IMG/VR virus record: IMGVR_UViG_3300008516_000159
From: a virus
Direction: 5' to 3' (one strand)
DNA: 64,000 bases
Positions within the stretch are counted from its first letter, which is position 1. Each line of letters opens with the position of its first letter. This document shows positions 1 through 64,000 of the stretch, piece by piece. The translations under genes were made by a program, and so were the position numbers. The notes below the pieces were generated by a model. It was not told the origin of the DNA and searched no databases. It saw only the letters and a list, made by a program, of their open reading frames with translations.

Positions 1-219
1 TTCGTTGATCGACGAACAGATTGTAGCCGGGAACCCTTTGTAATTCTTAAAGGCCGGTATTGCACCACGTTTCTCTATAAACGCTTCCGCCTTTTTATCT
101 AGCCATTCCGTGGTAACGCCGATTTTTACAATCTCTCTCAAATACTCAAGCAGTTCGGCAATGATCCTGCAGGACTGTCTGATATACTTAAGCTCTGTCT
201 CGTTCTTCAACTCGTGCAT
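1..219 (-). CDS. map: Methionine aminopeptidase type I, N-terminal part (runs off window edge)
   Basis: Not in ORF track; hand translation from ATG at 219 gives MHELKNETELKYIRQSCRIIAELL...TTEWLDKKAEAFIEKRGAIPAFKNYKGFPATICSSINE, the typical MetAP-I N-terminus (PAF..Y.GFP..IC.S.NE). Confidence 0.92.
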   Translation of the reverse strand, partial: MHELKNETELKYIRQSCRIIAELLEYLREIVKIGVTTEWLDKKAEAFIEKRGAIPAFKNYKGFPATICSSINE

Positions 220-252
220 CCTGCTCTGTATATATGCTTCGCGAAAATTAAT

Positions 253-324
253 TAGCCCGTAGGGGAATCGAACCCCTATCATCAGGTTGAAGGCCTGGCG
301 AACTGACCATTATTCGAACGGGCC
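253..324 (-). tRNA. tRNA-Glu(TTC), atypical (C33, C27-A43 mismatch), no encoded CCA
   Basis: Cloverleaf GGCCCGT...CCAGG-CCTTCAA-CCTGA...AGGGG-TTCGATT-CCCCT-ACGGGCT-A. Confidence 0.85.
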
Positions 325-528
325 TTATGCGTATTTCAACAAAATCTTTACTACTTCTTTTCTATTCGACACATTGCGAGATGGAATAAGACAATATCTA
401 TCCTTGAATACTTCTATTTCGCAGGATCTTGGATTATACTGGAAAACCAGATCCATACCCCAGGTAGTAAACGTACCCTCTTTTCCAAAATATTCTATTT
501 CTCCATTTGGATATATTCCGATTATCAT
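325..528 (-). CDS. hypothetical protein
   Basis: 67 aa ORF co-oriented with neighbours; ends in EVVKILL motif. Confidence 0.6.
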   Translation of the reverse strand: MIIGIYPNGEIEYFGKEGTFTTWGMDLVFQYNPRSCEIEVFKDRYCLIPSRNVSNRKEVVKILLKYA

Positions 529-609
529 AACCTAAACATGACGACCAAAGGTTGTGCTTTCGTCAGTACACTCCATTAAAAACGTATCGCCTATTTGCGG
601 GCCGTTGTG

Positions 610-936
610 TCATTTTTCTTTCTCAAATATATTTGTCACCAAATGTTTCTTAAATACATCTGGTACAGTTGTTGTTGCCGATTCGACGTGTACGCCTTCT
701 AGCACTATGTCCTTGTCGCGATATATGTCCCACCCGAATCTATATGGGTCATCCTCATCTTCCTGAAAATATATGAAATCACCGCGGGCCTTCCAAACAT
801 CCCAGAGTCCATCTTTAGCTTGGTGCTTGCGATTTATTTTCATCAAATACTGCTCTACAACATCTTGTTGACGATTAGGGTACGCGATATATATGGCGCT
901 TCCTGGCTTTAATTTTCCAAAGGCCTCTTGTGTCAT
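610..936 (-). CDS. hypothetical protein
   Basis: 108 aa ORF; C-terminal KKHLVTNIF motif. Confidence 0.65.
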   Translation of the reverse strand: MTQEAFGKLKPGSAIYIAYPNRQQDVVEQYLMKINRKHQAKDGLWDVWKARGDFIYFQEDEDDPYRFGWDIYRDKDIVLEGVHVESATTTVPDVFKKHLVTNIFEKEK

Positions 937-1056
937 TTTTTGTTACCCCAGATTTATTATGACATATTCAGATACAGACAGTACTATCTTTTCAAATCCA
1001 TGTATAACGCCAACTGCGTGGCACAAATTGCCGAGCTCCTGGCGCGCCCGTGACTA

Positions 1057-1251
1057 TCATATTTTATCTTCCAAAAGATACTTAGCAGTAGCTTTTTTCC
1101 GGGCTCTCGCTTCAGCCGCAACATGAAGATCGTGATCTAAACCGGCTATTTCATCGCCCAAGTTGTCCCAAAAATAAAGAGGGTCCACCTCGGCCTCAAT
1201 AACATATTCCTCACCGGCATATTCAACTTCCATATAAACCTTTGCTTTCAT
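1057..1251 (-). CDS. hypothetical protein
   Basis: 64 aa ORF with AAGAGG upstream; ends in TAKYLL motif. Confidence 0.65.
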   Translation of the reverse strand: MKAKVYMEVEYAGEEYVIEAEVDPLYFWDNLGDEIAGLDHDLHVAAEARARKKATAKYLLEDKI

Positions 1252-1263
1252 AATAACCTTCTT

Positions 1264-1335
1264 TAGCCCCGATGAGAATTGAACTCACGTCTCGAGATTG
1301 AGAATCTCGTGGCCTTACCACTAGCCGACAGGGCC
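1264..1335 (-). tRNA. tRNA-Glu(CTC), no encoded CCA
   Basis: Cloverleaf GGCCCTG...CGAGA-TTCTCAA-TCTCG...GTGAG-TTCAATT-CTCAT-CGGGGCT-A. Confidence 0.92.
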
Positions 1336-1562
1336 TAACAATCTTCTGCGCCTTGATTTTCCAGAAGAGCCTCTTTAGCGCGAAATCTCCTGTCTACCCG
1401 CCACTCTTCTTTGAGCCTGGAAAAAAGGTCCTTGGTGTCATTGCCATATATACCAGCACAATAGTAAACACCGCTGTCAACGTATCTGGCGTTTTCTTCA
1501 AAGAACTCGAACAGTGCTTTTTCGTCTGGAATGTTCCAGAGACTATTGCGAAAACCTCTCAT
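1335..1562 (-). CDS. hypothetical protein (start adjusted to MRGFRN)
   Basis: ORF track 1335..1595; ATG at 1562 follows the promoter and an AAGGAAG site. Confidence 0.6.
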   Translation of the reverse strand: MRGFRNSLWNIPDEKALFEFFEENARYVDSGVYYCAGIYGNDTKDLFSRLKEEWRVDRRFRAKEALLENQGAEDC

Positions 1563-1581
1563 ATTTTTCTTCCTTATTACT

Positions 1582-1610
1582 ATTATATATGTCAAAGAGC
1601 ATATTGTAAA
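1582..1610 (-). promoter_or_regulatory. sigma70-like promoter TTTACA-N17-TATAAT
   Basis: Near-consensus hexamers with exactly 17-nt spacer. Confidence 0.7.
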
Positions 1611-1632
1611 GTCCTTTATTCAACAACAAGCG

Positions 1633-1661
1633 AAAAAAAATCCCTCATCAACTGATGAGGG
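1633..1661 (-). terminator. Rho-independent terminator
   Basis: CCCTCATCA-GT-TGATGAGGG hairpin followed by A and T8. Confidence 0.75.
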
Positions 1662-1688
1662 AGTATAAGTCACAAGCGTATTACTCCC

Positions 1689-1745
1689 TCACATATCATC
1701 ACCTTCCTCATTGGTATTCATCGTTGTGAGAGATAAAAATTGCAT
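1689..1745 (-). CDS. possible 18-aa leader peptide MQFLSLTTMNTNEEGDDM
   Basis: Hand translation; AGGA upstream; stop codon overlaps the 5' arm of a hairpin that competes with the terminator. Confidence 0.3.
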   Translation of the reverse strand: MQFLSLTTMNTNEEGDDM

Positions 1746-1814
1746 TTTCTGTTGTTCTATCCTTTGCCTTTATGTATGTCTTATCTTGGTAACTTTCGGC
1801 TAAAACATTAAGAA

Positions 1815-2198
1815 TTATTCGCCTTCATAGAGTTCCTTGAATCTGGCGTACTTGGCAACCCCATACTTGGCGATCATGAGCTCGCGGCAACCTTTGAGCT
1901 TAAAAAGCCTGATTGTATGCATGTGCTGATGATTGTCATATGTTGTAAGATCTATAGTTACGGCGCGAACATGGCTATTCATAATCAGCGTGGTAGGAGG
2001 ACCTGGTGAGTGTTTTTCTATGTACTTTTCGTCTGTATAATCAGTTACAAACTTTACACAAAGCTTGCGGATTTTATCAATAAGTGTTTTGAGATCGTCT
2101 TCTACCCACAAGTACGGCTGCAAATGGATCATACCTGTGCTAGACTCTCCGCCGGAGTGTCGTGTGTGAACGTTAGCTGACCATATATATATTGTCAT
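1815..2198 (-). CDS. hypothetical protein
   Basis: 127 aa ORF preceded by GCATATATA motif. Confidence 0.7.
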   Translation of the reverse strand: MTIYIWSANVHTRHSGGESSTGMIHLQPYLWVEDDLKTLIDKIRKLCVKFVTDYTDEKYIEKHSPGPPTTLIMNSHVRAVTIDLTTYDNHQHMHTIRLFKLKGCRELMIAKYGVAKYARFKELYEGE

Positions 2199-2213
2199 GT
2201 TTTTATATATGCC

Positions 2214-3062
2214 CTAACTGTAAATTAAAACCTCAGAAACCTTGGGTCTTCTGTTTTTATTAGGGCCCATGATATATTGGTGGTCCACTATAGTGTGATC
2301 GAAGTCTTTGTATATTTTGAGCAGCTTCTTGTTCTTTTTACCTTTGTATAGATATATATTACTCAATATGAACTTGGCGCCACGATCGTGAGCTTTGAAG
2401 ATTTCTTCGTGCAACAATCGCTCTCGTTCTTCATCCCAGACAAAACCACAATATCGATTATAGTCAGTACTTAGATATGGAGGATCTGCATATATAATAT
2501 CACCTTTGCCAGCCATTCGGATAGTATCCTCGAAAGAACAAACATCAAAGAGTTTTTTGCCTTCGTTCAATATCCTACTGGCCTCCATTATTACTTTGCC
2601 GTATTCTTCTGTGTAAACGCAACCATTGGTTTTCTTGGAACCGCGTTTGCCCCATGGAACATTCCAACAATTGTCTTTGTTGAACCTGATAAGACCGTTG
2701 AAACCAGAACGAACCAAAAATATAAACAGGGCGGCTCTATCTACCGTCGGCATTTCTCCTTTTTCGCTATTATATTCTTCTCTGGCTATATAATAAAACT
2801 CTCCTCCACGCGTCCACAACATAGCTGTATACTTGCGAAGCTGCTCTTTTATTCCTTTTGGATCGTCCTTTATGGCTTCCATTACCATGGGAGATTCTGG
2901 TATTATATCTGAACAAAACGCTTGCTTAGGGTTGACATTCAAAAGAACGACACCGGAACCCAAAAATGGCTCATAATAACAGTTATATTCTTGCGGCATC
3001 AAATCCAGAATATGTTTCACCAGCTTTGCTTTGGATCCAGTCCATTTGAGGGGAGATCTCAT
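2214..3062 (-). CDS. dam: DNA adenine methyltransferase (Dam/D12 class)
   Basis: N-terminal SPLKWTGSK, YYEPFLGSG (motif I), GFNGLIRFN, YADPPY (motif IV). Confidence 0.93.
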   Translation of the reverse strand: MRSPLKWTGSKAKLVKHILDLMPQEYNCYYEPFLGSGVVLLNVNPKQAFCSDIIPESPMVMEAIKDDPKGIKEQLRKYTAMLWTRGGEFYYIAREEYNSEKGEMPTVDRAALFIFLVRSGFNGLIRFNKDNCWNVPWGKRGSKKTNGCVYTEEYGKVIMEASRILNEGKKLFDVCSFEDTIRMAGKGDIIYADPPYLSTDYNRYCGFVWDEERERLLHEEIFKAHDRGAKFILSNIYLYKGKKNKKLLKIYKDFDHTIVDHQYIMGPNKNRRPKVSEVLIYS

Positions 3063-3331
3063 TTAGTAAGCTCTTTTTTTGCCACTTCTCTTTTTATAAG
3101 TTTCTTCATATTAACCGACTTTCTGTTTGAGCAGATGGTACAGGCGAACGGTATGTTCATTCCGTGAATAGAAATAACAACCTTGGCTGTGTTACTAACC
3201 AACTTTTCTATGGTGTTCGATCCGAAGTTGCTTAGCCTGGTCTTGTAAGATCTCCACGCGTCAGGCTCGCTATAACAGTCAGGGTGTTCCGGACAATCGA
3301 CATGTTCGCAAAAGTCTTTTATATAATCCAT
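3059..3331 (-). CDS. hypothetical Cys-rich protein
   Basis: 90 aa ORF overlapping dam start by ATGA. Confidence 0.65.
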   Translation of the reverse strand: MDYIKDFCEHVDCPEHPDCYSEPDAWRSYKTRLSNFGSNTIEKLVSNTAKVVISIHGMNIPFACTICSNRKSVNMKKLIKREVAKKELTK

Positions 3332-3339
3332 TTGTTCTT

Positions 3340-4236
3340 TTAATGAGTCTGATCATATTTTTCTATTTTTTTAAGTACCTTATCATGTGCTTCAGAATAT
3401 ATTTCTTGAATATCTGGATCGTAGAAATTATAGAACCTATTTTCCTGCGGCTCCTTGCCTACTTTGTTCATGAATCGCTTTTGAAAATCTTTTAGGTCCT
3501 TGCCGTATATGTGATACGAGTCAGCATGCCAATTGAGCCGATTCATGTATATATCACACGGGGTTTCCATGTAAGATTGAATCTTGGGTATAACCACGTC
3601 TCTGGTAAATATGGTTATGCCAAACATATTCATAAAGGCCGCGCCAAAGGCATCATTCGAACGGATCCTCACATTGGTATGTATATACCATTCCTTGCGA
3701 TAATCTTCGGTAGTGTTTTCCGTGATTCGATACCATATTGATTGGAGACAGGGCGGGTCATAAATGTTATTATCCAAAAAAGGCATCCACGTTGTCATTT
3801 GAGCCTGTCTTGTATATGGTTGTTCAGCCAGTTTGCGGGCGACTATATCCACTTGGTCTATCGGGTTGCCTATTCTAACCTTCTTTGTCCCGTCAAACTC
3901 ATAGTATGTGCCCCATTCAGCGAACCTTTGATGGTATGTATATTCCCACCGTTTGTCGTCAGGATCGTTCATGTTCTTTGTCCAATGATCTTTGTGTCCT
4001 TTGAGTTCTAATACATATTCATGAAGGTCCTCTATCCCGCCTGGAAACACTTTATGAATCATGGGGTCGGCCAGTGGTTCATCGACCGTTATGTTCATTG
4101 TAGCGTCAACACTTGGAGGATTATCGCCGTCATATTGGGTTTTTATTCTTATTCCGTTTTTCCAGAGCTCTTTTAGCGCGGACTCATGCGCCTGCGCGAG
4201 CGTTGCGGCTCTAACGGTTAATACTGGTATAGGCAT
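3340..4236 (-). CDS. thyA: Thymidylate synthase-family protein (divergent, dUMP-type)
   Basis: DPPCL catalytic Cys, RSND, conserved Asn (AFMN), SYHIY motif. Confidence 0.85.
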   Translation of the reverse strand: MPIPVLTVRAATLAQAHESALKELWKNGIRIKTQYDGDNPPSVDATMNITVDEPLADPMIHKVFPGGIEDLHEYVLELKGHKDHWTKNMNDPDDKRWEYTYHQRFAEWGTYYEFDGTKKVRIGNPIDQVDIVARKLAEQPYTRQAQMTTWMPFLDNNIYDPPCLQSIWYRITENTTEDYRKEWYIHTNVRIRSNDAFGAAFMNMFGITIFTRDVVIPKIQSYMETPCDIYMNRLNWHADSYHIYGKDLKDFQKRFMNKVGKEPQENRFYNFYDPDIQEIYSEAHDKVLKKIEKYDQTH

Positions 4237-4238
4237 TA

Positions 4239-4655
4239 TTATATTTCCTTTGTATAGATTGTATATACTTTTATTGGTTCATCATTGTTAACATATACAA
4301 ACGTATGTAACGCATTAAACTCCACGGCACACGTCAATACGGCGCTCCTGATTAAAAGGCCGCTCTTCTTGACTATTTTTTCAAACCAATTGGCTACCTC
4401 TTGAACATCCGAATAGTTACGCAAATCACCAAATACATTGATCGTATACTGAGCCATACAGCTTGGGTTAGGATTTTGCCATATGTTAATCTGAACACTT
4501 CCCTCGCTACCGCAAGGCACGTTACACTCGTCCCATTTCTCTTCAGGATCATCGTAGTCAACTGTCTTGAATAAATCGCCAAACAGAGGTTTTGGTATTA
4601 AGCCTCCTAATCCATCAACTCTAATGCTTCCGTTTATGTGTGACCACTGAGACAT
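4239..4655 (-). CDS. hypothetical protein
   Basis: 138 aa ORF abutting neighbours. Confidence 0.75.
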   Translation of the reverse strand: MSQWSHINGSIRVDGLGGLIPKPLFGDLFKTVDYDDPEEKWDECNVPCGSEGSVQINIWQNPNPSCMAQYTINVFGDLRNYSDVQEVANWFEKIVKKSGLLIRSAVLTCAVEFNALHTFVYVNNDEPIKVYTIYTKEI

Positions 4656-4658
4656 ACT

Positions 4659-4907
4659 TTATTCCTTGAGTCGTTTCTTTGCTGTATCTCTCACTATTGT
4701 ATCCATGAGTTCATCAGGCATAAAAAACTCAGAGTTCTCAGGATGGTCGCCGGGGATAGAACGAATAAAATGCCAGCCGCACGAGTTGTCATCGTACCAA
4801 AATCTATAATGGGCGATGCCGCCCGAGTATACTTTGCTGAATTCATATACTTCAGTTTTTTTTACTTGCTCTAAGAATGTTACAGTTTTTATTTCAAGCT
4901 TTGACAT
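4659..4907 (-). CDS. hypothetical protein
   Basis: 82 aa ORF abutting neighbours. Confidence 0.65.
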   Translation of the reverse strand: MSKLEIKTVTFLEQVKKTEVYEFSKVYSGGIAHYRFWYDDNSCGWHFIRSIPGDHPENSEFFMPDELMDTIVRDTAKKRLKE

Positions 4908-4910
4908 GGG

Positions 4911-5276
4911 TTAGTCTGGCACAATCACATGAAATCCATCTTTCGGATCCCATTCGTAGCTCAGCCTTGGATCGAGACTGTTGATTGGGCATCTCCAAAA
5001 ATCAAAGTTAACGTTGTCCGGGCAAAACATCTTGATAGCCTCGTGTAATCCATGAGGACCTTCGCCACCATATCCGATTGAGAAACCGGAAGCACTGTAA
5101 GACGTCTGATCCTCAAAGAAGAACTGACACCGAATATCCATGGTGGTTCCGCCAAGAATTCTCACACCAATTAGTTCAGCCCCGTCGTCTTTGATTTTCT
5201 TGAGGGCATCAATGCTAATGGCCGTTACCCCATCATAATCTGCCCCACGACTTGCGAACTTAAGAATACCATCCAT
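4911..5276 (-). CDS. hypothetical protein
   Basis: 121 aa ORF with AGGAG RBS. Confidence 0.75.
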   Translation of the reverse strand: MDGILKFASRGADYDGVTAISIDALKKIKDDGAELIGVRILGGTTMDIRCQFFFEDQTSYSASGFSIGYGGEGPHGLHEAIKMFCPDNVNFDFWRCPINSLDPRLSYEWDPKDGFHVIVPD

Positions 5277-5288
5277 TTTTCACTCCTG

Positions 5289-5486
5289 TCATCTTTTAAG
5301 TATAATAGCGAAAATAACAACTACTATTATAATAAATGCTACCAATGCCGCGGCAATCCATAAGGGAGAAAATACCCAAATCCAGCGCCAATCGATAACA
5401 CCAGTAAGCTTAAGAACCAAGAACACAACAAACAAAACAGCCGATAATCCTAAACTACGACCGCCTGATGCTGAAGCAGTACTCAT
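5289..5486 (-). CDS. small membrane protein (LKLTGVIDW.W.WV.SPLW type, common in phages)
   Basis: Start adjusted to MSTAS after AGGAG; two hydrophobic segments. Confidence 0.75.
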   Translation of the reverse strand: MSTASASGGRSLGLSAVLFVVFLVLKLTGVIDWRWIWVFSPLWIAAALVAFIIIVVVIFAIILKR

Positions 5487-5536
5487 TTGTTTCTCCTTTC
5501 TTGTTATATATGTTTTATCAGTCCTTATTGTGATGA

Positions 5537-5671
5537 TTATTGCACCCTTTTGCTTACGAGACGCATGATTCCACAACAAATGGCTGCAGTGATCAACGGT
5601 ACCACAATAACTGCCACGTACCAAACCGCAGTATTTGTGGCAAGGTTCCCAAATAGGCTAGTTGTAATCAT
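5537..5671 (-). CDS. small membrane protein, 44 aa
   Basis: Hand translation MITTSLFGNLATNTAVWYVAVIVVPLITAAICCGIMRLVSKRVQ after GGAAGGTGG. Confidence 0.45.
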   Translation of the reverse strand: MITTSLFGNLATNTAVWYVAVIVVPLITAAICCGIMRLVSKRVQ

Positions 5672-5706
5672 TTTGCCACCTTCCCCTACATATTTTTAGG
5701 ATCATT

Positions 5707-5919
5707 TCAACCCAAAGCCTTGCTTATTTCGGGAGTAAATCCACCAAACCCTTTTAGTCTATCAGTAATCAATAGCATTATTTTTGCTTCTCTCTGTAGT
5801 GCACTCTCAAACTCAGAATTCTTTGTGGTATTCATACCGGGCGACGGCAAAAATCTGTACCATCTACACAGCTCCATACGAGTTGCCTTTTGTACTTCTT
5901 CAATAGTCGGATATTCCAT
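5707..5919 (-). CDS. hypothetical protein
   Basis: 70 aa ORF abutting neighbours. Confidence 0.65.
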   Translation of the reverse strand: MEYPTIEEVQKATRMELCRWYRFLPSPGMNTTKNSEFESALQREAKIMLLITDRLKGFGGFTPEISKALG

Positions 5920-6132
5920 TTACTCCACCGATTCAAACAGTTTTTTGCACATCTTGCTATTATAAACAGAAAGAGTTGAGTTAGAAGCTTGCGCGCCGCA
6001 CATATCTATAAGAAGCTGCGACTCGCGCCATCGACATATTGCGCAATTTGGCTTTGTTTTTCTGCGAGGCTTCTTACCGCTCAATAACACTTTAGCGGCC
6101 GCCCTTTTGATTTCTTTACTTTTCACGGTCAT
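5920..6132 (-). CDS. hypothetical protein with CxxC motif
   Basis: 70 aa; N-terminal AAAKVLL motif. Confidence 0.6.
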   Translation of the reverse strand: MTVKSKEIKRAAAKVLLSGKKPRRKTKPNCAICRWRESQLLIDMCGAQASNSTLSVYNSKMCKKLFESVE

Positions 6133-6418
6133 AGAACCCTTCTGTATATTCGGCCGCGCGCCTCAACGCTACAGATTTTCCGCGCTGCAGCCGTTCGTTT
6201 TCAGGTTTGTTTTTATAGTCGCCGTTTAATATGCCTTCGTCTATCGCAGATTTCCATTTATAAAATATGCGTGATAAATCAGACGCGTTTACATAAACGT
6301 CTTTGTCTCGAATCAAAGTACGAACACCAACAAAAGGCCTGTTGTTTTCTTCGGCTTTCTTTTCTTCTTCTTTTAATAATACTTTCGCTGCCTTTTTCTT
6401 AAGCTCGCGGTCCTTCAT
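6116..6418 (-). CDS. hypothetical protein
   Basis: 100 aa; N-terminal AAKVLL motif; GAGGG RBS. Confidence 0.7.
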   Translation of the reverse strand: MKDRELKKKAAKVLLKEEEKKAEENNRPFVGVRTLIRDKDVYVNASDLSRIFYKWKSAIDEGILNGDYKNKPENERLQRGKSVALRRAAEYTEGFYDREK

Positions 6419-7265
6419 TTTCCCTCTTTGAGTTGTATATTTTATAAACTATTCTCTGTTGATTCGGAGAAATATAACCTTTTTTGTTGAGCTGTTCGTA
6501 GACTGATTTAACAAAGTCAGAAGGGTCATGAGCCATTAGAAAGGATAACACCTGAGGAGCTTTTTCTTTCATGATGAGAGACCTGGCATATTCTTCTTGT
6601 TTGTCAGAAATCCTGCCATTCCTGATGAATCTGTCCCGGATATCCCTGATTATATAGTTGCTTCCTGAATACCTGATTAGCCACTTGTATTTTTCGTTCT
6701 GCTTGTCCAATTGTTCCTGGATTCTTTTCGATCTCTCGGCGACTTGCTTGGCAAAGTCCTGAGCTCTTTCAAGTTCTTTGTCAAGTCCAAGATCCAGAAT
6801 ATCGTTGATTTGTTGTTTAGAAAGGATGGCCTTGTTTATTGCAACATCGCGCAACAGATCCTTTGCTTGTTCGCGCATGAAATATTTGATGGTCAACTGT
6901 CGCTTATCTTCTATTGAGAACTTTTCGTAAGATTCTTTATCGATATCAGATCTCATTTCTTTGCGGGCTATCAGGACGGTTTTTCGTATCCTCTTGAGAA
7001 GACCTAGAGCTAAATCGATGTCAACGCCCCTCCCTTGAAAATGGTGAATACACTCAGAACCCACATCGAGCTGCCTATGTGTCTTAAGGTTTTCTATGGT
7101 GAATTGGTATACACAATGCTGATGTCCGCAGAGTTCACAATTGAATGGATAATAACTGGTTTTTATTAGTTTGAACTCATCGGTGGGTGAAGAGGAAATG
7201 TTAGCCAAGCTGATTTCTATTTTTGTTTGAAATGAGCTTGATTTGTATTCTTTATAAAGATCCAT
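6399..7265 (-). CDS. hypothetical protein with N-terminal Zn-binding motif
   Basis: CELCGH..C...VGSECIHH; duplicated C-terminal G.IS..Q motif. Confidence 0.75.
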   Translation of the reverse strand: MDLYKEYKSSSFQTKIEISLANISSSPTDEFKLIKTSYYPFNCELCGHQHCVYQFTIENLKTHRQLDVGSECIHHFQGRGVDIDLALGLLKRIRKTVLIARKEMRSDIDKESYEKFSIEDKRQLTIKYFMREQAKDLLRDVAINKAILSKQQINDILDLGLDKELERAQDFAKQVAERSKRIQEQLDKQNEKYKWLIRYSGSNYIIRDIRDRFIRNGRISDKQEEYARSLIMKEKAPQVLSFLMAHDPSDFVKSVYEQLNKKGYISPNQQRIVYKIYNSKRENEGPRA

Positions 7266-7360
7266 TTTGTTCTCCTTGTATATAATATAACACAGGACCG
7301 TGTATTTGTAAAGCTAATTCGAATATCCTAAACATATTCGAAGGCCGCCTTGAAATCACC

Positions 7361-7546
7361 CTAGGCATAGATTCTATATTTTCGAAGCACATCGTCAGCT
7401 GTACGGTAGGCTCTATCAACATCACACACCACACTTCGTGTCATAGAGCACCATCGAAGATTCTTTGTTACGTCCTTCAAAGCTTCTTCATAATCTGACA
7501 CCTTGTGTTCTAAAATTCGGATCTCTTCTTCAGTCATATCCCCCAC
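7361..7546 (-). CDS. hypothetical coiled-coil protein
   Basis: 61 aa ORF after GAGGAG and ACATATATA motif. Confidence 0.6.
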   Translation of the reverse strand: MGDMTEEEIRILEHKVSDYEEALKDVTKNLRWCSMTRSVVCDVDRAYRTADDVLRKYRIYA

Positions 7547-7576
7547 TCCTCTCGTGTGTTTATATATGTTATATCC

Positions 7577-7924
7577 TTAAAACTCAAAACCTATGCTGAC
7601 GTTGGTAGATAAATATGTATCTGCGGGAAGAGGGAAACTGACGAAATACTCTACCTCTATCAAAAACCAATCCATGAAGATCTTCCCTCCGAAATGGGAT
7701 TCAATATCATAGATATAAAATAAACCTTCCCTTTCGGCGCCGAAAGCCTCCACGCAAAACTCAAGGCCACTATATAAATCAATCTCGCTTCCTACCAAGA
7801 AAGGAAAATTGTAGCCGATCTCTAGGTGAGTGTTGTGTCCAAACGCCCCGCTACCGAAGAAATCGGCCATACTCAGAAGCGGAACAAATACAAACAACAG
7901 AGCGATGATGATTAGCTTTCTCAT
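7577..7924 (-). CDS. exported beta-barrel-like protein B
   Basis: Signal peptide, alternating beta pattern, C-terminal SIGFEF; paralogous to 9150..9539. Confidence 0.7.
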   Translation of the reverse strand: MRKLIIIALLFVFVPLLSMADFFGSGAFGHNTHLEIGYNFPFLVGSEIDLYSGLEFCVEAFGAEREGLFYIYDIESHFGGKIFMDWFLIEVEYFVSFPLPADTYLSTNVSIGFEF

Positions 7925-7966
7925 TTTGAATCCCTTTCTAATATATATTTGATATCCATTGTTTAG

Positions 7967-8503
7967 TCAGTCAATCACATAGGGAAGATCTGAAAGGATC
8001 ATATATCCATTGGCACGGGCCATCGCCATATCATAAGGTATGCTATCTACAATATCCCACCACTCAGCGGTTGCCTTTTCATAAGGGTCAGGACAACTTG
8101 TGGGATCGTAATAATACTCGCCATATTCGCTGATGGCGTGAAAACCTCCTTCGTAAACTTCCAACACTAACATAGGGCACTTCACATCAAAATAATAATA
8201 AACCAAATACATAAATAGAATTGCATGATCTTCACAATCACCAGTACGATCTTCAAGGGTAACGTGTGGAGGTTGCCAGTACTCTGGCATTCCCCACTTG
8301 CTCATATCACTCATATATGAGATATTGAAGTAAACCCACTTGTTTATACTCTCGAAATCTACGGCGACCTCATCGAGATCCGCATCATAATACTTGTGAA
8401 AGTCATCATCCCAAGGGTTTCCGTCCTCCCGTACTTGGGTAACACACCCACATACAGAAAGAAACAGAGACATCGAGATTAAAAGAATAACAAGTTTTCT
8501 CAT
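7967..8503 (-). CDS. transglutaminase-like cysteine protease lipoprotein B (BTLCP-like)
   Basis: Start adjusted to MRKLVILL; lipobox SVCGC; TGDCEDHAI Cys, FHAI His, YDPT Asp. Confidence 0.8.
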   Translation of the reverse strand: MRKLVILLISMSLFLSVCGCVTQVREDGNPWDDDFHKYYDADLDEVAVDFESINKWVYFNISYMSDMSKWGMPEYWQPPHVTLEDRTGDCEDHAILFMYLVYYYFDVKCPMLVLEVYEGGFHAISEYGEYYYDPTSCPDPYEKATAEWWDIVDSIPYDMAMARANGYMILSDLPYVID

Positions 8504-8544
8504 TTTTAAACCTTTCTTGATATATGTTATGTCCATTATTTTTT

Positions 8545-9075
8545 TTACCAATCAAGTATATAGGGAGAGGGAGTATCAGCAAGAATTGAGGCACCCCTAA
8601 CGTACATCATTACTGTATCGAACGATATGCTGTCAATAATTATCCAATCTTCCCCTGACTGTTTATCGTACATAAGGGTCGGATCGTAATAGTAACCATC
8701 ATAATAACTAACAGCGTGTAATCCGTCCCCCCAGTAATCCATAGCTAACAAAGAACACTTTACATCAAAGTAGTAATACATCAGATACATGAACAAAATT
8801 ACATGATCTTCACAGTCACCAGTACCATCCTCCATGGTAAGCTGAGGATGTTGCCAATATTCCGGTATCCCCCACTTTGTTGAATCGCTTACGCCCCTGG
8901 TGTTATCATTAACCCAATTACTAAGGCTTTCGGCATCTGTGGCTATATCGGCAAGATTGGGATCAAAATATTTTAGCCGCTCGTCGTCGTCCTGCCAAAT
9001 GTCGGTTACAAAACCACATCCACATACAGAAAAAAACATGGCCATTAAGATTGAAAGAATAATAAGCTTTTTCAT
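8545..9075 (-). CDS. transglutaminase-like cysteine protease lipoprotein A (BTLCP-like)
   Basis: Lipobox SVCGC; TGDCEDHVI, LHAV, YDPT; paralogous to 7967..8503. Confidence 0.8.
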   Translation of the reverse strand: MKKLIILSILMAMFFSVCGCGFVTDIWQDDDERLKYFDPNLADIATDAESLSNWVNDNTRGVSDSTKWGIPEYWQHPQLTMEDGTGDCEDHVILFMYLMYYYFDVKCSLLAMDYWGDGLHAVSYYDGYYYDPTLMYDKQSGEDWIIIDSISFDTVMMYVRGASILADTPSPYILDW

Positions 9076-9103
9076 TTATAAACCTTTCCTAACCTTTTGT
9101 ATG

Positions 9104-9132
9104 ATTATATCATGGTTAGAAAGGTTTGTAAA
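9104..9132 (-). promoter_or_regulatory. sigma70-like promoter TTTACA-N17-TATAAT
   Basis: Near-consensus hexamers, 17-nt spacer, directly upstream of 8545..9075. Confidence 0.75.
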
Positions 9133-9149
9133 GGTGTTTGTTATATCTA

Positions 9150-9539
9150 TTAAAACTCGAATCCTACACTGACGCTGGTTACATTGTCATTAAAAAGTGG
9201 TTCGATGTCGTAGGTGGTGAGATGTTCTACTTTTACGAAAAAACGATCCAGGAATATCTTTCCACCGAAACTGTAATCCACATTGTAGATGTAAAACAGT
9301 TTATCTCCCGCGGGCTCGACTTCTGGTCCATACATATCAACCCCGAGGCCACCATATAAACCAATCTCGGTTCCTGCCAAGAAAGAAAATTTGTAGCCGA
9401 GCTCGCAATCGGCAAAAAAATCACGCGGTTGAACATTATATCCAAACTCCCCGCTGCCGAAAAAGTCAGCCATACTTATAAACGGAACAAACACGAACAA
9501 CAGAACTACTGCCAACGCTACTAATAGAATCTTCTTCAT
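9150..9539 (-). CDS. exported beta-barrel-like protein A
   Basis: Signal peptide MKKILLVALA, beta pattern, C-terminal SVGFEF. Confidence 0.7.
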   Translation of the reverse strand: MKKILLVALAVVLLFVFVPFISMADFFGSGEFGYNVQPRDFFADCELGYKFSFLAGTEIGLYGGLGVDMYGPEVEPAGDKLFYIYNVDYSFGGKIFLDRFFVKVEHLTTYDIEPLFNDNVTSVSVGFEF

Positions 9540-9563
9540 TTTTAAACCCTTTCTGCCTCAATT

Positions 9564-9881
9564 TTAATATGATACCTGCAATATCCAAATATGACCCGCT
9601 TCCGTTATTGTTAACTCCTCAGGTCCCCACGATAAAGAGCCACTAATCCCTTCTAAAGTGTGCTCTCCGACCGGTACTTCCCATTCAACACATTCGCTTG
9701 CGACAAGAGTGTCCACACATACACCGTTCAAGTGAATATCAATGCTATAGTCTGATTGATTTTCTATCTCGAGCAACCCCATTCCGGGCACCGGCTCTGG
9801 TTCCGGATCGGGTGCGCTTGGGCATCCAACAAGACCCAGCATCAAAACCATCACCAACGCTACAAATAAAATCTTCTTCAT
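9564..9881 (-). CDS. lipoprotein with small beta-sandwich (PEGA-like) domain
   Basis: Lipobox LVGC, Pro/Glu linker, IHLNG...VPVGEHTL pattern. Confidence 0.7.
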   Translation of the reverse strand: MKKILFVALVMVLMLGLVGCPSAPDPEPEPVPGMGLLEIENQSDYSIDIHLNGVCVDTLVASECVEWEVPVGEHTLEGISGSLSWGPEELTITEAGHIWILQVSY

Positions 9882-9896
9882 TTTACTACTCCTTAT

Positions 9897-10280
9897 TTAT
9901 TCATAATCAATAGATAACCACACCGACTCCATAATCCCAGAGACAGAACCAACCCAGCAAGAAGTGTCAGGCAGTTTCACAGATAATAGTAATCTACCAT
10001 CTTTTGGGGCTGCAACAATCAGATAACGCTTTCCCGCGCCGGAGGTTTTTAGCACAGGATACCTCTCTGAAGCGGGGAAAGCCCCTTCCGCGCGGACTTC
10101 ATATACTTTGGTGCCTTCGTTATACATATTTATAAATATACGATAATCGTATTCGGAATAAATCTCAAACTCCCAAACGAAGACCTTTGGCATCGCTGTG
10201 TCTGTTTCCACCGCATCTTGCGCAAAAGCAAAGCTGACTGCCATTACAAGCATCATGGCTACTAGTAAAATCGTCTTCAT
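9897..10280 (-). CDS. exported protein
   Basis: Signal peptide ending AFA-Q. Confidence 0.7.
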   Translation of the reverse strand: MKTILLVAMMLVMAVSFAFAQDAVETDTAMPKVFVWEFEIYSEYDYRIFINMYNEGTKVYEVRAEGAFPASERYPVLKTSGAGKRYLIVAAPKDGRLLLSVKLPDTSCWVGSVSGIMESVWLSIDYE

Positions 10281-10295
10281 TTTTTAACTCCTTAT

Positions 10296-10715
10296 TTATT
10301 CCAAAACTACTTTAGTTACACTCAGAAGTAAAATATTTTCGATCTCGCGAGACTCAGTCATATAATACGATCCATAGTATTGCCCACCGCGGGGAGCAAC
10401 AACCTTATCCGACACAGTCACATCCTGTCGCTCGCACAGTATTAATTGTTTACCCTGGGTATTCATATATGCATAACTATATTCTATGGTCCAACCCACT
10501 ACCACACTTTTGCCCTTGTTAGTTAAAATATAGTCTACTGTGACCCAGTTCTCAACCTGTTTCCAATCTTGTAGTTCAACTTCAACAGGAGACATTATGC
10601 CCTGTTTATTATAAACAACCTCAGGTCTAGAATGATATATGAGCATAATAGATACTGCGCTCATCAGAATAATACCAAACACAACCCAGAAAATATTCTT
10701 ACAAAAATTTTTCAT
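10296..10715 (-). CDS. membrane-anchored beta-rich protein
   Basis: N-terminal TM helix, beta-rich C-terminal domain. Confidence 0.7.
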   Translation of the reverse strand: MKNFCKNIFWVVFGIILMSAVSIMLIYHSRPEVVYNKQGIMSPVEVELQDWKQVENWVTVDYILTNKGKSVVVGWTIEYSYAYMNTQGKQLILCERQDVTVSDKVVAPRGGQYYGSYYMTESREIENILLLSVTKVVLE

Positions 10716-10728
10716 CTTTAAATCCTTT

Positions 10729-11259
10729 CTACCTCAAAATTTTAATATGATACCTGTTGTTATCAAAGTAAAACTGCGCCCCTCCGACGATTTTAAAATC
10801 TGTTACCGGAACCTTGAAAAGAACCAGGCGTTTATCGTCGTGAGCGTATTCTTCCGGCATATGCCATCCCGAAGCGTACGCGTCTTCATTCGGCAGCTGC
10901 TCATGTAGGGTATATGAATCATGGTCGGGTGTTTCTATGATGTATATATCATAGGTCATGGTATCATAATCGCGTAAATACTTGCCGAACACCGTTCGAT
11001 AATCCAAATAATCTTCCTCACCTTCGATAAACATGTCGTTTCGAGGATGAAGCCACACTTTGCAAAAAATAGTATCCCTAATAAACTTCTCGTTATATAT
11101 AGAGTCCTGCCAGGTGTATAAAGCCTTGCCATCCTTGGTACAAAGATTATCCTCTCTGAAACTTTCAAGGTGATGTTTAAGTTTTATTTCGGTTGGGATC
11201 AATCCGCAAGCCATTATCGATCCGCGATTGTGAGTTGGAGATATATGAACTACTTTCAT
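10729..11259 (-). CDS. hypothetical protein, possible ADP-ribosyltransferase fold
   Basis: N-terminal VHISPTHNRGSIMACGLIP resembles the H-x-[ST]...N..SI...GL start of ART-fold proteins. Confidence 0.45.
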   Translation of the reverse strand: MKVVHISPTHNRGSIMACGLIPTEIKLKHHLESFREDNLCTKDGKALYTWQDSIYNEKFIRDTIFCKVWLHPRNDMFIEGEEDYLDYRTVFGKYLRDYDTMTYDIYIIETPDHDSYTLHEQLPNEDAYASGWHMPEEYAHDDKRLVLFKVPVTDFKIVGGAQFYFDNNRYHIKILR

Positions 11260-11278
11260 TTAATTACTCTAAGTGGCT

Positions 11279-11644
11279 CTATTTGCACATTCTACTGTCA
11301 AAACCAACGGTAACAACACCGCCTCCTTTAGTTATCAAGTCAGCGTAGTCTCCCACATATTCAAGCTTTAGCTCAAAGTATCCAAACTCAACAGCAAGTC
11401 CAAAGGTGTAAAGCAACAGTTCGGATTGGAAGCTGAACTCCCCACGATAGTCTGAAAAGTATTCAACACCTCCAAAAAGGTTAAATCTGGCGTCGTCAGC
11501 GTCCAGATATAAACCGGTTTGCATTCCCATACCGTAGATATTATTTTCAATGTCGTAGCTCATTTTTGTTGCGGACCAAGGTTCAACAGCAAGCAACGAG
11601 CCTGGAACGATAACAAGCAACAGTATTAGTAATAGTTTCTTCAT
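11279..11644 (-). CDS. exported beta-barrel-like protein C
   Basis: Start adjusted to MKKLLLIL; signal peptide, beta pattern, ends VTVGFD. Confidence 0.6.
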   Translation of the reverse strand: MKKLLLILLLVIVPGSLLAVEPWSATKMSYDIENNIYGMGMQTGLYLDADDARFNLFGGVEYFSDYRGEFSFQSELLLYTFGLAVEFGYFELKLEYVGDYADLITKGGGVVTVGFDSRMCK

Positions 11645-11667
11645 CTTATTTCTCCTGTAATTGTTTG

Positions 11668-12150
11668 TCAATCCAAAGGAATCAGCGCATATCTTTTATA
11701 CTTGGCGTGATCGTGCGCATCTTTCCCGTTTTTGCTCAAGTCTCTGTATAGTGTTATTATTTTCATATCCGGATACTTTTTCTTGATCTCATTTAAGGCG
11801 GTAGCCTTGTCGTTTCTTCCTAGGAGTTGAGTTTTAAAATAAGCATTTGGTTTTAACTCCATCAGCTTCATCTTACCATTGTAGCCGTCGACTCGGCCGA
11901 AATTAGTTATAACACTAAATCGCTGGTAACCATCTTCGAAATATAGGTTAAAAGTAGTGTGGCAATCTCTACAGGTCAATAACCGTCTGGCGGTGAGATC
12001 GGTTGAGTGACACTCAGGACACTCAATGTAATATAAATCGCCGTCACGATTGACAACAGAGATGTCTTGATGTTGGCCGTAGCCTTCGATTTCTTTGATG
12101 ATATCTAAATCTTGTTTTGTTGATTCTTCATTGTCTTGTGTATCTGACAT
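11668..12150 (-). CDS. Zn-ribbon protein
   Basis: CPECH...CRDCH; AGGAG RBS. Confidence 0.7.
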   Translation of the reverse strand: MSDTQDNEESTKQDLDIIKEIEGYGQHQDISVVNRDGDLYYIECPECHSTDLTARRLLTCRDCHTTFNLYFEDGYQRFSVITNFGRVDGYNGKMKLMELKPNAYFKTQLLGRNDKATALNEIKKKYPDMKIITLYRDLSKNGKDAHDHAKYKRYALIPLD

Positions 12151-12169
12151 GTTAGCTCCTTGAAAATAT

Positions 12170-13486
12170 TTAATCCACTCTTTTAAGCCGCGCTAAAAAA
12201 TGTCTTAATGTTGGAGGACTCGATACAATCTTGAGACCTTTTATTTCGTGCCGCCTCTTGAAAACTTTTTGAACCGCATCAGCAACATAATCCATATGGC
12301 GGTCCGTATAAACTCTCCTTGGAATGGCCAACCTAAGCAGTTCTGTGTTTGTGTTTTCAAAAGCAAGATTCCCCAACCCAACACCTCTTACTCCTGATTC
12401 TATATACAACTCTACAGCCAGAGCTTCAGCAGGAAACTGCTCTCGGGGAATGTGGGTAAAAAACGAAACGGCATCTATGAAAACAGCATGACCTCCAACT
12501 ATAGTTTTAATGCCCACGCTATCTAATCGGTCTCCTAAATATTCGACTTGTCTTACTCGGTCTGCTATATAATCATCGCCCGTCATCTCTTTTAATCCAA
12601 CTGATATTGCCTCAATATCGCGACCAGACATGCCACCATAACTAACGAAGCCTTCGTATAATATCAAGTTAGGCAAGATTTTTTCATAGAGATTTTTATC
12701 TCTCAAAGCGATGAGTCCGCCCATGGATACAATAGCGTCTTTCTTTAAACTAAAGGTACATCCATCTGCGTAAGAGAATTGCTCTTTTATAATTTGCGCT
12801 ATCGTTTTGTCGTTATATTCTCTTTGTTGAACAAAGTAAGCGTTTTCTGCGCATCGAGCAGCATCAAAGAAAACAGGTAGGTTATATTTATCGGCAATAT
12901 TTCTTACTGCGCGCATATTTTGTATTGAAACTGGCCGCCCGCCTCCACTATTATTGGTAATCGTAAGCATAATGAATGGAATTCTGATCGTCTCATAAAA
13001 ATTTATCGTTTGTTCTAACTTGTTTATATCGACATTGCCCCTGAAGGGGTGATTGTCTTCACAATCAATCAAGCAGCTTTTAAAGCTAGCACCAGCGTTC
13101 GCTATGTGTGCAGCTGTTGTATCGAAAGGCTGGTTAAAAAGTATTACATCTCCTTTGTTTACTAAAGCTTTAAAAAGCAGGTGCTCTGCCGCTCGACCTT
13201 GATGACATGGAATTGTGTATTCAAAACCGAGCGTTTCCATAACTACTTTTTTGAGTTTTTCAAAGCTTCGAGATCCTGCATATGATTCGTCTCCGAGCAT
13301 CATTGCGCTCCACTGTCGATCTGACATGGCATTTGTTCCGCTGTCGGTTAAAAGATCGATATAGACATCATCAGATTTCAAGTTAAAGACATTATAATGG
13401 GCTTTTACGATTGCTGCTATTCTTTCGCTTTTGCTCACTAATTTGATGGGCTCTATTACTTTAATCTTCCAGGGTTCTGGTAACAT
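12170..13486 (-). CDS. tnaA: Tryptophanase (beta-eliminating lyase, PLP-dependent)
   Basis: IDLLTDSGT, GDESYAGS, HQGRAAE, FDTT, FDAAR, SLKKD PLP lysine, YGGMSGRD, RLAIPRRVYT, LRHFLARL. Confidence 0.9.
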   Translation of the reverse strand: MLPEPWKIKVIEPIKLVSKSERIAAIVKAHYNVFNLKSDDVYIDLLTDSGTNAMSDRQWSAMMLGDESYAGSRSFEKLKKVVMETLGFEYTIPCHQGRAAEHLLFKALVNKGDVILFNQPFDTTAAHIANAGASFKSCLIDCEDNHPFRGNVDINKLEQTINFYETIRIPFIMLTITNNSGGGRPVSIQNMRAVRNIADKYNLPVFFDAARCAENAYFVQQREYNDKTIAQIIKEQFSYADGCTFSLKKDAIVSMGGLIALRDKNLYEKILPNLILYEGFVSYGGMSGRDIEAISVGLKEMTGDDYIADRVRQVEYLGDRLDSVGIKTIVGGHAVFIDAVSFFTHIPREQFPAEALAVELYIESGVRGVGLGNLAFENTNTELLRLAIPRRVYTDRHMDYVADAVQKVFKRRHEIKGLKIVSSPPTLRHFLARLKRVD

Positions 13487-13565
13487 TGGTATTCAGCTCC
13501 AAATAATGTATCTAGATATATCTATGTCTCAGCCGGTAAGGTTGTTCGGTGAGGAGGTCTTAGGT

Positions 13566-14042
13566 TCATGATGCTTCTCTATTGTGGATTTTATCATGGC
13601 AATCTGCGCAAACTACAACTAGATCCTTCGAAGATTCTTCACCACGAGACCTATAATTTTCATGGTGAACAACCAAAGCCTGTTTCCCACCACACAATTG
13701 ACATTTGTACAATACGCGATGTAGCTCACGCCACCTGATATCATCCCAGTGCTCAGTAAACAAATAATCTTTATAGGGCATTGATTTAAGTAATCTTATA
13801 TTACGTGTTGTTGTTGTGTCGTAGCACATTTGACATAAAGTCATCGAGATGGCTCGTCTGCTCCTGTGGTTACCCCACGTTCTTTCGCTGCAATAATAGA
13901 TTAAATTCCCAGTATTGCCGCAGCGGTTACACCGTGTCTGCTTGGTCGTTTCATTTTTCTGTTTTTCTTGGTGATTAATGACCGCCAGCTTAATGAGCCC
14001 TATAACTACAATTATAATAAATATTACAAAAAGCCCTGCCAT
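13566..14042 (-). CDS. membrane-anchored Zn/HNH-motif protein
   Basis: N-terminal TM, two CxxC pairs, then CQLCG...VVHH.NY...DLVVVCADCHDKIH. Confidence 0.7.
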   Translation of the reverse strand: MAGLFVIFIIIVVIGLIKLAVINHQEKQKNETTKQTRCNRCGNTGNLIYYCSERTWGNHRSRRAISMTLCQMCYDTTTTRNIRLLKSMPYKDYLFTEHWDDIRWRELHRVLYKCQLCGGKQALVVHHENYRSRGEESSKDLVVVCADCHDKIHNREAS

Positions 14043-14096
14043 TATATCCAGCCTTTTATCTTATGTTTGATCAGAGTGACGGCCGCCATGTTTCTT

Positions 14097-14369
14097 TTAT
14101 CCGCAGAAAAAGATATTGGCAATTGTAGCTATCAAAATAATAGCTGTCATTATGGTTATCAATTTTGTGCATTTACACACTGCGTTTGTGCATCTAAGCA
14201 TTTTATCTGTGCACTTGAGCATTGCGTTAGAAATTTTAGCATTGTCGCGGCGATATATTTCATTTAGATAGTGTTTTGTTCCAACTTGTGTGCTTTGTGC
14301 GTGTTCGTCGTGTTTTGATATTAATTGTTCATAAGATAACGATCTAAGATCTTTCAATCTTTCAGACAT
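14097..14369 (-). CDS. hypothetical protein with C-terminal TM
   Basis: 90 aa ORF, GGAG RBS. Confidence 0.65.
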   Translation of the reverse strand: MSERLKDLRSLSYEQLISKHDEHAQSTQVGTKHYLNEIYRRDNAKISNAMLKCTDKMLRCTNAVCKCTKLITIMTAIILIATIANIFFCG

Positions 14370-14418
14370 TAAAAATCTCCTTTTTTTTTATATACCATAA
14401 GGTAAGTTAGAGGCCCCT

Positions 14419-15309
14419 ATGAAATCACTACTTTATATATGCCTTGTTGTTATGCTGGCAATTTTAGTCAGCTGTACCTCCATCCAAACCCAGAACTATA
14501 GCTCTCTGCTTGAGACAGCACAAACCAACGCAGAAATGATCGATAAGATCCTGGAAGAAAACTATAAACTAGAGATTGACATTCTCATAGAAGAAATCGT
14601 ATTAGACGAACGTGATTTGTACGACGTGTTCCTGAACCGCGAAGAGAGTTATATCACCAAATTAGAAACAACAACCCTTATGTTGGAAACCATTTATACG
14701 GCAAGAGTGGCGCTGGCAAACTACAACGCACTTACTATTAATTATATACAACTGTTATCTGCGCTATCTGGGGCTGTGGTAAATCAAGAGAGTTTCACCG
14801 AACTAGCCAAGATTATAGACAACACTTCCGATTCAATAGTGTCTGAGTTACGCGTGGCGTTACCAGCCGAAATCATACCAGTTTTGAGTTTATCCGGAAC
14901 AGAGATAGCCAGGCTGTTGGTAGAGCGGCAACGCAAAAAACTACTGGTAGAAGTCCTAGAAGGCAACCAGCCGGTCATAGAAGCATACAGCTTACAGTGT
15001 ATAAAAATCGTAGATAAGATCGAACTAGGGTTGTATCACACCTACAGCAAGTTGTTCGCCAAACTGGAAGAAGAATTATACAATGAAGAAAGACTGGATG
15101 CCAGGCGGGATCTAATCAATATGATCATCAAACTAAACAACAGATACACCAAAAACGTAGAGGCGCTGAGAATAGTAAAAGAAATATACGCCAGCTTGCC
15201 AGAGGTTCACGCGTCACTTAGTGAGTTGAAATACAACAAAGCCATAAGAGCCTTTGTCAAATACGGATCTCAATTACAAAAAGCATATAACGAAATATCT
15301 GGAGGATAA
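14419..15309 (+). CDS. alpha-helical lipoprotein
   Basis: Lipobox LVSC; 296 aa helical or coiled-coil; opposite strand to surroundings. Confidence 0.75.
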   Translation: MKSLLYICLVVMLAILVSCTSIQTQNYSSLLETAQTNAEMIDKILEENYKLEIDILIEEIVLDERDLYDVFLNREESYITKLETTTLMLETIYTARVALANYNALTINYIQLLSALSGAVVNQESFTELAKIIDNTSDSIVSELRVALPAEIIPVLSLSGTEIARLLVERQRKKLLVEVLEGNQPVIEAYSLQCIKIVDKIELGLYHTYSKLFAKLEEELYNEERLDARRDLINMIIKLNNRYTKNVEALRIVKEIYASLPEVHASLSELKYNKAIRAFVKYGSQLQKAYNEISGG

Positions 15310-15310
15310 A

Positions 15311-15643
15311 GTGTCAGATGATATATTAAACGCCTTACAAACATCCTTGACTGAGATGCGAGCTCAGTACCGCAAGATCCGCGGGAGACCAGAGGCCGCA
15401 GAAGTCAAGCTTAAAATACGAGAGCTCGAAAAACACTTTGAAACGATTCTTCTGTCGGATATGAAGCGCTTGGGCAAGAATACAGAATTAATCGAGAACC
15501 TGAACCTTTTGATTAAAGAAACAAAGCTTGCTGTTGATAAAATGAAAAAGGTCGTAGATAGAGTGGAAAAAGTGGCAAATGTAATTGATAAGATAAATGA
15601 TGTACTGAAAATTGCCGCAGACGTAGCCAGACAGGTTTTATGA
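15311..15643 (+). CDS. alpha-helical partner protein
   Basis: GTG start after GGAGG, coupled to the upstream lipoprotein; amphipathic C-terminal helix. Confidence 0.7.
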   Translation: MSDDILNALQTSLTEMRAQYRKIRGRPEAAEVKLKIRELEKHFETILLSDMKRLGKNTELIENLNLLIKETKLAVDKMKKVVDRVEKVANVIDKINDVLKIAADVARQVL

Positions 15644-15952
15644 TATATCTAACATTTCAAATAAGGCTTCCAAGTGATCTTCTCTGACACTTCCGTTGAA
15701 TAATGTTGTATCCTCACCGTGATCGAACAAAGTAATTATAATAGACCGATGGTGTTCGCGCCAGTCGTCCTCATTGGCAGGTCCAGCATCCCATATTTGA
15801 TAATACCATTCGGAATTTTTAGGGCTAGTGAACCACCAAGTATCAGAATCCTTGGATTCTTCTTTAAACCCTCTTTTCTTTAAAAACGATGTGAACCAAT
15901 ATTCGTGGTCGTCTTTTAGGTAGGCTTTTGCTTTTCCGACTTTATCTTCCAT
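15638..15952 (-). CDS. hypothetical protein
   Basis: 104 aa ORF. Confidence 0.7.
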   Translation of the reverse strand: MEDKVGKAKAYLKDDHEYWFTSFLKKRGFKEESKDSDTWWFTSPKNSEWYYQIWDAGPANEDDWREHHRSIIITLFDHGEDTTLFNGSVREDHLEALFEMLDIS

Positions 15953-16271
15953 GCCAACTGCGGTTCTGGTAATGCTTTTTCCATCTGTCGAATCTTCTTT
16001 GACGTCTCTCTTTATGCTTTTTTTCCGCTTCTCTTATCGCTTTATAATCTATCTTTTTACAAAAAGGACACGATAAATCATCAAAGTCATCGAACAATAT
16101 CATATAGTGTAATTGCATCCTCATCCATCTGCCGCGGTTAGTTATACCTGTTCGTACCGCGTATCGTCCGAACTTTCTTATGGCCCTTTTGTTGGTGCAC
16201 CACGGCCCACTCAAGGACGCATGTTTACAACTTGTTTTATTTTTGTCATGTGGGTTTCTACACTCTTTCAT
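15942..16271 (-). CDS. hypothetical basic Cys-containing protein
   Basis: 109 aa ORF. Confidence 0.65.
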   Translation of the reverse strand: MKECRNPHDKNKTSCKHASLSGPWCTNKRAIRKFGRYAVRTGITNRGRWMRMQLHYMILFDDFDDLSCPFCKKIDYKAIREAEKKHKERRQRRFDRWKKHYQNRSWHGR

Positions 16272-16290
16272 GATATGCCTTGTGTTTATA

Positions 16291-16489
16291 TGGTGGGGCG
16301 AAGTAACAAAGAACCAGAAAAGACTTTATTTGGATTAGTCTTGAATCTTTAGTCTTTCGTGCCGCAATCGATTCTTTGGTTCTGCCTAGTGGCCAGAGGC
16401 CGGTGAGTTTTGAAAACCGTCAACGATTTAAGCCTTCAAGGAGGTATGTCCTCTAAGTAAGACTCTTCTGTGAACTTTGGCCCCGCCCC
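16291..16489 (-). ncRNA. putative structured RNA with long terminal helix and 3' ACCA
   Basis: 5' GGGGCGGGG pairs with 3' CTTCGCCCC-ACCA; further pairing CAAAG/CTTTG and CAGAAGA/TTTTCTG; no gene-like ORF in the interval. Confidence 0.5.
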
Positions 16490-16494
16490 TCGTT

Positions 16495-16929
16495 TTATTC
16501 CAGTTCTGTCTGCCAGTTTATGCTTTGAATTTCACGATCGAGTTTGCGTCTTTCGATTTCAAAAAGTTCGATTTCCTCATTGAGCCTGGTTATATCGTAG
16601 TTCCTTTCATAAACAGGTTCTTCGCGGTACATTGACGAGTGCTCCGACAGCAACGTTTTTCGGCACTGCTTGTAGAAAATCATGATTGAATCGAGAATGC
16701 GAAGCGCGTTGAGTTTTTCGGTTAGATGATCGGCGTTTGCTTTGTCGATCCTGAGGTTAAGGCTCTCGAGCATGGCTTGAAGTTCTTTGTAATCAGCGAA
16801 AAGCAAGTCCATGTCGAACGGAAGCTGAAAGCCCTGACGCGTCACCAGATTGCTTGTGATCTCCTCCTTGATGTTGTTGATCTTTTTTATAAGATCTTTT
16901 CTTTCCATGAGTGCTTCTGAAAGTTTCAT
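16495..16929 (-). CDS. DIP1984-family coiled-coil protein
   Basis: N-terminus MKLSEAL.ERKDL.KKI and C-terminus LD.EIQSINWQTEL typical of the family. Confidence 0.8.
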   Translation of the reverse strand: MKLSEALMERKDLIKKINNIKEEITSNLVTRQGFQLPFDMDLLFADYKELQAMLESLNLRIDKANADHLTEKLNALRILDSIMIFYKQCRKTLLSEHSSMYREEPVYERNYDITRLNEEIELFEIERRKLDREIQSINWQTELE

Positions 16930-16976
16930 ATACTACCTCTTCTTGGTCTGTATAATATATATGTCTCCAGGAGTAT

Positions 16977-17162
16977 TTATTTTTCCTGGCTCTTACGATA
17001 TTTCCTCATTTGTTCAACCGCATGCGGAAAAGAGCGGCACCTCGGACACACCATTCCTTCTTTGAAGAACGACCATCGTTTCTTTTTCTCTTTAAAAGCT
17101 TTTCTATCTACTATTTCCTGATAGCCACAAATCATACAGGTTAAAAAGAACTCAGTCCTCAT
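16977..17162 (-). CDS. small Zn-finger protein
   Basis: CMICG...CPRC. Confidence 0.65.
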   Translation of the reverse strand: MRTEFFLTCMICGYQEIVDRKAFKEKKKRWSFFKEGMVCPRCRSFPHAVEQMRKYRKSQEK

Positions 17163-17778
17163 TTTTAACCTCTAAATGCACAATCAACGCCTTGTGTTTT
17201 TCTTCTTTGTCTTGAACTTCAACTTCTTCAGGTTTCTCGGTGAGATCAAAATACTTTTCACAGACAGATATAAACTCTTTGGGATTTAGTTCATTTCTTC
17301 CTTTTCCGATGAAAACATATATAACGGCTTTTCCGTCGTCATTTAACACTCTTCGAATTTCTTTTAATGACTTGTTGATGTCTGTAGTGTGCAATACAGA
17401 TAAAGAATAAACAAAGTCAAAAGCTTCGTCTTTATATTTTAAATCTTCAGCGTCTCCGGTCCTGAATTTTACCTTGTCCCGAATTCCTTTCGGTTGTTCT
17501 TTAAGATTTTCCTTTGCCATTTCGATAGCTTCTGGAACTATATCTATTCCAACGATTTCGTCCCTGGCGATTGTAGCCAATAAAAACGTATCAACCCCGG
17601 CAGCACAGCCTATTTCTAAAATCCTATCGAATTTGCCGTAATTTTTGACGATATTTTTTGTTAAATTACTCGGCTTTTTTTTAGTCCAATGTTCTTCGCC
17701 ATCATCATAAACCTTCTTCCAGAATTTTTTATCAGATTCATTAAGAACCTCTTTCATTACATCTTTAACTGATTTCAT
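17152..17778 (-). CDS. class I SAM-dependent methyltransferase
   Basis: ILEIGCAAG motif I, GIDI, GDAEDL, FDFVYS...LHT, RRVLNDDG. Confidence 0.88.
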   Translation of the reverse strand: MKSVKDVMKEVLNESDKKFWKKVYDDGEEHWTKKKPSNLTKNIVKNYGKFDRILEIGCAAGVDTFLLATIARDEIVGIDIVPEAIEMAKENLKEQPKGIRDKVKFRTGDAEDLKYKDEAFDFVYSLSVLHTTDINKSLKEIRRVLNDDGKAVIYVFIGKGRNELNPKEFISVCEKYFDLTEKPEEVEVQDKEEKHKALIVHLEVKNED

Positions 17779-17781
17779 AGT

Positions 17782-19014
17782 TCACCTCTTCTCGCTGTCT
17801 GTGCTTTCGTCATTTTTGTTTGTATTCTTTTTCGGCTTTACGCCATCTTTCTCGGGTGCCGATTCAGCTGGAGGCTCTGGCGCTTCTTCGGTTTTTGTCT
17901 CGATAGGTTGTTCTGCTGTGGCTTTATCCAGCGACGCTTGAATAATATTTAAAAACTCATCGCCGCCCTTGACACAAAACGTAATAATATCATCTTCCCG
18001 GAACTTGCCTGATTTATGAAACTTTCTTACAGCCTTATCTATTTCTGGATAATGCCAGGCTTTTATCGTCCAGCTGCCTGTTGATTTCTTTGGAACTCTT
18101 TTTTCTTTGAGTTGCTCTTCCAGTTCTTTCGAGGCAGGTATGATGATTTCATAATCTTTCAGTATATTAAATAAACCAGAATAAGGGTCCAATCCATGGG
18201 ACATGTCGAAAAGAAAGCTCATTTGCTTACCAAACGTGCCCATTCTGGACTTGATGATCTTAGCCCTGAGACCGACAACACTAACACCTTTGGCAGATTT
18301 GTCTATCTCGAACAAATCTTTGTCGAACGATAACTCCACTGTCAAAGATGGGGCAAACAACATAATAGTACCGCCGCCAACAACCTTTTTGGGACCATAT
18401 AAATCCATTGATTGCGTATAATGCGCCGTCATGAGCAGACACATATTCATTTTTTGGATTTTCCGTGCGTAAGTTCTGAAATATTCTCTGACCTGTTTGG
18501 CTTTTGCACCCATGTCAGAGCCCTTTGCTGGGTTGATTTCTTTCTCAGTCGAGATCATTGACATAGAGTCAATAACCATTAGAACTTTCTTGTTGGATTG
18601 ATTCTTTTCGATGATATCGATAACCTTGCCCATTTTAGCCTTGAGTTCGTCCATGATATCGACAGGCGAATATAGAATTTTGTTCGGGTCGGCACCAATA
18701 AACTTCGCAAAATTTGCATCTGCGCCGCCACCTTCTGCGTCCAAATATATAATCAAATCAATGTTTGGATCTCTCATACAAGAGAGAACCATGGCTGTTT
18801 TACCTGTACTCGGATCTCCAACAAAACAAACAGATCTACCAGTTGGCAGACCCTTAAATAAACTCTTGGAACATATCCAGTTTAACGCATAATTAGATGT
18901 GCTGATCCAACCAGGTATTTGACCGTACTTTTTATCTTCACCGAATACAACCAGAGGATTTTCTGGGTAATCGGCCTTGAAGCTTTTTACCAACTCTTTC
19001 GTAAGGGTATCCAT
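17782..19014 (-). CDS. recA: RecA/UvsX-like recombinase
   Basis: ISTSNYALNW, GLPTGR, Walker A GDPSTGKT, LDAEG, Walker B MVIDS, GGG loop. Confidence 0.9.
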   Translation of the reverse strand: MDTLTKELVKSFKADYPENPLVVFGEDKKYGQIPGWISTSNYALNWICSKSLFKGLPTGRSVCFVGDPSTGKTAMVLSCMRDPNIDLIIYLDAEGGGADANFAKFIGADPNKILYSPVDIMDELKAKMGKVIDIIEKNQSNKKVLMVIDSMSMISTEKEINPAKGSDMGAKAKQVREYFRTYARKIQKMNMCLLMTAHYTQSMDLYGPKKVVGGGTIMLFAPSLTVELSFDKDLFEIDKSAKGVSVVGLRAKIIKSRMGTFGKQMSFLFDMSHGLDPYSGLFNILKDYEIIIPASKELEEQLKEKRVPKKSTGSWTIKAWHYPEIDKAVRKFHKSGKFREDDIITFCVKGGDEFLNIIQASLDKATAEQPIETKTEEAPEPPAESAPEKDGVKPKKNTNKNDESTDSEKR

Positions 19015-19055
19015 ATAGGTAATGCTCCTAACTAGGCTTTTATACTATATATGTT

Positions 19056-19328
19056 TTATACTAGTGGCGCTAATGTATTTAAGGCGGCCCAAATATTCTT
19101 GAGCTCCTTGGCAACTTCACGCTTGAACTGCTTGGGCGAACCCTTGTGTTCGGCAATACGAGTTTCTATTCTATCGCACGCCTTCTGGAGGTAATCAACC
19201 CTCACCCCTTTATCGTACGGTACCGCTCCGCGGATGTTACGTAACTTGTTTCTCATTATCTTCAACCTCTGTTTATATAGTTGGATGTTTCTTGGGATCT
19301 TCAACAAACTCTCCCTCCCCAGAATCAA
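19056..19328 (-). CDS. hypothetical protein (start uncertain)
   Basis: ORF overlapping the def 3' end. Confidence 0.5.
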   Translation of the reverse strand: MILGRESLLKIPRNIQLYKQRLKIMRNKLRNIRGAVPYDKGVRVDYLQKACDRIETRIAEHKGSPKQFKREVAKELKNIWAALNTLAPLV

Positions 19329-19755
19329 CCAGTGTTTTAATTGTTATGCCTCTTAGGTGGTCATACTCATGCTGAAACACAATCGAGTTCAAGCCAGAAT
19401 ACTTTTTAATCAGTATCCTGTTGCCATCACTAAACCTGACTTTCACTTCGGCCGGTCGAACAACTTTAACTGTCATTCCCGGATAACTCAAGCAGCCCTC
19501 TTCTGTCGATATGGTTTCCGGCGAAAGCATGATGAACTCTGGGTTAAAAAATACTGTCCATATGCCATCCATCCTTGCCACAAAGAAACAATCAAACAGA
19601 CCCAATTGAGGTGCCGCGAGACCAACGCCATTATTCGCTCGACAAAACTCAACCATTTTATGTGGAATCTTGTTTTTGAAATGAGTGATCATTCGATTTC
19701 GCGATAACGGCTTACTTACAACGTCCTCGATCCTTTTTGCCTCCGCCAGGATCAT
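19273..19755 (-). CDS. def: Peptide deformylase
   Basis: All three PDF motifs: GVGLAAPQ, EGCLS, QHEYDHLRG. Confidence 0.95.
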   Translation of the reverse strand: MILAEAKRIEDVVSKPLSRNRMITHFKNKIPHKMVEFCRANNGVGLAAPQLGLFDCFFVARMDGIWTVFFNPEFIMLSPETISTEEGCLSYPGMTVKVVRPAEVKVRFSDGNRILIKKYSGLNSIVFQHEYDHLRGITIKTLVDSGEGEFVEDPKKHPTI

Positions 19756-20014
19756 AGTCCCCTCCTAATCTATCTACACTTAAATTCATAACTTCCTTTA
19801 TAATTTTCACAGACGTGGCTTTCGACATAAACAGCTCTGCGCGCATTAAGTCATCGTGCTTTTCGCTGCGCATCAATATACAATCGTTGCCGTCTGTGGC
19901 TATAACGCTGAATTCTTCTCCCGGTTTTATCTTACTGCCGTGATCGCCATCAAGCTCTATTATATTGATAACTACATCTCCAGGCATCAAAGACATTGTT
20001 AGGTCATCTTTCAT
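19712..20014 (-). CDS. hypothetical protein
   Basis: 100 aa ORF, ATGA-coupled. Confidence 0.6.
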   Translation of the reverse strand: MKDDLTMSLMPGDVVINIIELDGDHGSKIKPGEEFSVIATDGNDCILMRSEKHDDLMRAELFMSKATSVKIIKEVMNLSVDRLGGDYDPGGGKKDRGRCK

Positions 20015-20316
20015 TTTAGGTTCCTTCTGAGTAATAGCTTGGCCACCTTTGCTTTGTATTTATCACTCCTCTCGTCTATCTCCACCATTGAACTACCCTT
20101 TGTGGCGAACCTGTCGAGGTCTTTAGGTGTAAAGCGAACTATACCATTTGAATATGCAGGCGTCGAATCTTGGGGAAAGAACTCAAGAAAGTATATCGGG
20201 CCGTCGTTATTCCAGAGGGCAGGCCCATTCTCGACAGCTCTGCAGATCACTATCCATCTTTCTTTTGTAGAGTTCACGAACTCGTAATACTTACCGACGC
20301 TCATTTTTGATATCAT
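20011..20316 (-). CDS. hypothetical protein
   Basis: 101 aa; ends VAKLLL motif. Confidence 0.7.
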   Translation of the reverse strand: MISKMSVGKYYEFVNSTKERWIVICRAVENGPALWNNDGPIYFLEFFPQDSTPAYSNGIVRFTPKDLDRFATKGSSMVEIDERSDKYKAKVAKLLLRRNLK

Positions 20317-20557
20317 TGTTTTTTACCAATAAAAGAAACTTGGCCGCTTCTGTTTTGCTTGCTTTTTTATAACCGCGTTTGAGTGAATGTTGTTGTTCTT
20401 CGTTCAAAGACAAACTTACTGTATCAGTAAGCTCTGCTGTTTCGTTATATCTATGCAATGTTGCACAATCTTCATCACGAAAAATGGCTATGTATTTAAA
20501 CCAAAACACCGCGGTCTTACTCGATCCTGGCTTTCGGATATATAAATCAAAGTCCAT
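20291..20557 (-). CDS. hypothetical protein
   Basis: 88 aa; EAAKFLL motif. Confidence 0.65.
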   Translation of the reverse strand: MDFDLYIRKPGSSKTAVFWFKYIAIFRDEDCATLHRYNETAELTDTVSLSLNEEQQHSLKRGYKKASKTEAAKFLLLVKNNDIKNERR

Positions 20558-20792
20558 ATAGTTTAGCCTTGGCTAGTTCTATTCTCGTCACGCGTCTTAT
20601 TTTTATATCTTCGAAAATGTCAGTCTGTATCGGCACACCATTTACTCTTTCTAGTTGTCTAGGTCCAGCTAAATAAACATCTATCAGATCTCCTGAACGA
20701 GCATTAACAGTATACTTGATAAACGACCATTCAGGTTCGGTTTCGATGCTCAAGAAATATATCTCTCCAGGGATTGTTTCTTGCCAGATCAT
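20547..20792 (-). CDS. hypothetical protein
   Basis: 81 aa; ELAKAKL motif; ACATATATA upstream. Confidence 0.7.
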   Translation of the reverse strand: MIWQETIPGEIYFLSIETEPEWSFIKYTVNARSGDLIDVYLAGPRQLERVNGVPIQTDIFEDIKIRRVTRIELAKAKLYGL

Positions 20793-20814
20793 TTTGTTAT
20801 ATATATGTCACAAA

Positions 20815-21099
20815 TCAGAAATACTCTATATCTACTTTTTCCTTGTGCTTGTCAAAATCATCTTGAAAGCTTTCTGCGGCTGGTTCATTAGCAAAATGAG
20901 TTAGAACTTCTATTCCGCAGACAAGACACTTAAACATATCGGCGTGCCAAATTTTATAGTCCTTGTCGTTTTTTAATAGCTCTTTGGCGACCTTGGTTTT
21001 GTTGCCATCAAATATATTCTTTTTTAGTTGATGAACAACGACGCCATTCTTAAGTGGCAACATTTCCCTGTGACATTTAACGCAAACCGGTCTTTTCAT
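20815..21099 (-). CDS. Zn-binding hypothetical protein
   Basis: CVKC...CLVCG. Confidence 0.7.
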   Translation of the reverse strand: MKRPVCVKCHREMLPLKNGVVVHQLKKNIFDGNKTKVAKELLKNDKDYKIWHADMFKCLVCGIEVLTHFANEPAAESFQDDFDKHKEKVDIEYF

Positions 21100-21106
21100 T
21101 TTATCC

Positions 21107-21313
21107 TCATGGTTTATAAGTTTTTATTTGGATTTTGATGTTAGGTCTGATTTTGAGAAGATCAGGTATGGCTACCTTGATGTGCTTCATATCGCCATAA
21201 TAGAGGTTCCACTTTTCATCGCCGTCTTCGCATTCCAGGTAATAGTTGATGTTCTGGAAAAATGGGACAACTCTGATTCCTTTTCCCAAAGATAAGTTTT
21301 GAAAGAGTTTCAT
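21107..21313 (-). CDS. hypothetical protein
   Basis: 68 aa ORF directly after promoter. Confidence 0.6.
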   Translation of the reverse strand: MKLFQNLSLGKGIRVVPFFQNINYYLECEDGDEKWNLYYGDMKHIKVAIPDLLKIRPNIKIQIKTYKP

Positions 21314-21319
21314 ACTATT

Positions 21320-21348
21320 AATATATCACATTATAAAGGTTTTGTAAA
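21320..21348 (-). promoter_or_regulatory. sigma70-like promoter TTTACA-N17-TATATT
   Basis: Same CCTTTACAAA.CCTTT context as the 9104..9132 promoter. Confidence 0.6.
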
Positions 21349-21354
21349 GGGAAA

Positions 21355-21639
21355 ATGGCCAGATTTAAAAAAGGAAACGTTATTCTTGCTAGCCTCTGGC
21401 CTCAAGCCGATGCTATTGACTATGTGATAGATGAGAAAATGGACGAGATTTATTTATCTGAAATTGGATGGTTCAAAAAAGGCGAAAAGGTACCTGTGAT
21501 AAATCCAGGATGGGCCAAAAAGTACACCCATAAGGCCAGCCATATGGACCTCAGGGCATCTTGTTATAAAGAAATAGGAGATACATTACAAGAAGGTAAA
21601 TGTAGATTAATAAAAATGACATTCGTAAGAAAAAAATGA
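21355..21639 (+). CDS. hypothetical protein
   Basis: 94 aa; first of three coupled plus-strand ORFs. Confidence 0.65.
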   Translation: MARFKKGNVILASLWPQADAIDYVIDEKMDEIYLSEIGWFKKGEKVPVINPGWAKKYTHKASHMDLRASCYKEIGDTLQEGKCRLIKMTFVRKK

Positions 21640-21905
21640 AATATAAACCAGGGGATGTTCTAGAGTATGAAATAGAGCCAGGAGAATCATTAAGAATACT
21701 CGGACTCGTGTTTCGCATAAAAGACGGCAAATATCACTGTGTGACATTGGGATATACTATACAGGGTAAAGAACTTTTTTTCTGGGATACCGCAGAGGGC
21801 CATGACTTTAGCACATTTGATCCAAATGAAATTACCGGCAAAAGAAAAATTGACATTATTCTTAAACTTAAACACGATATAATGCATGGATTATTTGTTA
21901 AATGA
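21636..21905 (+). CDS. hypothetical protein (paralog of 21902..22201)
   Basis: Shared PGDVL...LVF...GY...FWD...GLF.K pattern. Confidence 0.7.
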   Translation: MKYKPGDVLEYEIEPGESLRILGLVFRIKDGKYHCVTLGYTIQGKELFFWDTAEGHDFSTFDPNEITGKRKIDIILKLKHDIMHGLFVK

Positions 21906-22201
21906 AAATCGAACCTGGAGATGTGTTAGCGACTGGCAGAGGAGTAGGCGTTTCGACTCTTCGCTTGGTTTTCGCCGATAGAGGCAAGCGATATGATTAT
22001 GTTTTGATAGGATACTATAATCCTGACCGAGACGGTTATGAATTTTGGGATAAACTCGAAGACTATATGACAGCAACGGCCGACGAAGTGAGACTGACCC
22101 ATCTTGACAAAGTAAAATTTAAAATTCCACCAGATCTCAAATGGAAAATAGTTCAAGGATTATTTCTAAAGGGAAACGATGGAAGAATAATAACGAATTA
22201 A
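21902..22201 (+). CDS. hypothetical protein (paralog of 21636..21905)
   Basis: Shared PGDVL...LVF...GY...FWD...GLF.K pattern. Confidence 0.7.
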   Translation: MKIEPGDVLATGRGVGVSTLRLVFADRGKRYDYVLIGYYNPDRDGYEFWDKLEDYMTATADEVRLTHLDKVKFKIPPDLKWKIVQGLFLKGNDGRIITN

Positions 22202-22223
22202 GATGCGCTCCCGAGAGAAATAT

Positions 22224-22595
22224 TTAGGATTCGCAGTTCTTAGGCTTCGAGTTAAATGGATCCATTTGACCTGGCCACTTGTCTTTGTGTAGCAACAATC
22301 CAATTATAGCATAAACAGATACATCCAGCCAGGTATCCTCAATACTCTCATGATGCGGTTTCTTATTCTTGAGAAGAAGATTTTTGAGCCTGGAGAATTT
22401 ATCGTTCATCCGAATAAGAACACCTATTTCCCCGAACTCAGCAATATTTTGTGTGGAGTAATCTCTTTGCTTGGTATCAAATGTGATTGCGGTTTGTATT
22501 ACTTCTCTCAAGTATTCTTTGGTGAGTGGTACTTCTAACTTGAGGTTCTCGTACAACACGTCGACGACTTTATCGATTCGTTCATCAGATGCCAT
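22224..22595 (-). CDS. DUF1599 / nucleotide-modification-associated domain protein
   Basis: FDTKQRDYS...IRMNDKFSRLKNL...ESIEDTWLDVSVYAII. Confidence 0.8.
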   Translation of the reverse strand: MASDERIDKVVDVLYENLKLEVPLTKEYLREVIQTAITFDTKQRDYSTQNIAEFGEIGVLIRMNDKFSRLKNLLLKNKKPHHESIEDTWLDVSVYAIIGLLLHKDKWPGQMDPFNSKPKNCES

Positions 22596-22635
22596 GTTTT
22601 TCTCCTTGTTTTGTTGACTGTATTATATATATGTT

Positions 22636-22887
22636 TTATTCTTCGTCGTAATAGTTCCTCTTAATCATCCTCTTAAATTCTTCGGAGCCTGCAAAATTTG
22701 TCATACTCTGATATACCCTTCTGTGATAATCGTCGCCATCGAACGCTGGGCCGTCTACTGTCCATCTTTTACAGCTATTTGGATAGCTCGTAAACTCAAA
22801 CATTTGACACGCCGCACGAAAATAACAACTCTCGCAACTCTGCAATAAGAGTGACTTCGCTTTAGACGATTTTGATAAGCTCTTCAT
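22636..22887 (-). CDS. hypothetical Cys-containing protein
   Basis: 83 aa; N-terminal KAKSLLL motif, CESC. Confidence 0.6.
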   Translation of the reverse strand: MKSLSKSSKAKSLLLQSCESCYFRAACQMFEFTSYPNSCKRWTVDGPAFDGDDYHRRVYQSMTNFAGSEEFKRMIKRNYYDEE

Positions 22888-23209
22888 AATATCGCCTCAT
22901 TGGAAACTCAATCTCTTCGTCAAAATCTTCCTTGTAGCTGTGCCATATTCTCACATCTTCTATGAACTTGTTGAGCAGATCGCTATCATCTACCCGCGGT
23001 GAGATTTTGATGATTTTGACAAACACTTCTTCATTCGGCTCACCCGTTTCAACAACGCTTTGAACGAGCTCATGTAGAAGGGATTTTATTTGTCCCTGCT
23101 CGTCCGCCGTGAGTTCTTTACGAGAGTCGCTCTCAACACTACGGCGTATTATTTTTAGCCGATTGTTGCCATTGTTCTTGCTTATTATCTGTACTTTTAT
23201 CGATGCCAT
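22862..23209 (-). CDS. hypothetical protein (start uncertain)
   Basis: ORF track. Confidence 0.55.
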   Translation of the reverse strand: MASIKVQIISKNNGNNRLKIIRRSVESDSRKELTADEQGQIKSLLHELVQSVVETGEPNEEVFVKIIKISPRVDDSDLLNKFIEDVRIWHSYKEDFDEEIEFPMRRYYEELIKIV

Positions 23210-23705
23210 TGGATATTGAAATACCCTCCGTACATTTTTTAAGTTGTTCTATCGAAGCAACACACAAATCCATCAATTTCCTATAAAATCTCTTGATATC
23301 TACCAGCTCCTCGACTACGCGTGGAGAAATAAACTTGAGTATCATATAAGTTTTGTTTTTCCTGCGCTGCATTATGGTGCGTATTAAATCCTTGTCGTGG
23401 ATATGATACACTATAACTTTTGCGCGATCTGTGTCTGTCTCGATCTTCTCTTCAACATCGAAACACTTGAGCTCGTCAGTGCCAATAAAGAAATCCTTCC
23501 TTGGTACGGCGTCCAAGGCTTGAACCGTTTCTATCCAATCGCCATAATCGGCTTTCATGTTATCCAGCTCTGCTTCTAACAAAGAAACCATTCCGGCAAT
23601 CTCAAAAGGATTATAGTTCTCATTGACCAAATCGCAAACCTGATGCACATATCGCGCGAGCTTATCTGGTATCTTTTGACCTGTTGCGCTATTATATGCT
23701 ATCAT
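23139..23705 (-). CDS. hypothetical protein
   Basis: 188 aa, ATGA-coupled. Confidence 0.7.
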   Translation of the reverse strand: MIAYNSATGQKIPDKLARYVHQVCDLVNENYNPFEIAGMVSLLEAELDNMKADYGDWIETVQALDAVPRKDFFIGTDELKCFDVEEKIETDTDRAKVIVYHIHDKDLIRTIMQRRKNKTYMILKFISPRVVEELVDIKRFYRKLMDLCVASIEQLKKCTEGISISNGIDKSTDNKQEQWQQSAKNNTP

Positions 23706-24112
23706 AGATACTTGTTCATTTCACCGATGAGTTTGTCCTGTTGCTCTAGCAACCTGCTCTTTGTTATTTCGATGAAATCGTCCACGATGGCCAAAACCCT
23801 AAGCACTACATCACCCCTAATAGCAAAGTTATACACATCCTCCTGCTTCTTGTTGGTAGGATCCTCGCTAATGACAAGCTTTTTCTCGGTCCTCATTCTG
23901 TTGCAGTTCTCTATCAACGATGCCAGACTGTTCAACTGCGCTTTTGTTTTGAGAATATCCTGCTTGAGAGTTTCTTTTTCACCCAACTGTGGTGCTGTCG
24001 GTTCTACTGGCACTGTTCCGGGGGCTTGGATTTTGGTGCTTTTCTCTTCTTCTTTGGGTTTATTATCATTTACGCCCTTCATATTTTTAGCTCCTTGTTT
24101 GTTATGTTGCAC
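23702..24112 (-). CDS. hypothetical coiled-coil protein
   Basis: 136 aa ORF. Confidence 0.7.
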   Translation of the reverse strand: MQHNKQGAKNMKGVNDNKPKEEEKSTKIQAPGTVPVEPTAPQLGEKETLKQDILKTKAQLNSLASLIENCNRMRTEKKLVISEDPTNKKQEDVYNFAIRGDVVLRVLAIVDDFIEITKSRLLEQQDKLIGEMNKYL

Positions 24113-24362
24113 CGCCTGGTCTAGGCAATCTTTGACCTGTCGGTTTTGCTTTTTGTTGTGCTATCTGTACATCCAAATTCTGCACGTCTTGCTGAAGCTT
24201 GTTTATTTGTCGCATCATGTTTTGTTTTTGCATCAATAATCTTTCCAGTGTGGCATTGCCGGTTTCTTTTGCTGTCTCCAGCTCTTTATCTGTTGCAGTA
24301 CCGGCAGCCTGAGCTGGGGTTGCCACGGCGGCCTGTTCTAGAATATCATTCAGTTTCGCCAT
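24102..24362 (-). CDS. small coiled-coil protein, possible head-internal protein
   Basis: N-terminus MAKLNDILEQ. Confidence 0.65.
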   Translation of the reverse strand: MAKLNDILEQAAVATPAQAAGTATDKELETAKETGNATLERLLMQKQNMMRQINKLQQDVQNLDVQIAQQKAKPTGQRLPRPGGAT

Positions 24363-24626
24363 TTATTTCTCCTCATACAAACCGAATATGTAATCTGCTG
24401 CATCTTCTGCGTCATCAAACGCATATTCGTCTACGCGTATTTTCCCTTCTGATATGTTTGCGCGCACCATATTTCTTTTGGCGCTGCAATCTACAATACT
24501 GCTCTCTCTGACCACTATGCTGGCTTCGATATGATTGGAACGAAACTTGTTTCTTAGCCTATTCACCAGCGATACTTCATTGCTTAAATCCACACAAAGC
24601 TTGTTGTTTTTATATATAGCTTTCAT
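24363..24626 (-). CDS. hypothetical protein (start adjusted to MKAIYK)
   Basis: ATG overlaps the HNH gene stop as ATGA. Confidence 0.65.
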   Translation of the reverse strand: MKAIYKNNKLCVDLSNEVSLVNRLRNKFRSNHIEASIVVRESSIVDCSAKRNMVRANISEGKIRVDEYAFDDAEDAADYIFGLYEEK

Positions 24627-25303
24627 ATTTTGTTGCCCTTGCTTCTGTTGTCCTTTTTCCACAACGGCTCCAGATTTGTCATCGCCCAACACTGTCTAAA
24701 CTCACGATCGTCGGGCTCTTCGAATTCCCAATAACTAATTGGTATTTTATGATGCACTTCCCAAACTTCGCCATAATTACTAAATAACATTGGTGTTTTG
24801 CTCGGATGCCGCGCATTTTTATCTGACATCAGTGCGGCAAAATTAGACTTCAATGCCTCAAAGGTATAACAAACAAGCCGTTCCCAACGCACACTTGTCT
24901 TGCCATGTCTTAAAGATCTACGTATGGCGCTTGACATGGCGTTATTTAATCTGTACTTTGGATCGCCGTTGCGCTTATCGCGAAGCCATTGAGCCTGTAG
25001 CGACCTCATGTGCTTATGGTTTTTCTTAACCCAATTCTCTCTATATAATCTCATTTGCACAGAATGATTTTTTTGCCACCCATTAGCTCGACGTCTGTTC
25101 TCATTTTGGAATTTAACATCATTCTTTCGTAATTCGTACTGTTTTTTACTACGCAGCTTAGCCTTCTCGGAATATTGTCGACAATAATCTTTAAAACACT
25201 CTTTGCACCATGCTTGCAAACCATCCTTGCTGTTGGAATTCTCAGCGTAGGCGATTACCAATTTCGATTTGCCGAATTTGCGGCATCGTTTAGTTATCAT
25301 CAA
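24623..25303 (-). CDS. free-standing HNH-type endonuclease
   Basis: N-terminal SKDGLQAWCKEC; C-terminal WEVHHKIP...NLEPLW..DN.SKG. Confidence 0.75.
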   Translation of the reverse strand: MMITKRCRKFGKSKLVIAYAENSNSKDGLQAWCKECFKDYCRQYSEKAKLRSKKQYELRKNDVKFQNENRRRANGWQKNHSVQMRLYRENWVKKNHKHMRSLQAQWLRDKRNGDPKYRLNNAMSSAIRRSLRHGKTSVRWERLVCYTFEALKSNFAALMSDKNARHPSKTPMLFSNYGEVWEVHHKIPISYWEFEEPDDREFRQCWAMTNLEPLWKKDNRSKGNKI

Positions 25304-25692
25304 ATATACTCGTCTTCATCATATAAATCATCATCAGGATCTGGTGGAGTCACTACAGTATTATCTGGTTCTGGTGTCGGCTCGGGTTCTGGAATCGGAT
25401 CCGGTGTTGGTTCAGGTATCGGCTCGGGTTCTACCGGAGGTTTTTCTGGGATCACATGTACTTTGTTAACATCGCCCGTCGTAATTTTGATTGGCTTCTC
25501 TTTTGTTGGCTCAATTTTTTCAAGCACATATTCCTCAAACTTGCCGATAGGTAAAATATATTGCTTGCTGTTTATTTGAACAACTACTTTATCAGACAAA
25601 AAATATTTAACCTCTGCCACGTTTGATTCTGGCCTGTGTAATAACACATTTCCGAGCTGTTTTGAAATTATGAATTTATCTCCACGCTTCAC
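25300..25692 (-). CDS. hypothetical protein with Pro/Glu-rich C-terminal repeats
   Basis: PEPIPEPTPDPIPEPEPTPEP. Confidence 0.7.
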   Translation of the reverse strand: MKRGDKFIISKQLGNVLLHRPESNVAEVKYFLSDKVVVQINSKQYILPIGKFEEYVLEKIEPTKEKPIKITTGDVNKVHVIPEKPPVEPEPIPEPTPDPIPEPEPTPEPDNTVVTPPDPDDDLYDEDEYI

Positions 25693-25704
25693 TGTAATTG
25701 CCCT

Positions 25705-26283
25705 TTAAATGAGTTTTTCTCCATTTTCAAAGAAAAGATCACCATGCTCGTTGAAATGGAGGTTAGCTTGATCCTCTATTTTTATAACCTTTAATTGCAA
25801 TCGCCTCTCTTTTGCATTATCCGCATAATAAGCAACAAAATATTCTTTGTCAAATGTAAAATCTGCGCCCGAGCTCAACAGCGCCGCGACAAGGTACTGT
25901 ATCTTGTCCTTGTCTTTATTGAAACTGTCAGCTATGACGACAGGTTTTTCTTGCGCTTCGGCTTCAAATACTTCCTTACCAACAACACTTTTGTAAGCAT
26001 CATCCCTAAACCAGAATCCGGCAAAGATACTCTTGAGCTTTTTTATTTCTTCTTGAAGCGCAACATTATTATTCAGCCTGAAATTACCTGTAATCATGAA
26101 ACGCCAGCCATAATTGCTGTCGTCTTCTCTTTCTAGTATAAGTCTAAACCGACTATACTTCTTTTCAAAGAAATCTTTGCCTTCTTCGGCCCAGCCGTTG
26201 CCCAGGAGATAGTCTTTTATTTCTTCGTCTGATTTGAGCTTATATAGGCTTGTCTCTGCACATTCTGACATGACTTTCTCCAT
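25705..26283 (-). CDS. hypothetical protein
   Basis: 192 aa ORF. Confidence 0.75.
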   Translation of the reverse strand: MEKVMSECAETSLYKLKSDEEIKDYLLGNGWAEEGKDFFEKKYSRFRLILEREDDSNYGWRFMITGNFRLNNNVALQEEIKKLKSIFAGFWFRDDAYKSVVGKEVFEAEAQEKPVVIADSFNKDKDKIQYLVAALLSSGADFTFDKEYFVAYYADNAKERRLQLKVIKIEDQANLHFNEHGDLFFENGEKLI

Positions 26284-26293
26284 GCGATTATCT

Positions 26294-26560
26294 TTACGAC
26301 GGCCAGCCTCCTCGTAGCAAGAACTTTGCTTTTTCTTTTTTCGGCATTGGTGTCATGGGGTTGTTTTTCAAATAAGATTTTAGCTCGGGTTTGTTTTGAA
26401 AAATAATCAAGCCGCCCAGCGCCACATCTATTTTTCTACCCCACGTGTTATACTTTTGGAACACATATTTCGCATACATTTTACTATAGCCCATATATTG
26501 CCAAAACCCTGGGCCGCGGTACAAGTAAAATTGCCCTGTTATTAGCTCTCTGAATTTCAT
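26294..26560 (-). CDS. hypothetical protein
   Basis: 88 aa; ends KAKFLL motif; ACATATATA upstream. Confidence 0.7.
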   Translation of the reverse strand: MKFRELITGQFYLYRGPGFWQYMGYSKMYAKYVFQKYNTWGRKIDVALGGLIIFQNKPELKSYLKNNPMTPMPKKEKAKFLLRGGWPS

Positions 26561-26580
26561 CTCTTCTATATATGTAATAT

Positions 26581-26865
26581 TCAGTTAACGTATTTGTTGT
26601 TTGTAAGAAAAGCCTTCGCTACCTCTTTTTTTGTCGCTTTCCTTATTATGCCACTTTCCCAATGTTCCCGCAGAGCTGTTCCTTCCAACTCATAAGTCAG
26701 CGCAATTTGCGGGTTATCTGTCGGATGGAATCGCAAGCCGCCATCTTTAATGGTAATAGAGTGGCACGATTCACCCTGCGCAAATCTTAAAATGTAGTAA
26801 CTATCCAGGTGCCACGTTATTGGCTTCAGCTTACGCCGCGAGGATTTTTGAGACGCCTTGTTCAT
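26581..26865 (-). CDS. hypothetical protein
   Basis: 94 aa; ends EVAKAFL motif. Confidence 0.6.
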   Translation of the reverse strand: MNKASQKSSRRKLKPITWHLDSYYILRFAQGESCHSITIKDGGLRFHPTDNPQIALTYELEGTALREHWESGIIRKATKKEVAKAFLTNNKYVN

Positions 26866-28711
26866 CTTTATATATCATCATTGAGTTATTAAAATATGCT
26901 TTGAAGTTGTCTTTGTGTGATATGACATATACGGAGTTGCCGCGCTCTTTCAAGTCATCAATAATCTTTAACAACGCGGTGATTCCATTTTCATCCAGGT
27001 TTCTGTCAAGGACCTCGTCCATGAATATCATATTTATATCGTTGCCGAGATTGACCTTGACTAAATCAAACAACGAAAAGGCAATAGCAAGATTAACCCT
27101 CTGCTCTTCACCGCCCGACAATTGAGCCAGGCTCACATCATGACCATTCTTAGATATTCTATGATCCATTTCTCTATTCAAAGAAAAATCGATTTCTTCA
27201 TTAAAGAAGACACTCAAATAATGATTTATTCTGGAATTGATGAAGTCAATAACCTTGTTTATGAGGAAGGATCTAACTGTGTTTTCGCCTTTGGAAAAGG
27301 CGTGTATCCAAAAGTTAACGTGCTTTATATCATCCTGCAGATTGTCCAGTTCTTTCTGAAGATCGCGTACCGTGTTCTTCGCAGTCTTGATCTGAATTTT
27401 TATATTATTAATGTATTCCATATCTATGATGTTCTGGCGCTGTTCTGTCAATGTCCTTGTTTGCCCGGCTAATTCCCCGATTTGCTCCTTGACGTGCTCA
27501 AGCTCCTCGAGCGTCATTTTCGGTTTAAGAAACTTTATAGCGCCTATCTTGACATCCAACTTATCTGCGTCTTCTTTGTACTGAGCCCCATATTTCGAAG
27601 CAGCTTCCAATCCTTCTTCCAAGGTGCCCAATCCGGAGTCAAGCCTGTCTATTTCTTTTTTCATGCGGCCTACTAATTCTCGCCTCTCGTTGATATATTT
27701 ATCCATTAATTCACGATTGACCACATTACCACAAGTGGGGCAAGTGTTAGGATTCTCTTTGGCGGTAATTATTTCGGCGTTGGCTTTGTCGACGGCTTCA
27801 CCGTCTCTCCTAAGAGCGCTGTTTTTTTCTTTTATCTGTTTTTTCTGAGGACCTATTTTTTCGGCTTCATTGTCTTCTTTTATGCGAAGCTCATCTCTGG
27901 CTTTTACAAGTTTGTCTTTGCGTTTCTTGAAAGAATCATTTTTTCTATGCTTTTCTTTTTCTGAAGCTATGTCCACTTTTTGGAGCTTGTCCAACTCTTT
28001 TTTGATATCAGTTATGTCGTGGGACAGTTTTTTAAATTTGATCTTACATGACGTGAAATAATCTTGTACGGTTTGAGTTAGGTTTTCAGCAAGCTCTCTC
28101 TTGCCTTTTTGATCATGATAGTATTCATCATATTCGCTTTGAGCGTTGGTTTGTTCATTCTTAAGAAGCTTTTCATATACACTTAGGTTATCTACCTGCA
28201 ACACATTCTCGACTATCTCTTTGCGTTTCGCAGTAGAGGCGTCCGTAAAGCTGAATATCCTATCCTGAGAAAACATCACAGAAGAGATAAATGATCTGAA
28301 ATTGATTTTGATTAGATCGTTTACCCTGTCTTGAGTGTCATTCATATTGGCGAGAGATTTATCATTACCGTCGACTTTGAGTATAAGTTTGTTTTTGAGC
28401 CTCTTGCCGCCTATCTTTCTCCATCTTGTTATCTGGACATGTTTAGGACCAATGGTGAATTCCAAATTCACCATACAGTTTCCGCCCGCTATATTATTAA
28501 CAACCTCATCGGCAGCCAACCCTTTTGTGGTCTTGCCATAAATAGCCCAAACGATGGCATTAAAGATGGTGGTTTTACCGGCACCATTACTGCCGCCTTC
28601 TTGAAGATTTTGGCCTAAAACAAGAATTATGTCGTTATCGACAAAACGAATAAACTGCTCATCCTCGCCAAAAGAAAGGAAGTTCCTAATACGCATTTGA
28701 CGAAATTTCAA
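26831..28711 (-). CDS. SbcC/Rad50/gp46-like recombination ATPase
   Basis: Walker A GSNGAGKT, CPTCG hook, LSGGE signature, Walker B IFMDE, H-loop ISH. Confidence 0.95.
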   Translation of the reverse strand: MKFRQMRIRNFLSFGEDEQFIRFVDNDIILVLGQNLQEGGSNGAGKTTIFNAIVWAIYGKTTKGLAADEVVNNIAGGNCMVNLEFTIGPKHVQITRWRKIGGKRLKNKLILKVDGNDKSLANMNDTQDRVNDLIKINFRSFISSVMFSQDRIFSFTDASTAKRKEIVENVLQVDNLSVYEKLLKNEQTNAQSEYDEYYHDQKGKRELAENLTQTVQDYFTSCKIKFKKLSHDITDIKKELDKLQKVDIASEKEKHRKNDSFKKRKDKLVKARDELRIKEDNEAEKIGPQKKQIKEKNSALRRDGEAVDKANAEIITAKENPNTCPTCGNVVNRELMDKYINERRELVGRMKKEIDRLDSGLGTLEEGLEAASKYGAQYKEDADKLDVKIGAIKFLKPKMTLEELEHVKEQIGELAGQTRTLTEQRQNIIDMEYINNIKIQIKTAKNTVRDLQKELDNLQDDIKHVNFWIHAFSKGENTVRSFLINKVIDFINSRINHYLSVFFNEEIDFSLNREMDHRISKNGHDVSLAQLSGGEEQRVNLAIAFSLFDLVKVNLGNDINMIFMDEVLDRNLDENGITALLKIIDDLKERGNSVYVISHKDNFKAYFNNSMMIYKDEQGVSKILAA

Positions 28712-28974
28712 TTGCTGCTCCTATTATATCCGTCCTGAATATACGTGATGCCTGGGCCCGGACCGCTATAATTATCGTTCCACATTTGGCACCAAATAGC
28801 TTTTGTGTCGCTTATTTTGAGGTACCTTGTTTTGTTATATTCACACACGCAGGTATGATACCCGTGATCCGAACGCTCTTCCCATTTCAAATACTTACAC
28901 GAAACGCATTCAATATCATCCTTGAGCAAAGCCTTGGCTTTAGCTAGCTTAAGCTCTTTGCGTGAGATACTCAT
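28708..28974 (-). CDS. hypothetical Cys-rich protein
   Basis: 88 aa between gp47 and gp46; N-terminal AKAKALL. Confidence 0.6.
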   Translation of the reverse strand: MSISRKELKLAKAKALLKDDIECVSCKYLKWEERSDHGYHTCVCEYNKTRYLKISDTKAIWCQMWNDNYSGPGPGITYIQDGYNRSSN

Positions 28975-29974
28975 CGTTTACTTTCTCTAGTATTGATATA
29001 AGCCTCTTTTTGCTCAAGCCCTCCGGTATGTCTACATTATCCAAAAACTGTTTGGCAAGATTCAAGATACTTGATTTATTCAGTTCCTCAACAAACTCAA
29101 GCTCTTTTATGAGTTCTTCTGATGCGGTGGTTACATCGCAAGAAAGAGCGCCTTTGAGACGCATCTTTTCAAATATAGGCCTTGTGTTTTTTATATCAGA
29201 GGGAATAATAACTTTGACAAAGCAGTTTTCTACATTTACTTTTTCTATTTGGGAGTATTCTACATACTTGAACTTCGGAGCATCCTTGAACTCATGAAAC
29301 CTCCACTCAAGAGTTTTGGTATCAAGAGTGACAAAGCCATGTCTGGTGTCCCGCTCACCAAAATTAGTTTGAAAAGGAGCGCCGATGAATACCACATTTC
29401 CATTCTGCTGATGTAAATGATAATGGCCGGAAAAAACCATGTCCATTTTTTTGAACTGATTTAGTTTAAAACCCACATCACTTACGTGCAGGTTATTCAT
29501 TCGGAAGCCGGCCATGTCCTGATGCATGAATAATACATTCTTGGTATCTTTATTATAATCAAACTTTGGCAGCAAGAATGAATCTATGCCGTTCTTTCTA
29601 TATGACATCATGTGAAATCTAACATTGTCTATATCGTAATAGTTATAGTTGCCAACAACTTCTCCATATTCGTCAAAAGCAAACATGATAGAACCCTTGG
29701 TTGATTCTGGCAACGGCATATCATGATTGCCTATGAGAAAATACATTTTAAGCTCGTCTCTCCATTGTCTGATGATGTCTCGTATAAAAATAAAGTCCAT
29801 GGAGTCGACTCTGGTTTTTATCTGAAACATATCGCCTAGGAAGAAGACGTGCTTTATTTTGTGCTTAATGGCATATTCTCGTGTGTGATTAAGGAAATTA
29901 CCAGCCGTCTTCACAAAGAGATTTGAGCCCATATGCCGATAGGCATGTAGATCACAATATAATAATAGTTTCAA
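28949..29974 (-). CDS. SbcD/Mre11/gp47-like metallophosphoesterase nuclease
   Basis: DLH, GD, GNHD, MH, SGHYH motifs. Confidence 0.93.
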   Translation of the reverse strand: MKLLLYCDLHAYRHMGSNLFVKTAGNFLNHTREYAIKHKIKHVFFLGDMFQIKTRVDSMDFIFIRDIIRQWRDELKMYFLIGNHDMPLPESTKGSIMFAFDEYGEVVGNYNYYDIDNVRFHMMSYRKNGIDSFLLPKFDYNKDTKNVLFMHQDMAGFRMNNLHVSDVGFKLNQFKKMDMVFSGHYHLHQQNGNVVFIGAPFQTNFGERDTRHGFVTLDTKTLEWRFHEFKDAPKFKYVEYSQIEKVNVENCFVKVIIPSDIKNTRPIFEKMRLKGALSCDVTTASEELIKELEFVEELNKSSILNLAKQFLDNVDIPEGLSKKRLISILEKVNDEYLTQRA

Positions 29975-30009
29975 GCGATTGTCCTTGTAAGATTACTATT
30001 ATATATATG

Positions 30010-30259
30010 CTACATCTTAATACGAGGGTTCAGTTTAGGAGGCCTGTGAGGCACATTCGGTTTCTCCTTTCCAGCCCCTTTATATAAATCCTCTTCTTTC
30101 TTTTTAACTTTAATTAGAAGATCCATAAAGTAGTTTCGATCCTCTGTTGCCATGTTCTGTGTAAACAGAGGATCGATACCACCATGATATGCTAACTCGA
30201 ACTGCTGTTTAAGGAGAGCTTTATAATTCTCCGAATTAGTTTCCTCACCGGCCGATTCG
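30010..30259 (-). CDS. start-less gp51-like tail/baseplate assembly ORF (+1 frame relative to 30245..31138)
   Basis: Hand translation ...ENYKALLKQQFELAYHGGIDPLFTQNMATEDRNYFMDLLIKVKKKEE...KM-TAG; no ATG/GTG/TTG before the conserved-looking part. Confidence 0.65.
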
Positions 30260-31138
30260 AAAAAACTCTGCCGTTATAGGAATTTCTTCGTCAAACATTT
30301 CGTCACAGTATGGACATTGTATGTTTTTGACAGGCTCTATGCCAGCGTCTTTGCCGCTCATATCTTCTCTGATTACCGCCGAGTCATAAGCAAGCAGCGA
30401 ATTGAGAAATTTATCCCAAAGATTAGGATTTAATTCTTCACCTTCGGGTGTGACAATCCTATCCGTAAGGAGTTTTAGTCTATCTGTCGCCGCGTTGTCC
30501 ACTTCTGAAAATTTAACTGCGGCTTTGTCCCTCAACGCTCGTGCTTGTTCCTCAGTATACCCTCTTGGAAGCCTGTAAAAAATAGTAGCCCCAGATTTTG
30601 GAAGCTTGAGTTCAACCGGCTCAATAAAATCTTTTGATATTTCTTTTACCGGCTGTTGTTTTATGTCCACTCTATACTTGAATTTTCTGGTGCACGTTGG
30701 GTTCGGACAGTGCAACGTGAACTCATACTCTGCACCATACGAAAGAGCTCGCAGCCAAAACATCAAAAATATTCGATCTGACGAAAGCAAATCTTTCGGG
30801 TCTATATCCGATTTAATGCAGTTCCTAAACATCATGTCCAACGCCTGACCTGTTTTGATTAGGCGGCTGGTGGCAAGGATTTTCTCTTCGACCATGGTCA
30901 TCGGTCTAATCATAATTTTACCAGATAAAACCAACTTGTCTGTGGTTACATCCTTGTATAAATAACCATGAGACGGAAGAGGTGCCTCTTCTGCTGGAGG
31001 CTCGAAATCTGGCTGAGCGATGGCGTAGTCTTTTCTTGCGCCATGCCTTACTGAATCTTCCGGCGGCTTGTTTTTAACGTTCAGCTCCGATAGATTTACA
31101 GGAGCTCTTGAGTCCTGCGTTTCCGGCGTTTTAGCCAT
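30245..31138 (-). CDS. gp26-like baseplate hub / tail assembly chaperone
   Basis: LPSHG, IRPMTMVEEKIL, two CPxC-type motifs, C-terminal EFFR; lies downstream of the tube gene. Confidence 0.75.
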   Translation of the reverse strand: MAKTPETQDSRAPVNLSELNVKNKPPEDSVRHGARKDYAIAQPDFEPPAEEAPLPSHGYLYKDVTTDKLVLSGKIMIRPMTMVEEKILATSRLIKTGQALDMMFRNCIKSDIDPKDLLSSDRIFLMFWLRALSYGAEYEFTLHCPNPTCTRKFKYRVDIKQQPVKEISKDFIEPVELKLPKSGATIFYRLPRGYTEEQARALRDKAAVKFSEVDNAATDRLKLLTDRIVTPEGEELNPNLWDKFLNSLLAYDSAVIREDMSGKDAGIEPVKNIQCPYCDEMFDEEIPITAEFFRIGR

Positions 31139-31141
31139 TAT

Positions 31142-31312
31142 TTACACCTCCTCATTCTGTTCCGAGAGCACACCAAAGTTTCCTTCTTTGTATTCTCGGA
31201 TTACGTGTTTTGCACCCATATCTGTTAGCTTTTTTATGGAGATTCCAGTTTTTTTCGAAATCTCCTGTAACTCTTTCTTTTCTTTTTCAGAAATTCGGGT
31301 GGTTTCTGACAT
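31142..31312 (-). CDS. small ribbon-helix-helix-like DNA-binding protein, 56 aa
   Basis: Hand translation MSETTRISEKEKKELQEISKKTGISIKKLTDMGAKHVIREY; GGGGG RBS. Confidence 0.55.
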   Translation of the reverse strand: MSETTRISEKEKKELQEISKKTGISIKKLTDMGAKHVIREYKEGNFGVLSEQNEEV

Positions 31313-31402
31313 TTATACTACCCCCTTCTGTTGTTACTCCCTGTATCCAAATGTTACTCATTGCTTACCTTTGAACTCGAAATAAAATCTTAGCGTTTTC
31401 GC

Positions 31403-31429
31403 AAAAAAAAAGGGCCACGTGGCCCTTTT
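31403..31429 (-). terminator. Rho-independent terminator (possibly bidirectional)
   Basis: AAAAGGGCCACGTGGCCC followed by T9 on the minus strand. Confidence 0.8.
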
Positions 31430-31448
31430 CCCTTATACAACAATATGT

Positions 31449-31733
31449 TTATAATTTCAACTTAAGTTCTTTGGCGAGATCTAGTTTTTGTTCCAAACTC
31501 ATTTCCTCAACTTTTTCCCTTTTCACTCTGGCTGACAACAATGCTTTTGTAACAATATTATCGGCTTCTGTTTTTGGTACCATTTTGTCGCCGACTTTCC
31601 AGAGATCCCTCACTCCTGGCGGAAGCTTACTTTTCTCCCAACCCCTGGACATTTTTTGTGTCGCGCGAAGACCACCATATTCCGAACCAATAGTTGTTGC
31701 GCGCAACTCATTCAACGCGGTTGACAGTTTCAT
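31449..31733 (-). CDS. small protein, possible head-internal protein
   Basis: N-terminus MKLSTALNE. Confidence 0.7.
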   Translation of the reverse strand: MKLSTALNELRATTIGSEYGGLRATQKMSRGWEKSKLPPGVRDLWKVGDKMVPKTEADNIVTKALLSARVKREKVEEMSLEQKLDLAKELKLKL

Positions 31734-31752
31734 GGTTTTATCCTTACGTTAT

Positions 31753-31781
31753 AAAAAGGCCCGAGTTGCCCCGGGCCTTTC
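31753..31781 (-). terminator. Rho-independent terminator after tail tube gene
   Basis: AAAGGCCCG-GGGCAACT-CGGGCCTTTTT. Confidence 0.8.
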
Positions 31782-31807
31782 TATGATCAGATTATATATA
31801 ACTTCTC

Positions 31808-32347
31808 TTATGAAGAAGGTATATTGCCCTGGGTTGTATCTTCCTGCAAGATAGCATAGTCAAAATTTAACGTCATGTTCGCCTGTAAGGCTTCATAACC
31901 ACCGTAAGTAACTTCATTGTATGTAACATTGTCTGGATAACATCCAAACAAGTCCCAAGTCTCAGCGATTGAACCATCAGGAGACAGGATAACGAGAGTT
32001 GCGTTAGTTTTATACTGAACGGCAAAACCCATTGCGCCTGTGACCGGATCATACACTGAGCGAGCCCAATTCCAAAGAATTTGAGCCGATGAATCTTTAC
32101 CTTTGTCGTAGTCATAGAACACACAGGCAATTTGGTCCCATGTGGGGTTTGCTGCAAACTTGAATTGTTCATTCAAGCGGTTGATGACCGTGCTGTTGAA
32201 GCTTATCGACGGTCGACTTGCAGATAGTAAGTCGAGTGCCAGAGCCTCTGGATCTCCACCGGGAACCGAATCGAACTTCAAGATGAACCTATTTTGACGC
32301 TTAGGCTCTTTAATTGATTGTTCGGCTGTACTGAGTACTATAGGCAT
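31808..32347 (-). CDS. Tail tube protein (T4 gp19-like)
   Basis: EPKRQNRF, RPSI, WDQI...YD, W.L.GCYP pattern; downstream of sheath. Confidence 0.9.
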   Translation of the reverse strand: MPIVLSTAEQSIKEPKRQNRFILKFDSVPGGDPEALALDLLSASRPSISFNSTVINRLNEQFKFAANPTWDQIACVFYDYDKGKDSSAQILWNWARSVYDPVTGAMGFAVQYKTNATLVILSPDGSIAETWDLFGCYPDNVTYNEVTYGGYEALQANMTLNFDYAILQEDTTQGNIPSS

Positions 32348-32364
32348 TTAAGCACCCCCCTATT

Positions 32365-34428
32365 TTATTCAGTAATGAATGTCTCGCCGGTGGAGGTAAT
32401 AGTGAAATATACCTCAATAAACTCGGCGGTCTTTACGGGCTGTAAGAAAATGTAGCCTATCATTCTGTTCTGATCGATTGTTTCTGATGTATTTGTATTT
32501 GAGTCCATAACAACCGTGTAGCTGTATAGACCTCTACGAATTCTAATTGGCTCGAGAATAGCGTTGGCCTTTCTGGTGAAGTCTGCCCAAGCTGTTTCAT
32601 CATTAGGCTCGAACACAAAGCTCTTTGCCATTTTAGCGACTAATCTTTCGGCGTAAATGAGAAGTCTTCGTACATTCACCCTGTTCGTAGCTTTTGTATC
32701 TCTTAGTAATGTCTTCTGACCCCAAATTGTGAGACCTTCGCCAACAAAGTTGACGATTGGGTTAACTGCATTCATTCCACCATACAGCAGGTCCCTCTGA
32801 GATTGAGATGCCGATTGCTCTACATCCAAAGCTGTTACACGACCTCTCGTCATACCGGCTGGTGCCTGCCATGGGTCTGAAACGCTGTCAGTATATACAT
32901 ACTGTTTAGCAACATATCCAGAAGGCGGCAACCATACATACTGCTTGTTGTACGGATCATAGTCATACAACCATGGCCAGTACAATGCTGCGTAAGATGT
33001 GTTGAAAGCTGCTGCGTTGCCATGACCTTCGCCATTGTGCCATACTGTTACATCCTCATGATTGAGACCGAATGGAGGGTCTATTACCGCGATGCAGTCT
33101 CGTCTGGAACCAACCAGCGTAAGGGCTGAGTTGATAACCACCGAAGATGATTGACCTGGTACTAATATTGCGTCAAACTCGTTAGTTTCTGAGTTGGCTA
33201 AAGTATTAATACCCCTGAGGATTTCAGTGTACACCGCACTATTGAGTAGGCTGGCTTCAGTGCTTGATAGTCCATCGGACTGATCAACAACCGGAATACC
33301 ATTGGCGCCGGCTGCTAGTGCGATAAAATCGTTAGGATCGTCGGCAATGTCTACTGGTGGATAATTGTCTGTGCCGGTGTTCTCGATAGAAACATAATCT
33401 GAACCCGAACCATATGTGTCTATAAACAAAGTCTCCACATAGTAGTCAGATGTTGCATCAATCCATTCAATTTTGTCATATTGCTCAACGGCTTTGTCTT
33501 CATAGTAAATGGTAGCTTTGTAAATTGTCTCTGTGATGAACTCACCCAAGACAGCATTAAATTGCGAAGATGTTTCACTGTAGAATCTGACGGTGATGTC
33601 ATTACCCCAAGCACCATAAGTCTTGGCTGTGACAGTTACACTACTTTCGCCAGCTGCGGTGCCGTCACCATAACCAACACCACGCGCAGAACGATTGTTC
33701 TCCAAGAAACCCAGCTGACTGATTGTCGTATCGCCACCCGTGCCTGATATACTTAGTGCGGCAAGATCATCTTTGTATTCGTCTTCATCCTTCATTGTTA
33801 TCGTTAGATAATTGCCGGATGTTCCGAACTCAAAATAATCACCTGCGCCCGACGGGATAAGGGTGTTAAGTGCTGTGGCGAGTAAAGCTGCCGATGTTAC
33901 CGACGGACCACCAATGCTACCAGTTATATCAGCTTCGTAACTAGTGCCAAGGTTACTGTTGTAGTATTTCAGAGTAAAATCAACATCAGTAATATAAGTC
34001 AGGCCGGAAGCATACGCTCTCGTGCCTGTGATTGTCGGCACTGCCGCGGTTTGCGCGGCTTGATCGGTTTTCTTGAAGGCGGCTATTAACCGGCCGGTCC
34101 AACCTGTGTCCTCTTCATCATCCACTCCGCCAAAGGCTGGTAAGTCTTTCAAGTCCCTATCAGTATAACCGACTCTGGTCACTAGAAGCGTGTTGCCTTC
34201 TTCGAAGTACTTCAAAGCAGCTAGAGTCATATAAGGGTTATCTTCTGAGGGCTTTCCAAACTTATCGATAAAATCCTGGGCGCTTGTACAAAGTGTAGGA
34301 GTATCTACAGGGCCTTTTGAGGCGTAACCTACCATACTAACTTTCGTGACCGATGTTGTTACTGCGTATGAGCTCTGATCTTGTTCAAGTAGAATAACGC
34401 CAGGACTCATCAGAAAGTTGGTAGCCAT
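32365..34428 (-). CDS. Tail sheath protein (T4 gp18-like)
   Basis: SPGV..LEQD N-terminus, YWPW, PPSG, APAG..RG, VNPI, WGQKT, RVNVRRL, FEPND. Confidence 0.96.
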   Translation of the reverse strand: MATNFLMSPGVILLEQDQSSYAVTTSVTKVSMVGYASKGPVDTPTLCTSAQDFIDKFGKPSEDNPYMTLAALKYFEEGNTLLVTRVGYTDRDLKDLPAFGGVDDEEDTGWTGRLIAAFKKTDQAAQTAAVPTITGTRAYASGLTYITDVDFTLKYYNSNLGTSYEADITGSIGGPSVTSAALLATALNTLIPSGAGDYFEFGTSGNYLTITMKDEDEYKDDLAALSISGTGGDTTISQLGFLENNRSARGVGYGDGTAAGESSVTVTAKTYGAWGNDITVRFYSETSSQFNAVLGEFITETIYKATIYYEDKAVEQYDKIEWIDATSDYYVETLFIDTYGSGSDYVSIENTGTDNYPPVDIADDPNDFIALAAGANGIPVVDQSDGLSSTEASLLNSAVYTEILRGINTLANSETNEFDAILVPGQSSSVVINSALTLVGSRRDCIAVIDPPFGLNHEDVTVWHNGEGHGNAAAFNTSYAALYWPWLYDYDPYNKQYVWLPPSGYVAKQYVYTDSVSDPWQAPAGMTRGRVTALDVEQSASQSQRDLLYGGMNAVNPIVNFVGEGLTIWGQKTLLRDTKATNRVNVRRLLIYAERLVAKMAKSFVFEPNDETAWADFTRKANAILEPIRIRRGLYSYTVVMDSNTNTSETIDQNRMIGYIFLQPVKTAEFIEVYFTITSTGETFITE

Positions 34429-34456
34429 TTATATTCCTCCCTTGTTGGCTTCTGTA

Positions 34457-34642
34457 TTATAGAGGTTGATCTGCTTCCTCTTGAATCTTTATGATTTGCA
34501 GAAAGCCTTTAAGTTCAAGATTTTTCATCTGTTTCGTAATCTTTGTTACCTTCATGGTCTTCCTGGCAGGAAGAATCGCATGATCGTTATCAATAATAAG
34601 CTCAATCGGCTGATATGTCTTATTCTTGATTTTGAACAACAT
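34457..34642 (-). CDS. small hypothetical protein
   Basis: 61 aa upstream of sheath. Confidence 0.65.
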   Translation of the reverse strand: MLFKIKNKTYQPIELIIDNDHAILPARKTMKVTKITKQMKNLELKGFLQIIKIQEEADQPL

Positions 34643-34652
34643 TTTGCTCTCC

Positions 34653-35774
34653 TTAAATTACCATTTCCCTCAGGTAATGTCTATATTTTATCCAACGGTT
34701 GTAAAACAACCACTCGTATGAATATCCATTCCATCGGTAGTATTTCGATTCACTGTTGACGTATCTTATCTCGCCGTCTATATTTCCTGTTAACGGCAAA
34801 TCATTCAAAGTAGCAACAGCTTGCCGATAAAACTCCGTATCTGGCGCTCCCCAAACATAAGGATCGCCATCTTCGAAATATTGAGTATCATCTTCTACTC
34901 GTCTGATATCTCCTATTGAATTTCCTACTAACGGCAAAGCGCTATAAGTCGCCACTGGTGGTAGCCAATCATCATCATGAGTCATTAAATATTCGAAATC
35001 AGCCTCTGTTATCGCGAAGATGCTAATTCCTTCAGCTGTATCATAATCCAGAACGCTGTTAATTTCTAATTCATGAATAGGTTTATATTCGTACCCGCCT
35101 ACTGGTAAATACGCCCTGTCGCAAACTATCGTGACGTCTGTCCGTATAAGCCTATCTCCTGCATCACCAGGCTCTAAATTAGATGCATCCGCTACCGACT
35201 CCATGAGCAGTGGAAACCATTGACCAGGTTTCTTTATCCAGTCGCCGTTTTCGTCCTTAGCTTTTCCTTGCTCAGGACCATCCTCAATAGGATAATATCG
35301 CTTGCGGTTCTCATAACTATTATAATCCACATTAGAATCAACCGCCAAGTAACGAAATGGAGTAAATTGCGATACAAGTTGGTAAAGAACAATGTCCATA
35401 TCCATCTGAAGCTTTGTCCAGATGTTTATAACATATGTCAAGGAGTATGTCAAGAACGGCTTCATTCTCTTTGATATGTTATTATCTTGGTCATAAACAG
35501 TCTCTAAGTTTTCAATAGCTGTGTTTTTTTCCAGTTGATATGCAAAGTTAGCTAAATAAAAACTTACAATCGGTATATCTGTTTGCTTATTTCTGAGTGG
35601 TGCGACATACTTGGCTATAGCTCGCTCTGGAGACGCATAAACTACCTTTACTTGTGATGTGCTACTGCCAAAGGTAGGGTGTTCATCCAATCGCGGCACG
35701 TGAAAGATGGAAACGAGCCATCTTTTGACTTCCACACTATACTTTTTAAATAGAAAATATACTGGTGGTGCCAA
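34653..35774 (-). CDS. Tail completion / sheath stabiliser (gp15-like) with C-terminal repeat extension
   Basis: VKVVYASPERA, PIVSF, Y.INIWTK; two LP..GN..G.IR.V repeats. Confidence 0.75.
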   Translation of the reverse strand: MAPPVYFLFKKYSVEVKRWLVSIFHVPRLDEHPTFGSSTSQVKVVYASPERAIAKYVAPLRNKQTDIPIVSFYLANFAYQLEKNTAIENLETVYDQDNNISKRMKPFLTYSLTYVINIWTKLQMDMDIVLYQLVSQFTPFRYLAVDSNVDYNSYENRKRYYPIEDGPEQGKAKDENGDWIKKPGQWFPLLMESVADASNLEPGDAGDRLIRTDVTIVCDRAYLPVGGYEYKPIHELEINSVLDYDTAEGISIFAITEADFEYLMTHDDDWLPPVATYSALPLVGNSIGDIRRVEDDTQYFEDGDPYVWGAPDTEFYRQAVATLNDLPLTGNIDGEIRYVNSESKYYRWNGYSYEWLFYNRWIKYRHYLREMVI

Positions 35775-35778
35775 CTTG

Positions 35779-36063
35779 TTACCTCACCCATTTTTTTATA
35801 TTCCCGCTTATTCTTCTTTTGAGTTTTATAACTCTATGAGCAGGATGGTGTTGATCCGATCCAAACTCTTTTTGTAGAAAATCTTTATCTTCACTGACCA
35901 CTCTGACGCGGCTGCCGCTCTCATCGGAACTTATTGTCCCAACTTCCTCCGCAGGAAAAGCGCTCTTAATTTCAGCCTCAACATGTTTGACGAGCGTTTC
36001 TCCAGAAGAGCGCACAGTATCTCTGAGTTGATCCATTATTTTATCGAACGCATCTAGTGCCAT
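35779..36063 (-). CDS. hypothetical protein in tail/neck module
   Basis: 94 aa ORF. Confidence 0.65.
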   Translation of the reverse strand: MALDAFDKIMDQLRDTVRSSGETLVKHVEAEIKSAFPAEEVGTISSDESGSRVRVVSEDKDFLQKEFGSDQHHPAHRVIKLKRRISGNIKKWVR

Positions 36064-36380
36064 TACGGAATCTCTGGAAAAGCCGGATTAATGTGCTTTA
36101 ATTGTTCCTTTGATTGCTGACTCTTGACGTCGGCCTTTGTTTGAACAGTAACACCATCCATCGATCTTATTTGATCGATCACTTGACCAAACTTGTCTTT
36201 TTGGATCTTGAATTTATATTCTTTTTCCAATTCTTTCTCGGGACTTTCCATCGAATCCTTATCAAACGCGCCATCGCCAACCATGAGTATTGCTTCTATA
36301 TATTTTGGCGTAGGAGCATTGGAAACACTCTTACCTTGCTTTAAGTCTTGCTCAATGATAACTTGTCTCAATGTCCTCAT
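36063..36380 (-). CDS. small protein, possible head-internal protein
   Basis: N-terminus MRTLRQVIIEQ. Confidence 0.65.
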   Translation of the reverse strand: MRTLRQVIIEQDLKQGKSVSNAPTPKYIEAILMVGDGAFDKDSMESPEKELEKEYKFKIQKDKFGQVIDQIRSMDGVTVQTKADVKSQQSKEQLKHINPAFPEIP

Positions 36381-36706
36381 TAAACCTCTCCTTGATGTTT
36401 TGTCGCCAAAAGCTTATCGTTATAATCTTTTATCTTAGTTAAAGTTTCGTTAATCTTATCTTTGTCATAAAGATGCCTTATGAAGCCATCATATTTATTA
36501 TCTGGCGGAAGTTTACGAGACAGATCTTGCATCTGTCGGGCTAGAGATTGAACGGAAACTTTGCGCTGCTCGTCTGAAAGATCTTTCTCGTACTTCAAGT
36601 ATTCGTCTATATTGGTGTTTATTATATTTAGATCGTCGGCAGGAATGGTTTGATTAGCCGCTTCTGTATCCTGCTCCAGAAGAGCTAACATATCAAAAAA
36701 TCTCAT
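36380..36706 (-). CDS. small protein, possible head-internal protein
   Basis: N-terminus MRFFDMLALLEQ. Confidence 0.65.
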   Translation of the reverse strand: MRFFDMLALLEQDTEAANQTIPADDLNIINTNIDEYLKYEKDLSDEQRKVSVQSLARQMQDLSRKLPPDNKYDGFIRHLYDKDKINETLTKIKDYNDKLLATKHQGEV

Positions 36707-36813
36707 TTTTCTTCCGTCGGTTTGGTTTCCTTTTTCTTTTCGTCTTTCTTTTTTTTCTTATCTGGAGCGTGATTAAGTCCACAAGCTTTGTCTAACACTT
36801 CTTTGAGGTTCAT
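36703..36813 (-). CDS. 36-aa Lys-rich peptide
   Basis: Hand translation MNLKEVLDKACGLNHAPDKKKKKDEKKKETKPTEEK after AGGAGG; ATGA-coupled to the next gene. Confidence 0.55.
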   Translation of the reverse strand: MNLKEVLDKACGLNHAPDKKKKKDEKKKETKPTEEK

Positions 36814-36829
36814 TATACCCTCCTAATAT

Positions 36830-37909
36830 CTACGCATACCAAGGACCTTCACCCACCGTCCAAGCCTCATCCTCTGGTAAGTTCTTCATCAACTGATCAT
36901 AAACATCCAATGGTATCTTGTCGGCTGTGACGTTGTAGTTGACGTAATGCCATGTTGGAGTTTCGTTCGCGACAAACGCATATCTTACTTCATATATCTT
37001 ACCTCTCACTTCTGTGCTGCCGGTTACTGGGTCGTGAGTTGGGGAACCGTCCAACCCCTCGATGGGCTCTATTTCGTTTCTCGTTCCTTCATGACGCCTG
37101 AATGTTTCAATTAAATCGCCGGCCTCCAACACGTCAGTTACGTTGTCATAAACACCACCGGTTCTCTCTAGCATGATTATATGCTCGCTTCCTTTGATGT
37201 CTATCCAATCGTTGAATTGTATCATTCTCGAAGAAAGAACATCAGAATTACTTCCGGTTACAAGTTGTGCTGAATAATTCGAAATCCTATCTATGAAATC
37301 AACAAGCTTGTCTACAGTGTACACGCCCGAATGATTCAAGTCTATGATGCCGCCTTGATCCGCGTAATTCAATTCAAACAGAGGATCCATGTATTCATCG
37401 CCACCCGTATAAATCAACTTGGCGTATAATCTACCCTCACCGTCATGATACAAAGCTAACTCATCTGGTTCCTCATAACTTATACCAGTAGGATCCTCCC
37501 AGTCATATGTTATTCTAATACTCGCTTCGGCCGAAGAAGATACCACTTTTGCGTTCTGTATGGTGTCTATCAATCTTTGTAGGTTGGTTGAGAATACAAC
37601 TTCTTCTGGCATGTTGATGCCGAGTCGCGAGAGCTCTTCGGTCCAGGTAGGTTCGATATAATACATGCCCACCACAACAGGTGGTAAATAGGTTCTGTAA
37701 ATCAATTCTTCATATATGCCATCCGGGTCTTTGACGCTCTGAACCTTGTCAAATTTGTAGATACGACACGGTGCGGCGGATATCTTATGAAGTTCGTCGT
37801 TCACCGCGTTCATTAAGTCGAAGTCCGGGTTTTCGCGGTGGAAAGTTTTTAGTAGATTGTCGTCATCTTTATTATAAGGATTAGCCATAACTTTTCCTGA
37901 AAAAATCAA
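36830..37909 (-). CDS. Neck / head-closure protein (T4 gp14-like) with insertion
   Basis: DGIYEE, EELSRLGI..PEEVVF, GDLI, IYEVRYA. Confidence 0.75.
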   Translation of the reverse strand: MIFSGKVMANPYNKDDDNLLKTFHRENPDFDLMNAVNDELHKISAAPCRIYKFDKVQSVKDPDGIYEELIYRTYLPPVVVGMYYIEPTWTEELSRLGINMPEEVVFSTNLQRLIDTIQNAKVVSSSAEASIRITYDWEDPTGISYEEPDELALYHDGEGRLYAKLIYTGGDEYMDPLFELNYADQGGIIDLNHSGVYTVDKLVDFIDRISNYSAQLVTGSNSDVLSSRMIQFNDWIDIKGSEHIIMLERTGGVYDNVTDVLEAGDLIETFRRHEGTRNEIEPIEGLDGSPTHDPVTGSTEVRGKIYEVRYAFVANETPTWHYVNYNVTADKIPLDVYDQLMKNLPEDEAWTVGEGPWYA

Positions 37910-38141
37910 ACAGTTTTACGACGTATGCTCTTTTTACTTCCTTCGGTGCATCATATTCAATAAGTGTGGGTGGAAAATCATGACCAATATCAAACAACAA
38001 CCTGTATTTTTCCGGGCCCATGAAATGTATCTGATGTTTTATTATTTCTTCACCAAAGTCTCCCATCTCCAGCCTAGCAAGACAGATGGCAAGATTATAA
38101 ATAGCGCCTCCTTCAAAAGTCGCTATGGCATAATTAGACAC
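37881..38141 (-). CDS. hypothetical protein
   Basis: 86 aa ORF. Confidence 0.6.
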   Translation of the reverse strand: MSNYAIATFEGGAIYNLAICLARLEMGDFGEEIIKHQIHFMGPEKYRLLFDIGHDFPPTLIEYDAPKEVKRAYVVKLFDFFRKSYG

Positions 38142-38424
38142 GTTTGTTTACTCTAGCGTTCGGGTGTTTATTTGAGCTGGCTGATACACACCGTTGAACC
38201 GCCGACCCGGCTAAAACCGATTCGGGATCCAGAGAAATATATTTCGAGGTCATCTTTGCAAGACGATTTCTTTTTACCAGCTTTCGCCCCTTTTTTTTTA
38301 GCTTCTTGATGGGTTTCGCGATATTAGTAAGGGGCATGAACTCGGTCTTTTTAGCAGGACCGCCCATTGCGCTCGTGCCAGCTACTTGTTCTTCTATGGA
38401 ATTTAGCATTTCATGGAAGGTCAT
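38134..38424 (-). CDS. small basic protein, possible head-internal protein
   Basis: N-terminus MTFHEMLNSIEE. Confidence 0.65.
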   Translation of the reverse strand: MTFHEMLNSIEEQVAGTSAMGGPAKKTEFMPLTNIAKPIKKLKKKGRKLVKRNRLAKMTSKYISLDPESVLAGSAVQRCVSASSNKHPNARVNKRV

Positions 38425-38886
38425 TCAGTCCACCATCTTTGCGTGTTCTGCGGCAAGCTTGTACACTGCGGCTTCGGCTTTATGTACATTAAAACCCATA
38501 CCTTCGGCCCAATCATGAAATTCATCGTCTGTCGGGCTGGTGTTCTTTTTTAAGAATTTGATTATATCATTTCTGGATGGAGTTTCACCACCAGAGGCCT
38601 CTCCACCGTTCTCTCTGATGCTTTTCAGAAAACTGGAAAGCTTTATGCTTTCTTCTTTCTTTTCTTTTTCGGCCTCTTTCTCCATCTTCGCCAATCTTGT
38701 GTAATAATCTGGTACTTCTTCCAGATGATCTTTTGCTATTTCTTTGGCGATCTCCGCACTCTTGGCGTGTTCTTTTTCTACTTTCATACCCATTGCCAAC
38801 TCTTTCGGATCATATGCGTCATCAGGTTTATGTTTTGACAAACCTTGTTTTTTTAATAAATCAATGGCTGCTTGTTCAAGTTTCAT
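38425..38886 (-). CDS. DUF5661-like protein
   Basis: ELAMGMKVEKEH...IAKDHLEEVPDYYTRLAKME. Confidence 0.75.
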   Translation of the reverse strand: MKLEQAAIDLLKKQGLSKHKPDDAYDPKELAMGMKVEKEHAKSAEIAKEIAKDHLEEVPDYYTRLAKMEKEAEKEKKEESIKLSSFLKSIRENGGEASGGETPSRNDIIKFLKKNTSPTDDEFHDWAEGMGFNVHKAEAAVYKLAAEHAKMVD

Positions 38887-39074
38887 GATAGGAACTCCGC
38901 GGACTGTTTTTTCTTTTTCTTCTTTTTTTTATCATCAAGTGGATCTGCTATGTTTATAGGCTTGACCATCACCCTTCGTCTGACAACAGGGCCCATTACT
39001 CTAGGCAACCCTTCGACATTAGCGGCCGCAGTCGCACCGCCGTCGGATTCTAACACTGCTTGTTCAAAGATCAT
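38883..39074 (-). CDS. small basic protein (paralog of 39064..39300)
   Basis: MIFEQAVLE...KKKKKQSAEFL. Confidence 0.65.
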   Translation of the reverse strand: MIFEQAVLESDGGATAAANVEGLPRVMGPVVRRRVMVKPINIADPLDDKKKKKKKKQSAEFLS

Positions 39075-39300
39075 TTAAGAACTCCGCAGGACTTTTCTTC
39101 TTTTCCTTCTTTTTGGAAACTTCTTGTTTGATTTGAGCCCTCAGTGAAACATCATTAGTGGTGTTGGCAATCTTGGTAAAATTAGAAATAATTCCAGTAG
39201 CCGGATTGACACCTGCGCGTCTGAATCCTTCCCCTGAAGGAGGCACAAAAAACCCGCACGGTGCGGCAATCAACTCGCTCAACACTTGTTTGAACTTCAT
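39064..39300 (-). CDS. small basic protein (paralog of 38883..39074)
   Basis: MKFKQVLSE...KKEKKKSPAEFL. Confidence 0.65.
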   Translation of the reverse strand: MKFKQVLSELIAAPCGFFVPPSGEGFRRAGVNPATGIISNFTKIANTTNDVSLRAQIKQEVSKKKEKKKSPAEFLNDL

Positions 39301-40076
39301 TATCCAAGAATTTCCTGTTTGCCCTCGTATTCAAAGGTTGTTACCGGTTGTTTTTCCTGCACCGCGTCATACACATTAATATAAGTCTTGTTTCTCGCGG
39401 TATCATAAATCTGAACAACCCATATTCTATAACGAACTAAAATGGCTTTTTTGCCCTTCTCTTTGGCCATGCCCTGATATTTCCAACGCGCCAATAAGGC
39501 CGCGGCTGGCGGCAAACCAAACGCCTCGTCCAATATTTCTTCTTCTAACAAGTCGAGCTCGTTGTATTCCATGTTCAAGGACTCGACCTCTTTCTGTATT
39601 TCGGCCGCCTTTGTTTTAGGTTCTTTTTCTGGTTCGGCTAATTTTGGCGTTATTGACTTGGCCTCATCTTTACCGATACTAGTTTGTACCAGCTTTTGAC
39701 CCGCCGGCGCATAGTAAACTACATTATATCTATCTTCGGCGTGAAGATCTGGATAAAGTAAAACCCATAGATTAAGAAGACGAAGCTTCATATCGGGTGC
39801 CTGGCGCCATAGCGTATACAGTTGTCGTCTGACTTCTCTCGGCGCGATACTAAAAGCGTATACGGTCTTGACGGCTTTTCCTACGCCTCTCAACATTTGT
39901 CCGCCCTGCGACATAAGCTTTTTGAACGGACCACCTTCTTTTTCAGAGCCTGCGCCAACCAACGCTTTTATCGGCATGCCGCCAACTTCTCCGACAGCCT
40001 TGGCGGCTCCGGCGAAAGTTCTCGCAAACGGAACTTTGCTAATCTTTCCGGCACCCTTTTCCTGTTCATTTATCAT
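39300..40076 (-). CDS. hypothetical protein, possible head-internal protein
   Basis: 258 aa; MINEQ start and internal ILDEAF. Confidence 0.7.
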   Translation of the reverse strand: MINEQEKGAGKISKVPFARTFAGAAKAVGEVGGMPIKALVGAGSEKEGGPFKKLMSQGGQMLRGVGKAVKTVYAFSIAPREVRRQLYTLWRQAPDMKLRLLNLWVLLYPDLHAEDRYNVVYYAPAGQKLVQTSIGKDEAKSITPKLAEPEKEPKTKAAEIQKEVESLNMEYNELDLLEEEILDEAFGLPPAAALLARWKYQGMAKEKGKKAILVRYRIWVVQIYDTARNKTYINVYDAVQEKQPVTTFEYEGKQEILG

Positions 40077-40086
40077 CGTTTATTCC

Positions 40087-40392
40087 TTAAAAAGAATAAA
40101 GTTCCATCTTGATGCCGTACTCTTGCTCAACGCGCTCTATTACTGCATCTACGGCCTCTCTATACATTGGATATTCCAAAGTTTCCTTTTCAACCTTTAT
40201 GCAGGTCGGGTACACATCGATAACATCATCACTAAAAGCTATTTTTCTTTTTTGAAGTTCTTCGGTTAAAGCTTCTTTGACGAGCTCGACGGTTTTCATC
40301 TTTTTATGTCTTTCTTCTGCCGATTCCGTGTAAGAACCAAAATTAGGCGAAGAAATCGCTTCATTGATTTCATCGAATCGATCGTTGTTCAT
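40087..40392 (-). CDS. hypothetical protein
   Basis: 101 aa, AGGAG RBS. Confidence 0.7.
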   Translation of the reverse strand: MNNDRFDEINEAISSPNFGSYTESAEERHKKMKTVELVKEALTEELQKRKIAFSDDVIDVYPTCIKVEKETLEYPMYREAVDAVIERVEQEYGIKMELYSF

Positions 40393-40406
40393 TGCACAAT
40401 CTCCTA

Positions 40407-40670
40407 TTACTGTTTAGGTTCTCTGGTGCCTGTTCTTGGCAGCTCCGGAGCACCTAGTTTTATCCTTCTTTTTCTGGTTTGTAGACTATTCTTCTGTGTG
40501 TCCACAGGCTCTTCTTCTAGAACATTGTCTACAAGTTTTTGATAGCGCAGCATTTCTTTCGCGCCGTCACTATGAATATCGGGCATGGTGCACCCCCTAG
40601 ATTTATCAGTATTATCTTTGCTGAGATTACATAAATGCTGAGCATTACGGTAGTGGTATAGTAACATCAC
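40407..40670 (-). CDS. hypothetical protein (start uncertain)
   Basis: ORF track. Confidence 0.45.
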   Translation of the reverse strand: MMLLYHYRNAQHLCNLSKDNTDKSRGCTMPDIHSDGAKEMLRYQKLVDNVLEEEPVDTQKNSLQTRKRRIKLGAPELPRTGTREPKQ

Positions 40671-41847
40671 ATGTCGCGATTATACCGGCAATGATCAAAT
40701 CTACATCATGTGTGCTCGACTCCTCAATCAGCAACCAGTAGTGATATAAAGATCTATCAATGAGATCTGACCCTGTGGCGAAGTCGGTTGTATTAATAGT
40801 ATCAAAATCCGTCGTGCTTGTGGTATGAGTAATCTGTGCCATTTCAGAACCAAGACCGCTTACCATATCGGTTGCCATTAGTTTGATCAGAAGATCGTGT
40901 ACGCCCTCAGAATAAAGGGCTATCTCGAGTTCAGTAATCATAGCGTCATGCGGCAGCTGTAGCCCCACTACATATTGGCCTGTTCCAAAGTCGCCGCCGG
41001 TCGGATTAGTGTAAGCAGCACCATTCTCATTTATCTGCCAGTCACCAATACCGAATGGAGAGAATGAATAAGGTCTGCTTTGAACATTCTTGAATGACGC
41101 GTCATCAGCAAGACCAGCTTCTTGAACCTCGCCATCGGTGTGAGCATGAACCGTATTAGCTTTGCCACCCAAGAGAGTGTCGACCGTACCCTGAGCATAA
41201 TATCTGTCATCGTGAGTGTGGTCGCCTTGAGCAACCTGATTAGAAAGCACTCCAATGTCTCCGTTGTTGGAGAGATTGTCATACGTAACACCGGCAGATG
41301 TAATGTATGTTGCAGAGTGATACGTATTGTTGTGAGAGGTAGGAGTTCTAGCATCAGACAACCTGGCATCATTTGCTTGAATTATTTTTGATGCGTCTGC
41401 TCCTGCCGATATGATGTTGTCGAGCTGAGTGTATACTATGTCTCCGGTAATATCTGTAAACGGGTGATTATGTGCATTAGGATCCCTGCTGTCGGATAAC
41501 CTGGCATCATTGGCTTGAATTATCTTCGACGCTTCTGCCGCTGCCGATATGATGCTATCGAGCTGAGTGTATACTATGTCCCCGGTAACTTCAGTAAACG
41601 GGTGATTATGCGCTGATGGCGCAAATGTACCGGGTATACTATCCAAATTGGCATAGGTTACCTTTTGGCCATCTAAAATTGTGCCGCTGTGAGTGTGACC
41701 GCCGGTCGGACCACCCTCGTTGAACCGGGCGTCTATGCTAGCCTCTACTTCATCGCTAGCACCGCCGGTTTCAACCGCGGTACCAACTTTATTGTCAAAT
41801 TGTGTTTCGTCGACTTGATAGTTTAGGTTTATTTTTGTCTCTGCCAT
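40645..41847 (-). CDS. Tail fibre / receptor-binding-like protein
   Basis: Several HxH motifs, 46-aa internal duplication, beta-rich C-terminal domain. Confidence 0.7.
   Translation of the reverse strand: MAETKINLNYQVDETQFDNKVGTAVETGGASDEVEASIDARFNEGGPTGGHTHSGTILDGQKVTYANLDSIPGTFAPSAHNHPFTEVTGDIVYTQLDSIISAAAEASKIIQANDARLSDSRDPNAHNHPFTDITGDIVYTQLDNIISAGADASKIIQANDARLSDARTPTSHNNTYHSATYITSAGVTYDNLSNNGDIGVLSNQVAQGDHTHDDRYYAQGTVDTLLGGKANTVHAHTDGEVQEAGLADDASFKNVQSRPYSFSPFGIGDWQINENGAAYTNPTGGDFGTGQYVVGLQLPHDAMITELEIALYSEGVHDLLIKLMATDMVSGLGSEMAQITHTTSTTDFDTINTTDFATGSDLIDRSLYHYWLLIEESSTHDVDLIIAGIIATCDVTIPLP
41340..41615 (-). repeat. tandem 138-nt (46-aa) duplication within fibre gene
   Basis: HNHPFT..TGDIVYTQLD.IISA.A.ASKIIQANDARLSD occurs twice; conserved at DNA level. 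Confidence 0.9.
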
Positions 41848-41858
41848 TATTTATTTCC

Positions 41859-42173
41859 TCATTTGAATAAAAAATCAAATATTTTAGGATAATGTTTCAT
41901 CTCTAATACGTCTGGTTTTTCAAAAGTCCAATCAGACTTACACAATCTCACGTCTTTGTTAATAATTATTCCAGGTCTGCCTTCTTTTATTTCGAATATC
42001 GAAGCTTTGATTGAAAATAATGTACCATACTTCTTTTTTTCAATAAAAAGTATGTGAAGACGATCCATAAGGATTCGATACTGCGGTAGTATAATAAACT
42101 TCTGTCCGGCTCCAACCTGCTCATAGGCCAACCCTTTCGTTTCCTCGTCCAATCTGGTCTGTCCTGTCTCCAT
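41859..42173 (-). CDS. hypothetical protein
   Basis: 104 aa; ends KHYPKIFDFLFK. Confidence 0.65.
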   Translation of the reverse strand: METGQTRLDEETKGLAYEQVGAGQKFIILPQYRILMDRLHILFIEKKKYGTLFSIKASIFEIKEGRPGIIINKDVRLCKSDWTFEKPDVLEMKHYPKIFDFLFK

Positions 42174-42175
42174 TG

Positions 42176-42481
42176 TTATTTAAATATCATATCGAATATC
42201 ATTGAATAGTGTTTTCTTCGGAGCACATAAGCGTTCGGAAACCTTCCGTGATACTCGCCTGGATAAATAATCGTACTCTTGCCAGTTTGCGTGAACATTC
42301 CACTGATACTCGAATAACTCACGTTGAGCCATTTTATAAATAATCCCCTTTTAAAAGGGAGTGATCCCTTTTCTTCTTTGTGCGTGACCAGGAATATCAT
42401 ATAATCGACGGAAGTTCGCCTGGAAAAATATTTCTTTCCCACTTCTAGTTCTTCAAATGATATTCTCGGTTGATCACTCAT
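42176..42481 (-). CDS. hypothetical protein
   Basis: 101 aa; ends KHYSMIFDMIFK. Confidence 0.65.
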   Translation of the reverse strand: MSDQPRISFEELEVGKKYFSRRTSVDYMIFLVTHKEEKGSLPFKRGLFIKWLNVSYSSISGMFTQTGKSTIIYPGEYHGRFPNAYVLRRKHYSMIFDMIFK

Positions 42482-42567
42482 TTAGACTTCCAATCAAGCT
42501 TATCTTGTGATTATTTTATCTCTACATTATCTTTGGGAACACATATATAATATATATAAAAGCTTAT

Positions 42568-42975
42568 GTGGAGGCTCTTGTGATATTCGAATTTGACATT
42601 GACAACACTTTGGTAACGCAGGGAACACCTGGAGAATACAACACGTGCTCTCCGATAGACGGCGCTGTGGAAAGAGTAAACAAATTACACGATTTGGGCC
42701 ATGTCATAATTCTACACACGGCTCGGCACTGGATGCACTTTGACGTAACATACAATCAAATGAAGAGATTTGGTTTCAAGTTTCATTCTCTCTTGATGGG
42801 TAAAGTCAATGCTGACGTCATAATAGACGATAGAGCTGTGCCAAGCATCTATGATTTATCAGTTGACCTATTTAAAAGAGCCTACAAGCTGTGCTTGGTT
42901 TGTGATAAAGAATGCGACGTCCAGGAAAAAAAGAAGCAAGATTTAGCCGTATTAGAAAAAGAATGGGATTTTTGA
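42568..42975 (+). CDS. HAD-superfamily phosphatase (EcbF/BcbF capsule-biosynthesis-like)
   Basis: FDIDNTL motif I, HTAR, MGK..AD..IDDRA. Confidence 0.85.
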   Translation: MEALVIFEFDIDNTLVTQGTPGEYNTCSPIDGAVERVNKLHDLGHVIILHTARHWMHFDVTYNQMKRFGFKFHSLLMGKVNADVIIDDRAVPSIYDLSVDLFKRAYKLCLVCDKECDVQEKKKQDLAVLEKEWDF

Positions 42976-43061
42976 CGAGATATGTTTGTCAAGAAAATAT
43001 AAATAAAATGTCCGAAAACATAAGATATCCTTTGTTGATGTGTTTGAGGTAGTAGAGTAAG

Positions 43062-43289
43062 ATGGGATCGGTAGAAATCAAAGTTGTTATAACATCTGGA
43101 AAGTTGTTGTGCCCGACTGCTAACGGAGGTTGTGGCAACGACACGTTTTATGCTGGAATAATGAACACATTTACGGGAAGCAGAGTTTATTTAAAATGCA
43201 CTGAGTGTGAATACAAAATGTCTATTCCTATAGATCGGATCAACTTTGTCGAAGAAAATACAGGTCCACTCGAAATTCTTGAGGACTAA
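43062..43289 (+). CDS. Zn-ribbon protein
   Basis: CPTANGGCG...CTEC. Confidence 0.65.
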   Translation: MGSVEIKVVITSGKLLCPTANGGCGNDTFYAGIMNTFTGSRVYLKCTECEYKMSIPIDRINFVEENTGPLEILED

Positions 43290-43387
43290 GAATAACTAAA
43301 CAGTAGACAGGCAGGTAGAAAATAGATAGTAAAAAGGAAGAAAAATATTACTCAAGTATTAATACTGGTTAACTGGGCGCTTATAAA

Positions 43388-44068
43388 ATGAATATATGTG
43401 TGATTCCTGCTCGTTCTGGTTCTAAACGAATCAAAGACAAAAACATTCGTGATATTGCGACAAAGCCGTTGATCTACTGGTCCATGAAAGCGGCTGAAGA
43501 AGCGAAATGTATAGACAAGACCCTTGTTTCTACCGATAGCCCTGATTATATCACTATAATCAAAGGTATCAACACTTTGTCTGGATTCAAGAACACTTAC
43601 CCCATAACCCGCAAAGCGCAGTACTCCACCGCCAGAGCGCAGTTAGAAGAATTCATAATTCCTTTGTTGAAAAAAAACAAGTGCGATAACCTCATTCTTT
43701 TGCAACCCACTTCGCCCGTCCGACTGCCTGGAACTATAGACAAAGCATATGATTATTTCAAAGAACAAAAAGCCGATAGCTTGGTTTCTGTCGGTAAAAT
43801 AAAGAGTTTTATTTGGAGAGATGGTGAACCCAACTACAACCCCGAAAAAAGGCCTCGTTCTCAAGAATATTATTCTGGCCTGTATTTCGAAACAGGGTCT
43901 ATTTATGTCACGAGCTATAAAGCGTTTATGGAACACACCAATAGATTAGCTGGAAAAATAGTCACCTTTGAAATGCAGCCAGAGGAGCTCTTCGAGATAG
44001 ACGACGAACTGGATTTCGTTATCTGCGATGCTATTCTAAGAAATTACAACAAAGACGCCAAAGAATAA
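43388..44068 (+). CDS. neuA: Acylneuraminate cytidylyltransferase (CMP-Neu5Ac synthetase-like)
   Basis: VIPARSGSKRIKDKNI, VSTDS, LLQPTSP, ETGSIY, EIDDELD. Confidence 0.9.
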   Translation: MNICVIPARSGSKRIKDKNIRDIATKPLIYWSMKAAEEAKCIDKTLVSTDSPDYITIIKGINTLSGFKNTYPITRKAQYSTARAQLEEFIIPLLKKNKCDNLILLQPTSPVRLPGTIDKAYDYFKEQKADSLVSVGKIKSFIWRDGEPNYNPEKRPRSQEYYSGLYFETGSIYVTSYKAFMEHTNRLAGKIVTFEMQPEELFEIDDELDFVICDAILRNYNKDAKE

Positions 44069-44088
44069 CCGCTACATATATATACAGG

Positions 44089-44355
44089 ATGGAACGTAGC
44101 GATAATTTATTTGATATGTGTCCCACTGATACGTCCAGGAAATTACTGTCCTTGATCGTAGAAGAACATATTTGGGATCTCGAAAAGCTTAAAGCCCGTT
44201 GTTCAGAGGACTTCATTAATCGCGTATTGCTTGAGGCTTTGGATGATCTTATTAAGTATAAAGTGATTGTTGTTGTTCCATCCTTCCGAATAAATAAACG
44301 AAACAAATGGGAAACGTATGATAAAATAACACTAGGGGTCAATAATGAGCAATAG
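44089..44355 (+). CDS. hypothetical protein
   Basis: 88 aa; ACATATATA upstream. Confidence 0.6.
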   Translation: MERSDNLFDMCPTDTSRKLLSLIVEEHIWDLEKLKARCSEDFINRVLLEALDDLIKYKVIVVVPSFRINKRNKWETYDKITLGVNNEQ

Positions 44356-45268
44356 TAGTTATGATAGTGCGCTGCAAAATCAAATCAAAACAGCCGGGTT
44401 CGATGTGAGGAAAATACCGAAAAGCTTGGACCTTCACTTCAAAACAGATAGCTTCGCAAGTATACCAACCTGGATAATTAAATTATGTTCTAGCAGAGAA
44501 ATCAGCCCAGGATCCTTGGCTTTATACTGTGCTGTATCTAATATGTGCTACCACAACAAAGCATTCGCCTGGGCATCAAGAGAAGAGTTGGCCAGACGGA
44601 GTGGATTATCAGTACGCACTGTATATACCAAGCTAAACGAACTTGTAGATGCTGGGGCCATCGTTATTTTAACGCAAATGACAAGTATTAACAAAAGCAA
44701 ATCATTAATATTCAGACTGCCTAAGAGAAACGTGCCTGGCACAAACGAATTCATATCATCTCACAGAGGAAATAATGGAAGACAAAAAGAGAGCATGCCG
44801 AAATCGGCACGAGGAGCATGCCAAATCCGGCACGAGGAGCATGCCGAATCCGGCATGAGAGAGCATGCCGGATTTGACATACGAAGCATAGGAACTAGTA
44901 ACCATAGGAAGGGAAGCAGAGGAAGGGAAGTAGTAGTACCGAATTTTTCCGCTACGCAGAAAAATTCATCAAAGAGAGTGAGTAATGTCGCTAGTGAAGC
45001 AAAGCTGTTAATCAAAAACTACTATGCTTGGATTAACGATGAGTTGGATTTGTCTTTAACTCCAAGAAAAGGAGATTTTGATAACGCTCATGAGTTAATC
45101 GATCGCAAGGGAGCCAATCCGGAAACATTCTTAAGATTTATAAAAGAGAATGTTAATGATCATTACTTTGCCAAGACAGACAAACACTTTTCCATTTGGA
45201 CCTCAGATGGTTTTATATCTTATTACAGCGAAAAATATAACGACATTTTTACAGATGATGTAGAATAA
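44345..45268 (+). CDS. winged-HTH replication-initiator-like protein
   Basis: FASIP.W...LALY...AWASREELARRSGLSVRTVYTKLNELVDAGAI; low-complexity linker carrying DNA repeats. Confidence 0.7.
   Translation: MSNSSYDSALQNQIKTAGFDVRKIPKSLDLHFKTDSFASIPTWIIKLCSSREISPGSLALYCAVSNMCYHNKAFAWASREELARRSGLSVRTVYTKLNELVDAGAIVILTQMTSINKSKSLIFRLPKRNVPGTNEFISSHRGNNGRQKESMPKSARGACQIRHEEHAESGMREHAGFDIRSIGTSNHRKGSRGREVVVPNFSATQKNSSKRVSNVASEAKLLIKNYYAWINDELDLSLTPRKGDFDNAHELIDRKGANPETFLRFIKENVNDHYFAKTDKHFSIWTSDGFISYYSEKYNDIFTDDVE
44791..44880. repeat. four 23-24-nt iteron-like direct repeats
   Basis: GAGCATGCCGAAATCGGCACGAG / GAGCATGCCAAATCCGGCACGAG / GAGCATGCCGAATCCGGCATGAGA / GAGCATGCCGGATTTGACAT. Confidence 0.85.
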
Positions 45269-45333
45269 GTCAACGAATTGACACTCGAAGCATATATATA
45301 GGAGCAATAATATATTAATCGGAGGTGATAAGT

Positions 45334-45921
45334 ATGCCTATCCCACGTGAACTGTACGATAAGGTTAAAAAGGTAAAAACGCCGGACGACTTCAAAAAGT
45401 TTTATGTAGAGGTGTCCAAGATTATAACAGAGAAAAACTCAGAGGAGATTATAGCAGCAATTATTCTGGCGGCCGCTCAAATGGCTGTCGGAGATTTTCC
45501 GAAATTAATTAGTAAGAAAAACAAAGCCGGTGCTATTATGTGGAACTTTATCAGGCATTGGATGCCCGAATTCGCTTTTTCTCCATTGAGAATATTAATA
45601 TACGAGGACCTGCTTTATCCTCAATTTGAAAGGAATTTTAGGACCATCGACGACAGTATAAACGTTTGGATTGTAGATCAAGCCAAAAGGTTACTGGAAA
45701 GTCAAAAGGCTTCGAGTCCAACATTAAAGGCTCATTGGCAAAGTATTGTCGATGGTTATATTCCATATGGTTTAGAATTGGAAAAAGACTTTCTGGAAAG
45801 AATGGCAACAAAACAAAAACCAACAACCGCGGTCAAGGTCGCTGGCGGCACCGAAAAAACCGAAACCAAGACTGACGCAAAACCAGAAACAACAAACACG
45901 ACGAAAAAGAAAGGCGAATAA
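45334..45921 (+). CDS. hypothetical protein
   Basis: ATG after GGAGG; GCATATATA upstream. Confidence 0.75.
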   Translation: MPIPRELYDKVKKVKTPDDFKKFYVEVSKIITEKNSEEIIAAIILAAAQMAVGDFPKLISKKNKAGAIMWNFIRHWMPEFAFSPLRILIYEDLLYPQFERNFRTIDDSINVWIVDQAKRLLESQKASSPTLKAHWQSIVDGYIPYGLELEKDFLERMATKQKPTTAVKVAGGTEKTETKTDAKPETTNTTKKKGE

Positions 45922-45923
45922 AC

Positions 45924-46559
45924 ATGGGGATGTACGACACTGTAGAGTTGGAAAGGTCTATAACGTGCGCTAGTTGCAATTGTGTGATCAATGATGTTCA
46001 GACCAAGTATTTCAATTGTGCGCTCATGAAATATTGTGTTGGCGATTTTGTTATGGGAACATTTGATACACATATATTTCGAGAAATTGTGTATTGTCGC
46101 GATTGTAGGAAAGACATTCAAAACGCATTTATTGTTGTCAAGAATGGAATATTGATAGCAGTAGAAGAAACTTGTAATGCCGCTGAACGCATGTTAAAAG
46201 CTTTTGACAAATTAGACATGTTAGAGTTGTACAGTAGAATATCCCATAAAAAAGATGAGTATGTGGAAAAATTCAACGGATTACATCATGACATTTATAA
46301 CATAGTGTCATGGTATAGCAAGACTTCGAAGGAACAAGAAGAAATCAAAGTCCACCACGCGTGGTCTTTTGCGTATAATAATTATATGAATAAAGACATA
46401 TTAACTGTTCTTCGCGGCTTGCTAGAGGAGTATGATGACGATGGCGAGTTTATCGATTGTGAATGCGAGCCTTCTGCTGAAGGACCACCAGTCGAAACTG
46501 ACATTGGTGATGAATCTGCTGACGGGGAAGATTCGAGTAGCGAAGGGTCTAATTCTTGA
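45924..46559 (+). CDS. Cys-rich hypothetical protein
   Basis: MGMYD start, CASC, CRDC. Confidence 0.75.
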   Translation: MGMYDTVELERSITCASCNCVINDVQTKYFNCALMKYCVGDFVMGTFDTHIFREIVYCRDCRKDIQNAFIVVKNGILIAVEETCNAAERMLKAFDKLDMLELYSRISHKKDEYVEKFNGLHHDIYNIVSWYSKTSKEQEEIKVHHAWSFAYNNYMNKDILTVLRGLLEEYDDDGEFIDCECEPSAEGPPVETDIGDESADGEDSSSEGSNS

Positions 46560-47259
46560 TGAAAAAAGCAAGGATTTTTGGAGGTTATTAGGAGCCAACA
46601 TTTCAGAGCTTGGGAATTTGTATGTGGCTCGAAAGAAAAGAAATATAAGTAAGAGGTTTCTTCATGGAGAAAAGGTTCAAGACGAGCTTTTCGATCCGGA
46701 ACCACTCGAAACTAGTGTATATCTATCGGAATCAGATGTCAACTTAGCCGGGCATACTGTTGAGAATCCAACAGACTGGCACTTTGTAAATCCGAGTGAT
46801 GGTTTGACATCAGACACGCCTCTTTTAGATAACACAGTATGGGCCGGCATTACCACTGGCAGCAACAGCGACGACGTGCCTCTTTTTGCGGTTAATAATG
46901 ACCCACAGTATACAAATCAGACATATACAATCGGCAGTGTTTCTTCTGGCAGCTGGACGACAGGAATTATCGACCCCTATCCAAACGCGTTGGATCAACC
47001 CACATGGACTACGGGTACTTGTAACACAACAACAAAACCTCTAAACGGTGTTACAACTTTCGACAAGGTTTATGTCAATAAAAAAACACGTCGCATGACC
47101 AATGAACAATCTAGTGGCATCTCTATTGATCCATGCTCATTGAAAGTCGCGATTGACAGAGATATAAAAAACCCGTGTAGACTTTTCTATAGAGCCTTGT
47201 TGGATAACTTTACTTTTGATGAAATATTTTATTACAGATACGGTCTCGAGGAATTATAA
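46432..47259 (+). CDS. hypothetical protein (start uncertain)
   Basis: 275 aa ORF overlapping the upstream gene. Confidence 0.55.
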   Translation: MMTMASLSIVNASLLLKDHQSKLTLVMNLLTGKIRVAKGLILDEKSKDFWRLLGANISELGNLYVARKKRNISKRFLHGEKVQDELFDPEPLETSVYLSESDVNLAGHTVENPTDWHFVNPSDGLTSDTPLLDNTVWAGITTGSNSDDVPLFAVNNDPQYTNQTYTIGSVSSGSWTTGIIDPYPNALDQPTWTTGTCNTTTKPLNGVTTFDKVYVNKKTRRMTNEQSSGISIDPCSLKVAIDRDIKNPCRLFYRALLDNFTFDEIFYYRYGLEEL

Positions 47260-47831
47260 TGAAAAAAATATACCCTTTCAATATGAAGCCAATTTGCCGC
47301 ATATACTGCGGCTGTGGTTGTGAAGATTATATTGAAATACATCGTTACTTATTTGGTACAGATGAAAAACCAGAATATGGATTTAGTTTCGTAAGCGATA
47401 GTTTCTATGATTTCAAGCATCGCTTGAAATTGTTCTTAACCCCTAAAAAAAAGTATGACGATAGCTTAGGCCTCATAATGCGCGATGATCAATACAAGGA
47501 TACAATAGCAGTACTTCGAAATGAACTTGGCGACATCCCTCATAAAAAGTTTGAATTCAAGAAAGACGAAGACGGACAATGCCTAAGACTTTTGGAGATC
47601 AAAGAGATAGAAAATGGTCATTTGTACGGAGAAATCTTCGTGGATTCCATAGTTTATTCTATAGATACTCCCGGGGATAGATGTGAAATAGATATCTATC
47701 CTGGACCTGCGAGCGTCTATAAACCCCGTGGTCTTTTTAGTCCCACGTTTCGAAAGACTAATCAAATAATGATATCCAAAGAAAATTTAATAGAGTTTGC
47801 CCAACTCCTCGATTTTTATTGGGGAGATTAA
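47259..47831 (+). CDS. hypothetical protein
   Basis: 190 aa ORF. Confidence 0.7.
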   Translation: MKKIYPFNMKPICRIYCGCGCEDYIEIHRYLFGTDEKPEYGFSFVSDSFYDFKHRLKLFLTPKKKYDDSLGLIMRDDQYKDTIAVLRNELGDIPHKKFEFKKDEDGQCLRLLEIKEIENGHLYGEIFVDSIVYSIDTPGDRCEIDIYPGPASVYKPRGLFSPTFRKTNQIMISKENLIEFAQLLDFYWGD

Positions 47832-50188
47832 ACCAACAGGAGCAACGAGTGAAGAACGAGGATTTCTTCGAATCGGAGTTTGCCGAAGCGATATTTAACT
47901 CCAAATATGCGAAAACGAAAAAGAACAATAAAAAGGAAACCTTAACAGATGCCGCCAAACGAATAGCAATTAATGAAAACAAGTACGATCCCGATCCGAT
48001 AAAAAGAAAAGAAATGGAAGAGAAAACAGTTGCTTATATCCAGAAGAAGTGGTTTTCTCCAGGAGGTGGACAGTGGAGGGCGGCTGGAAGTCCTACTAAT
48101 AAAATATCAAATGTAAACTGTACTACCTCTATACCACCAGAGGATAATCTAGAAAGCATATTTAATGCGCTTTACTGGTGGGCAAAATTTGCCGCGTATG
48201 GTCAAGGAAATGGCGTAGATCTAAGTTTTCTGAGACCCGCAGGCGCGCCTCTACATAACACAGCAAAGACCTCAACAGGCGCCGTATCGTTTATGCCATG
48301 TTTTGACACTGTGCTTTCTACCATAGCCCAGGCCGGCAGACGCGGAGCCAGTCTTATTTCTATCCACGATGATTATCCAGATTTTGAAAGCTTCTGCAAA
48401 ATAAAAGAAGACGGCGATAGTATATCTACAGCCAACATTTCTGTTCAGATATCAGATGCGTTTATGAAAGCGGCGCTCAATGATCTTAAGTGGGTCCTAA
48501 AATGGGAGAGTAAAGAATATCCCGATGACAGAGTTGTTATAGAAAAAAAAGCCAAGGCGCTTTTTGATTTACTCGTTAGTCAGGCGTGGCATACTGGCGA
48601 TCCTGGTGTTCAGTTCATCAGCAGGATGCGACAGTATTCTAATTCAGATGTATACGGAAAAAAGTATCATGTTGTAAGTTCAAATGCTTGTTCGGAACAG
48701 GTGTTAGACCCACACAACACATGCGTGCTAGCTTCTTTATCGCTAGTACACGCTCCCACAGAGATAAATGAGTTTCTAAAATGGCTCGAAGAAATGTCAC
48801 ACTTTGGCGTTCGATATTTAGACAATGTAGTTTTGAATGAAGTAAATGAAAATCGCAGTCCATCTAAAATCCAAATTCAAAAAATGATCGACATGACCCG
48901 AATCGGCTTGGGAATGACGGGCTGGGCAGATTGGCTTATTCGTCAAAAGATACCATACGACAGCACGCGCGCTCTTGCGCTGGCTCAAACAGTATTTTCA
49001 AACTTTAGGAAGTTCACTATTCAAGCCTCCAACAAGCTTGGAGCCGACAGAGGAACCTTTGGCAGGTTTGAGCACAAAAAAGCATTAAAGTCTCGGCATT
49101 ATAAAGAACTCATCGAGGAAGGTTTAATAACCTCCGATGATATCAAACATTTAAGGCATGTTGCGTGTACCACTTACGCACCAACCGGTAGTGTGTCCAT
49201 CATATTGGGTTGTGGCGGTACAGGCATAGAGCCTCTCTTCTCAAAATATTACGTGAGAAGGGAAAGGAGTTCAGGCGACGGGAAATGGAATGAGTGGTTT
49301 GTTTTCAATGATGCGGCCAGTAGATATTTGAAAGAACATCACCACGCCGTAAACAAAGAAAACGTTGAAAAACACTGTAACGATGATTTTTGGTCTACGG
49401 CATACAGCGTAGATAATCTTAAAAAGATAGATTTTCTTAAAATAGTGCAACATTATTGTGATAGTTCTATTTCTACCACATTCAACCTCCCTATGGATTG
49501 TACCAAAGATAATATCGCAGAGATTTACACTTCGGCGTGGAAGGCTGGCCTAAAAGGGGCAACTGTCTATCGCGAAGGTTCAAAAACCGGCGTGCTAATA
49601 ACTGAAAATAACTACGGGAAAATAGTTGAGGCCGGTCGCAAACCATACCAGATAAAAAGACATTATGCCCCACCGAGACCAGTGGAGCTTCCGTGCGATA
49701 TATATCATATGATATCAGAAAAGAAAAACTGGTTAGTAATGGTTGGCAAGATGGGCGATGAGCCCTATGAAATATTTGCGGGTTTAGAAGACAAAATAAA
49801 CATACCTAAGAAGTACAAAGAGGGGAAACTGGCCAAGGCGGGCAGAAGAAAATACTCACTTAAGATCCCCATTGATGAAGAAGAAAATCTTGTATTCAAC
49901 GATATACTATCTTTGTTTGAGAACAATGAATATAATGTACTTACCCGAATGATATCGATGAGTCTAAGACACGGTACTCCAATCGAATTTATATCCGATC
50001 AGCTAGCCAAAGAAAGACAAGATTTTACCGCCTTTAATAAAGCAATTGCCCGGGTGCTCAAGAAATATCTCGTTGACGGCGAAAAGGTCGAAAGCAGAGG
50101 AGGTTGCCCGGAATGCGGCGGACAGGAAATGGTATTTCAGAACGGGTGCGCAACATGTGTTAGATGTGGGAACTCTAAATGCTCGTAA
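47819..50188 (+). CDS. nrdJ: Class II (AdoCbl-dependent) ribonucleotide reductase
   Basis: FSPGGG, NC, GNGVDLS.LRP.G, RRGA, NISV, SNACSEQ, CVLAS, R.IGLG, APTGS, SSIS.TFN, KG.TVYR.G, C-terminal CPECG Zn ribbon. Confidence 0.92.
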   Translation: MGRLNQQEQRVKNEDFFESEFAEAIFNSKYAKTKKNNKKETLTDAAKRIAINENKYDPDPIKRKEMEEKTVAYIQKKWFSPGGGQWRAAGSPTNKISNVNCTTSIPPEDNLESIFNALYWWAKFAAYGQGNGVDLSFLRPAGAPLHNTAKTSTGAVSFMPCFDTVLSTIAQAGRRGASLISIHDDYPDFESFCKIKEDGDSISTANISVQISDAFMKAALNDLKWVLKWESKEYPDDRVVIEKKAKALFDLLVSQAWHTGDPGVQFISRMRQYSNSDVYGKKYHVVSSNACSEQVLDPHNTCVLASLSLVHAPTEINEFLKWLEEMSHFGVRYLDNVVLNEVNENRSPSKIQIQKMIDMTRIGLGMTGWADWLIRQKIPYDSTRALALAQTVFSNFRKFTIQASNKLGADRGTFGRFEHKKALKSRHYKELIEEGLITSDDIKHLRHVACTTYAPTGSVSIILGCGGTGIEPLFSKYYVRRERSSGDGKWNEWFVFNDAASRYLKEHHHAVNKENVEKHCNDDFWSTAYSVDNLKKIDFLKIVQHYCDSSISTTFNLPMDCTKDNIAEIYTSAWKAGLKGATVYREGSKTGVLITENNYGKIVEAGRKPYQIKRHYAPPRPVELPCDIYHMISEKKNWLVMVGKMGDEPYEIFAGLEDKINIPKKYKEGKLAKAGRRKYSLKIPIDEEENLVFNDILSLFENNEYNVLTRMISMSLRHGTPIEFISDQLAKERQDFTAFNKAIARVLKKYLVDGEKVESRGGCPECGGQEMVFQNGCATCVRCGNSKCS

Positions 50189-50198
50189 GGAGGAAGCC

Positions 50199-50633
50199 TT
50201 GAAATTACAGAGCTTACTCAGAGAGGTGTCTGAGTCTAAAAAAGTAAAGCTTATGTTTACAAATTTCAATGACAGATCGCAAGACAAAGTTTGGCGATTG
50301 ACCGCTTACAAGTTGGATCGCATTGTTGATGTGCATGACTTATTGGCTTTTACAGAACGAAGGCATTCCGATGAAACGGTTGCCGCGGCTAGTACTGCTG
50401 TGTCGGAGTCAATTAAGACGGGGCAGCCTGTGCCAGATGAGAACCTGTGGGGCATGCACTTTGCGATAGATGTCAAGTTCAGTGATACAGCCAGAGGTGT
50501 TAGTTTCATAATAGAAGATACCGGTATAGTGAAATTCAAAGTAAGGGTGGATGAGAAAGACCAGGCGGGCGTGATCAACTTCGATGATAATTTTACCGAG
50601 TACAAAGCCTATGTCAAGAAAAGTTTAGAATAA
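50199..50633 (+). CDS. hypothetical protein, possible head-internal protein
   Basis: TTG start after AGGAGG; MKLQSLLREVSE. Confidence 0.7.
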   Translation: MKLQSLLREVSESKKVKLMFTNFNDRSQDKVWRLTAYKLDRIVDVHDLLAFTERRHSDETVAAASTAVSESIKTGQPVPDENLWGMHFAIDVKFSDTARGVSFIIEDTGIVKFKVRVDEKDQAGVINFDDNFTEYKAYVKKSLE

Positions 50634-51242
50634 ATGCCCCTGTACTTTAATAATAAAGAAGTACAGGAGTCGATCCGCCAATATAAGTCTGAAGAAGACG
50701 CAGCAGTCAGGAAAGCACTCAGAGATGACATACTGCGGCATGTGCAAGATATAGTCAACGGTATTATATTTACCCACAAGTTTGTGGCGTTTGAGCCGTA
50801 TGATGATTTGCTACAAGAGGCCATGCTTGCTTGTATCATCGCTCTGGAAAGGTTTGACCCAGATAAAGGAACAGCGTTTAACTACTTCAGTCTTGTCGCC
50901 AAAAAGTCTTTGACTTACTATACCCTTAAGAACCGTAAGAACAGAAACAATCACTCTATCGATGATTTGAGCTACTTCTTGCATACGCCGCGGGAGTTAG
51001 AGGACTTCGATATAGAAATTCTGGTTAATCAGTTGCGAACTTATTTCGAAGAGAATAAGTTTAAGAAACTGCAGTCGCTTAACAATATACTTGAAAACTA
51101 TTTGATGAAAAAGCGTAGGTATAACAAGCGAGATTTTTTCAAATTCGCGAAGGGCTATGGATTTTCTCAGAATTTGATACGCAAGTATCTCAAGATTATT
51201 CATGCTAACAGAGAGGAGGTGTACGGGATCTATGGCCGATGA
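50634..51242 (+). CDS. Phage RNA polymerase sigma factor (sigma70 region 2, gp55-like)
   Basis: YDDLLQEAMLACIIALERFDPDKGTAFNYFS. Confidence 0.8.
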   Translation: MPLYFNNKEVQESIRQYKSEEDAAVRKALRDDILRHVQDIVNGIIFTHKFVAFEPYDDLLQEAMLACIIALERFDPDKGTAFNYFSLVAKKSLTYYTLKNRKNRNNHSIDDLSYFLHTPRELEDFDIEILVNQLRTYFEENKFKKLQSLNNILENYLMKKRRYNKRDFFKFAKGYGFSQNLIRKYLKIIHANREEVYGIYGR

Positions 51243-51660
51243 AGAAAGCAAAGAGCTGACACCAGAAGAAGAGTTCGATAAAATAGAAGAGGAAATAGAG
51301 GCCGCCACAAAAAGGGGCCTGCGTGGTGAACGAATTGAACTCAACGTAAGTGCTATTGCTAACGTTATAGATTTTATCAATCGCGATCGTGAAAAAGCCG
51401 ACGAGCTTATTAACTACTTTCGCAACAAGATAGAAGTTGATAATGACCGCTTGAGCGCCACAAGAGAAGCGATGACCAAAAGCCTTGAGGTTAGAAACAA
51501 GGCGATAGATCAACTCCTCAAGTTTTTGGAAATCCAAGCGAAGATGGCTATTGCTCAAGCCGAAAAGAAATCAGCAGATGTTACTGTCAATGTTTTTGAT
51601 GGTGAAGTTAGAATAGATAAACGCACTTTGATAGAAAAGATAGAAAAAGGTGAAGTTTAA
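51232..51660 (+). CDS. coiled-coil protein, possible terminase small subunit
   Basis: Helical core with C-terminal VTVNVF...KRTLIEKI; near terL; family call weak. Confidence 0.4.
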   Translation: MADEESKELTPEEEFDKIEEEIEAATKRGLRGERIELNVSAIANVIDFINRDREKADELINYFRNKIEVDNDRLSATREAMTKSLEVRNKAIDQLLKFLEIQAKMAIAQAEKKSADVTVNVFDGEVRIDKRTLIEKIEKGEV

Positions 51661-52475
51661 TGTATACATTACAAGAATTATTAGATGACGCTCTCTTTGG
51701 CAAGAAGAAAAGGGCCAGCAAAAGCCTACCAAAAGAAACGGAAGATGCAAACATTCCCACCCTTCAAGATTTTGGGAGCATGGCACTGGCAAAGCGCAAG
51801 ATCAAAAAAAAGAAAAACGAGGCTGAAAAACCTCAGCTGGACGAGGCCAGAAGCGGTCTCGCTTGGAAGCATTTCTGGTGGGTGAAAAAGGGCGATGATG
51901 TAGGTCATGCTACTTTCTCAGTTAAGGCTGAGCCGGTCGCCAGGCCTGGTAGTGGAACAAGCGGTGACGTGCCGGCAACTGCTCGCGTGAAGCGATATGT
52001 TCCTTTGTATCAGAAACCGTTAATTATACAATGGCTCGCAACACCAAAGGATCTTGCCAAGGTGGAAGCCAAGGATATGTGGGATTATGTCAAAACAAAA
52101 AAGTTGCCCACAAGCATACCATTGAGCGTAAGCGCCACCAATCTTATCATGAGAGAGGTTGAGAGTTTTCTAAGGAGAACCGTTGGCAACATAGACTTGG
52201 CTGACCTTTCGCCTAAAGAAATCAAGGAATTGGAAAATCTCGAGGATCAAACCGCTGCGGCAATGAAGCAACTCCCGATTGATCTGGATAACAAGAAGCT
52301 TACATCCGGGCAGACAGAAAAACTCAAACAGTTGATGGCCAAGGGAACAGGTGGAAAGTATGCTGCAGCAAACGTTCCTCCGGTCTTGAAATCTGAGGAT
52401 ATACCCGCTGTTAAGTCTATGGCGAGGAGAGCGTTAGGCGGTGTCAGCAAAACTACCGAAACTAAAAAACAGTGA
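51660..52475 (+). CDS. hypothetical protein
   Basis: 271 aa; MYTLQELLDD start. Confidence 0.7.
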   Translation: MYTLQELLDDALFGKKKRASKSLPKETEDANIPTLQDFGSMALAKRKIKKKKNEAEKPQLDEARSGLAWKHFWWVKKGDDVGHATFSVKAEPVARPGSGTSGDVPATARVKRYVPLYQKPLIIQWLATPKDLAKVEAKDMWDYVKTKKLPTSIPLSVSATNLIMREVESFLRRTVGNIDLADLSPKEIKELENLEDQTAAAMKQLPIDLDNKKLTSGQTEKLKQLMAKGTGGKYAAANVPPVLKSEDIPAVKSMARRALGGVSKTTETKKQ

Positions 52476-52608
52476 GTGGGACGCGCTGATAGATATCCTT
52501 AATGATGATGAAATAGCCAACAGCATTAAAAAAGAATATGTCAAAAGAGAGTATGGTATAACGCCCGCTCAGCTGAAAAAAATAAAGCAAAAATTGATAC
52601 TCAAATAA
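52441..52608 (+). CDS. small hypothetical protein, 55 aa
   Basis: Hand translation from GTG: MSAKLPKLKNSEWDALIDIL...GITPAQLKKIKQKLILK. Confidence 0.5.
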   Translation: MSAKLPKLKNSEWDALIDILNDDEIANSIKKEYVKREYGITPAQLKKIKQKLILK

Positions 52609-52650
52609 AGGAGCGCCTTCTGCTAAGATAAGAAGAGCAGGAGGTTTTTT

Positions 52651-52920
52651 ATGGAATTTCCTCTAGACATAGGAAAGTTATATTTTTATGTTTTTAACCT
52701 CTATGGTTCACCCGTAGGCAAAGGCGGCAAGCCATTGCTAATATGGCCTCATGCTATACAAACAAGAACGGCTCGTGCTGCATCAGTTTATTTTCCAGAT
52801 AAAAAAACATGGTGGCGTGCTGCCACAGTAAGGTCTCAGCAAATAGTGGATGAGATTGCTCCTACACCGAAACTTAAAAAGCGTTCTATAATAGATCTTA
52901 TTGAAAAAGGATTCAAGTGA
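52651..52920 (+). CDS. hypothetical protein
   Basis: 89 aa, GGAGG RBS. Confidence 0.65.
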   Translation: MEFPLDIGKLYFYVFNLYGSPVGKGGKPLLIWPHAIQTRTARAASVYFPDKKTWWRAATVRSQQIVDEIAPTPKLKKRSIIDLIEKGFK

Positions 52921-53195
52921 AAATGAAAAGGGCCTGGTACTATAATAGGATGGAGTACAAAGGTTTTTGGTATCCAATGTTGTACGATGTTGATATCACC
53001 GGCTACCAATATAATTATCCTAATGTAACTATAAAAAGAAGATACACAGAAGCACCTGGCCACGCATTCAAAGTCGGCGAGAGTTTTCAGCCATCGAGAG
53101 AAATTTTATACGATAGTGTAGCTGAAGTAAAGAAAGTCATAGTAAGAGATCTTTTCAATTTAGACGCTCCTGTAAAAATAATTTGGATCAAATAA
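52917..53195 (+). CDS. hypothetical protein (paralog of 53183..53488)
   Basis: Shared AWY.N...LYDVD...TIKR.Y pattern. Confidence 0.7.
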   Translation: MKMKRAWYYNRMEYKGFWYPMLYDVDITGYQYNYPNVTIKRRYTEAPGHAFKVGESFQPSREILYDSVAEVKKVIVRDLFNLDAPVKIIWIK

Positions 53196-53488
53196 TGAAA
53201 GCTTGGTATTCTAATAAAGTTTTAATAGGTAATGTCTGGCATTTGTTGTTATATGATGTTGACGTTAAGAAAGGCCAATTTGGTCCGAAGACCGCGATAT
53301 CCTTTCGTCAGAATACCACGATCAAAAGAAAGTATCTAGACGTACCGGCGAACACGTACTCCAAGAGTCACAAGATCATATCGGGTGCAGCTCTTGTTTG
53401 GCATGACATAAGCAAACTTAAAAAACACATTATAAATGATTTAATCACCGCAGATGAGCCCGTCGCGCTGGCGTGGGTTAAAAGGTAA
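53183..53488 (+). CDS. hypothetical protein (paralog of 52917..53195)
   Basis: Shared AWY.N...LYDVD...TIKR.Y pattern. Confidence 0.7.
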   Translation: MDQIMKAWYSNKVLIGNVWHLLLYDVDVKKGQFGPKTAISFRQNTTIKRKYLDVPANTYSKSHKIISGAALVWHDISKLKKHIINDLITADEPVALAWVKR

Positions 53489-53494
53489 TCGACA

Positions 53495-54781
53495 ATGAAA
53501 CTAAATGATTTTTTGAATGGATTGGAAGAAGCAAAATCCGAGAAGATGCCAGTCAAAGATCTCGTCAAGCTTCTAAAAAAACTTAATTTTAAAATAAACC
53601 ACGAGGATGAGCTGACCCCCAAAAAAAGTGTTGTAACCATCAATCCTTTGAAGGGTTTTTACGAGACAAGAAAAGACGCCGCGGAGGCGCTTATGAAAGC
53701 GACGTCTGTTCATGGCCCTACTATCGAGTGGGTTCATCAAGGTCGAAGGCCTGTTGTTTCTTTTGCCAAGTGGAAGGTTCAGATATCAAAAATAGAGGGA
53801 GCGAAACAGGTCAAGGCGGCAGATTATGAAGAGGCAATCGCCGCGGCGTGGAACGACGAACATGGTTATGAACACAGTATAAAAGTCAAAAAGGAAACAG
53901 AAGAAGTAGGCAAAAAAATAGCTCAAAAAATAAAGAAAGACACAGAAGGAAAAGCCCGGCCCACAGGCGAAGTGCGTGTTAAAGCTGTGAGTGAGTTCTG
54001 GAAAAAACACACCACTAGAGCCAACACTACACCTAAGACAGATATACTTTGGGAAGGCCCAAGAGTTTCCCTTAAAATGGGCAAAAGTACACAGCTGTGC
54101 TCGGCGAAAATAGTCGGCGGTGAGGGCGAAGCTATTTTATGGTATGCTTTACAAGCGTCCGGCGCCGAGGATAAGTTAGTAAAAGATGTATCTGAGATAT
54201 TCGATGCCAAGAAGCTGACGGCCAAGCCTCCGAAAACATCGAAAGAATTAGAGCAATACAAGCTGAATCACAAAGCTATAGAATCCGCTTTTAGGAATGT
54301 GATAAACACTCATCCGAAATTTCGCAACGCGTTCGTCAGGGAAGCGCTCACGGGCGAAGGCAAGTTTCAAGGAGTGGCTTTAGAGCCAATAGCTAACGTT
54401 GTTTTGGCGGCTTCATTCGACGGAGATAGAGTTGCGTGGCATCCAATCACAGATGAATACATCGCAAAAATAGCGCCTCAGGTGGAGATAGGTGTAAGCT
54501 TCAAATCGTTCGGTGCTAGTAAATATTCTTCTTTGAGAGGGCACCAAAGGGGACTGTTGGATGATATTCAATATGAAAAGCAAATAACCGAACGCGAAAT
54601 GATAGATTTTTGCGAGGAGCATGGTATAGATATTTCCATGAATGAGGACATAAAAGACGCGTTCGCCCGAATGTTTAATATGCTCAAGGCTACTGCGCAG
54701 AAAGGCATTGATTTGTTATTCAAGTTGATAAGTATAGATATAGATGTTAAGTTTACTCATACGGGGATAGATTTCTTTTAA
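53495..54781 (+). CDS. hypothetical protein with PD-(D/E)XK-like motif
   Basis: TPKTDIL...VSLK; stop overlaps terL start. Confidence 0.55.
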   Translation: MKLNDFLNGLEEAKSEKMPVKDLVKLLKKLNFKINHEDELTPKKSVVTINPLKGFYETRKDAAEALMKATSVHGPTIEWVHQGRRPVVSFAKWKVQISKIEGAKQVKAADYEEAIAAAWNDEHGYEHSIKVKKETEEVGKKIAQKIKKDTEGKARPTGEVRVKAVSEFWKKHTTRANTTPKTDILWEGPRVSLKMGKSTQLCSAKIVGGEGEAILWYALQASGAEDKLVKDVSEIFDAKKLTAKPPKTSKELEQYKLNHKAIESAFRNVINTHPKFRNAFVREALTGEGKFQGVALEPIANVVLAASFDGDRVAWHPITDEYIAKIAPQVEIGVSFKSFGASKYSSLRGHQRGLLDDIQYEKQITEREMIDFCEEHGIDISMNEDIKDAFARMFNMLKATAQKGIDLLFKLISIDIDVKFTHTGIDFF

Positions 54782-56415
54782 TGGACATTCAAGTTAAATT
54801 AAATGATGGCAGAACCATGGTTGTGGACGCTCTTGAGGAATTCAAGCGCTGCAAAAATGACCCCATGTATTTCATAGACAATTATTGCTATATCATAGAT
54901 CCTATCAAGGGCGAGCTTCCGTTCAAGCTGTTTGATTATCAAAAGAGAACCGTCAGGGATTTTCAGAACTATCAGTTCAATATAGTCAAGAAACCTAGGC
55001 AAATGGGTCTTTCCTGGATAACAGCCTGTTATGGTTTATGGCTCATAAATTTTCATAACGACAAGACCGTTCTTATCATCTCTATTAGAGATCATGAAGC
55101 CATGGAATTCAAAGACAAGGCTCGTTATACGTATGACAGGATGCCGGATTTCTTGAGAGTAGAATCGGACGATCGCACAAAACACGGTCTTAATTTAGAC
55201 AACGGTTCATCGTTTCTGTCGGTTCCTCAAACAAGGACCGCAGGTCGTTCAAAAGCGCTATCTCTCTTGATATTAGACGAAGTAGCGTTTCAAGAATACG
55301 CAGAGGACATATGGGCCTCAGCGTGGCCTACTTTGTCCACAGGCGGTAATGCCATATTAATATCTACCACCAATGGCATGGGTAACCTGTATCACAGAGT
55401 ATTTGAAGAAGCCGTCGAAGACGCTAATGATTTTAATCCTATATCTATTAAATGGAGCGAATTTCCTGGCCGCGACGATGTCTGGTTGCTCAAGCAAAAG
55501 CGCCAACTAGGCGATAGAAGATTTAGATCTGAAATTTTGTGTGAGTTTCTTGGCTCTGGCAATACTGTTATATCTGGAGATGCCTTGACCAAACTCAAAG
55601 ATAACCAATTGGATCCACTCTATAAGTATAAGATGCCAATGGATAGCGCTATAATAAAAATCTTATTTGAAGAAATGCCAGGTCAGATACCTGGCTTGTG
55701 GGCGTGGGAAGCCCCTAGGGTAGGGGAGCAATATATACTGGTGGCCGATGTAGCGACTGGTAACGAAAAGGATGCGTCCGCGTTTCAGGTGGTAAAAATA
55801 TCAGATAACTCGCAGGTGTGTGAATATAAAAACAAAGCTGTTGCGAGCCATGATTACGCTAAGATAATTAAGGTGATAGCAAGTTACTATAATGAAGCCT
55901 ATGTTGTTATAGAATCGAACAGCTGGGGCCTGGCGACATTCGAAAAAGTTTACAGGGACGAAAATGACCCTTACAATAATATATATCTCACAAAACACGG
56001 TAAGGCTAGTTGGGAAACCACAGGTAAAACAAGACCGCAAATAATTGATAGTTTAATCAACAGCATAGAAGGAGAACAATATAAGATAGTATCACCTAGG
56101 TTAATAGCTGAGCTAGAGACTTTCGTGTGGCACGGAAACAAACCAGAGGCCATCAAAGACTACAATGATGATTTGGTTATTTCGTTTGCCATACTTACTT
56201 TTATAAGACCGATGTTAAGTTCATTTGTGCCAATGGGTTTAACAAGCAGTAAAGATGTTAAGGCTTTCAGATATGATGACGAAGCGTTAATACAAATAGC
56301 GAAAGAAGACGCATATAGGCCTCCGACAGTGTTCTCGGAAGATGACGATGATGATATGTACGATGAAAGTGGAAACATGACACAAAAAGCCATCTATAAA
56401 TGGCTCAGCAGGTAG
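54781..56415 (+). CDS. terL: Terminase large subunit (T4 gp17-like)
   Basis: LFDYQK, KPRQMGLS, LILDEVAF, ISTTNG, RNase-H-like ADVATG, IESNS, DDLVIS. Confidence 0.95.
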   Translation: MDIQVKLNDGRTMVVDALEEFKRCKNDPMYFIDNYCYIIDPIKGELPFKLFDYQKRTVRDFQNYQFNIVKKPRQMGLSWITACYGLWLINFHNDKTVLIISIRDHEAMEFKDKARYTYDRMPDFLRVESDDRTKHGLNLDNGSSFLSVPQTRTAGRSKALSLLILDEVAFQEYAEDIWASAWPTLSTGGNAILISTTNGMGNLYHRVFEEAVEDANDFNPISIKWSEFPGRDDVWLLKQKRQLGDRRFRSEILCEFLGSGNTVISGDALTKLKDNQLDPLYKYKMPMDSAIIKILFEEMPGQIPGLWAWEAPRVGEQYILVADVATGNEKDASAFQVVKISDNSQVCEYKNKAVASHDYAKIIKVIASYYNEAYVVIESNSWGLATFEKVYRDENDPYNNIYLTKHGKASWETTGKTRPQIIDSLINSIEGEQYKIVSPRLIAELETFVWHGNKPEAIKDYNDDLVISFAILTFIRPMLSSFVPMGLTSSKDVKAFRYDDEALIQIAKEDAYRPPTVFSEDDDDDMYDESGNMTQKAIYKWLSR

Positions 56416-56460
56416 TCTGCAACAAAGATAATTGGGAATAATTCCCATAGGAGCAATCAA

Positions 56461-56847
56461 ATGGAAGGTAAGGATATCTTCACAGAATCGTTATCACTTT
56501 TCAACGATATGGAAAACATGACGAAAAAAAAGCCGGGAGAAATTGAATTACAGTCAATCAACGAAGCAGAGAAAGAAGAGGGAATAACTCGCAAGATCAA
56601 ATATGATATGCCGAGCGGTGCTCGAAGAATGAAGTTCACATATGCGGGTAACATTTTCTATGTGAATATGCCGACAATTCTCTCTAACAAAGATGAGATT
56701 TACAGCTTTGTAAGTTCTATTTTACAAAAAGTAAATCCGGCTATATATCCTGCCAGATTTGTCAATATGTATGAAAAAACAAAAGAGGAACCAAAGCCAG
56801 ACGAAAGTTTACCTGGAAAGGAAGAGAAACCAAAAGAGGAAGAGTAA
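56461..56847 (+). CDS. hypothetical protein
   Basis: 128 aa, AGGAG RBS. Confidence 0.7.
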   Translation: MEGKDIFTESLSLFNDMENMTKKKPGEIELQSINEAEKEEGITRKIKYDMPSGARRMKFTYAGNIFYVNMPTILSNKDEIYSFVSSILQKVNPAIYPARFVNMYEKTKEEPKPDESLPGKEEKPKEEE

Positions 56848-56848
56848 A

Positions 56849-57172
56849 ATGAATTTAAAAGAACTTTTAGACGTTAATCTTCCATCTGACAAAATCTTGA
56901 GCAGGAAGCCCGGCTCTCCTAATGCTATAATAAATAAGAATCGAAATGGTCGAGGAAGCAACGTGAGGAAGCTTCGTGGCCGCAGCATCAACGCTGCTGA
57001 ACCGCCAGAAGTAGGTTCTGAAATTATGGTGAGACAAGGAGACGGATCAGAAAAACAATATAAAATCATTAGAATAATCAACGACGATGAAATAGGCGCG
57101 CCCGTCAAGGCTCTAGTGGCCTTGCCGGGAGGCGGAGATAAAAGAGTAGTAAGATTGAATATAGCCAAGTAA
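56849..57172 (+). CDS. hypothetical protein (start adjusted to MNLKELLD)
   Basis: In frame with track ORF 56759..57172. Confidence 0.65.
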   Translation: MNLKELLDVNLPSDKILSRKPGSPNAIINKNRNGRGSNVRKLRGRSINAAEPPEVGSEIMVRQGDGSEKQYKIIRIINDDEIGAPVKALVALPGGGDKRVVRLNIAK

Positions 57173-57186
57173 TTGGAGGGCATACG

Positions 57187-57606
57187 ATGAAGTGGAAGGA
57201 TTTCTACAAGGGTCTGATGAAAGAGATCAAAGACATCGATATTGAGTTCGACGCAATGAAGGAAAATGTTACTGTCGGTAAGGCAGATTCATACCCAGAT
57301 AAATCCAAGAGCCAGTACCCAGGCAAGTCGGTTAGTTCAACAACCGCTAATACTTCTGTGAACGACCCGGAGGTTACCAGCGTTGCCAAGTCTAAGTTTG
57401 TCAAGCCTGGCTACAAGGAAACTGAGGGTGAGCCAGAGAAAAATCCGCCAAAGCATAGTGCGAAAACGGTTGACCCTGATGAGGACACGGCCAAGACGAC
57501 GTTCGCAAAAGGCGATCAAAAACTAAAAGCGAAGGCTCTGTTTCCTGGCATAACAGCCAGTGGTGGAAAGACGATCGAAACCACAAAAACATCAGCCAAA
57601 AAGTAA
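57187..57606 (+). CDS. hypothetical Lys/Thr-rich protein
   Basis: 139 aa, GGAGG RBS. Confidence 0.7.
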   Translation: MKWKDFYKGLMKEIKDIDIEFDAMKENVTVGKADSYPDKSKSQYPGKSVSSTTANTSVNDPEVTSVAKSKFVKPGYKETEGEPEKNPPKHSAKTVDPDEDTAKTTFAKGDQKLKAKALFPGITASGGKTIETTKTSAKK

Positions 57607-57633
57607 TCATTACTTAGAATCTCGAGGACAAAT

Positions 57634-58005
57634 ATGAAAACATTGAAAGAAATTATAAAAGCAAAGGGCCTCGAAGAAAAGACTGTCCTAGAACAGATGC
57701 TAGAAGAGGCGGATGATCAGGAAAAAGAGTTCAAGAAGCGACTTAAAAAAGCCTGCCAAGCGGCAGACGTAGATTATAAATCAATATCAATTGAAGAGAA
57801 AAACGATACAATTGTTATTGGTATCCCACTAAAACAGCTTTTTGGTCCACAAACTCGTGCTTTTTGCGCTGATCGCTGGAACGTCTTTTTCAACAAGGCA
57901 GGGATAGAAGTAGATTTCTCGGATAATGTGGAGAAGGCCGTTTCTGGAATCAATATTATTGTGCCTTTGGTATTTAGGCGCGATAATTTTAGTGAAATAG
58001 AGTAA
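57634..58005 (+). CDS. hypothetical protein
   Basis: 123 aa; MKTLKEII start. Confidence 0.7.
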   Translation: MKTLKEIIKAKGLEEKTVLEQMLEEADDQEKEFKKRLKKACQAADVDYKSISIEEKNDTIVIGIPLKQLFGPQTRAFCADRWNVFFNKAGIEVDFSDNVEKAVSGINIIVPLVFRRDNFSEIE

Positions 58006-58035
58006 ATATATCATTTCAAAAGGCAATAGTGTATA

Positions 58036-59913
58036 ATGGCCAGTAAGCGGAGTCGACAGTACCAAGAATTCTTCAATAGACTCAAAATTGCCGCAAAAGA
58101 CCTTGATTCGAGCAGAGCCATAGAGCTACTCAAGGGCGACGGCGGCTTCGATCTCAACACGTGGCATTGGATGACAAGCTACGTTACCGTCACCAACGAC
58201 AGACGCGAGAGGTACCAAGATTTTGAGAATATGATACAGGTGCCAGAACTCAATCTGGGCTTGGTGAGTTACGCCGATGACGGCACGCAGCTAAACGAAA
58301 ACAATAAAGTTATAGAGATAACCTCTAACAACGAAGATATCGTCAAAACACTAGAGGAAACGTTCTTTGACAATTTAGATATGAACGCGGATTTGTGGAG
58401 GATCTTTTTTGGCACATGTCAATATGGCGATAATTTTTATGAGCTCATAGTCGACGATAAGAAAAAGAACATCATGGCTTTGAAGTATTTGCCGCCTATG
58501 AATGTTGAAAGAATCGAAGTCGACGGTAATCTAATGAAGTTTACTGTAGAGAAGCAGGTTACTCAACAAGGCCAAGAAAAAACAATCTATGCTCATCCGG
58601 GCAATCAACAGAAAATTCCATTAGAACCGTGGGAAGTTGTACACTTCAAAATCGAAGATAACAACTATGCCCCATATGGACGTTCGACATTCGAAGCCGG
58701 GCGAAGAACATATAAACAGTTATCCCTCATGGAAGATTCCATGTTGGTTTACCGGCTTGAGCGAGCCCCAGAAAAGAGAGTTTTTTATGTCGACATTGGT
58801 AACCTATCAACTCCAGAAGGCGAAAAATTCATTGAGCGAATTAAAGCCAAGTTTAGAAAGAAGAAATATATAGACCCTGAAACGGGCAAAATTAATGAAA
58901 AAATGACACCTCTATCCATGTTAGAGGACTTTTGGATTCCAGTAAGAACCGGAGCACAAGGCACACAGGGGACGAAGATAGACATCCTCCAAGGGGGAAG
59001 GCAGCTCAATGAGATAGATGATACAAAATATTTTAGAGATAAAATTTTAAAGACGATGCACATTCCACCGCAGTATCTTCAGGAGGGCGGTGGAATGGAG
59101 TCGCGCAACTCTCTGAGTCAGATGGATATTAAGTTCGCCAGAACGGTCGAGCGTATACAAAGATACATCATCAAGGGCTTAGAGAAAATAGCCATTGTAT
59201 CCTTGACGTTAAAAGGTTACACTGGTGACGATCTTAGAAATTTCGAGCTTGAGTTAACTCCTCCATCTAGTATAGCAGAGTTGCTTGAGTTGGAAGTTAT
59301 GACACAAAGGATTCAATTAGTTAGCTCTATGCTGACTCTTGAAAATTTTATGCCAAGAAAGTGGATTTACCGAAACATTATGAAGTTCTCCGACAAAGAG
59401 ATCGCAGACATAGAAACAGGACTTCAACTCGAGTTGGCATCTCCTCTCAACAAAATGTCTCAAGGCGGCGAAGGTGGAGGATTTGGAGCCGCACCACCGC
59501 TCGGTGGTGTTGGAGAAGTGCCAGGAGCAGCAGGACCTGAGGCTGGCGGTATGGGTATGCCACTGCCGGGTGCAGAAGCTGGTGGCGAAGTGCTTCCACC
59601 TGAAGCCGGTGCAGAAGCCGGTGTAGAAGCTGGTGTTCCACCACCGGAAGCAGAGATGCCGGCTCCGGAAGCTCCGCTTGGTATGGAAGTTGCCGGTAAA
59701 ATTATTGATATTGATAGAAAACAGTTCTTGTTTGAGAACCAAGCAGGCATCGCCAAACTGTTGGAATACGTTAAGCATCGATCAAATATGAACAAAGATA
59801 ATGATAAGCAAACTATTTCTGAAGATAAAGATACGCCTACGCTATCAAATAGTTATCGCAAACAATTCATCAGAGGTGAATTCAGAGGACTCAATGAAAG
59901 CACAAAGAAATAA
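58036..59913 (+). CDS. Portal protein (T4 gp20-like)
   Basis: YGRS, QL.LMEDSMLVYRLERAPEKRVFYVDIGNL, EDFWIP, GTKIDIL.GG; Gly/Pro/Ala-rich tail. Confidence 0.96.
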   Translation: MASKRSRQYQEFFNRLKIAAKDLDSSRAIELLKGDGGFDLNTWHWMTSYVTVTNDRRERYQDFENMIQVPELNLGLVSYADDGTQLNENNKVIEITSNNEDIVKTLEETFFDNLDMNADLWRIFFGTCQYGDNFYELIVDDKKKNIMALKYLPPMNVERIEVDGNLMKFTVEKQVTQQGQEKTIYAHPGNQQKIPLEPWEVVHFKIEDNNYAPYGRSTFEAGRRTYKQLSLMEDSMLVYRLERAPEKRVFYVDIGNLSTPEGEKFIERIKAKFRKKKYIDPETGKINEKMTPLSMLEDFWIPVRTGAQGTQGTKIDILQGGRQLNEIDDTKYFRDKILKTMHIPPQYLQEGGGMESRNSLSQMDIKFARTVERIQRYIIKGLEKIAIVSLTLKGYTGDDLRNFELELTPPSSIAELLELEVMTQRIQLVSSMLTLENFMPRKWIYRNIMKFSDKEIADIETGLQLELASPLNKMSQGGEGGGFGAAPPLGGVGEVPGAAGPEAGGMGMPLPGAEAGGEVLPPEAGAEAGVEAGVPPPEAEMPAPEAPLGMEVAGKIIDIDRKQFLFENQAGIAKLLEYVKHRSNMNKDNDKQTISEDKDTPTLSNSYRKQFIRGEFRGLNESTKK

Positions 59914-59934
59914 GTTTGTAGGAGGAATGAGTCT

Positions 59935-61245
59935 ATGCAATTAACATATAATCAGTTCAGAAGGGTTGTGAACAAGAGCAGTGAGAAACTGTTCGAAAAG
60001 TTCGCAGGTATTTTTGCTGAATCTGAAAACGCAGCCTTGATGGCACTCTATGATGATAAAATGATTCTTCTTGATGAAGAAACTGATCAGCCTTACATCT
60101 GTGAGTATGATTATACAGATGGTATCCTAAGCTTCGGTAAGCTCGAAGCTGTGGCGCTCGTTGAAAACGATGAGACAGTTCTCGCCGACAAAGTCGGGGA
60201 TCTTTTTGATATTGAGAACGACCCTCCAGTTTCAATGGACGAAATGGTAGAAGGCTTTAGACTCAGATTCTACGACAACGCAAGAAGAGAAATCACAGAG
60301 GCTAAAGACAAGAAGTTGCGCAAGATTTATGAAAATCCTTCGATCGGAATGAAACACAACCTGAGAGAACTCAGAGATCGCAACTATGCAGATGTTCAGG
60401 AGCTTATGAGTAAGCCTTTTATGAAAAAAGTTACAGCCAAACTTCAACTAGAAGCCGCAGAGGCGCCTTCTCAGTTTATCGGCAAGGTTGACTGGAACCC
60501 AAAGAAAGGCTACAAGGTAGACACCAATGTCTATCAATATATTTCTCCTGACATAAGCAATCTCGAAGACAAAGAAATCAAGAAAAAGATGCAAGCTCTT
60601 GCAGGCAAGCTTTACAAGCTCTGGAAGACCGATGCTTTTAGAGACAAGTTCATGAACTTCAAGCTCGATCTCAAAAAGGCAGAGGATATGGACAGTGCTA
60701 TCGAAGCTGCCGAGAATTTCTTCGAGGAGAACAAAGAGCTCTTTTTACTTGACCCTTCCAGGTTCGAAGAAGTGATGATCAAGACAGCTCTCATGACAGA
60801 AGCCAAAGACGCCAACGTTATGGTAGAAGTTGTGAAGGCTTTCATGCAGCAGGAAGATGTCAAGACGATCAGGGAAGAGTATTACGATTCTCTTGGTGTA
60901 AGCCCAGAAGAAATCGCTCAAATAATCTTCGAGCAAGATGATGAAGAAGCTGTCGAGCTCCCACCAGAAGCAGTTAAAGACCCAGACATTCCTGAGAAAG
61001 AACCAGAGGAAAAGAAGTCCAAGGCTGCTGACGATTTGGAAAACGAAGAGCTTAAGGAAATCATCGCCACGCTAAAGAAGATTAAGAAGCAAATTGATGC
61101 TGATTCAGAAGAGGCCGAGTTCCTAGGCGCTATAGTAGCCGATCTTGAAAACGCCAAGGCCAAGGGTATTGACGATACCAGAATGAAAGAAATCGTCGAT
61201 TGGTTGGCCGGAGCAAAAGAGCCTAAAGAAGAAGAGGCTGAATAA
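59935..61245 (+). CDS. acidic head-assembly-region protein
   Basis: 436 aa between portal and protease; GGAGG RBS. Confidence 0.75.
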   Translation: MQLTYNQFRRVVNKSSEKLFEKFAGIFAESENAALMALYDDKMILLDEETDQPYICEYDYTDGILSFGKLEAVALVENDETVLADKVGDLFDIENDPPVSMDEMVEGFRLRFYDNARREITEAKDKKLRKIYENPSIGMKHNLRELRDRNYADVQELMSKPFMKKVTAKLQLEAAEAPSQFIGKVDWNPKKGYKVDTNVYQYISPDISNLEDKEIKKKMQALAGKLYKLWKTDAFRDKFMNFKLDLKKAEDMDSAIEAAENFFEENKELFLLDPSRFEEVMIKTALMTEAKDANVMVEVVKAFMQQEDVKTIREEYYDSLGVSPEEIAQIIFEQDDEEAVELPPEAVKDPDIPEKEPEEKKSKAADDLENEELKEIIATLKKIKKQIDADSEEAEFLGAIVADLENAKAKGIDDTRMKEIVDWLAGAKEPKEEEAE

Positions 61246-61262
61246 TCCAGGGGGATAACAGT

Positions 61263-62207
61263 ATGGCAGACAAGAAAATGATTACTGAAGACATGCCTGT
61301 TATCCAAGATGTAATGGATTTCGAATACGAGCTCACCGAAGATAAGGATGAGCAAGATCAAAAGGCATACAGGCTCAAAGGTGTCTTTCAGCAATCTGAT
61401 GTAAAGAATGGAAATGGACGTGTTTATCCAAGAATCGTTCTGGAAAGAGAAGTTACAAGACTCCAGGAAGGTCTTGATCAAAAAAGGATTCTTGGTGAAC
61501 TAGATCATCCAGCAGACGCTAAGATCCACCTTGAGAAAGTCTCTCACTTAGTGACGAGACTTGACATGAAAACAAACGGTGAAGTATACGGTGAAGCGAC
61601 CGTTCTTGAAACTCCTGCAGGCAAAGTGCTTCAGGAGCTCCTTAAGTCTGGCGTGAAGCTGGGTATTTCATCTAGAGGGTTTGGCACCGTTAAGAAAAAC
61701 AACGGTGTCGATGAAGTAGCGGAAGATTACAAAATGGTGACCTTTGATATAGTATCCGATCCATCAATAGCTGGCGCTTTTCCGCATGCTGTTTATGAGA
61801 ACAACGAAGAGGCGGTCGAAACCGTAGAAGAGGACAAAGTGTCCTTGTCGTTAGTTCTCGAGGATGTCTTAGATGACATGCAAGAAGATGTTAAAGTTGA
61901 ACTAAATCAGGAATATATTGGTGTAGCCGATGGTGTGAGATTTTATCTCGTCGAAGGCGGCTACGATTCTTATGGCACTTTTCTGAAGAACGTAAGTCAT
62001 CATTGGCATCTAGAAGTTAAAGATGGACAGGATAAGATCAAAGTCGGCATTAATGAAGCCAAGCTCAACAAGATTGGCGAAGAGTACGGTAATAAAATAG
62101 TACAAGAAATCTTAAACAAAATCGGGTATAAAGGCTATAATCCGGAAACGTTATCGAAAGATGAAACCAGATTTGCAGCTGACGATCTCAAGGTTAAGGA
62201 GGTATAA
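61263..62207 (+). CDS. Prohead protease (T4 gp21-like) with C-terminal extension
   Basis: KNGNGRVYP, LGELDHP, VSH, GISSRGFG, TFDIVSDPS. Confidence 0.95.
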   Translation: MADKKMITEDMPVIQDVMDFEYELTEDKDEQDQKAYRLKGVFQQSDVKNGNGRVYPRIVLEREVTRLQEGLDQKRILGELDHPADAKIHLEKVSHLVTRLDMKTNGEVYGEATVLETPAGKVLQELLKSGVKLGISSRGFGTVKKNNGVDEVAEDYKMVTFDIVSDPSIAGAFPHAVYENNEEAVETVEEDKVSLSLVLEDVLDDMQEDVKVELNQEYIGVADGVRFYLVEGGYDSYGTFLKNVSHHWHLEVKDGQDKIKVGINEAKLNKIGEEYGNKIVQEILNKIGYKGYNPETLSKDETRFAADDLKVKEV

Positions 62208-62210
62208 TTC

Positions 62211-63053
62211 ATGGCACTAGAGAATATCGATCTTACCCCCGAAGAGACTGAAGAATTGAAAGAGCAGCTCGAAGCCTGGAAGCAGGGCGTTATAGATAAA
62301 GTCGAGGAAGAATTGACAGCTAAGTATGAGGAAATGGAAAGTGTCCTCAAGGAAGAATATACAGGACTAGTAAACGATCTTCGTGACAAAATGAAGAGAG
62401 TTTACACAAAGAGATTTGTTGTAGCTCTTAAAGAAATGTATGATCAGATTAAAGCTGAAGTTCTTGCCGAAAGTTTCGACTCCCCTGAACTTAGGGTCCT
62501 TGAGCAAGTAAAGACCTTAGTTTACCCACTCATCAACGGTTCAGAAGCAGAACGTTATGCATCTGAGTTCTCAAAGATGGCCGAGATGAATGAGGAACTC
62601 CAGGAAGAACTAGAGCTTACAAAGGGTCAGAAGAAACTCATGGAGCTCACAGAAGAGCTTTCTGACGAAGTCAAAGAGGTTGTTGCAAAATTAATCGGCG
62701 ATGGAACTGAAGAAGAAATCGTTGAAAGGTACGCAGCAATCAAAACCGCTCTAAAGAAGGGCGAGGAAGAAGAGCCTGAAGAAGAGCCTGAAGAAGAGGA
62801 AGAGCCAAAGTCCAAAAAGAAGGGCAAGAAAAAGAAAGACGATGACGAAGAAGAAGACGAAGAAGATCTAGAGGTAGAAGGTAAAGAAGGCCCTGAGGAC
62901 GAAGAAGAAGAGAATCTCGAAGAGGAACCGGAAGATGTGAAACTCGAGTCTAAAACTGGTGAAGTCGAGCCTCTAGGACAAGAGGACGAAGCGAAGAGAG
63001 AATTCACCGAGACTCTCAACGAAATGCTCGAACTCGCAGGCGTAAAAAAGTAA
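62211..63053 (+). CDS. Prohead core / scaffold protein (gp22-like)
   Basis: Very acidic coiled coil between protease and capsid; ends MLELAGVKK. Confidence 0.8.
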   Translation: MALENIDLTPEETEELKEQLEAWKQGVIDKVEEELTAKYEEMESVLKEEYTGLVNDLRDKMKRVYTKRFVVALKEMYDQIKAEVLAESFDSPELRVLEQVKTLVYPLINGSEAERYASEFSKMAEMNEELQEELELTKGQKKLMELTEELSDEVKEVVAKLIGDGTEEEIVERYAAIKTALKKGEEEEPEEEPEEEEEPKSKKKGKKKKDDDEEEDEEDLEVEGKEGPEDEEEENLEEEPEDVKLESKTGEVEPLGQEDEAKREFTETLNEMLELAGVKK

Positions 63054-63105
63054 ATATATTATTCAATTTTTAAAGAAGCGAAATTTTTAAGGAGGGTATA
63101 TACCC

Positions 63106-64000
63106 ATGGTAGATAAGAGACGTTTACTTAGGGAAGAGGAAGGACGTCTTCTAGGCAAGTGGGAACCTTTTCTTGAAGGTATCGAAGATAACTATGTCAA
63201 AATAAATACCGCAATGCTACTTGAGAATGAGGCCGAGTACCTCACTGAAGCAGCTGATAACACCGCGGCAGCTGACGTAGTCGGTATCCAAAAGATCATG
63301 CTTCCAATCGTAAGGCGTGTTTTCCCTAACCTTATTGCAAACAATATCGTTTCAGTGCAGCCAATGGCTGGACCTGCCGCAGTAATCTTTTATCTGAAAT
63401 ATGTCTTTGGCACAACCAAGGGCAACGTGACACAGGGTGCTGAGTATTCTGCGTTTTCCGCAGCCGCACCGATGAGCCACCCAGATGAAGGTTGGCAGGG
63501 ATATTCTCCTTACTACTCCAAACAAGTTATAGGACCGTTTGTTTCTAGCACCACCGGCGCAACCGTTGTTTACAACTTGGTCACGTTATCAAATGGTTTT
63601 ACCAATACTGGCCATAAGTTCGCTGCATGTATCACTGCAACAGGAGCTATTACAGGTACTATTATTCGTGAAGTTGCTACAGACCTTGATACTAGCACAC
63701 CTGGAGGCGAAATTCCTTATAGCTTCACAGGTACTGCTGGCACAAGCGCTGGCGTTGTTTATGATGTTTATGGCAACGTGTCTACCGATTTCACAGTAAC
63801 AGGCCTTGACGTTGGTACAGCTGTCACAATAACAAACGCTCTCAATAATGATGACTTTACTGTCGAGATCAACTATGAGATCGACATGGAGTTCAGTACA
63901 GAGATTCCTGAAATGAAGATCACTATCTCCCAGATTCCAGTCGTTGCAAAGACCAGAAAGCTAAAGGCCCACTGGTCCAACGAAGCTGAACAAGATCTGA
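63106..64000 (+). CDS. Major capsid protein (T4 gp23-like), N-terminal part (runs off window edge)
   Basis: Not in ORF track; hand translation: KWEPFL, LLENE, PIVRRVFPNLIANNIVSVQPM.GP, IPEM, TRKLKAHWSNEAEQDL. Confidence 0.96.
   Translation, partial: MVDKRRLLREEEGRLLGKWEPFLEGIEDNYVKINTAMLLENEAEYLTEAADNTAAADVVGIQKIMLPIVRRVFPNLIANNIVSVQPMAGPAAVIFYLKYVFGTTKGNVTQGAEYSAFSAAAPMSHPDEGWQGYSPYYSKQVIGPFVSSTTGATVVYNLVTLSNGFTNTGHKFAACITATGAITGTIIREVATDLDTSTPGGEIPYSFTGTAGTSAGVVYDVYGNVSTDFTVTGLDVGTAVTITNALNNDDFTVEINYEIDMEFSTEIPEMKITISQIPVVAKTRKLKAHWSNEAEQDL

Follow-up and report, generated by a model that had tools for sequence, protein, structure and literature searches.

The DNA analysed here, referred to as the window, is the whole 64,000-nucleotide stretch of the IMG/VR virus record IMGVR_UViG_3300008516_000159. 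It carries a gene, called tnaA in the following, whose product has the full length and the features of a tryptophan indole-lyase (Table 1). In the list of open reading frames, the frame runs uninterrupted through 438 codons from an ATG at 13486; direct reading of the sequence places an in-frame TGA three codons upstream, so this ATG is the earliest possible start. A ribosome-binding site, GGAG at 13497-13500, is located 10 nt ahead of it. In the enterobacterial tna operon a TnaC leader precedes the enzyme gene and TnaB follows it, a layout that is not present at this locus. The preliminary description of the locus had already noted that a TnaC-like leader is missing, which is borne out by an upstream spacer that contains neither a start codon nor a small open reading frame. 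According to the Pfam and PHROG matches of the neighbours, no tnaB-like permease adjoins tnaA; an HNH endonuclease lies upstream and a zinc-ribbon protein downstream. No Rfam match was obtained within 10500-14600, and with 7 occurrences against 4.4 expected the T4 late-promoter motif TATAAATA shows no enrichment.

Table 1. Features of the tnaA locus and of the island boundaries, with positions in the window.
Feature	Coordinates	Strand	Basis
Conserved 176-aa phage gene, island boundary	10729..11259	-	58.5% identity to L171 20568-21095
130-aa protein, signal-peptide-like N-terminus, last island gene	11279..11671	-	ORF list, translation
160-aa zinc-ribbon protein, 19 nt downstream of the tnaA stop, AGGAG RBS	11668..12150	-	Weak zinc-ribbon Pfam matches
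tnaA-like gene, 438-aa PLP-dependent tryptophan indole-lyase-type beta-eliminating lyase	12170..13486	-	Pfam PF01212, NCBIfam PRK13238, AlphaFold2 model, residues
tnaA upstream spacer, 79 nt, GGAG RBS inside	13487..13565	-	Sequence read directly
158-aa HNH endonuclease, hydrophobic N-terminus, directly upstream of tnaA	13566..14042	-	Pfam HNH 3.2e-05; PHROG HNH families to 8.8e-10
90-aa ORF, first island gene	14097..14369	-	ORF list
Conserved 296-aa phage gene, other island boundary	14419..15309	+	49.8% identity to L171 14587-15462

The surroundings of the gene are those of a large T4-like phage, uncultured and from anoxic marine sediment. The exact protein is recorded on two contigs, the longer of which has 191,071 bp, and the gene lies in a T4-like myophage contig of about 191 kb; exact-peptide scans of IMG/VR and the JGI metagenomes failed to find the contig of the window itself. 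Among the products of the window are a tail sheath, a portal, a large terminase, a UvsX-like recombinase, an SbcC-like nuclease and a ribonucleotide reductase, with hallmark genes on both sides of tnaA. A Dam methylase, a peptide deformylase and a thymidylate-synthase-like protein are encoded as well.

IMG/VR contains one close relative of this phage, a 189-kb record (L171) whose UvsX is 66-79% identical, and the comparison of both gene orders defines the segment in which tnaA resides. The order is conserved between 26831 and 14419 and once more at 10729-11259, a gene for which eleven homologues were found, one of them on this relative. Between the two boundaries lies an island of 3.1 kb that comprises the 90-aa ORF, the HNH endonuclease, tnaA, the zinc-ribbon protein and the signal-peptide protein. 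The 90-aa ORF has no Pfam match and no counterpart in L171, the zinc-ribbon protein has no relative in IMG/VR, including L171, and the signal-peptide protein has neither a family match nor a counterpart in L171. At the same site, L171 carries 5.1 kb with an N6 DNA methylase and a MamI-type restriction endonuclease, and tnaA was not found anywhere in its record, which is estimated to be 79% complete. Since the relative has restriction-modification genes at this site and lacks tnaA, the gene is lineage-specific cargo of a replaceable, hypervariable island. No direct or inverted repeats of the kind expected from a transposition were found to flank the island.

The product was assigned to its family by profile matches. 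The Pfam profile Beta_elim_lyase (PF01212) is matched over its full length (profile positions 1-287 of 288, residues 44-403) with an E-value of 5.6e-71 and 239.6 bits against a cut-off of 27, which places the protein among the beta-eliminating lyases, a family of fold-type I PLP enzymes. It also belongs to the tryptophanase/tyrosine phenol-lyase (TPL) subfamily, since NCBIfam model NF009709 (PRK13238) scores 619 bits over residues 2-437 against a cut-off of 285. The tryptophanase equivalog models, which are centred on gammaproteobacterial and other lineages from which the clade of the phage protein is distant, stay below their cut-offs (TIGR02617, 479.6 against 825.8; NF053783, 545.6 against 750), and the TPL model TIGR02618 does not admit the protein either (518.8 against 720.7). 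The closest solved structure by sequence is the tryptophanase of B. thetaiotaomicron (8sbg, E 1e-144), which is 52% identical, followed by TPLs and by the tryptophanases of E. coli and Proteus. An AlphaFold2 model built with 55 homologues reached a pLDDT of 89.2 and a pTM of 0.87, and it superposes with a TM-score of 0.95 on holo 8sbg and of 0.94 on the E. coli and Proteus tryptophanases. The claim that an intact 438-aa PLP lyase is embedded among phage genes is thus supported by the full-length profile matches and by the hallmark genes on either side.

The catalytic and specificity residues were read from an alignment of 212 relatives collected from a protein search, named genomes and viral contigs, in which the E. 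coli K-12 TnaA reference was taken from a contaminated phage record (L002). The catalytic positions Y69, R98, N179, D208, R211, K248/K249, R385 and F430 are invariant in the alignment and present in the phage protein. They correspond to Y74, R103, N198, D227, R230, K269/K270, R419 and F464 of the E. coli enzyme, and the tryptophanase catalytic set of K270, Tyr74, Arg103, Asp227, Arg230, Arg419 and Phe464 is therefore complete. In 53 relatives, 78 columns show no variation, and the phage protein keeps 75 of them, the exceptions being a Lys replaced by Arg, a Gln replaced by Arg and one deleted Pro.

The preliminary description had read FDTT and LRHF as the Asp and His of tryptophanases rather than the Thr and Phe of TPLs, and the alignment upholds this. 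FDTT occupies residues 121-124, with D122 aligned to E. coli D137 and TPL T124, while LRHF occupies residues 427-430, with H429 aligned to E. coli H463 and TPL F448. Together with L371 and V369, which correspond to I396 and V394 in E. coli, these residues are all of the tryptophanase type, and Thr124, Phe448, Arg381 and Met379 of the TPLs are replaced by D, H, L and V. The signature co-varies perfectly among the 212 relatives: 158 have D and H with a hydrophobic residue other than Arg at position 396, and the other 54 have T, F and R. The fourth site of these 54 TPL-type sequences is Met in 53 and Val in one. The identity of the specificity positions is borne out by two titles in the PDB, “F448H” and “M379A mutant tyrosine phenol-lyase”. 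The pocket residues F121, F430 and Y69 are also retained.

With 438 residues, the phage protein is the shortest of the 212 relatives, which is due to three deletions. The largest affects the loop LAFENTNTE after G372, which has 10 residues where 199 of the 212 relatives have 18-20. The preliminary description had remarked on this shortened loop near the substrate site; the shortening is real, and the deletion of 9-10 residues begins directly past the strand that bears V369 and L371, but it is not a peculiarity of the phage, since cellular homologues have it too. The same deletion is found in eight relatives, namely P0002, P0051 and an Atribacterota group made up of P0003, P0005, P0014, P0121, P0122 and the genome locus L092, and in a second viral tnaA lineage, described below, the loop is 6 residues shorter. 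The short-loop groups are scattered on the tree, and a single origin was weakly rejected in an AU test of a group that was named after the tree had been seen (p-AU 0.0235). That cellular homologues share the deletion and that the short-loop groups stand apart on the tree suggests a dispensable loop that would have been lost repeatedly. Nothing useful was found in the literature on structural work concerning this loop. Among the 212 relatives, only the phage protein has the two remaining deletions, of 4 residues after C141 and of 2 residues after I329.

The phylogeny and the search of viral databases that had been proposed as checks placed the gene in a clade of sediment anaerobes and brought further viral tnaA loci to light. 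The nearest homologue, P0002, is 71-72% identical and lies on a 23.6-kb ENA contig, which was not among the results when homologues of two neighbouring phage genes were searched for; the next nearest, about 60% identical, belong to Dehalococcoidia, Atribacterota, Spirochaetota, Desulfobacterota and Paraburkholderia. The maximum-likelihood tree, with the TPL-type sequences as its root, joins the phage protein and P0002 in a pair (support 100, stem 0.3) nested in a clade of 47 rows (support 100) from sediment lineages, which is separate from the tryptophanases of Bacteroidales and from those of the E. coli type. These positions are consistent with a T4-like phage of anoxic marine sediment having captured the gene from a bacterial lineage related to those of the Atribacterota and Dehalococcoidia.

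Based on the literature searched, no paper describes a phage tryptophanase or names tryptophanase as a phage auxiliary metabolic gene (AMG), in agreement with the earlier statement that no characterised phage TnaA was known; the gene is nevertheless not unique to this phage, as a second T4-like group and two giant-virus contigs in IMG/VR possess it. In the GenBank phage collection there are three tnaA matches, and all are artefacts. Those of the Campylobacter phages A11a and A18a are contamination with 100%-identical E. coli K-12 mnmE-tnaA-tnaB DNA, and MT836576 is a bacterial scaffold that carries AcrB, OEP and Ddl. The BFVD library of viral structures contains no tryptophanase or TPL, its best matches being NifS-like and aminotransferase folds with at most 18% identity.

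A profile scan of IMG/VR for tnaA gave eight loci. One of them (L089) was discarded, being a lambdoid prophage with the tnaA of the host at its edge. Two (L086 and L088) are giant-virus MAG contigs with 19% GC, the former of which also encodes an EF-Tu-like GTPase and a GDP-mannose dehydratase. The second T4-like group comprises L083, L084, L085, L087 and L090, whose products are 49-52% identical to that of the window. In L083, tnaA and panD lie 3 kb from the gp45 clamp and the gp44 clamp loader. The 96.7-kb contig behind L087 (G005) carries tnaA, TerL, a tail sheath, gp44 and a UvsX-like gene, and a phage-type peptidase adjoins its metabolic island. In L090, a tail sheath, a malate dehydrogenase and an SDR precede tnaA, which lies at the contig end. 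The contigs of L084 and L087 have Prs, PyrD and PanD as further metabolic genes, and the L084-type island encodes an indolepyruvate-decarboxylase-like TPP enzyme. The gp45/gp44, TerL, sheath and phage peptidase genes on the contigs of L084 and L087 speak against these being bacterial DNA; since most of the hallmark genes are more than 40 kb from tnaA, some chance of a host-junction artefact is left at these two loci. L083 and L087 have only a 2.1-kb tnaA-panD piece in common (86% nucleotide identity), their flanks being unrelated, and this suggests a putative tnaA-panD cassette that moves among related phages. The second viral lineage branches elsewhere on the tree, beside a Thermoflexales sequence, and a single viral tnaA clade fell just short of rejection in the AU test (p 0.057). 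The gene is rare among viral contigs and represents a putative phage AMG from a well-known enzyme family.

Taken together, these results lead us to a reading to which we assign a probability of roughly three in four: the gene encodes a phage-captured tryptophanase, carried in a hypervariable accessory island, that most likely cleaves L-tryptophan in the infected cell. The chemistry of the family converts L-tryptophan into indole, pyruvate and ammonium, and known tryptophanases also cleave cysteine and serine and catalyse beta-replacement. From its sequence the phage product is an intact and probably active tryptophanase. Because every catalytic and pocket residue is in place, we consider it probable that the enzyme performs this same reaction on L-tryptophan, and it would probably cleave cysteine and serine too, as its characterised relatives do. 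The substrate is assigned from the signature residues, since none of the PDB matches is a solved member of the 47-row clade.

This last circumstance is one of several that could favour an enzyme that is active and is not mainly a tryptophanase, working instead as a cysteine desulfhydrase, as a serine dehydratase or on another beta-substituted aromatic substrate, or synthesising tryptophan from indole in reverse. Such an activity would fit the equivalog scores, which are too low for both tryptophanase models and for the TPL model, and also the breadth of reactions generally known for tryptophanases. In addition, the motif DAARCAEN of the phage protein reads RC, as in TPL, where the tryptophanases of E. 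coli and Bacteroides read RF, and the shortened loop directly follows the pocket strand. However, the loop deletion also occurs in cellular lineages with the same signature, F121, F430 and Y69 are still in place in the pocket, and the D/H/L/V pocket is exactly of the tryptophan type in a family where this signature co-varies cleanly across 212 relatives. We therefore judge a main activity other than tryptophan cleavage to be unlikely.

If the phage enzyme cleaves tryptophan, as we prefer to read it, two purposes can be proposed, which we infer to be about equally likely. The pyruvate and ammonium released could feed an energy-limited host; alternatively, the indole could be the useful product, acting on membrane potential, cell division and receptor expression. 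A supply role would fit the second viral lineage, in which tnaA is found among a TPP-dependent keto-acid decarboxylase-like enzyme and malate dehydrogenase.

Indole is a very widely used bacterial signal, with effects on dormancy, biofilms, membrane potential, division and the expression of phage receptors. Tryptophan and indole effects on T4 adsorption are reportedly classical observations of Delbrueck (1948) and of Kanner and Kozloff (1964). The adsorption of T4 is activated by tryptophan and inhibited by indole (PMC9137617), and indole makes P. aeruginosa resistant to a pilus-dependent phage (PMC9927445). The Rcd RNA of ColE1 raises the activity of the host tryptophanase, as a result of which division stops (PMC4393325), and indole is a proton ionophore that blocks the formation of the FtsZ ring (PMC3793866). 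By analogy with these systems, indole might be the phage's own signal rather than a by-product of feeding, which would make tnaA a virus-encoded small-molecule signalling enzyme. The signal could make progeny or rival virions adsorb less readily to cells that are infected or lysed, could lower receptor expression in neighbouring cells, or could freeze the division and the membrane potential of the host, as ColE1 does through Rcd and TnaA. We hold this stronger version to be quite doubtful.

A cleaving enzyme of use to the phage, our preferred reading, also has to be weighed against a recently captured passenger that brings no benefit, that is, neutral island cargo, perhaps spread by the HNH endonuclease and heading for loss. 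Such a passenger would be expected to sit in a replaceable island with an HNH endonuclease adjoining it and to be missing from the closest syntenic relative, as is the case for tnaA. Its base composition points partly in the same direction: the GC3 of 0.349 is about 2 standard deviations under the phage mean (0.421 +/- 0.035) and inside the range of the Atribacterota homologues (0.25-0.36). Against this, the frame has remained intact along a branch that is long (0.3 + 0.23 substitutions per site, counted from the node shared with cellular relatives), 75 of the 78 family-invariant residues are kept, and the codon adaptation of tnaA equals that of the phage genes (CAI 0.781 versus 0.785 +/- 0.019 for 39 of them). 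Moreover, tnaA genes from a different lineage are present on other T4-like contigs; a single origin falls just short of rejection in the AU test (p 0.057). A passenger of this kind is very unlikely on this evidence.

The presence of tnaA in the phage genome was examined in public sequencing runs, following the concern about misassembly raised in the preliminary description. Four runs from two sediment samples, all belonging to one study, contain the tnaA stretch, and there is no RNA run among those listed. The whole island is spanned, in what is probably the source sample, by two Logan contigs of 13.4 kb and 15.0 kb, each assembled on its own. In the second sample, at a depth of 3-6x, one contig (12081-13110) crosses the downstream junction of tnaA and another (12881-13585) the upstream one, both with 100% identity to the window and with no joints or loose ends at the borders of the gene. 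The worry about misassembly is answered by these contigs from two samples, which bridge both junctions. The neighbours within 100 nt on both sides are small phage-type genes on the same strand with ribosome-binding sites, viral genes lie on either side with no host junction or chimera, and the GC content of tnaA (40.1%) is close to that of the phage (41.2%). Although the source is a metagenome and the runs come from a single study, the four assemblies, the bridging contigs and the phage-like composition, codon use and neighbours make an assembly chimera or a misjoined host fragment scarcely credible, and tnaA is a genuine part of the phage genome.

The claim made here is modest, given that the enzyme family is very well known and that the role in the phage is proposed from sequence, in a setting for which no published description was found in the literature searched. 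If phages do carry their own tryptophanase, part of the indole of sediments, and perhaps of other habitats, could be virus-driven, and infection would alter the behaviour of neighbouring cells besides the infected one. Amino-acid catabolism to pyruvate would be added to the known auxiliary metabolism of the phages of anoxic sediments. The phage enzyme is, in addition, a compact natural variant, with 438 residues and three loops trimmed, of a family that is used in biotechnology.

Compared with the bacterial tryptophanases of E. coli (2c44, 4w4h), Proteus vulgaris (1ax4) and B. thetaiotaomicron (8sbg), the phage protein has the same fold (TM 0.94-0.95) at 42-52% identity, and it shares with them the PLP lysine pair, the general acid Tyr, the carboxylate-binding Arg and the pocket of the Asp137/His463/Ile396/Val394 type. 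It differs from them in its length, 438 residues versus 456-471, through the three deletions, one of which removes a surface loop of 9-10 residues. It differs also in its genetic source, a lytic-type T4-like phage in place of a cell, in having neither a tnaC leader nor a tnaB permease and in scoring under the equivalog HMM cut-offs. The TPLs of Citrobacter freundii and Erwinia herbicola (2ez1, 1c7g) belong to the same subfamily and fold (43-45% identity, TM 0.92-0.95) and read RC in DAxRCxEN as the phage protein does, whereas the 54 TPL-type relatives have Thr/Phe/Arg where the phage protein has Asp/His/Leu. Among T4-like phages, AMGs in hypervariable islands, such as Prs, PyrD and PanD on L084 and L087, are likewise host-derived enzymes amid phage genes, and like tnaA they are present in some members of a phage group while others carry different cargo. 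Finally, ColE1 is a mobile element that boosts indole through Rcd to stop the growth and division of its host, and it provides a precedent for a parasite that profits from indole. ColE1 activates the enzyme of its host by means of a small RNA, whereas the phage carries the enzyme itself, with an effect on the host that is here proposed.

Beyond the window, a second group of T4-like contigs from IMG/VR (L083, L084, L087 and L090), with a GC content of 32-34%, carries tnaA together with panD within a large island of host-like metabolism. The island also encodes a lipase, an indolepyruvate-decarboxylase-like TPP enzyme, Prs, a quinone DHODH and a FadE-type acyl-CoA dehydrogenase, and in L090 the neighbours of tnaA are a malate dehydrogenase and an SDR. 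The only DNA that L083 and L087 have in common is a 2.1-kb tnaA-panD piece, with 86% nucleotide identity. Full-length tryptophanases are also encoded on two giant-virus MAG contigs (L086 and L088; 19% GC); that of L086 scores 685 bits against TIGR02617, a TnaA equivalog model, and has genes for a GDP-mannose dehydratase and an EF-Tu-like GTPase nearby. The coordinates of these features are compiled in the table.

The GenBank records of "Campylobacter phage A11a" and "A18a", each labelled UNVERIFIED, are contaminated assemblies: both include chromosomal DNA 100% identical to that of E. coli K-12, namely mnmE-tnaA-tnaB-mdtL together with IS1.

Features of the window and of the loci compared with it
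Feature	Sequence	Coordinates	Strand
tnaA and panD stretch	L083	272-2192	
tnaA-bearing metabolic island	L084 and L087	about 1700-19200	
tnaA with metabolic neighbours	L090	8004-10357	
Full-length tryptophanase	L086	9995-11413	
Full-length tryptophanase	L088	4789-6156	
E. coli K-12 DNA in phage record	L002 (MG065691.1); also MG065686.1	43374-60768 (MG065691.1)	
Restriction-modification genes	L171	15475-20380	
UvsX interruption	L171	10495-11032	
tRNA-Glu genes (anticodons TTC and CTC)	window	253-324 and 1264-1335	-
Adjacent paralogous genes, weak Peptidase_C93 matches	window	7967-8551 and 8545-9075	-
HNH endonuclease adjoining tnaA	window	13566-14042	-

In L171, a syntenic 189-kb relative of the window phage, the variable slot that corresponds to the tnaA island is occupied by a phage-borne restriction-modification system. 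Its genes encode a MamI-type restriction endonuclease and a 690-aa N6 DNA methylase, along with a fragment of a second methylase. In the same phage, uvsX is split after residue 165 by an insert of approximately 536 nt, which begins with a Hint/intein-like stretch (Cys, then ...TPNHRLLV...), followed by a stop and a change of frame. This insert, for which Rfam gave no match, is possibly an intein that has either degenerated or been split.

The window itself starts with two tRNA-Glu genes and includes two paralogues whose similarity to Peptidase_C93, a transglutaminase-like cysteine protease family, is below the gathering score in each case (E-values of 7e-06 and 7e-05). The N-terminus of the HNH endonuclease is strongly hydrophobic and transmembrane-like (about residues 3-22), and the protein has several CxxC pairs, features not usually seen in homing-type HNH endonucleases that stand alone.

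Follow-up and report, generated by a model that had tools for sequence, protein, structure and literature searches.

Behind a small gene in a T4-like phage genome lies a stretch of roughly 200 nt whose two ends can pair with each other, and the locus raises the question of what this stretch is: an ordinary spacer, the 3′ untranslated region (UTR) of the gene, or an RNA that works together with the encoded protein. We analysed the locus within a 64-kb stretch of viral DNA (64,000 nt of IMG/VR record IMGVR_UViG_3300008516_000159; hereafter, the window). It lies inside a minus-strand gene block, in the neighbourhood of a RecA/UvsX-like gene, a peptide deformylase gene and a SAM methyltransferase gene, with two tRNA-Glu genes about 15 kb off; the genes adjacent to the element are those for a DUF6847 protein, a 61-amino-acid (aa) zinc-ribbon protein and a methyltransferase. 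An initial annotation had proposed a candidate pair of protein gene and non-coding RNA here. All the sequence features that it named are found where it had placed them, and the comparative evidence set out below bears out the pair itself.

The DUF6847 gene and its surroundings

The gene (positions 16495–16929, minus strand) encodes a 144-aa protein with an isoelectric point (pI) of 5.1. The open reading frame (ORF) matches the Pfam family DUF6847 (PF20935) over the whole profile (positions 1–141 of 141; E 8.1e-14; 52.2 bits against a cut-off of 27) and scores 63.4 bits against the NCBIfam model DIP1984_fam (NF038048), narrowly below the cut-off of 70. Its sequence also retrieves PDB entry 3KDQ (1.3e-5), the crystal structure of a DIP1984-family protein from Corynebacterium diphtheriae. 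The AlphaFold2 model of the window protein, built with 33 relatives as input, comprises four helices and has a pLDDT of 92.8. In a Foldseek comparison, the model aligns with 3KDQ_A at a TM-score of 0.91 and an rmsd of 1.8 Å (probability 1.00); beyond 3KDQ, the search returned no further meaningful structural match and no nuclease-like fold. Judged by profile match and predicted fold, the ORF is a member of the DIP1984/DUF6847 family, as first annotated. It shares with the family the whole Pfam model and the fold of 3KDQ, and it differs as a divergent phage branch, being 24% identical to 3KDQ and falling below the NCBIfam cut-off.

DUF6847 proteins often carry the wrong label ‘septicolysin’, including those on Acinetobacter resistance plasmids. 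Searches of the literature on DIP1984, DUF6847, PF20935, 3KDQ and septicolysin yielded neither a functional study nor any mention of an RNA partner. The window protein has no match in PHROGs, PADLOC matches neither the protein nor its two neighbours, and searches of GenBank phages with the 800-nt locus (blastn) or with the protein (tblastn) gave no match. Among 33 aligned family proteins, the invariant or near-invariant residues are mostly polar or aromatic (R10, D12, N58, N65, D131, Q135, N138 and W139), a set that would suit base recognition. The window protein is acidic, and the family median pI is also low, at about 5.8; acidity is unusual in RNA-binding proteins, and this property therefore counts against a reading in which protein and RNA form a particle.

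About 27 nt upstream of the DUF6847 ATG lies the promoter-like word CATATATA (16956–16963, minus strand). The word occurs 20 times in the 64-kb window, against 2.7 occurrences expected, on strands that track the local gene orientation (further sites are, for example, 229–236, 19046–19053 and 42542–42549), and it also precedes the homologous gene in the related locus L001. It is likely a phage promoter word, resembling the T4 late-promoter type, and the earlier assignment of a promoter motif to this gene is thus a reasonable one. Between the gene and the element the word is absent, and a scan of 15600–17900 found no sigma-70-like promoter.

The zinc-ribbon ORF, which carries a CxxC...CxxC pattern, lies directly upstream of the DUF6847 gene (16977–17162, minus strand) and is kept in L002, the locus of a close relative; it shows weak PHROG similarity to ‘ribosome associated inhibitor A; zinc finger domain’ (E 0.0015). 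On the other side, a 109-aa ORF with no family match (15942–16271, minus strand) separates the RNA element from the next gene (15638–15952). In L002 and in a second close relative, L109, the next gene comes directly after the element and this ORF is extra by comparison; because of this arrangement, it looks like a recent insertion in the window, possibly a small mobile or homing-type gene.

An end-paired element and its relatives

The stop codon of the gene (TAA, 16495–16497) is followed by 5 nt and then by GGGGCGGGG, which opens a structured RNA element of 195 nt (16295–16489, minus strand), delineated from folds, from homologous elements in relatives and with a sequence profile. The two ends of the element form a long helix that we denote the terminal rod (P1) and that is supported by both fold and covariation. 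Its purine-rich 5′ strand (16464–16489, minus strand; segments GGGGCGGGG, CAAAG and CAGAAGA) pairs with its 3′ strand (16295–16321, minus strand; segments UUUUCUG, CUUUG and CUUCGCCCC) in blocks of 9, 5 and about 7 bp; the minimum-energy fold contains 20 such end-to-end pairs. Within the rod, the fold contains a small hairpin (hairpin A, GAGG ... CCUC; 16441–16453, minus strand); relatives are predicted to form a short hairpin at the corresponding place, and covariation did not resolve it. Two copies of the word AAGACUAA lie at 16349–16356 and 16335–16342. The initial annotation had described this same arrangement, with a 5-nt gap, an interrupted terminal helix of about 21 bp, a GAGG/CCTC hairpin and repeated words, and each of these was recovered.

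Two kinds of unit occupy the interior between hairpin A and the 3′ strand of the rod. The first is a single internal unit of the AARAYU type, UUCAAAACUCACC (16402–16414, minus strand), which was recognized in a MAFFT alignment and is mostly unpaired (unpaired probability 0.77). The second is a row of 7-nt units (16332–16360, minus strand), which reads ACGAAAG ACUAAAG AUUCAAG ACUAAUC or, in another frame, AAGACUA AAGAUUC AAGACUA AUCC. This row came to light through self-matching, which is best at period 7, with 11 of 14 positions identical (p = 0.004 against shuffles).

Taken alone, the window element is only moderately unusual, and what decides the matter is the comparison with relatives. The fold has a z-score of −2.7, and among random 195-nt pieces of the window about 2% reach 20 or more end pairs as well; both figures would be in keeping with end pairing that arose by chance, or as a by-product of composition, in an ordinary spacer. 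The sense and antisense strands have about equal folding energies, so the assignment of strand depends on the linkage to the gene and on a run of U residues found in relatives.

Relatives were gathered from large protein collections, from viral and metagenome contigs, and from contigs encoding the proteins. Each of the 14 related loci with DNA, from phages or metagenomes, has an equivalent end-paired element, 171–198 nt long; across these loci the protein is about 35% to 98% identical to that of the window. The element starts no more than about 10 nt after the stop codon in these loci, or about 40 nt after it in L202, and four more loci, represented without DNA, have a gene-free gap of 194–395 nt after the gene. 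Since the sequences of the terminal rod are not alignable, the combination of MAFFT and RNAalifold on all sequences missed it, and end pairs were then counted on trimmed sequences. In this count, each of the 11 sequences forms all seven outer pairs of the rod, every position shows two or three pair types, and the rod sequence itself varies by lineage (for example, GGGGCGG, GGGCGAA, GGAGCAG, AAGGAGA and GGAAAAG). This variation in the outer rod is compensatory change. The interior consensus, drawn from five sequences, is weak, and covariation supports the terminal rod only. A conserved and covarying terminal helix downstream of homologous genes, for which the initial annotation had suggested looking, is thus present in this sample.

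Close relatives point the same way. The L002 protein is about 90% identical to that of the window, and between the two loci the element is 93.8% identical, against 86.2% when the gene is compared at third codon positions. One 1-nt indel separates the two elements, and both changes within P1 (G to A and A to G) preserve pairing. The identity above that of third codon positions, together with the 1-nt indel, fits a non-coding sequence under selection.

The units recur as well. The internal AARAYU-type unit lies about 70–85 nt into the element (UUCAAAACUCACC in the window, UUCAAGACUUACC in L001), and in the MAFFT alignment a unit of the AAAACUUA or CAAGACUUACC type stands at the matching relative position in most members. 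Most members also have three or four AARAYU-type units at 7-nt spacing before the 3′ strand of the rod, with three AARRYU units 7 nt apart at the matching relative position, and the lineages of L199, L201 and L202 show a unit row too. Period 7 is both the best and significant in 7 of 11 sequences; in L004 it is weaker than period 9 and not significant, and the spacing is 8–9 nt in L193 and 8 nt in L195. In predicted ensembles, the units are mostly unpaired. Together with the compensatory changes at all seven outer pairs (11 sequences), the occurrence of the element in 14 of 14 loci and its conservation above third codon positions, the conserved unit row means that the comparative data effectively refute an origin by chance or composition.

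On this basis we define a family, the phage DUF6847-associated heptad RNA, a name coined in the present analysis, by its position after the gene, its covarying terminal rod and its row of units spaced by about 7 nt; the window element has all three. Searched with a sequence profile of the element, the 64-kb window yields one copy and 180 unrelated loci yield none; four phage records (72–388 kb) each yield one strong match, at the DUF6847 locus in every case. When viral contigs were scanned with 15-nt words, 103 stretches were returned; the RNA profile matched only the already-known contig among them, and the rest were rejected as chance.

Several members have features of their own. In L208, a weak second profile match (G004:C1:62746-62789; E 0.003), to the unit-row part alone, lies about 3.8 kb from the true element on the opposite strand and may be chance or a second unit row. 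The DUF6847 homologue of L202 (1201–1782) and L203 (1082–1663) has a cysteine-rich N-terminal extension of about 50 aa; its gene overlaps the end of a RecA-like gene, and a small G+C-rich hairpin stands before the partner RNA. In L194, part of a 168-kb phage record, four tRNA genes (549–1462) lie directly upstream of the DUF6847 gene.

The comparison also changes the reading of the 3′ end. The rod in the window is followed by ACCA (16291–16294, minus strand), which the initial annotation had likened to a tRNA acceptor overhang, with the caveat that it overlaps a promoter-like word. The likeness does not hold among relatives: L002 and L109, the closest relatives, whose protein is about 90% identical to that of the window, read ACCT at this point. 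The caveat fits, as the same position in relatives runs into TATA-rich sequence that precedes the next gene. A U-run directly follows the rod in 8 of the 14 loci with DNA (L001, L003, L004, L193–L195, L201 and L202), and in L193 and L195 the GCATATATA word of the next gene comes after the U-run. No U-run marks the 3′ end in the window or in its closest relatives, which counts against the particle reading. Because ACCA is unconserved and a U-run follows the rod in most other lineages, the rod base resembles the end of a transcript and not a tRNA-like CCA.

Such an end would also be expected if the element were a cis-acting part of the 3′ UTR, serving as a terminator, as an exonuclease block and maybe as a site of feedback by the protein, with no separate RNA being made. 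Only 5 nt and no promoter-like word separate the stop codon from the element, G+C-rich pairs form the foot of the rod as in a terminator stem, and the promoter-like word of the next gene comes after the U-run. We nevertheless regard this explanation as unlikely. Termination needs a short hairpin, whereas here an interior of about 130 nt, including the unit row, is kept down to protein identities of about 35–45%; the window clade has lost the U-run and retained the whole element at 94% identity; and bacterial homologues retain an even more elaborate RNA. A plain intrinsic terminator was rejected. The element resembles Rho-independent terminators in the G+C-rich helix base and, in most relatives, the U-run that follows; in contrast to them, its rod encloses conserved sequence and sub-structure instead of a loop of 3–8 nt, and the U-run is missing from the window clade. 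A simple terminator scan of the minus strand came up empty downstream of the gene.

Known RNA classes and a bacterial counterpart

No family fell on the element in an Rfam search of the whole window at the gathering threshold. With E values up to 10, the region 15900–17200 gave a chance-level match to bxd_5 only (E 0.53), and with E values up to 1, ten related phage loci gave nothing on the element. A tRNA or tmRNA identity was rejected, in line with the first reading of the locus: ARAGORN and Rfam place no tRNA or tmRNA there, their finds in the window being the two tRNA-Glu genes at 253–1335, and a 3′ NCCA end is not conserved, ACCA being confined to the window. RAGATH-27 (RF03100) is an orphan structured RNA of phage-like contexts; it was rejected as well, with no match in the window region (E up to 10) or in the ten related loci (E up to 1).

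The DUF6847 family extends to many bacterial phyla, from which we compared 80 loci (L113–L192). The median gap after the gene is 238 nt, and in at least 65 of the 80 loci the motif AGGG[UC]GGGnnnGGGG occurs once, on the gene strand, about 165–300 nt downstream. These bacteria have a richly conserved RNA class of about 200 nt, located about 10–230 nt after the DUF6847 stop codon. An outer helix encloses GUUGGUAGC and GAGGGUGGGnnnGGGG, the latter possibly a G-quadruplex-like loop; three helices, flanked by GUUGGUAGC and the G-rich word, covary, with compensatory change at 15 of 16 predicted pairs; and a T-arm-like GGGUUCGAAUCCC hairpin is often present. Rfam gave no match to this RNA in 20 bacterial or phage loci. 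Profiles of the bacterial and phage RNAs do not match each other in either direction, so sequence similarity between them is undetected, and the 7-nt periodicity was not found in the bacterial class. The two RNAs are alike in that each comes directly after a homologous gene, is about 200 nt long and is closed by long-range helices; they differ in that the G-rich loop and the T-arm-like hairpin of the bacterial RNA are missing from the phage RNA. That DUF6847 keeps a structured RNA behind it even though the class of RNA differs argues for a functional tie between the two.

In many bacteria the pair is chromosomal and single-copy, which speaks against a toxin–antitoxin-like arrangement in which the RNA would neutralize the protein, as in type III systems. 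Phages and mobile DNA often carry such modules, and a small protein gene beside a repeat-bearing RNA recalls them. The units here, however, are 7 nt long against the roughly 36 nt of ToxI-type repeats, the RNA lies downstream of the gene and not upstream, the four-helix bundle has no nuclease-like fold match, and PADLOC recognizes no system. We therefore consider this explanation highly improbable.

The element might instead be a free RNA that acts in trans, co-expressed with DUF6847 and not bound by it, as a sponge or decoy that would occupy an RNA-binding protein, a nuclease or a tRNA-directed defence enzyme of the host. Sponge RNAs typically present short repeated units in loops or single-stranded stretches, and the acidity of the DUF6847 protein, the position of the L194 module directly after four tRNA genes and the T-arm-like hairpin of some bacterial versions would all suit this role. 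Against it, the link to a single protein family is kept in phages and in many bacterial phyla even as the RNA class changes, a persistence that is hard to account for if the two have no direct functional tie, and the phage RNA has no tRNA-like arm. By inspection, the units also fail to match the GGA motif of CsrA or to fit the A-R-N motif of Hfq. The decoy function put forward in the initial annotation finds no direct support, and we hold a free trans-acting RNA to be about as unlikely as the cis-acting 3′ UTR.

Among known systems, the closest analogy is with Ro60 (Rsr) and the bacterial Y RNAs (Yrn1 and YrlA), which are often encoded in rsr–yrlA–rtcB operons. In both cases a protein gene adjoins an RNA of about 100–200 nt whose 5′ and 3′ ends meet in a long stem; the bacterial DUF6847–RNA pairs share two further traits with that system, as they sometimes lie beside RtcB and some have the T-arm-like hairpin. 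The differences are that the DUF6847 partner is a 144-aa helical bundle and not a TROVE ring, that the phage RNA is without a tRNA-like domain, and that Rfam finds no Y RNA or YrlA in the window or, at E values up to 1, in ten related loci. The suggestion that the RNA itself is Y-RNA-like is thus not supported, there being no match to Y RNA, YrlA or any other Rfam family. By analogy, the phage pair would be most like a Ro/Y-RNA-type pairing in its working, with no homology shared.

The genes that flank the bacterial pair are not conserved, and RtcB is the commonest neighbour, at 9 of 80 loci. This neighbourhood suggests, by analogy, a role in RNA damage or repair, and it lends some weight to the link with RNA repair that had been drawn for the phage locus. 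The other side of that link is less favourable: the window has no RtcB, and of four phage records one has it, at a distance of about 90 kb from the locus, which counts against a repair role. In a 388-kb phage record (L197 and L198), one 737-aa frame (G002:C1:112723-114798) contains a split RtcB match that covers profile positions 13–50 and 142–425; the split suggests that an intein or another insertion interrupts the ligase gene.

A candidate protein–RNA particle

We put at about one in two (roughly 0.5) the probability that the DUF6847 gene and the RNA are a two-part module, made from one transcript, that forms a small protein–RNA particle. The gene and the 195-nt element would be co-transcribed from the upstream promoter-like word, so that the element would be the structured 3′ tail of the DUF6847 transcript. 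The purine/pyrimidine rod of about 20 bp would join the ends of the element and thereby mark and protect the 3′ end, a role that we assign to it because the U-run follows the rod in most relatives. The AARAYU unit and the row of three or four 7-nt units would be displayed largely unpaired and may act as docking sites for the DUF6847 protein, which would probably bind as an oligomer, and protein and RNA would assemble into a small ribonucleoprotein (RNP) particle. By analogy with the bacterial pair near RtcB, the particle would most likely act in the damage, repair or quality control of RNA, possibly tRNA, during infection. Other meanings of the units, as RNase E sites, as codon-like GAY/AAY triplets or as Hfq or CsrA motifs, are speculation.

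A broader reading, which we offer tentatively as somewhat short of an even chance, is that DUF6847 and its RNAs represent an ancient, undescribed class of RNPs of large phages and many bacterial phyla, in which an oligomer of the protein reads the 7-nt units and the particle serves in RNA or tRNA damage control. On that broader reading, the phage version would sustain translation or blunt RNA-targeting host defences during infection.

The locus in the window appears to be a clear phage instance of an RNA–protein module that we did not find described in Rfam or in the literature on the DUF6847 names. Its RNA is about as conserved as its gene, yet is missing from Rfam, and genome annotations would do better to label the roughly 200-nt ‘gap’ after these genes as an RNA gene. 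The repetition of the 7-nt units suggests a simple recognition code, and the recurrence of RtcB next to the bacterial pair points towards RNA repair, a field in which we know of few RNA cofactors besides the Y RNAs. If the pair is a real particle, it would provide the first functional handle on the widespread DUF6847 family and would give phage biology a new class of structured RNA.

Follow-up and report, generated by a model that had tools for sequence, protein, structure and literature searches.

Downstream of a gene resembling T4 gene 26, the 64,000-nt stretch of viral DNA analysed here (the window) carries an open reading frame with no recognisable start codon ahead of its conserved part. 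How ribosomes would enter this ORF is the question that the locus raises. A preliminary description of the window had proposed a +1 frameshift at TTT TTT CGA, just before the end of the gp26-like gene, which would give a short and a long product. Our analysis of the gene, the ORF and their relatives indicates that one chaperone gene for tail assembly in this phage, which is large and T4-like, probably makes two proteins, of 297 and 375 residues, through a forward slip of one base at the conserved UUU-UUU-CGA, as judged from comparison of the sequences.

The gp26-like gene and its neighbours

The gp26-like gene is located on the minus strand (31138-30245) and encodes, in what we call the zero frame, a short form of 297 aa and 33.9 kDa. 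This protein terminates in ...IPITAEFFRIGR (...EFFRIGR*), and its TGA stop is at 30247-30245. The protein scores 54.8 bits with the Pfam family PF12322 (T4_baseplate), whose cut-off is 24.5. The match aligns residues 70-293 with positions 9-218 of the 219 in the profile and ends at F293, the second Phe of the terminal Phe-Phe. PHROG 150, annotated as "baseplate hub", also matches the protein (6.4e-18). Searches of protein databases gave 43 homologues with lengths of 265-351 aa, and every aligned homologue (32/32) ends a few residues from an invariant Phe-Phe followed by a nearly invariant Arg (FFR). The nucleotide sequence of the region had no match among 50,697 phage records, and a sequence search of the PDB with the gp26-like profile gave none either. 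A scan for promoters and terminators returned nothing exceeding the level of shuffled sequence.

Upstream of the gene and on the same strand are the genes of the tail sheath (34428-32365; PHROG 23, 5.9e-81) and the tail tube (32347-31808; PHROG 4542, 1.3e-23). Downstream, also on the minus strand, is a gene for an SbcD/gp47-like nuclease (28949-29974; PHROG 100, 6.4e-49). The order in the window is sheath, tube, two small ORFs, the gp26-like gene paired with the extension ORF, and the SbcD-like gene; the gene next to the pair is not a tape measure gene. In T4, gp26 and gp51 are assembly chaperones of the baseplate hub (Leiman et al. 2010, PMC3004832, Table 2). As part of the best explanation of the locus, the gene at 31138-30245 is likely to encode a chaperone that belongs to the T4 gp26/gp51 family (PF12322) and assists the assembly of the tail and the baseplate hub.

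An extension ORF in the +1 frame

The second ORF lies in the +1 frame of the gp26-like gene. A TAA in this frame at 30276-30274 (minus strand) limits any shift to 29 nt, from 30273 to the gp26 stop at 30245. From 30273 the frame stays open over 87 codons and ends with the TAG at 30012-30010; it opens 26 nt before the gp26 stop, in agreement with the figure of about 27 nt given before. Within this interval the sequence TTT TTT CGA occupies 30265-30257 (minus strand) in the zero frame, as F292, F293 and R294, exactly as the preliminary description had it. Counted from the TTC on which a slipped tRNA would re-pair, the extension ORF (30261-30010, minus strand) has 83 residues. The predicted long form, join(31138..30260, 30258..30013), has 375 aa and 42.9 kDa, and its predicted junction, ...ITAEFFESAGEETNSENYK, is the same peptide as the one expected from the preliminary reading.

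All elements of the start-less ORF described earlier hold. No ATG, GTG or TTG occurs in the +1 frame upstream of the conserved domain in the window, and the first canonical start is an ATG at 30153-30151 (minus strand), 36 codons past the slip site and inside that domain. Gene callers take this ATG, which results in a 47-aa product (P0003). A non-canonical start had been raised as a possible objection to the frameshift. Between 30273 and the conserved YKALL segment (YKALLKQQFELAYHGG) the window contains no in-frame ATT, ATA, ATC or CTG, which speaks against this objection.

A profile built from 43 translations of the extension retrieved 813 clusters (E<=1e-3) among 1.84 billion representatives. 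As 813 clusters share the extension, the ORF is more than a chance open frame and belongs to a real and widespread family. Nearly all of these clusters are orphans of 50-120 residues whose called starts are scattered. Pfam and PHROG scans with the extension, alone and with each of the 43 members of its alignment, produced only matches at chance level.

The AlphaFold (AF2) model of the extension is a helical hairpin, with helices at residues 6-27, 31-35 and 39-63 followed by a basic tail, and its pLDDT is above 90 over about residues 10-60. Helix 1 (residues 6-27) and the YKALLKQQFELAYHGG motif lie wholly upstream of the ATG at 30153. Foldseek with this model found only non-specific helical matches, with E above 2.

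Frame offset and putative slip site in related loci

We gathered 75 related loci from collections of viral and metagenomic sequences, and added four cultured phages, the Bacillus phages SP-15 and vB_BceM-HSE3 (HSE3), the Listeria phage LIS04 and the Streptococcus phage GXN1. From these, 49 unique sequences contain the 3' end of the gene and have an extension ORF in +1, at about 30-90% identity and with four cultured phages among them. All 49 have the homologous ORF in this frame, which stays open over the Phe-Phe codons even at 30-40% protein identity. The zero-frame stop shifts from +12 to +36 nt among the same loci while the +1 offset stays, and the +1 frame opens only 2-8 nt ahead of the Phe-Phe codons in 23/49 (8 nt in 21 loci and 2 nt in two). 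The codons directly after the site, around the zero-frame stop, are conserved as acidic residues in the +1 frame. In L026, a locus that is 91% identical to the window and comes from an independent metagenome, the site is identical, and the changes in +1-frame codons are six synonymous and three non-synonymous.

The bases of the site itself are strongly constrained. The second Phe codon is TTT in all 49 loci, compared with 64% TTT (400 vs 222) for the other Phe codons of the same genes. The base after this codon is C in 48/49 loci and the following base is G in 47/49. Where Arg follows Phe-Phe, its codon is CGN in 47/47 cases, against 65% AGR (546/846) for other Arg codons in these genes; such naive codon statistics exaggerate the independence of the loci and overstate the case because the 49 loci have a common ancestry. 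CGN comes directly after UUU in 47 of the 49 unique loci, in the window as TTT CGA at 30262-30257. The two cultured relatives without CGN are SP-15 (TTT TTT CAC) and LIS04 (TTT TTT AGT). Neighbouring third positions carry 0.0-0.4 bits over the 49 loci, and synonymous sites are otherwise scrambled. The run of six T is unbroken in 42/49 loci and the remaining seven have TTC TTT CGN, which reduces the minimal conserved motif to UUU_C(GN). In the lineage of the window the conserved core may be no more than UUU_C, the Arg being kept because the protein needs it. The exclusion of AGR from the site may likewise come from a need for C after UUU while Arg is retained.

To judge from the alignment of these loci, base conservation at the site is beyond protein-coding need. 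The preliminary description had named conservation of the site and of the frame offset in related phages as a check on its proposal; the offset was found in all 49 loci of the +1 type, and TTT followed by C in 48 of them. The shift at TTT TTT CGA is now supported by the frame offset and by the nucleotide motif in 49 unique sequences.

Proposed mechanism of the slip

A +1 slip of the P-site tRNA-Phe from UUU to UUC would be the most economical reading of these observations. Most ribosomes would stop at the TGA (30247-30245) and release the short form of 297 residues. In a minority, the tRNA-Phe on the second UUU (30262-30260) would move forward by one base and re-pair with UUC (30261-30259). 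UUC pairs better than UUU with the GAA anticodon of tRNA-Phe. The next codon would be GAA (30258-30256), and reading would continue in the +1 frame. The slip would add 82 residues, namely an acidic linker, the helical hairpin and the basic tail, to give the long form of 375 residues. We infer that the slip would be ribosomal and in the +1 direction.

The preliminary description had compared the site with the UUU-CGN motif of influenza PA-X. At the level of the motif the comparison stands, as UUU followed by C is conserved; the part that requires a slow CGN codon is not supported, as this codon group is common in the window and its genes show no avoidance of UUU_CGN. In 44 ORFs of the window, CGN accounts for 245 of 620 Arg codons (40%) and CGA for 80 (13%), and in-frame TTT_CGN occurs seven times in the other genes of the window where 6.2 are expected. 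Taken by itself, the motif is thus not very prone to slipping, and the idea of a "hungry codon" is unsupported. A search for conserved RNA structure downstream of the site found none (mean z -0.58; window +0.53), and no Shine-Dalgarno-like stimulator of the slip was evident. Since the slow-CGN element is unsupported and no conserved downstream structure was found, the efficiency of the slip is probably low, as for gpGT and PA-X.

Other routes to the extension

The extension ORF might instead be translated alone. Ribosomes could begin at the ATG at 30153 (47 aa) or at a non-canonical start that escaped recognition, or they could re-initiate once they have terminated at the gp26 stop. The called product P0003 is in line with such independent translation, and so are the ATG about 28 nt past the site or the GTG at +7 in some relatives and the many database entries (most of the 813) that are called as small stand-alone proteins. 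However, the window has neither a canonical nor a near-cognate start ahead of the conserved motif. A canonical start between the opening of the +1 frame and the conserved domain is absent from 12 of the 49 loci (the window and eleven others). The 49 loci have no conserved start column for the extension ORF, and Shine-Dalgarno-like motifs are almost absent. Initiation at the ATG at 30153 would also remove helix 1 and the best-conserved motif. Independent initiation would leave unexplained the invariant +1 offset, the open frame over the Phe-Phe codons and the conserved TTT followed by C, and we consider it unlikely.

The same frame could be reached by a -2 slip on the six U, in which tRNA-Phe moves back by two bases and one more UUC is read, with the product ...EFFFESAGEE... 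containing an extra Phe. A slip of this kind has been reported for the chaperone genes of phage Mu. As it leads into the same frame as the +1 slip, the anatomy of the ORFs cannot separate the two, and the unbroken T6 in 42/49 loci would permit it. The seven loci with TTC TTT CGN argue against it, since re-pairing would produce a mismatch there and the same +1 ORF is retained. A -2 slip also has no need for the strict C after the second UUU. We regard it as slightly less probable still than independent initiation.

Slippage of RNA polymerase on the T run is another route, by which one U lost or two gained would bring the two ORFs into frame in a subset of the mRNA. Runs of six to seven T are present in most loci. 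Six residues are short for efficient slippage, and known cases of transcript slippage use runs of about nine. The seven loci in which the run is broken to TTCTTT keep the arrangement and count against this route as they do against the -2 slip, and the conserved C and G after the run would have no explanation. The odds of transcript slippage appear very small. We give equally little weight to a phage-encoded tRNA with an enlarged anticodon loop that would read four bases at the site (UUUC or CGAA) and so enter the +1 frame. The tRNAs encoded in the window are two ordinary tRNA-Glu, and cultured phages of far smaller size, HSE3 (124 kb) for example, retain the motif and the ORF arrangement.

The T run might also contain an error of assembly, as raised in the preliminary description, or of sequencing, or the locus might be a decaying pseudogene; the real gene would then be an in-frame fusion. 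Homopolymers are error-prone, and natural in-frame fusions exist (P0132 and T4 gp51). This reading can be dismissed all the same, because 49 unique sequences from independent metagenomes and the complete genomes of four cultured phages share the arrangement, all 43 short-form homologues end within a few residues of FFR, and the Pfam domain ends at F293.

Gene order and fold of the putative chaperone

The +1 slip would place the pair among the tail assembly chaperones, and two lines of evidence from outside the site point in the same direction. In the Bacillus phages SP-15 and HSE3 and in the Listeria phage LIS04, the genes are ordered as sheath, tube, PF12322 gene, +1 ORF and tape measure, which is the classical slot of G/GT. 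The +1 ORF is unannotated or truncated in the records of these three phages.

The AF2 model of the window protein has a pLDDT of 85. Compared with 48,161 PDB chains, its residues 43-143 gave 3FGX (Z 5.7), 3KLU (5.6) and 2OB9 (5.4) as the best matches, all below the guideline of the tool (Z 8), and the next match had a Z of 3.9. As a set, these entries represent the three phage tail assembly chaperones that have been solved (PMC9603447), among them HK97 gp13 besides YqbN and Rbstp2171. The Foldseek comparison of the model with 2OB9 gave an E of 1.1. As the Z values are modest, the fold matches are supportive rather than proof. The likeness to lambda G/GT that had been suggested for the locus is supported both by the gene order in the cultured relatives and by these three best matches of the N-terminal domain.

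By analogy with lambda gpG/gpGT, the tape measure or a hub protein would be held by the body that both forms have in common. The long form would be rare, and its extension would attach this complex to another tail component. These partners are those that the analogy suggests.

T4 gp26 and gp51, fused forms and -1 relatives

Pfam finds a complete PF12322 domain in both T4 proteins, at residues 1-206 of 208 in gp26 and at residues 1-201 of 249 in gp51, where a tail of 48 aa follows. By sequence, the PF12322 part of gp51 is a paralogue of gp26. T4 gp26 ends in ...KEFFELL*, coded TTC TTT GAG, at the same Phe-Phe boundary as the window protein. In gp51 the chain runs past the equivalent boundary (...DVFKLL) with 48 more residues. 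Gene 25 comes after gene 26 in T4, and gene 51 is divergently transcribed.

The tail of gp51 shows a weak resemblance to the extension, in the expected place and register. In an hmmsearch, gp51 residues 223-249 scored 6.9 bits, a weak match and the best of 501 scores including 500 shuffles. With hhalign, the extension matched nine gp51 sequences weakly in the expected region 221-253 (P 0.0025, probability 12%). A comparison of the single gp51 sequence with the gp26-like alignment in hhalign did not pick up the relation between them, although Pfam puts both in PF12322. The extension had been described as gp51-like. This description can be retained for the 48-residue C-terminal tail of gp51, through a weak sequence link, and not for the rest of gp51, which is the PF12322 paralogue of gp26.

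Longer fused forms did not turn up in a word-index search, and an exhaustive HMM search found one in-frame fusion. It is P0132, a metagenomic protein of 318 aa with PF12322 at residues 24-223 and the extension at residues 245-315 (E 2e-17). The split genes of T4, the in-frame fusion P0132 and the frameshifted pair together indicate that the pair of short and long proteins exists in three encodings.

A further five loci (L001, L020, L021, L023 and L058) have the register T_TTT_TTC and carry the extension in the -1 frame, with E values of 1e-8 to 3e-21 against the extension profile. As the site and the extension family are shared, the same homologous site appears to be used for slips in both directions.

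Novelty and possible significance

Frameshifted tail chaperones are a known kind of gene. In the literature that we covered, which included few subscription papers, frameshifting in genes of the gp26/gp51 type is not described. New here would be PF12322 as the T4-type representative of frameshifted tail chaperones, the +1 direction at UUU_UUU_CGN in a phage, and the use of a single site by both +1 and -1 versions.

Considered together, the evidence tilts slightly towards a reading in which the PF12322 proteins (T4 gp26/gp51) would be the long-missing G/GT-type chaperones of T4-like and many huge phages. Their ancestor would have been a single gene whose terminal Phe-Phe codons were the site of a programmed frameshift, and its lineages would use the T run in two registers, -1 at U_UUU_UUC and +1 at UUU_UUU_CGN, the latter being the first prokaryotic use of UUU_CGN. 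In T4, a pair of paralogous genes would have taken the place of the frameshift.

If this is true, there would be a reason for the two paralogous "catalytic" hub proteins of T4, gp26 and gp51, whose roles have been puzzling for decades. The T4-like and huge phages would join the near-universal rule of a short and a frameshift-extended tail chaperone, and the recoding repertoire of bacteria and phages would gain the +1 site UUU_UUU_CGN. With the same homologous codons read in the -1 direction in sister lineages, the family would provide a natural experiment on the factors that decide which way a slip goes. Hundreds of phage genome records, including those of the cultured SP-15, LIS04, HSE3 and GXN1, are without the predicted long form and hold a truncated orphan ORF or nothing in its place.

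Comparison with known systems

A conserved frameshift in tail assembly chaperone genes, that of lambda gpG/gpGT, was reportedly described by Xu, Hendrix and Duda in 2004 (Mol Cell 16:11, cited as ref. 38 in PMC9024508). The window resembles this system in several respects. From a single start, two overlapping ORFs are predicted to yield a chaperone in a short version and in one lengthened at the C-terminus. The second of these ORFs lacks a start codon, and the conserved slippery site precedes the first stop by a few codons. In cultured relatives the pair is between the tube and tape-measure genes, and the best, though modest, fold matches of the N-terminal domain in the window are solved chaperones. 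There are also differences. The predicted slip is +1 at UUU_UUU_CGN, whereas the lambda type is -1 at an X_XXY_YYZ heptamer. The window protein, at 297 aa, is larger and its C-terminal half is Cys4 zinc-ribbon-like; no sequence similarity to gpG is detectable in it, and no tape-measure gene follows the pair in the window phage.

UUU_CGN is the +1 frameshift motif of influenza A PA-X and of plant amalgaviruses (Nibert et al. 2016, PMC5052127). The zero-frame motif is identical in the window, and there, too, the P-site tRNA-Phe can re-pair on UUC. In both cases the motif is conserved over diverged relatives and no obvious RNA structure accompanies it. Those systems, however, are eukaryotic RNA viruses read by 80S ribosomes, for which CGN is rare, whereas in the window CGN is common enough not to count as rare and the motif is not avoided elsewhere.

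T4 gp26/gp51 has PF12322 and the Phe-Phe boundary in common with the window pair, and the gp51 tail aligns weakly with the window extension. In contrast to the window, T4 uses two separate, divergently transcribed genes without a frameshift and has no extension ORF after gene 26. Other T4-related phages have a -1 version of the chaperone gene, which shares with the window its PF12322 body, its Phe-Phe site and its extension family; the register there is T_TTT_TTC with the extension in the -1 frame, whereas the lineage of the window has TTT_TTT_C with the extension in the +1 frame.

Extension reading frame in related loci and cultured phages

In five related loci the T run stands in the register T_TTT_TTC, at which the zero frame encodes NFFFP, SFFYP or DFFG, and the extension lies in the -1 frame (L001, 3780-4030; L020, 3220-3460; L021, 3200-3440; L023, 3220-3460; L058, 2070-2310). 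The -1-frame ORFs of these loci belong to the same extension family and match the extension profile with E values of 1e-8 to 3e-21.

The +1 extension ORF is present in four cultured phages, SP-15 (L076, 3105-3428), LIS04 (L077, 3111-3419), HSE3 (L078, 3192-3416), and GXN1 (L079, 3123-3491). The CGN codon is absent at the site in SP-15 (TTT TTT CAC) and LIS04 (TTT TTT AGT). Genes annotated as 'baseplate hub' and tape measure flank the ORF in all four phages. GenBank shows either no annotation at this ORF or a truncated 'hypothetical protein' of 39-56 aa, and none of the four records annotates a frameshift.

Features of the gp26-like protein and its neighborhood

CPNPTC and CPYC, the two Cys pairs of the gp26-like protein, both lie in its C-terminal half (approximately residues 143-151 and 273-276; window 30290-30720, minus strand), which gives a fold match to small zinc ribbons. 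Both pairs are lost in the homologue subset P0033-P0044, replaced by SPEPG... and VPGSDY or DPRSGY. That they vanish together points to a putative metal site that is dispensable.

Between the tail tube and chaperone genes lie a 56-aa ORF and a 94-aa ORF (31142-31312 and 31449-31733, minus strand), neither with a PHROG match. Two tRNA-Glu genes with anticodons UUC and CUC are located at the window edge (253-324 and 1264-1335, minus strand).

Comparison with T4 and other phages

The gp51 homologue of Acinetobacter phage Berthold is already named 'tape measure protein assembly chaperone' in its record. The T4 record annotates gene 26' (L080, 7803-8090, minus strand), an in-frame start inside gene 26 whose product consists of the last 95 residues of gp26; therefore T4 makes three PF12322-derived products. 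Unlike the T4 arrangement, Cronobacter phage GAP161 (L087) carries adjacent, co-oriented genes in the order gp54, gp51, gp26.
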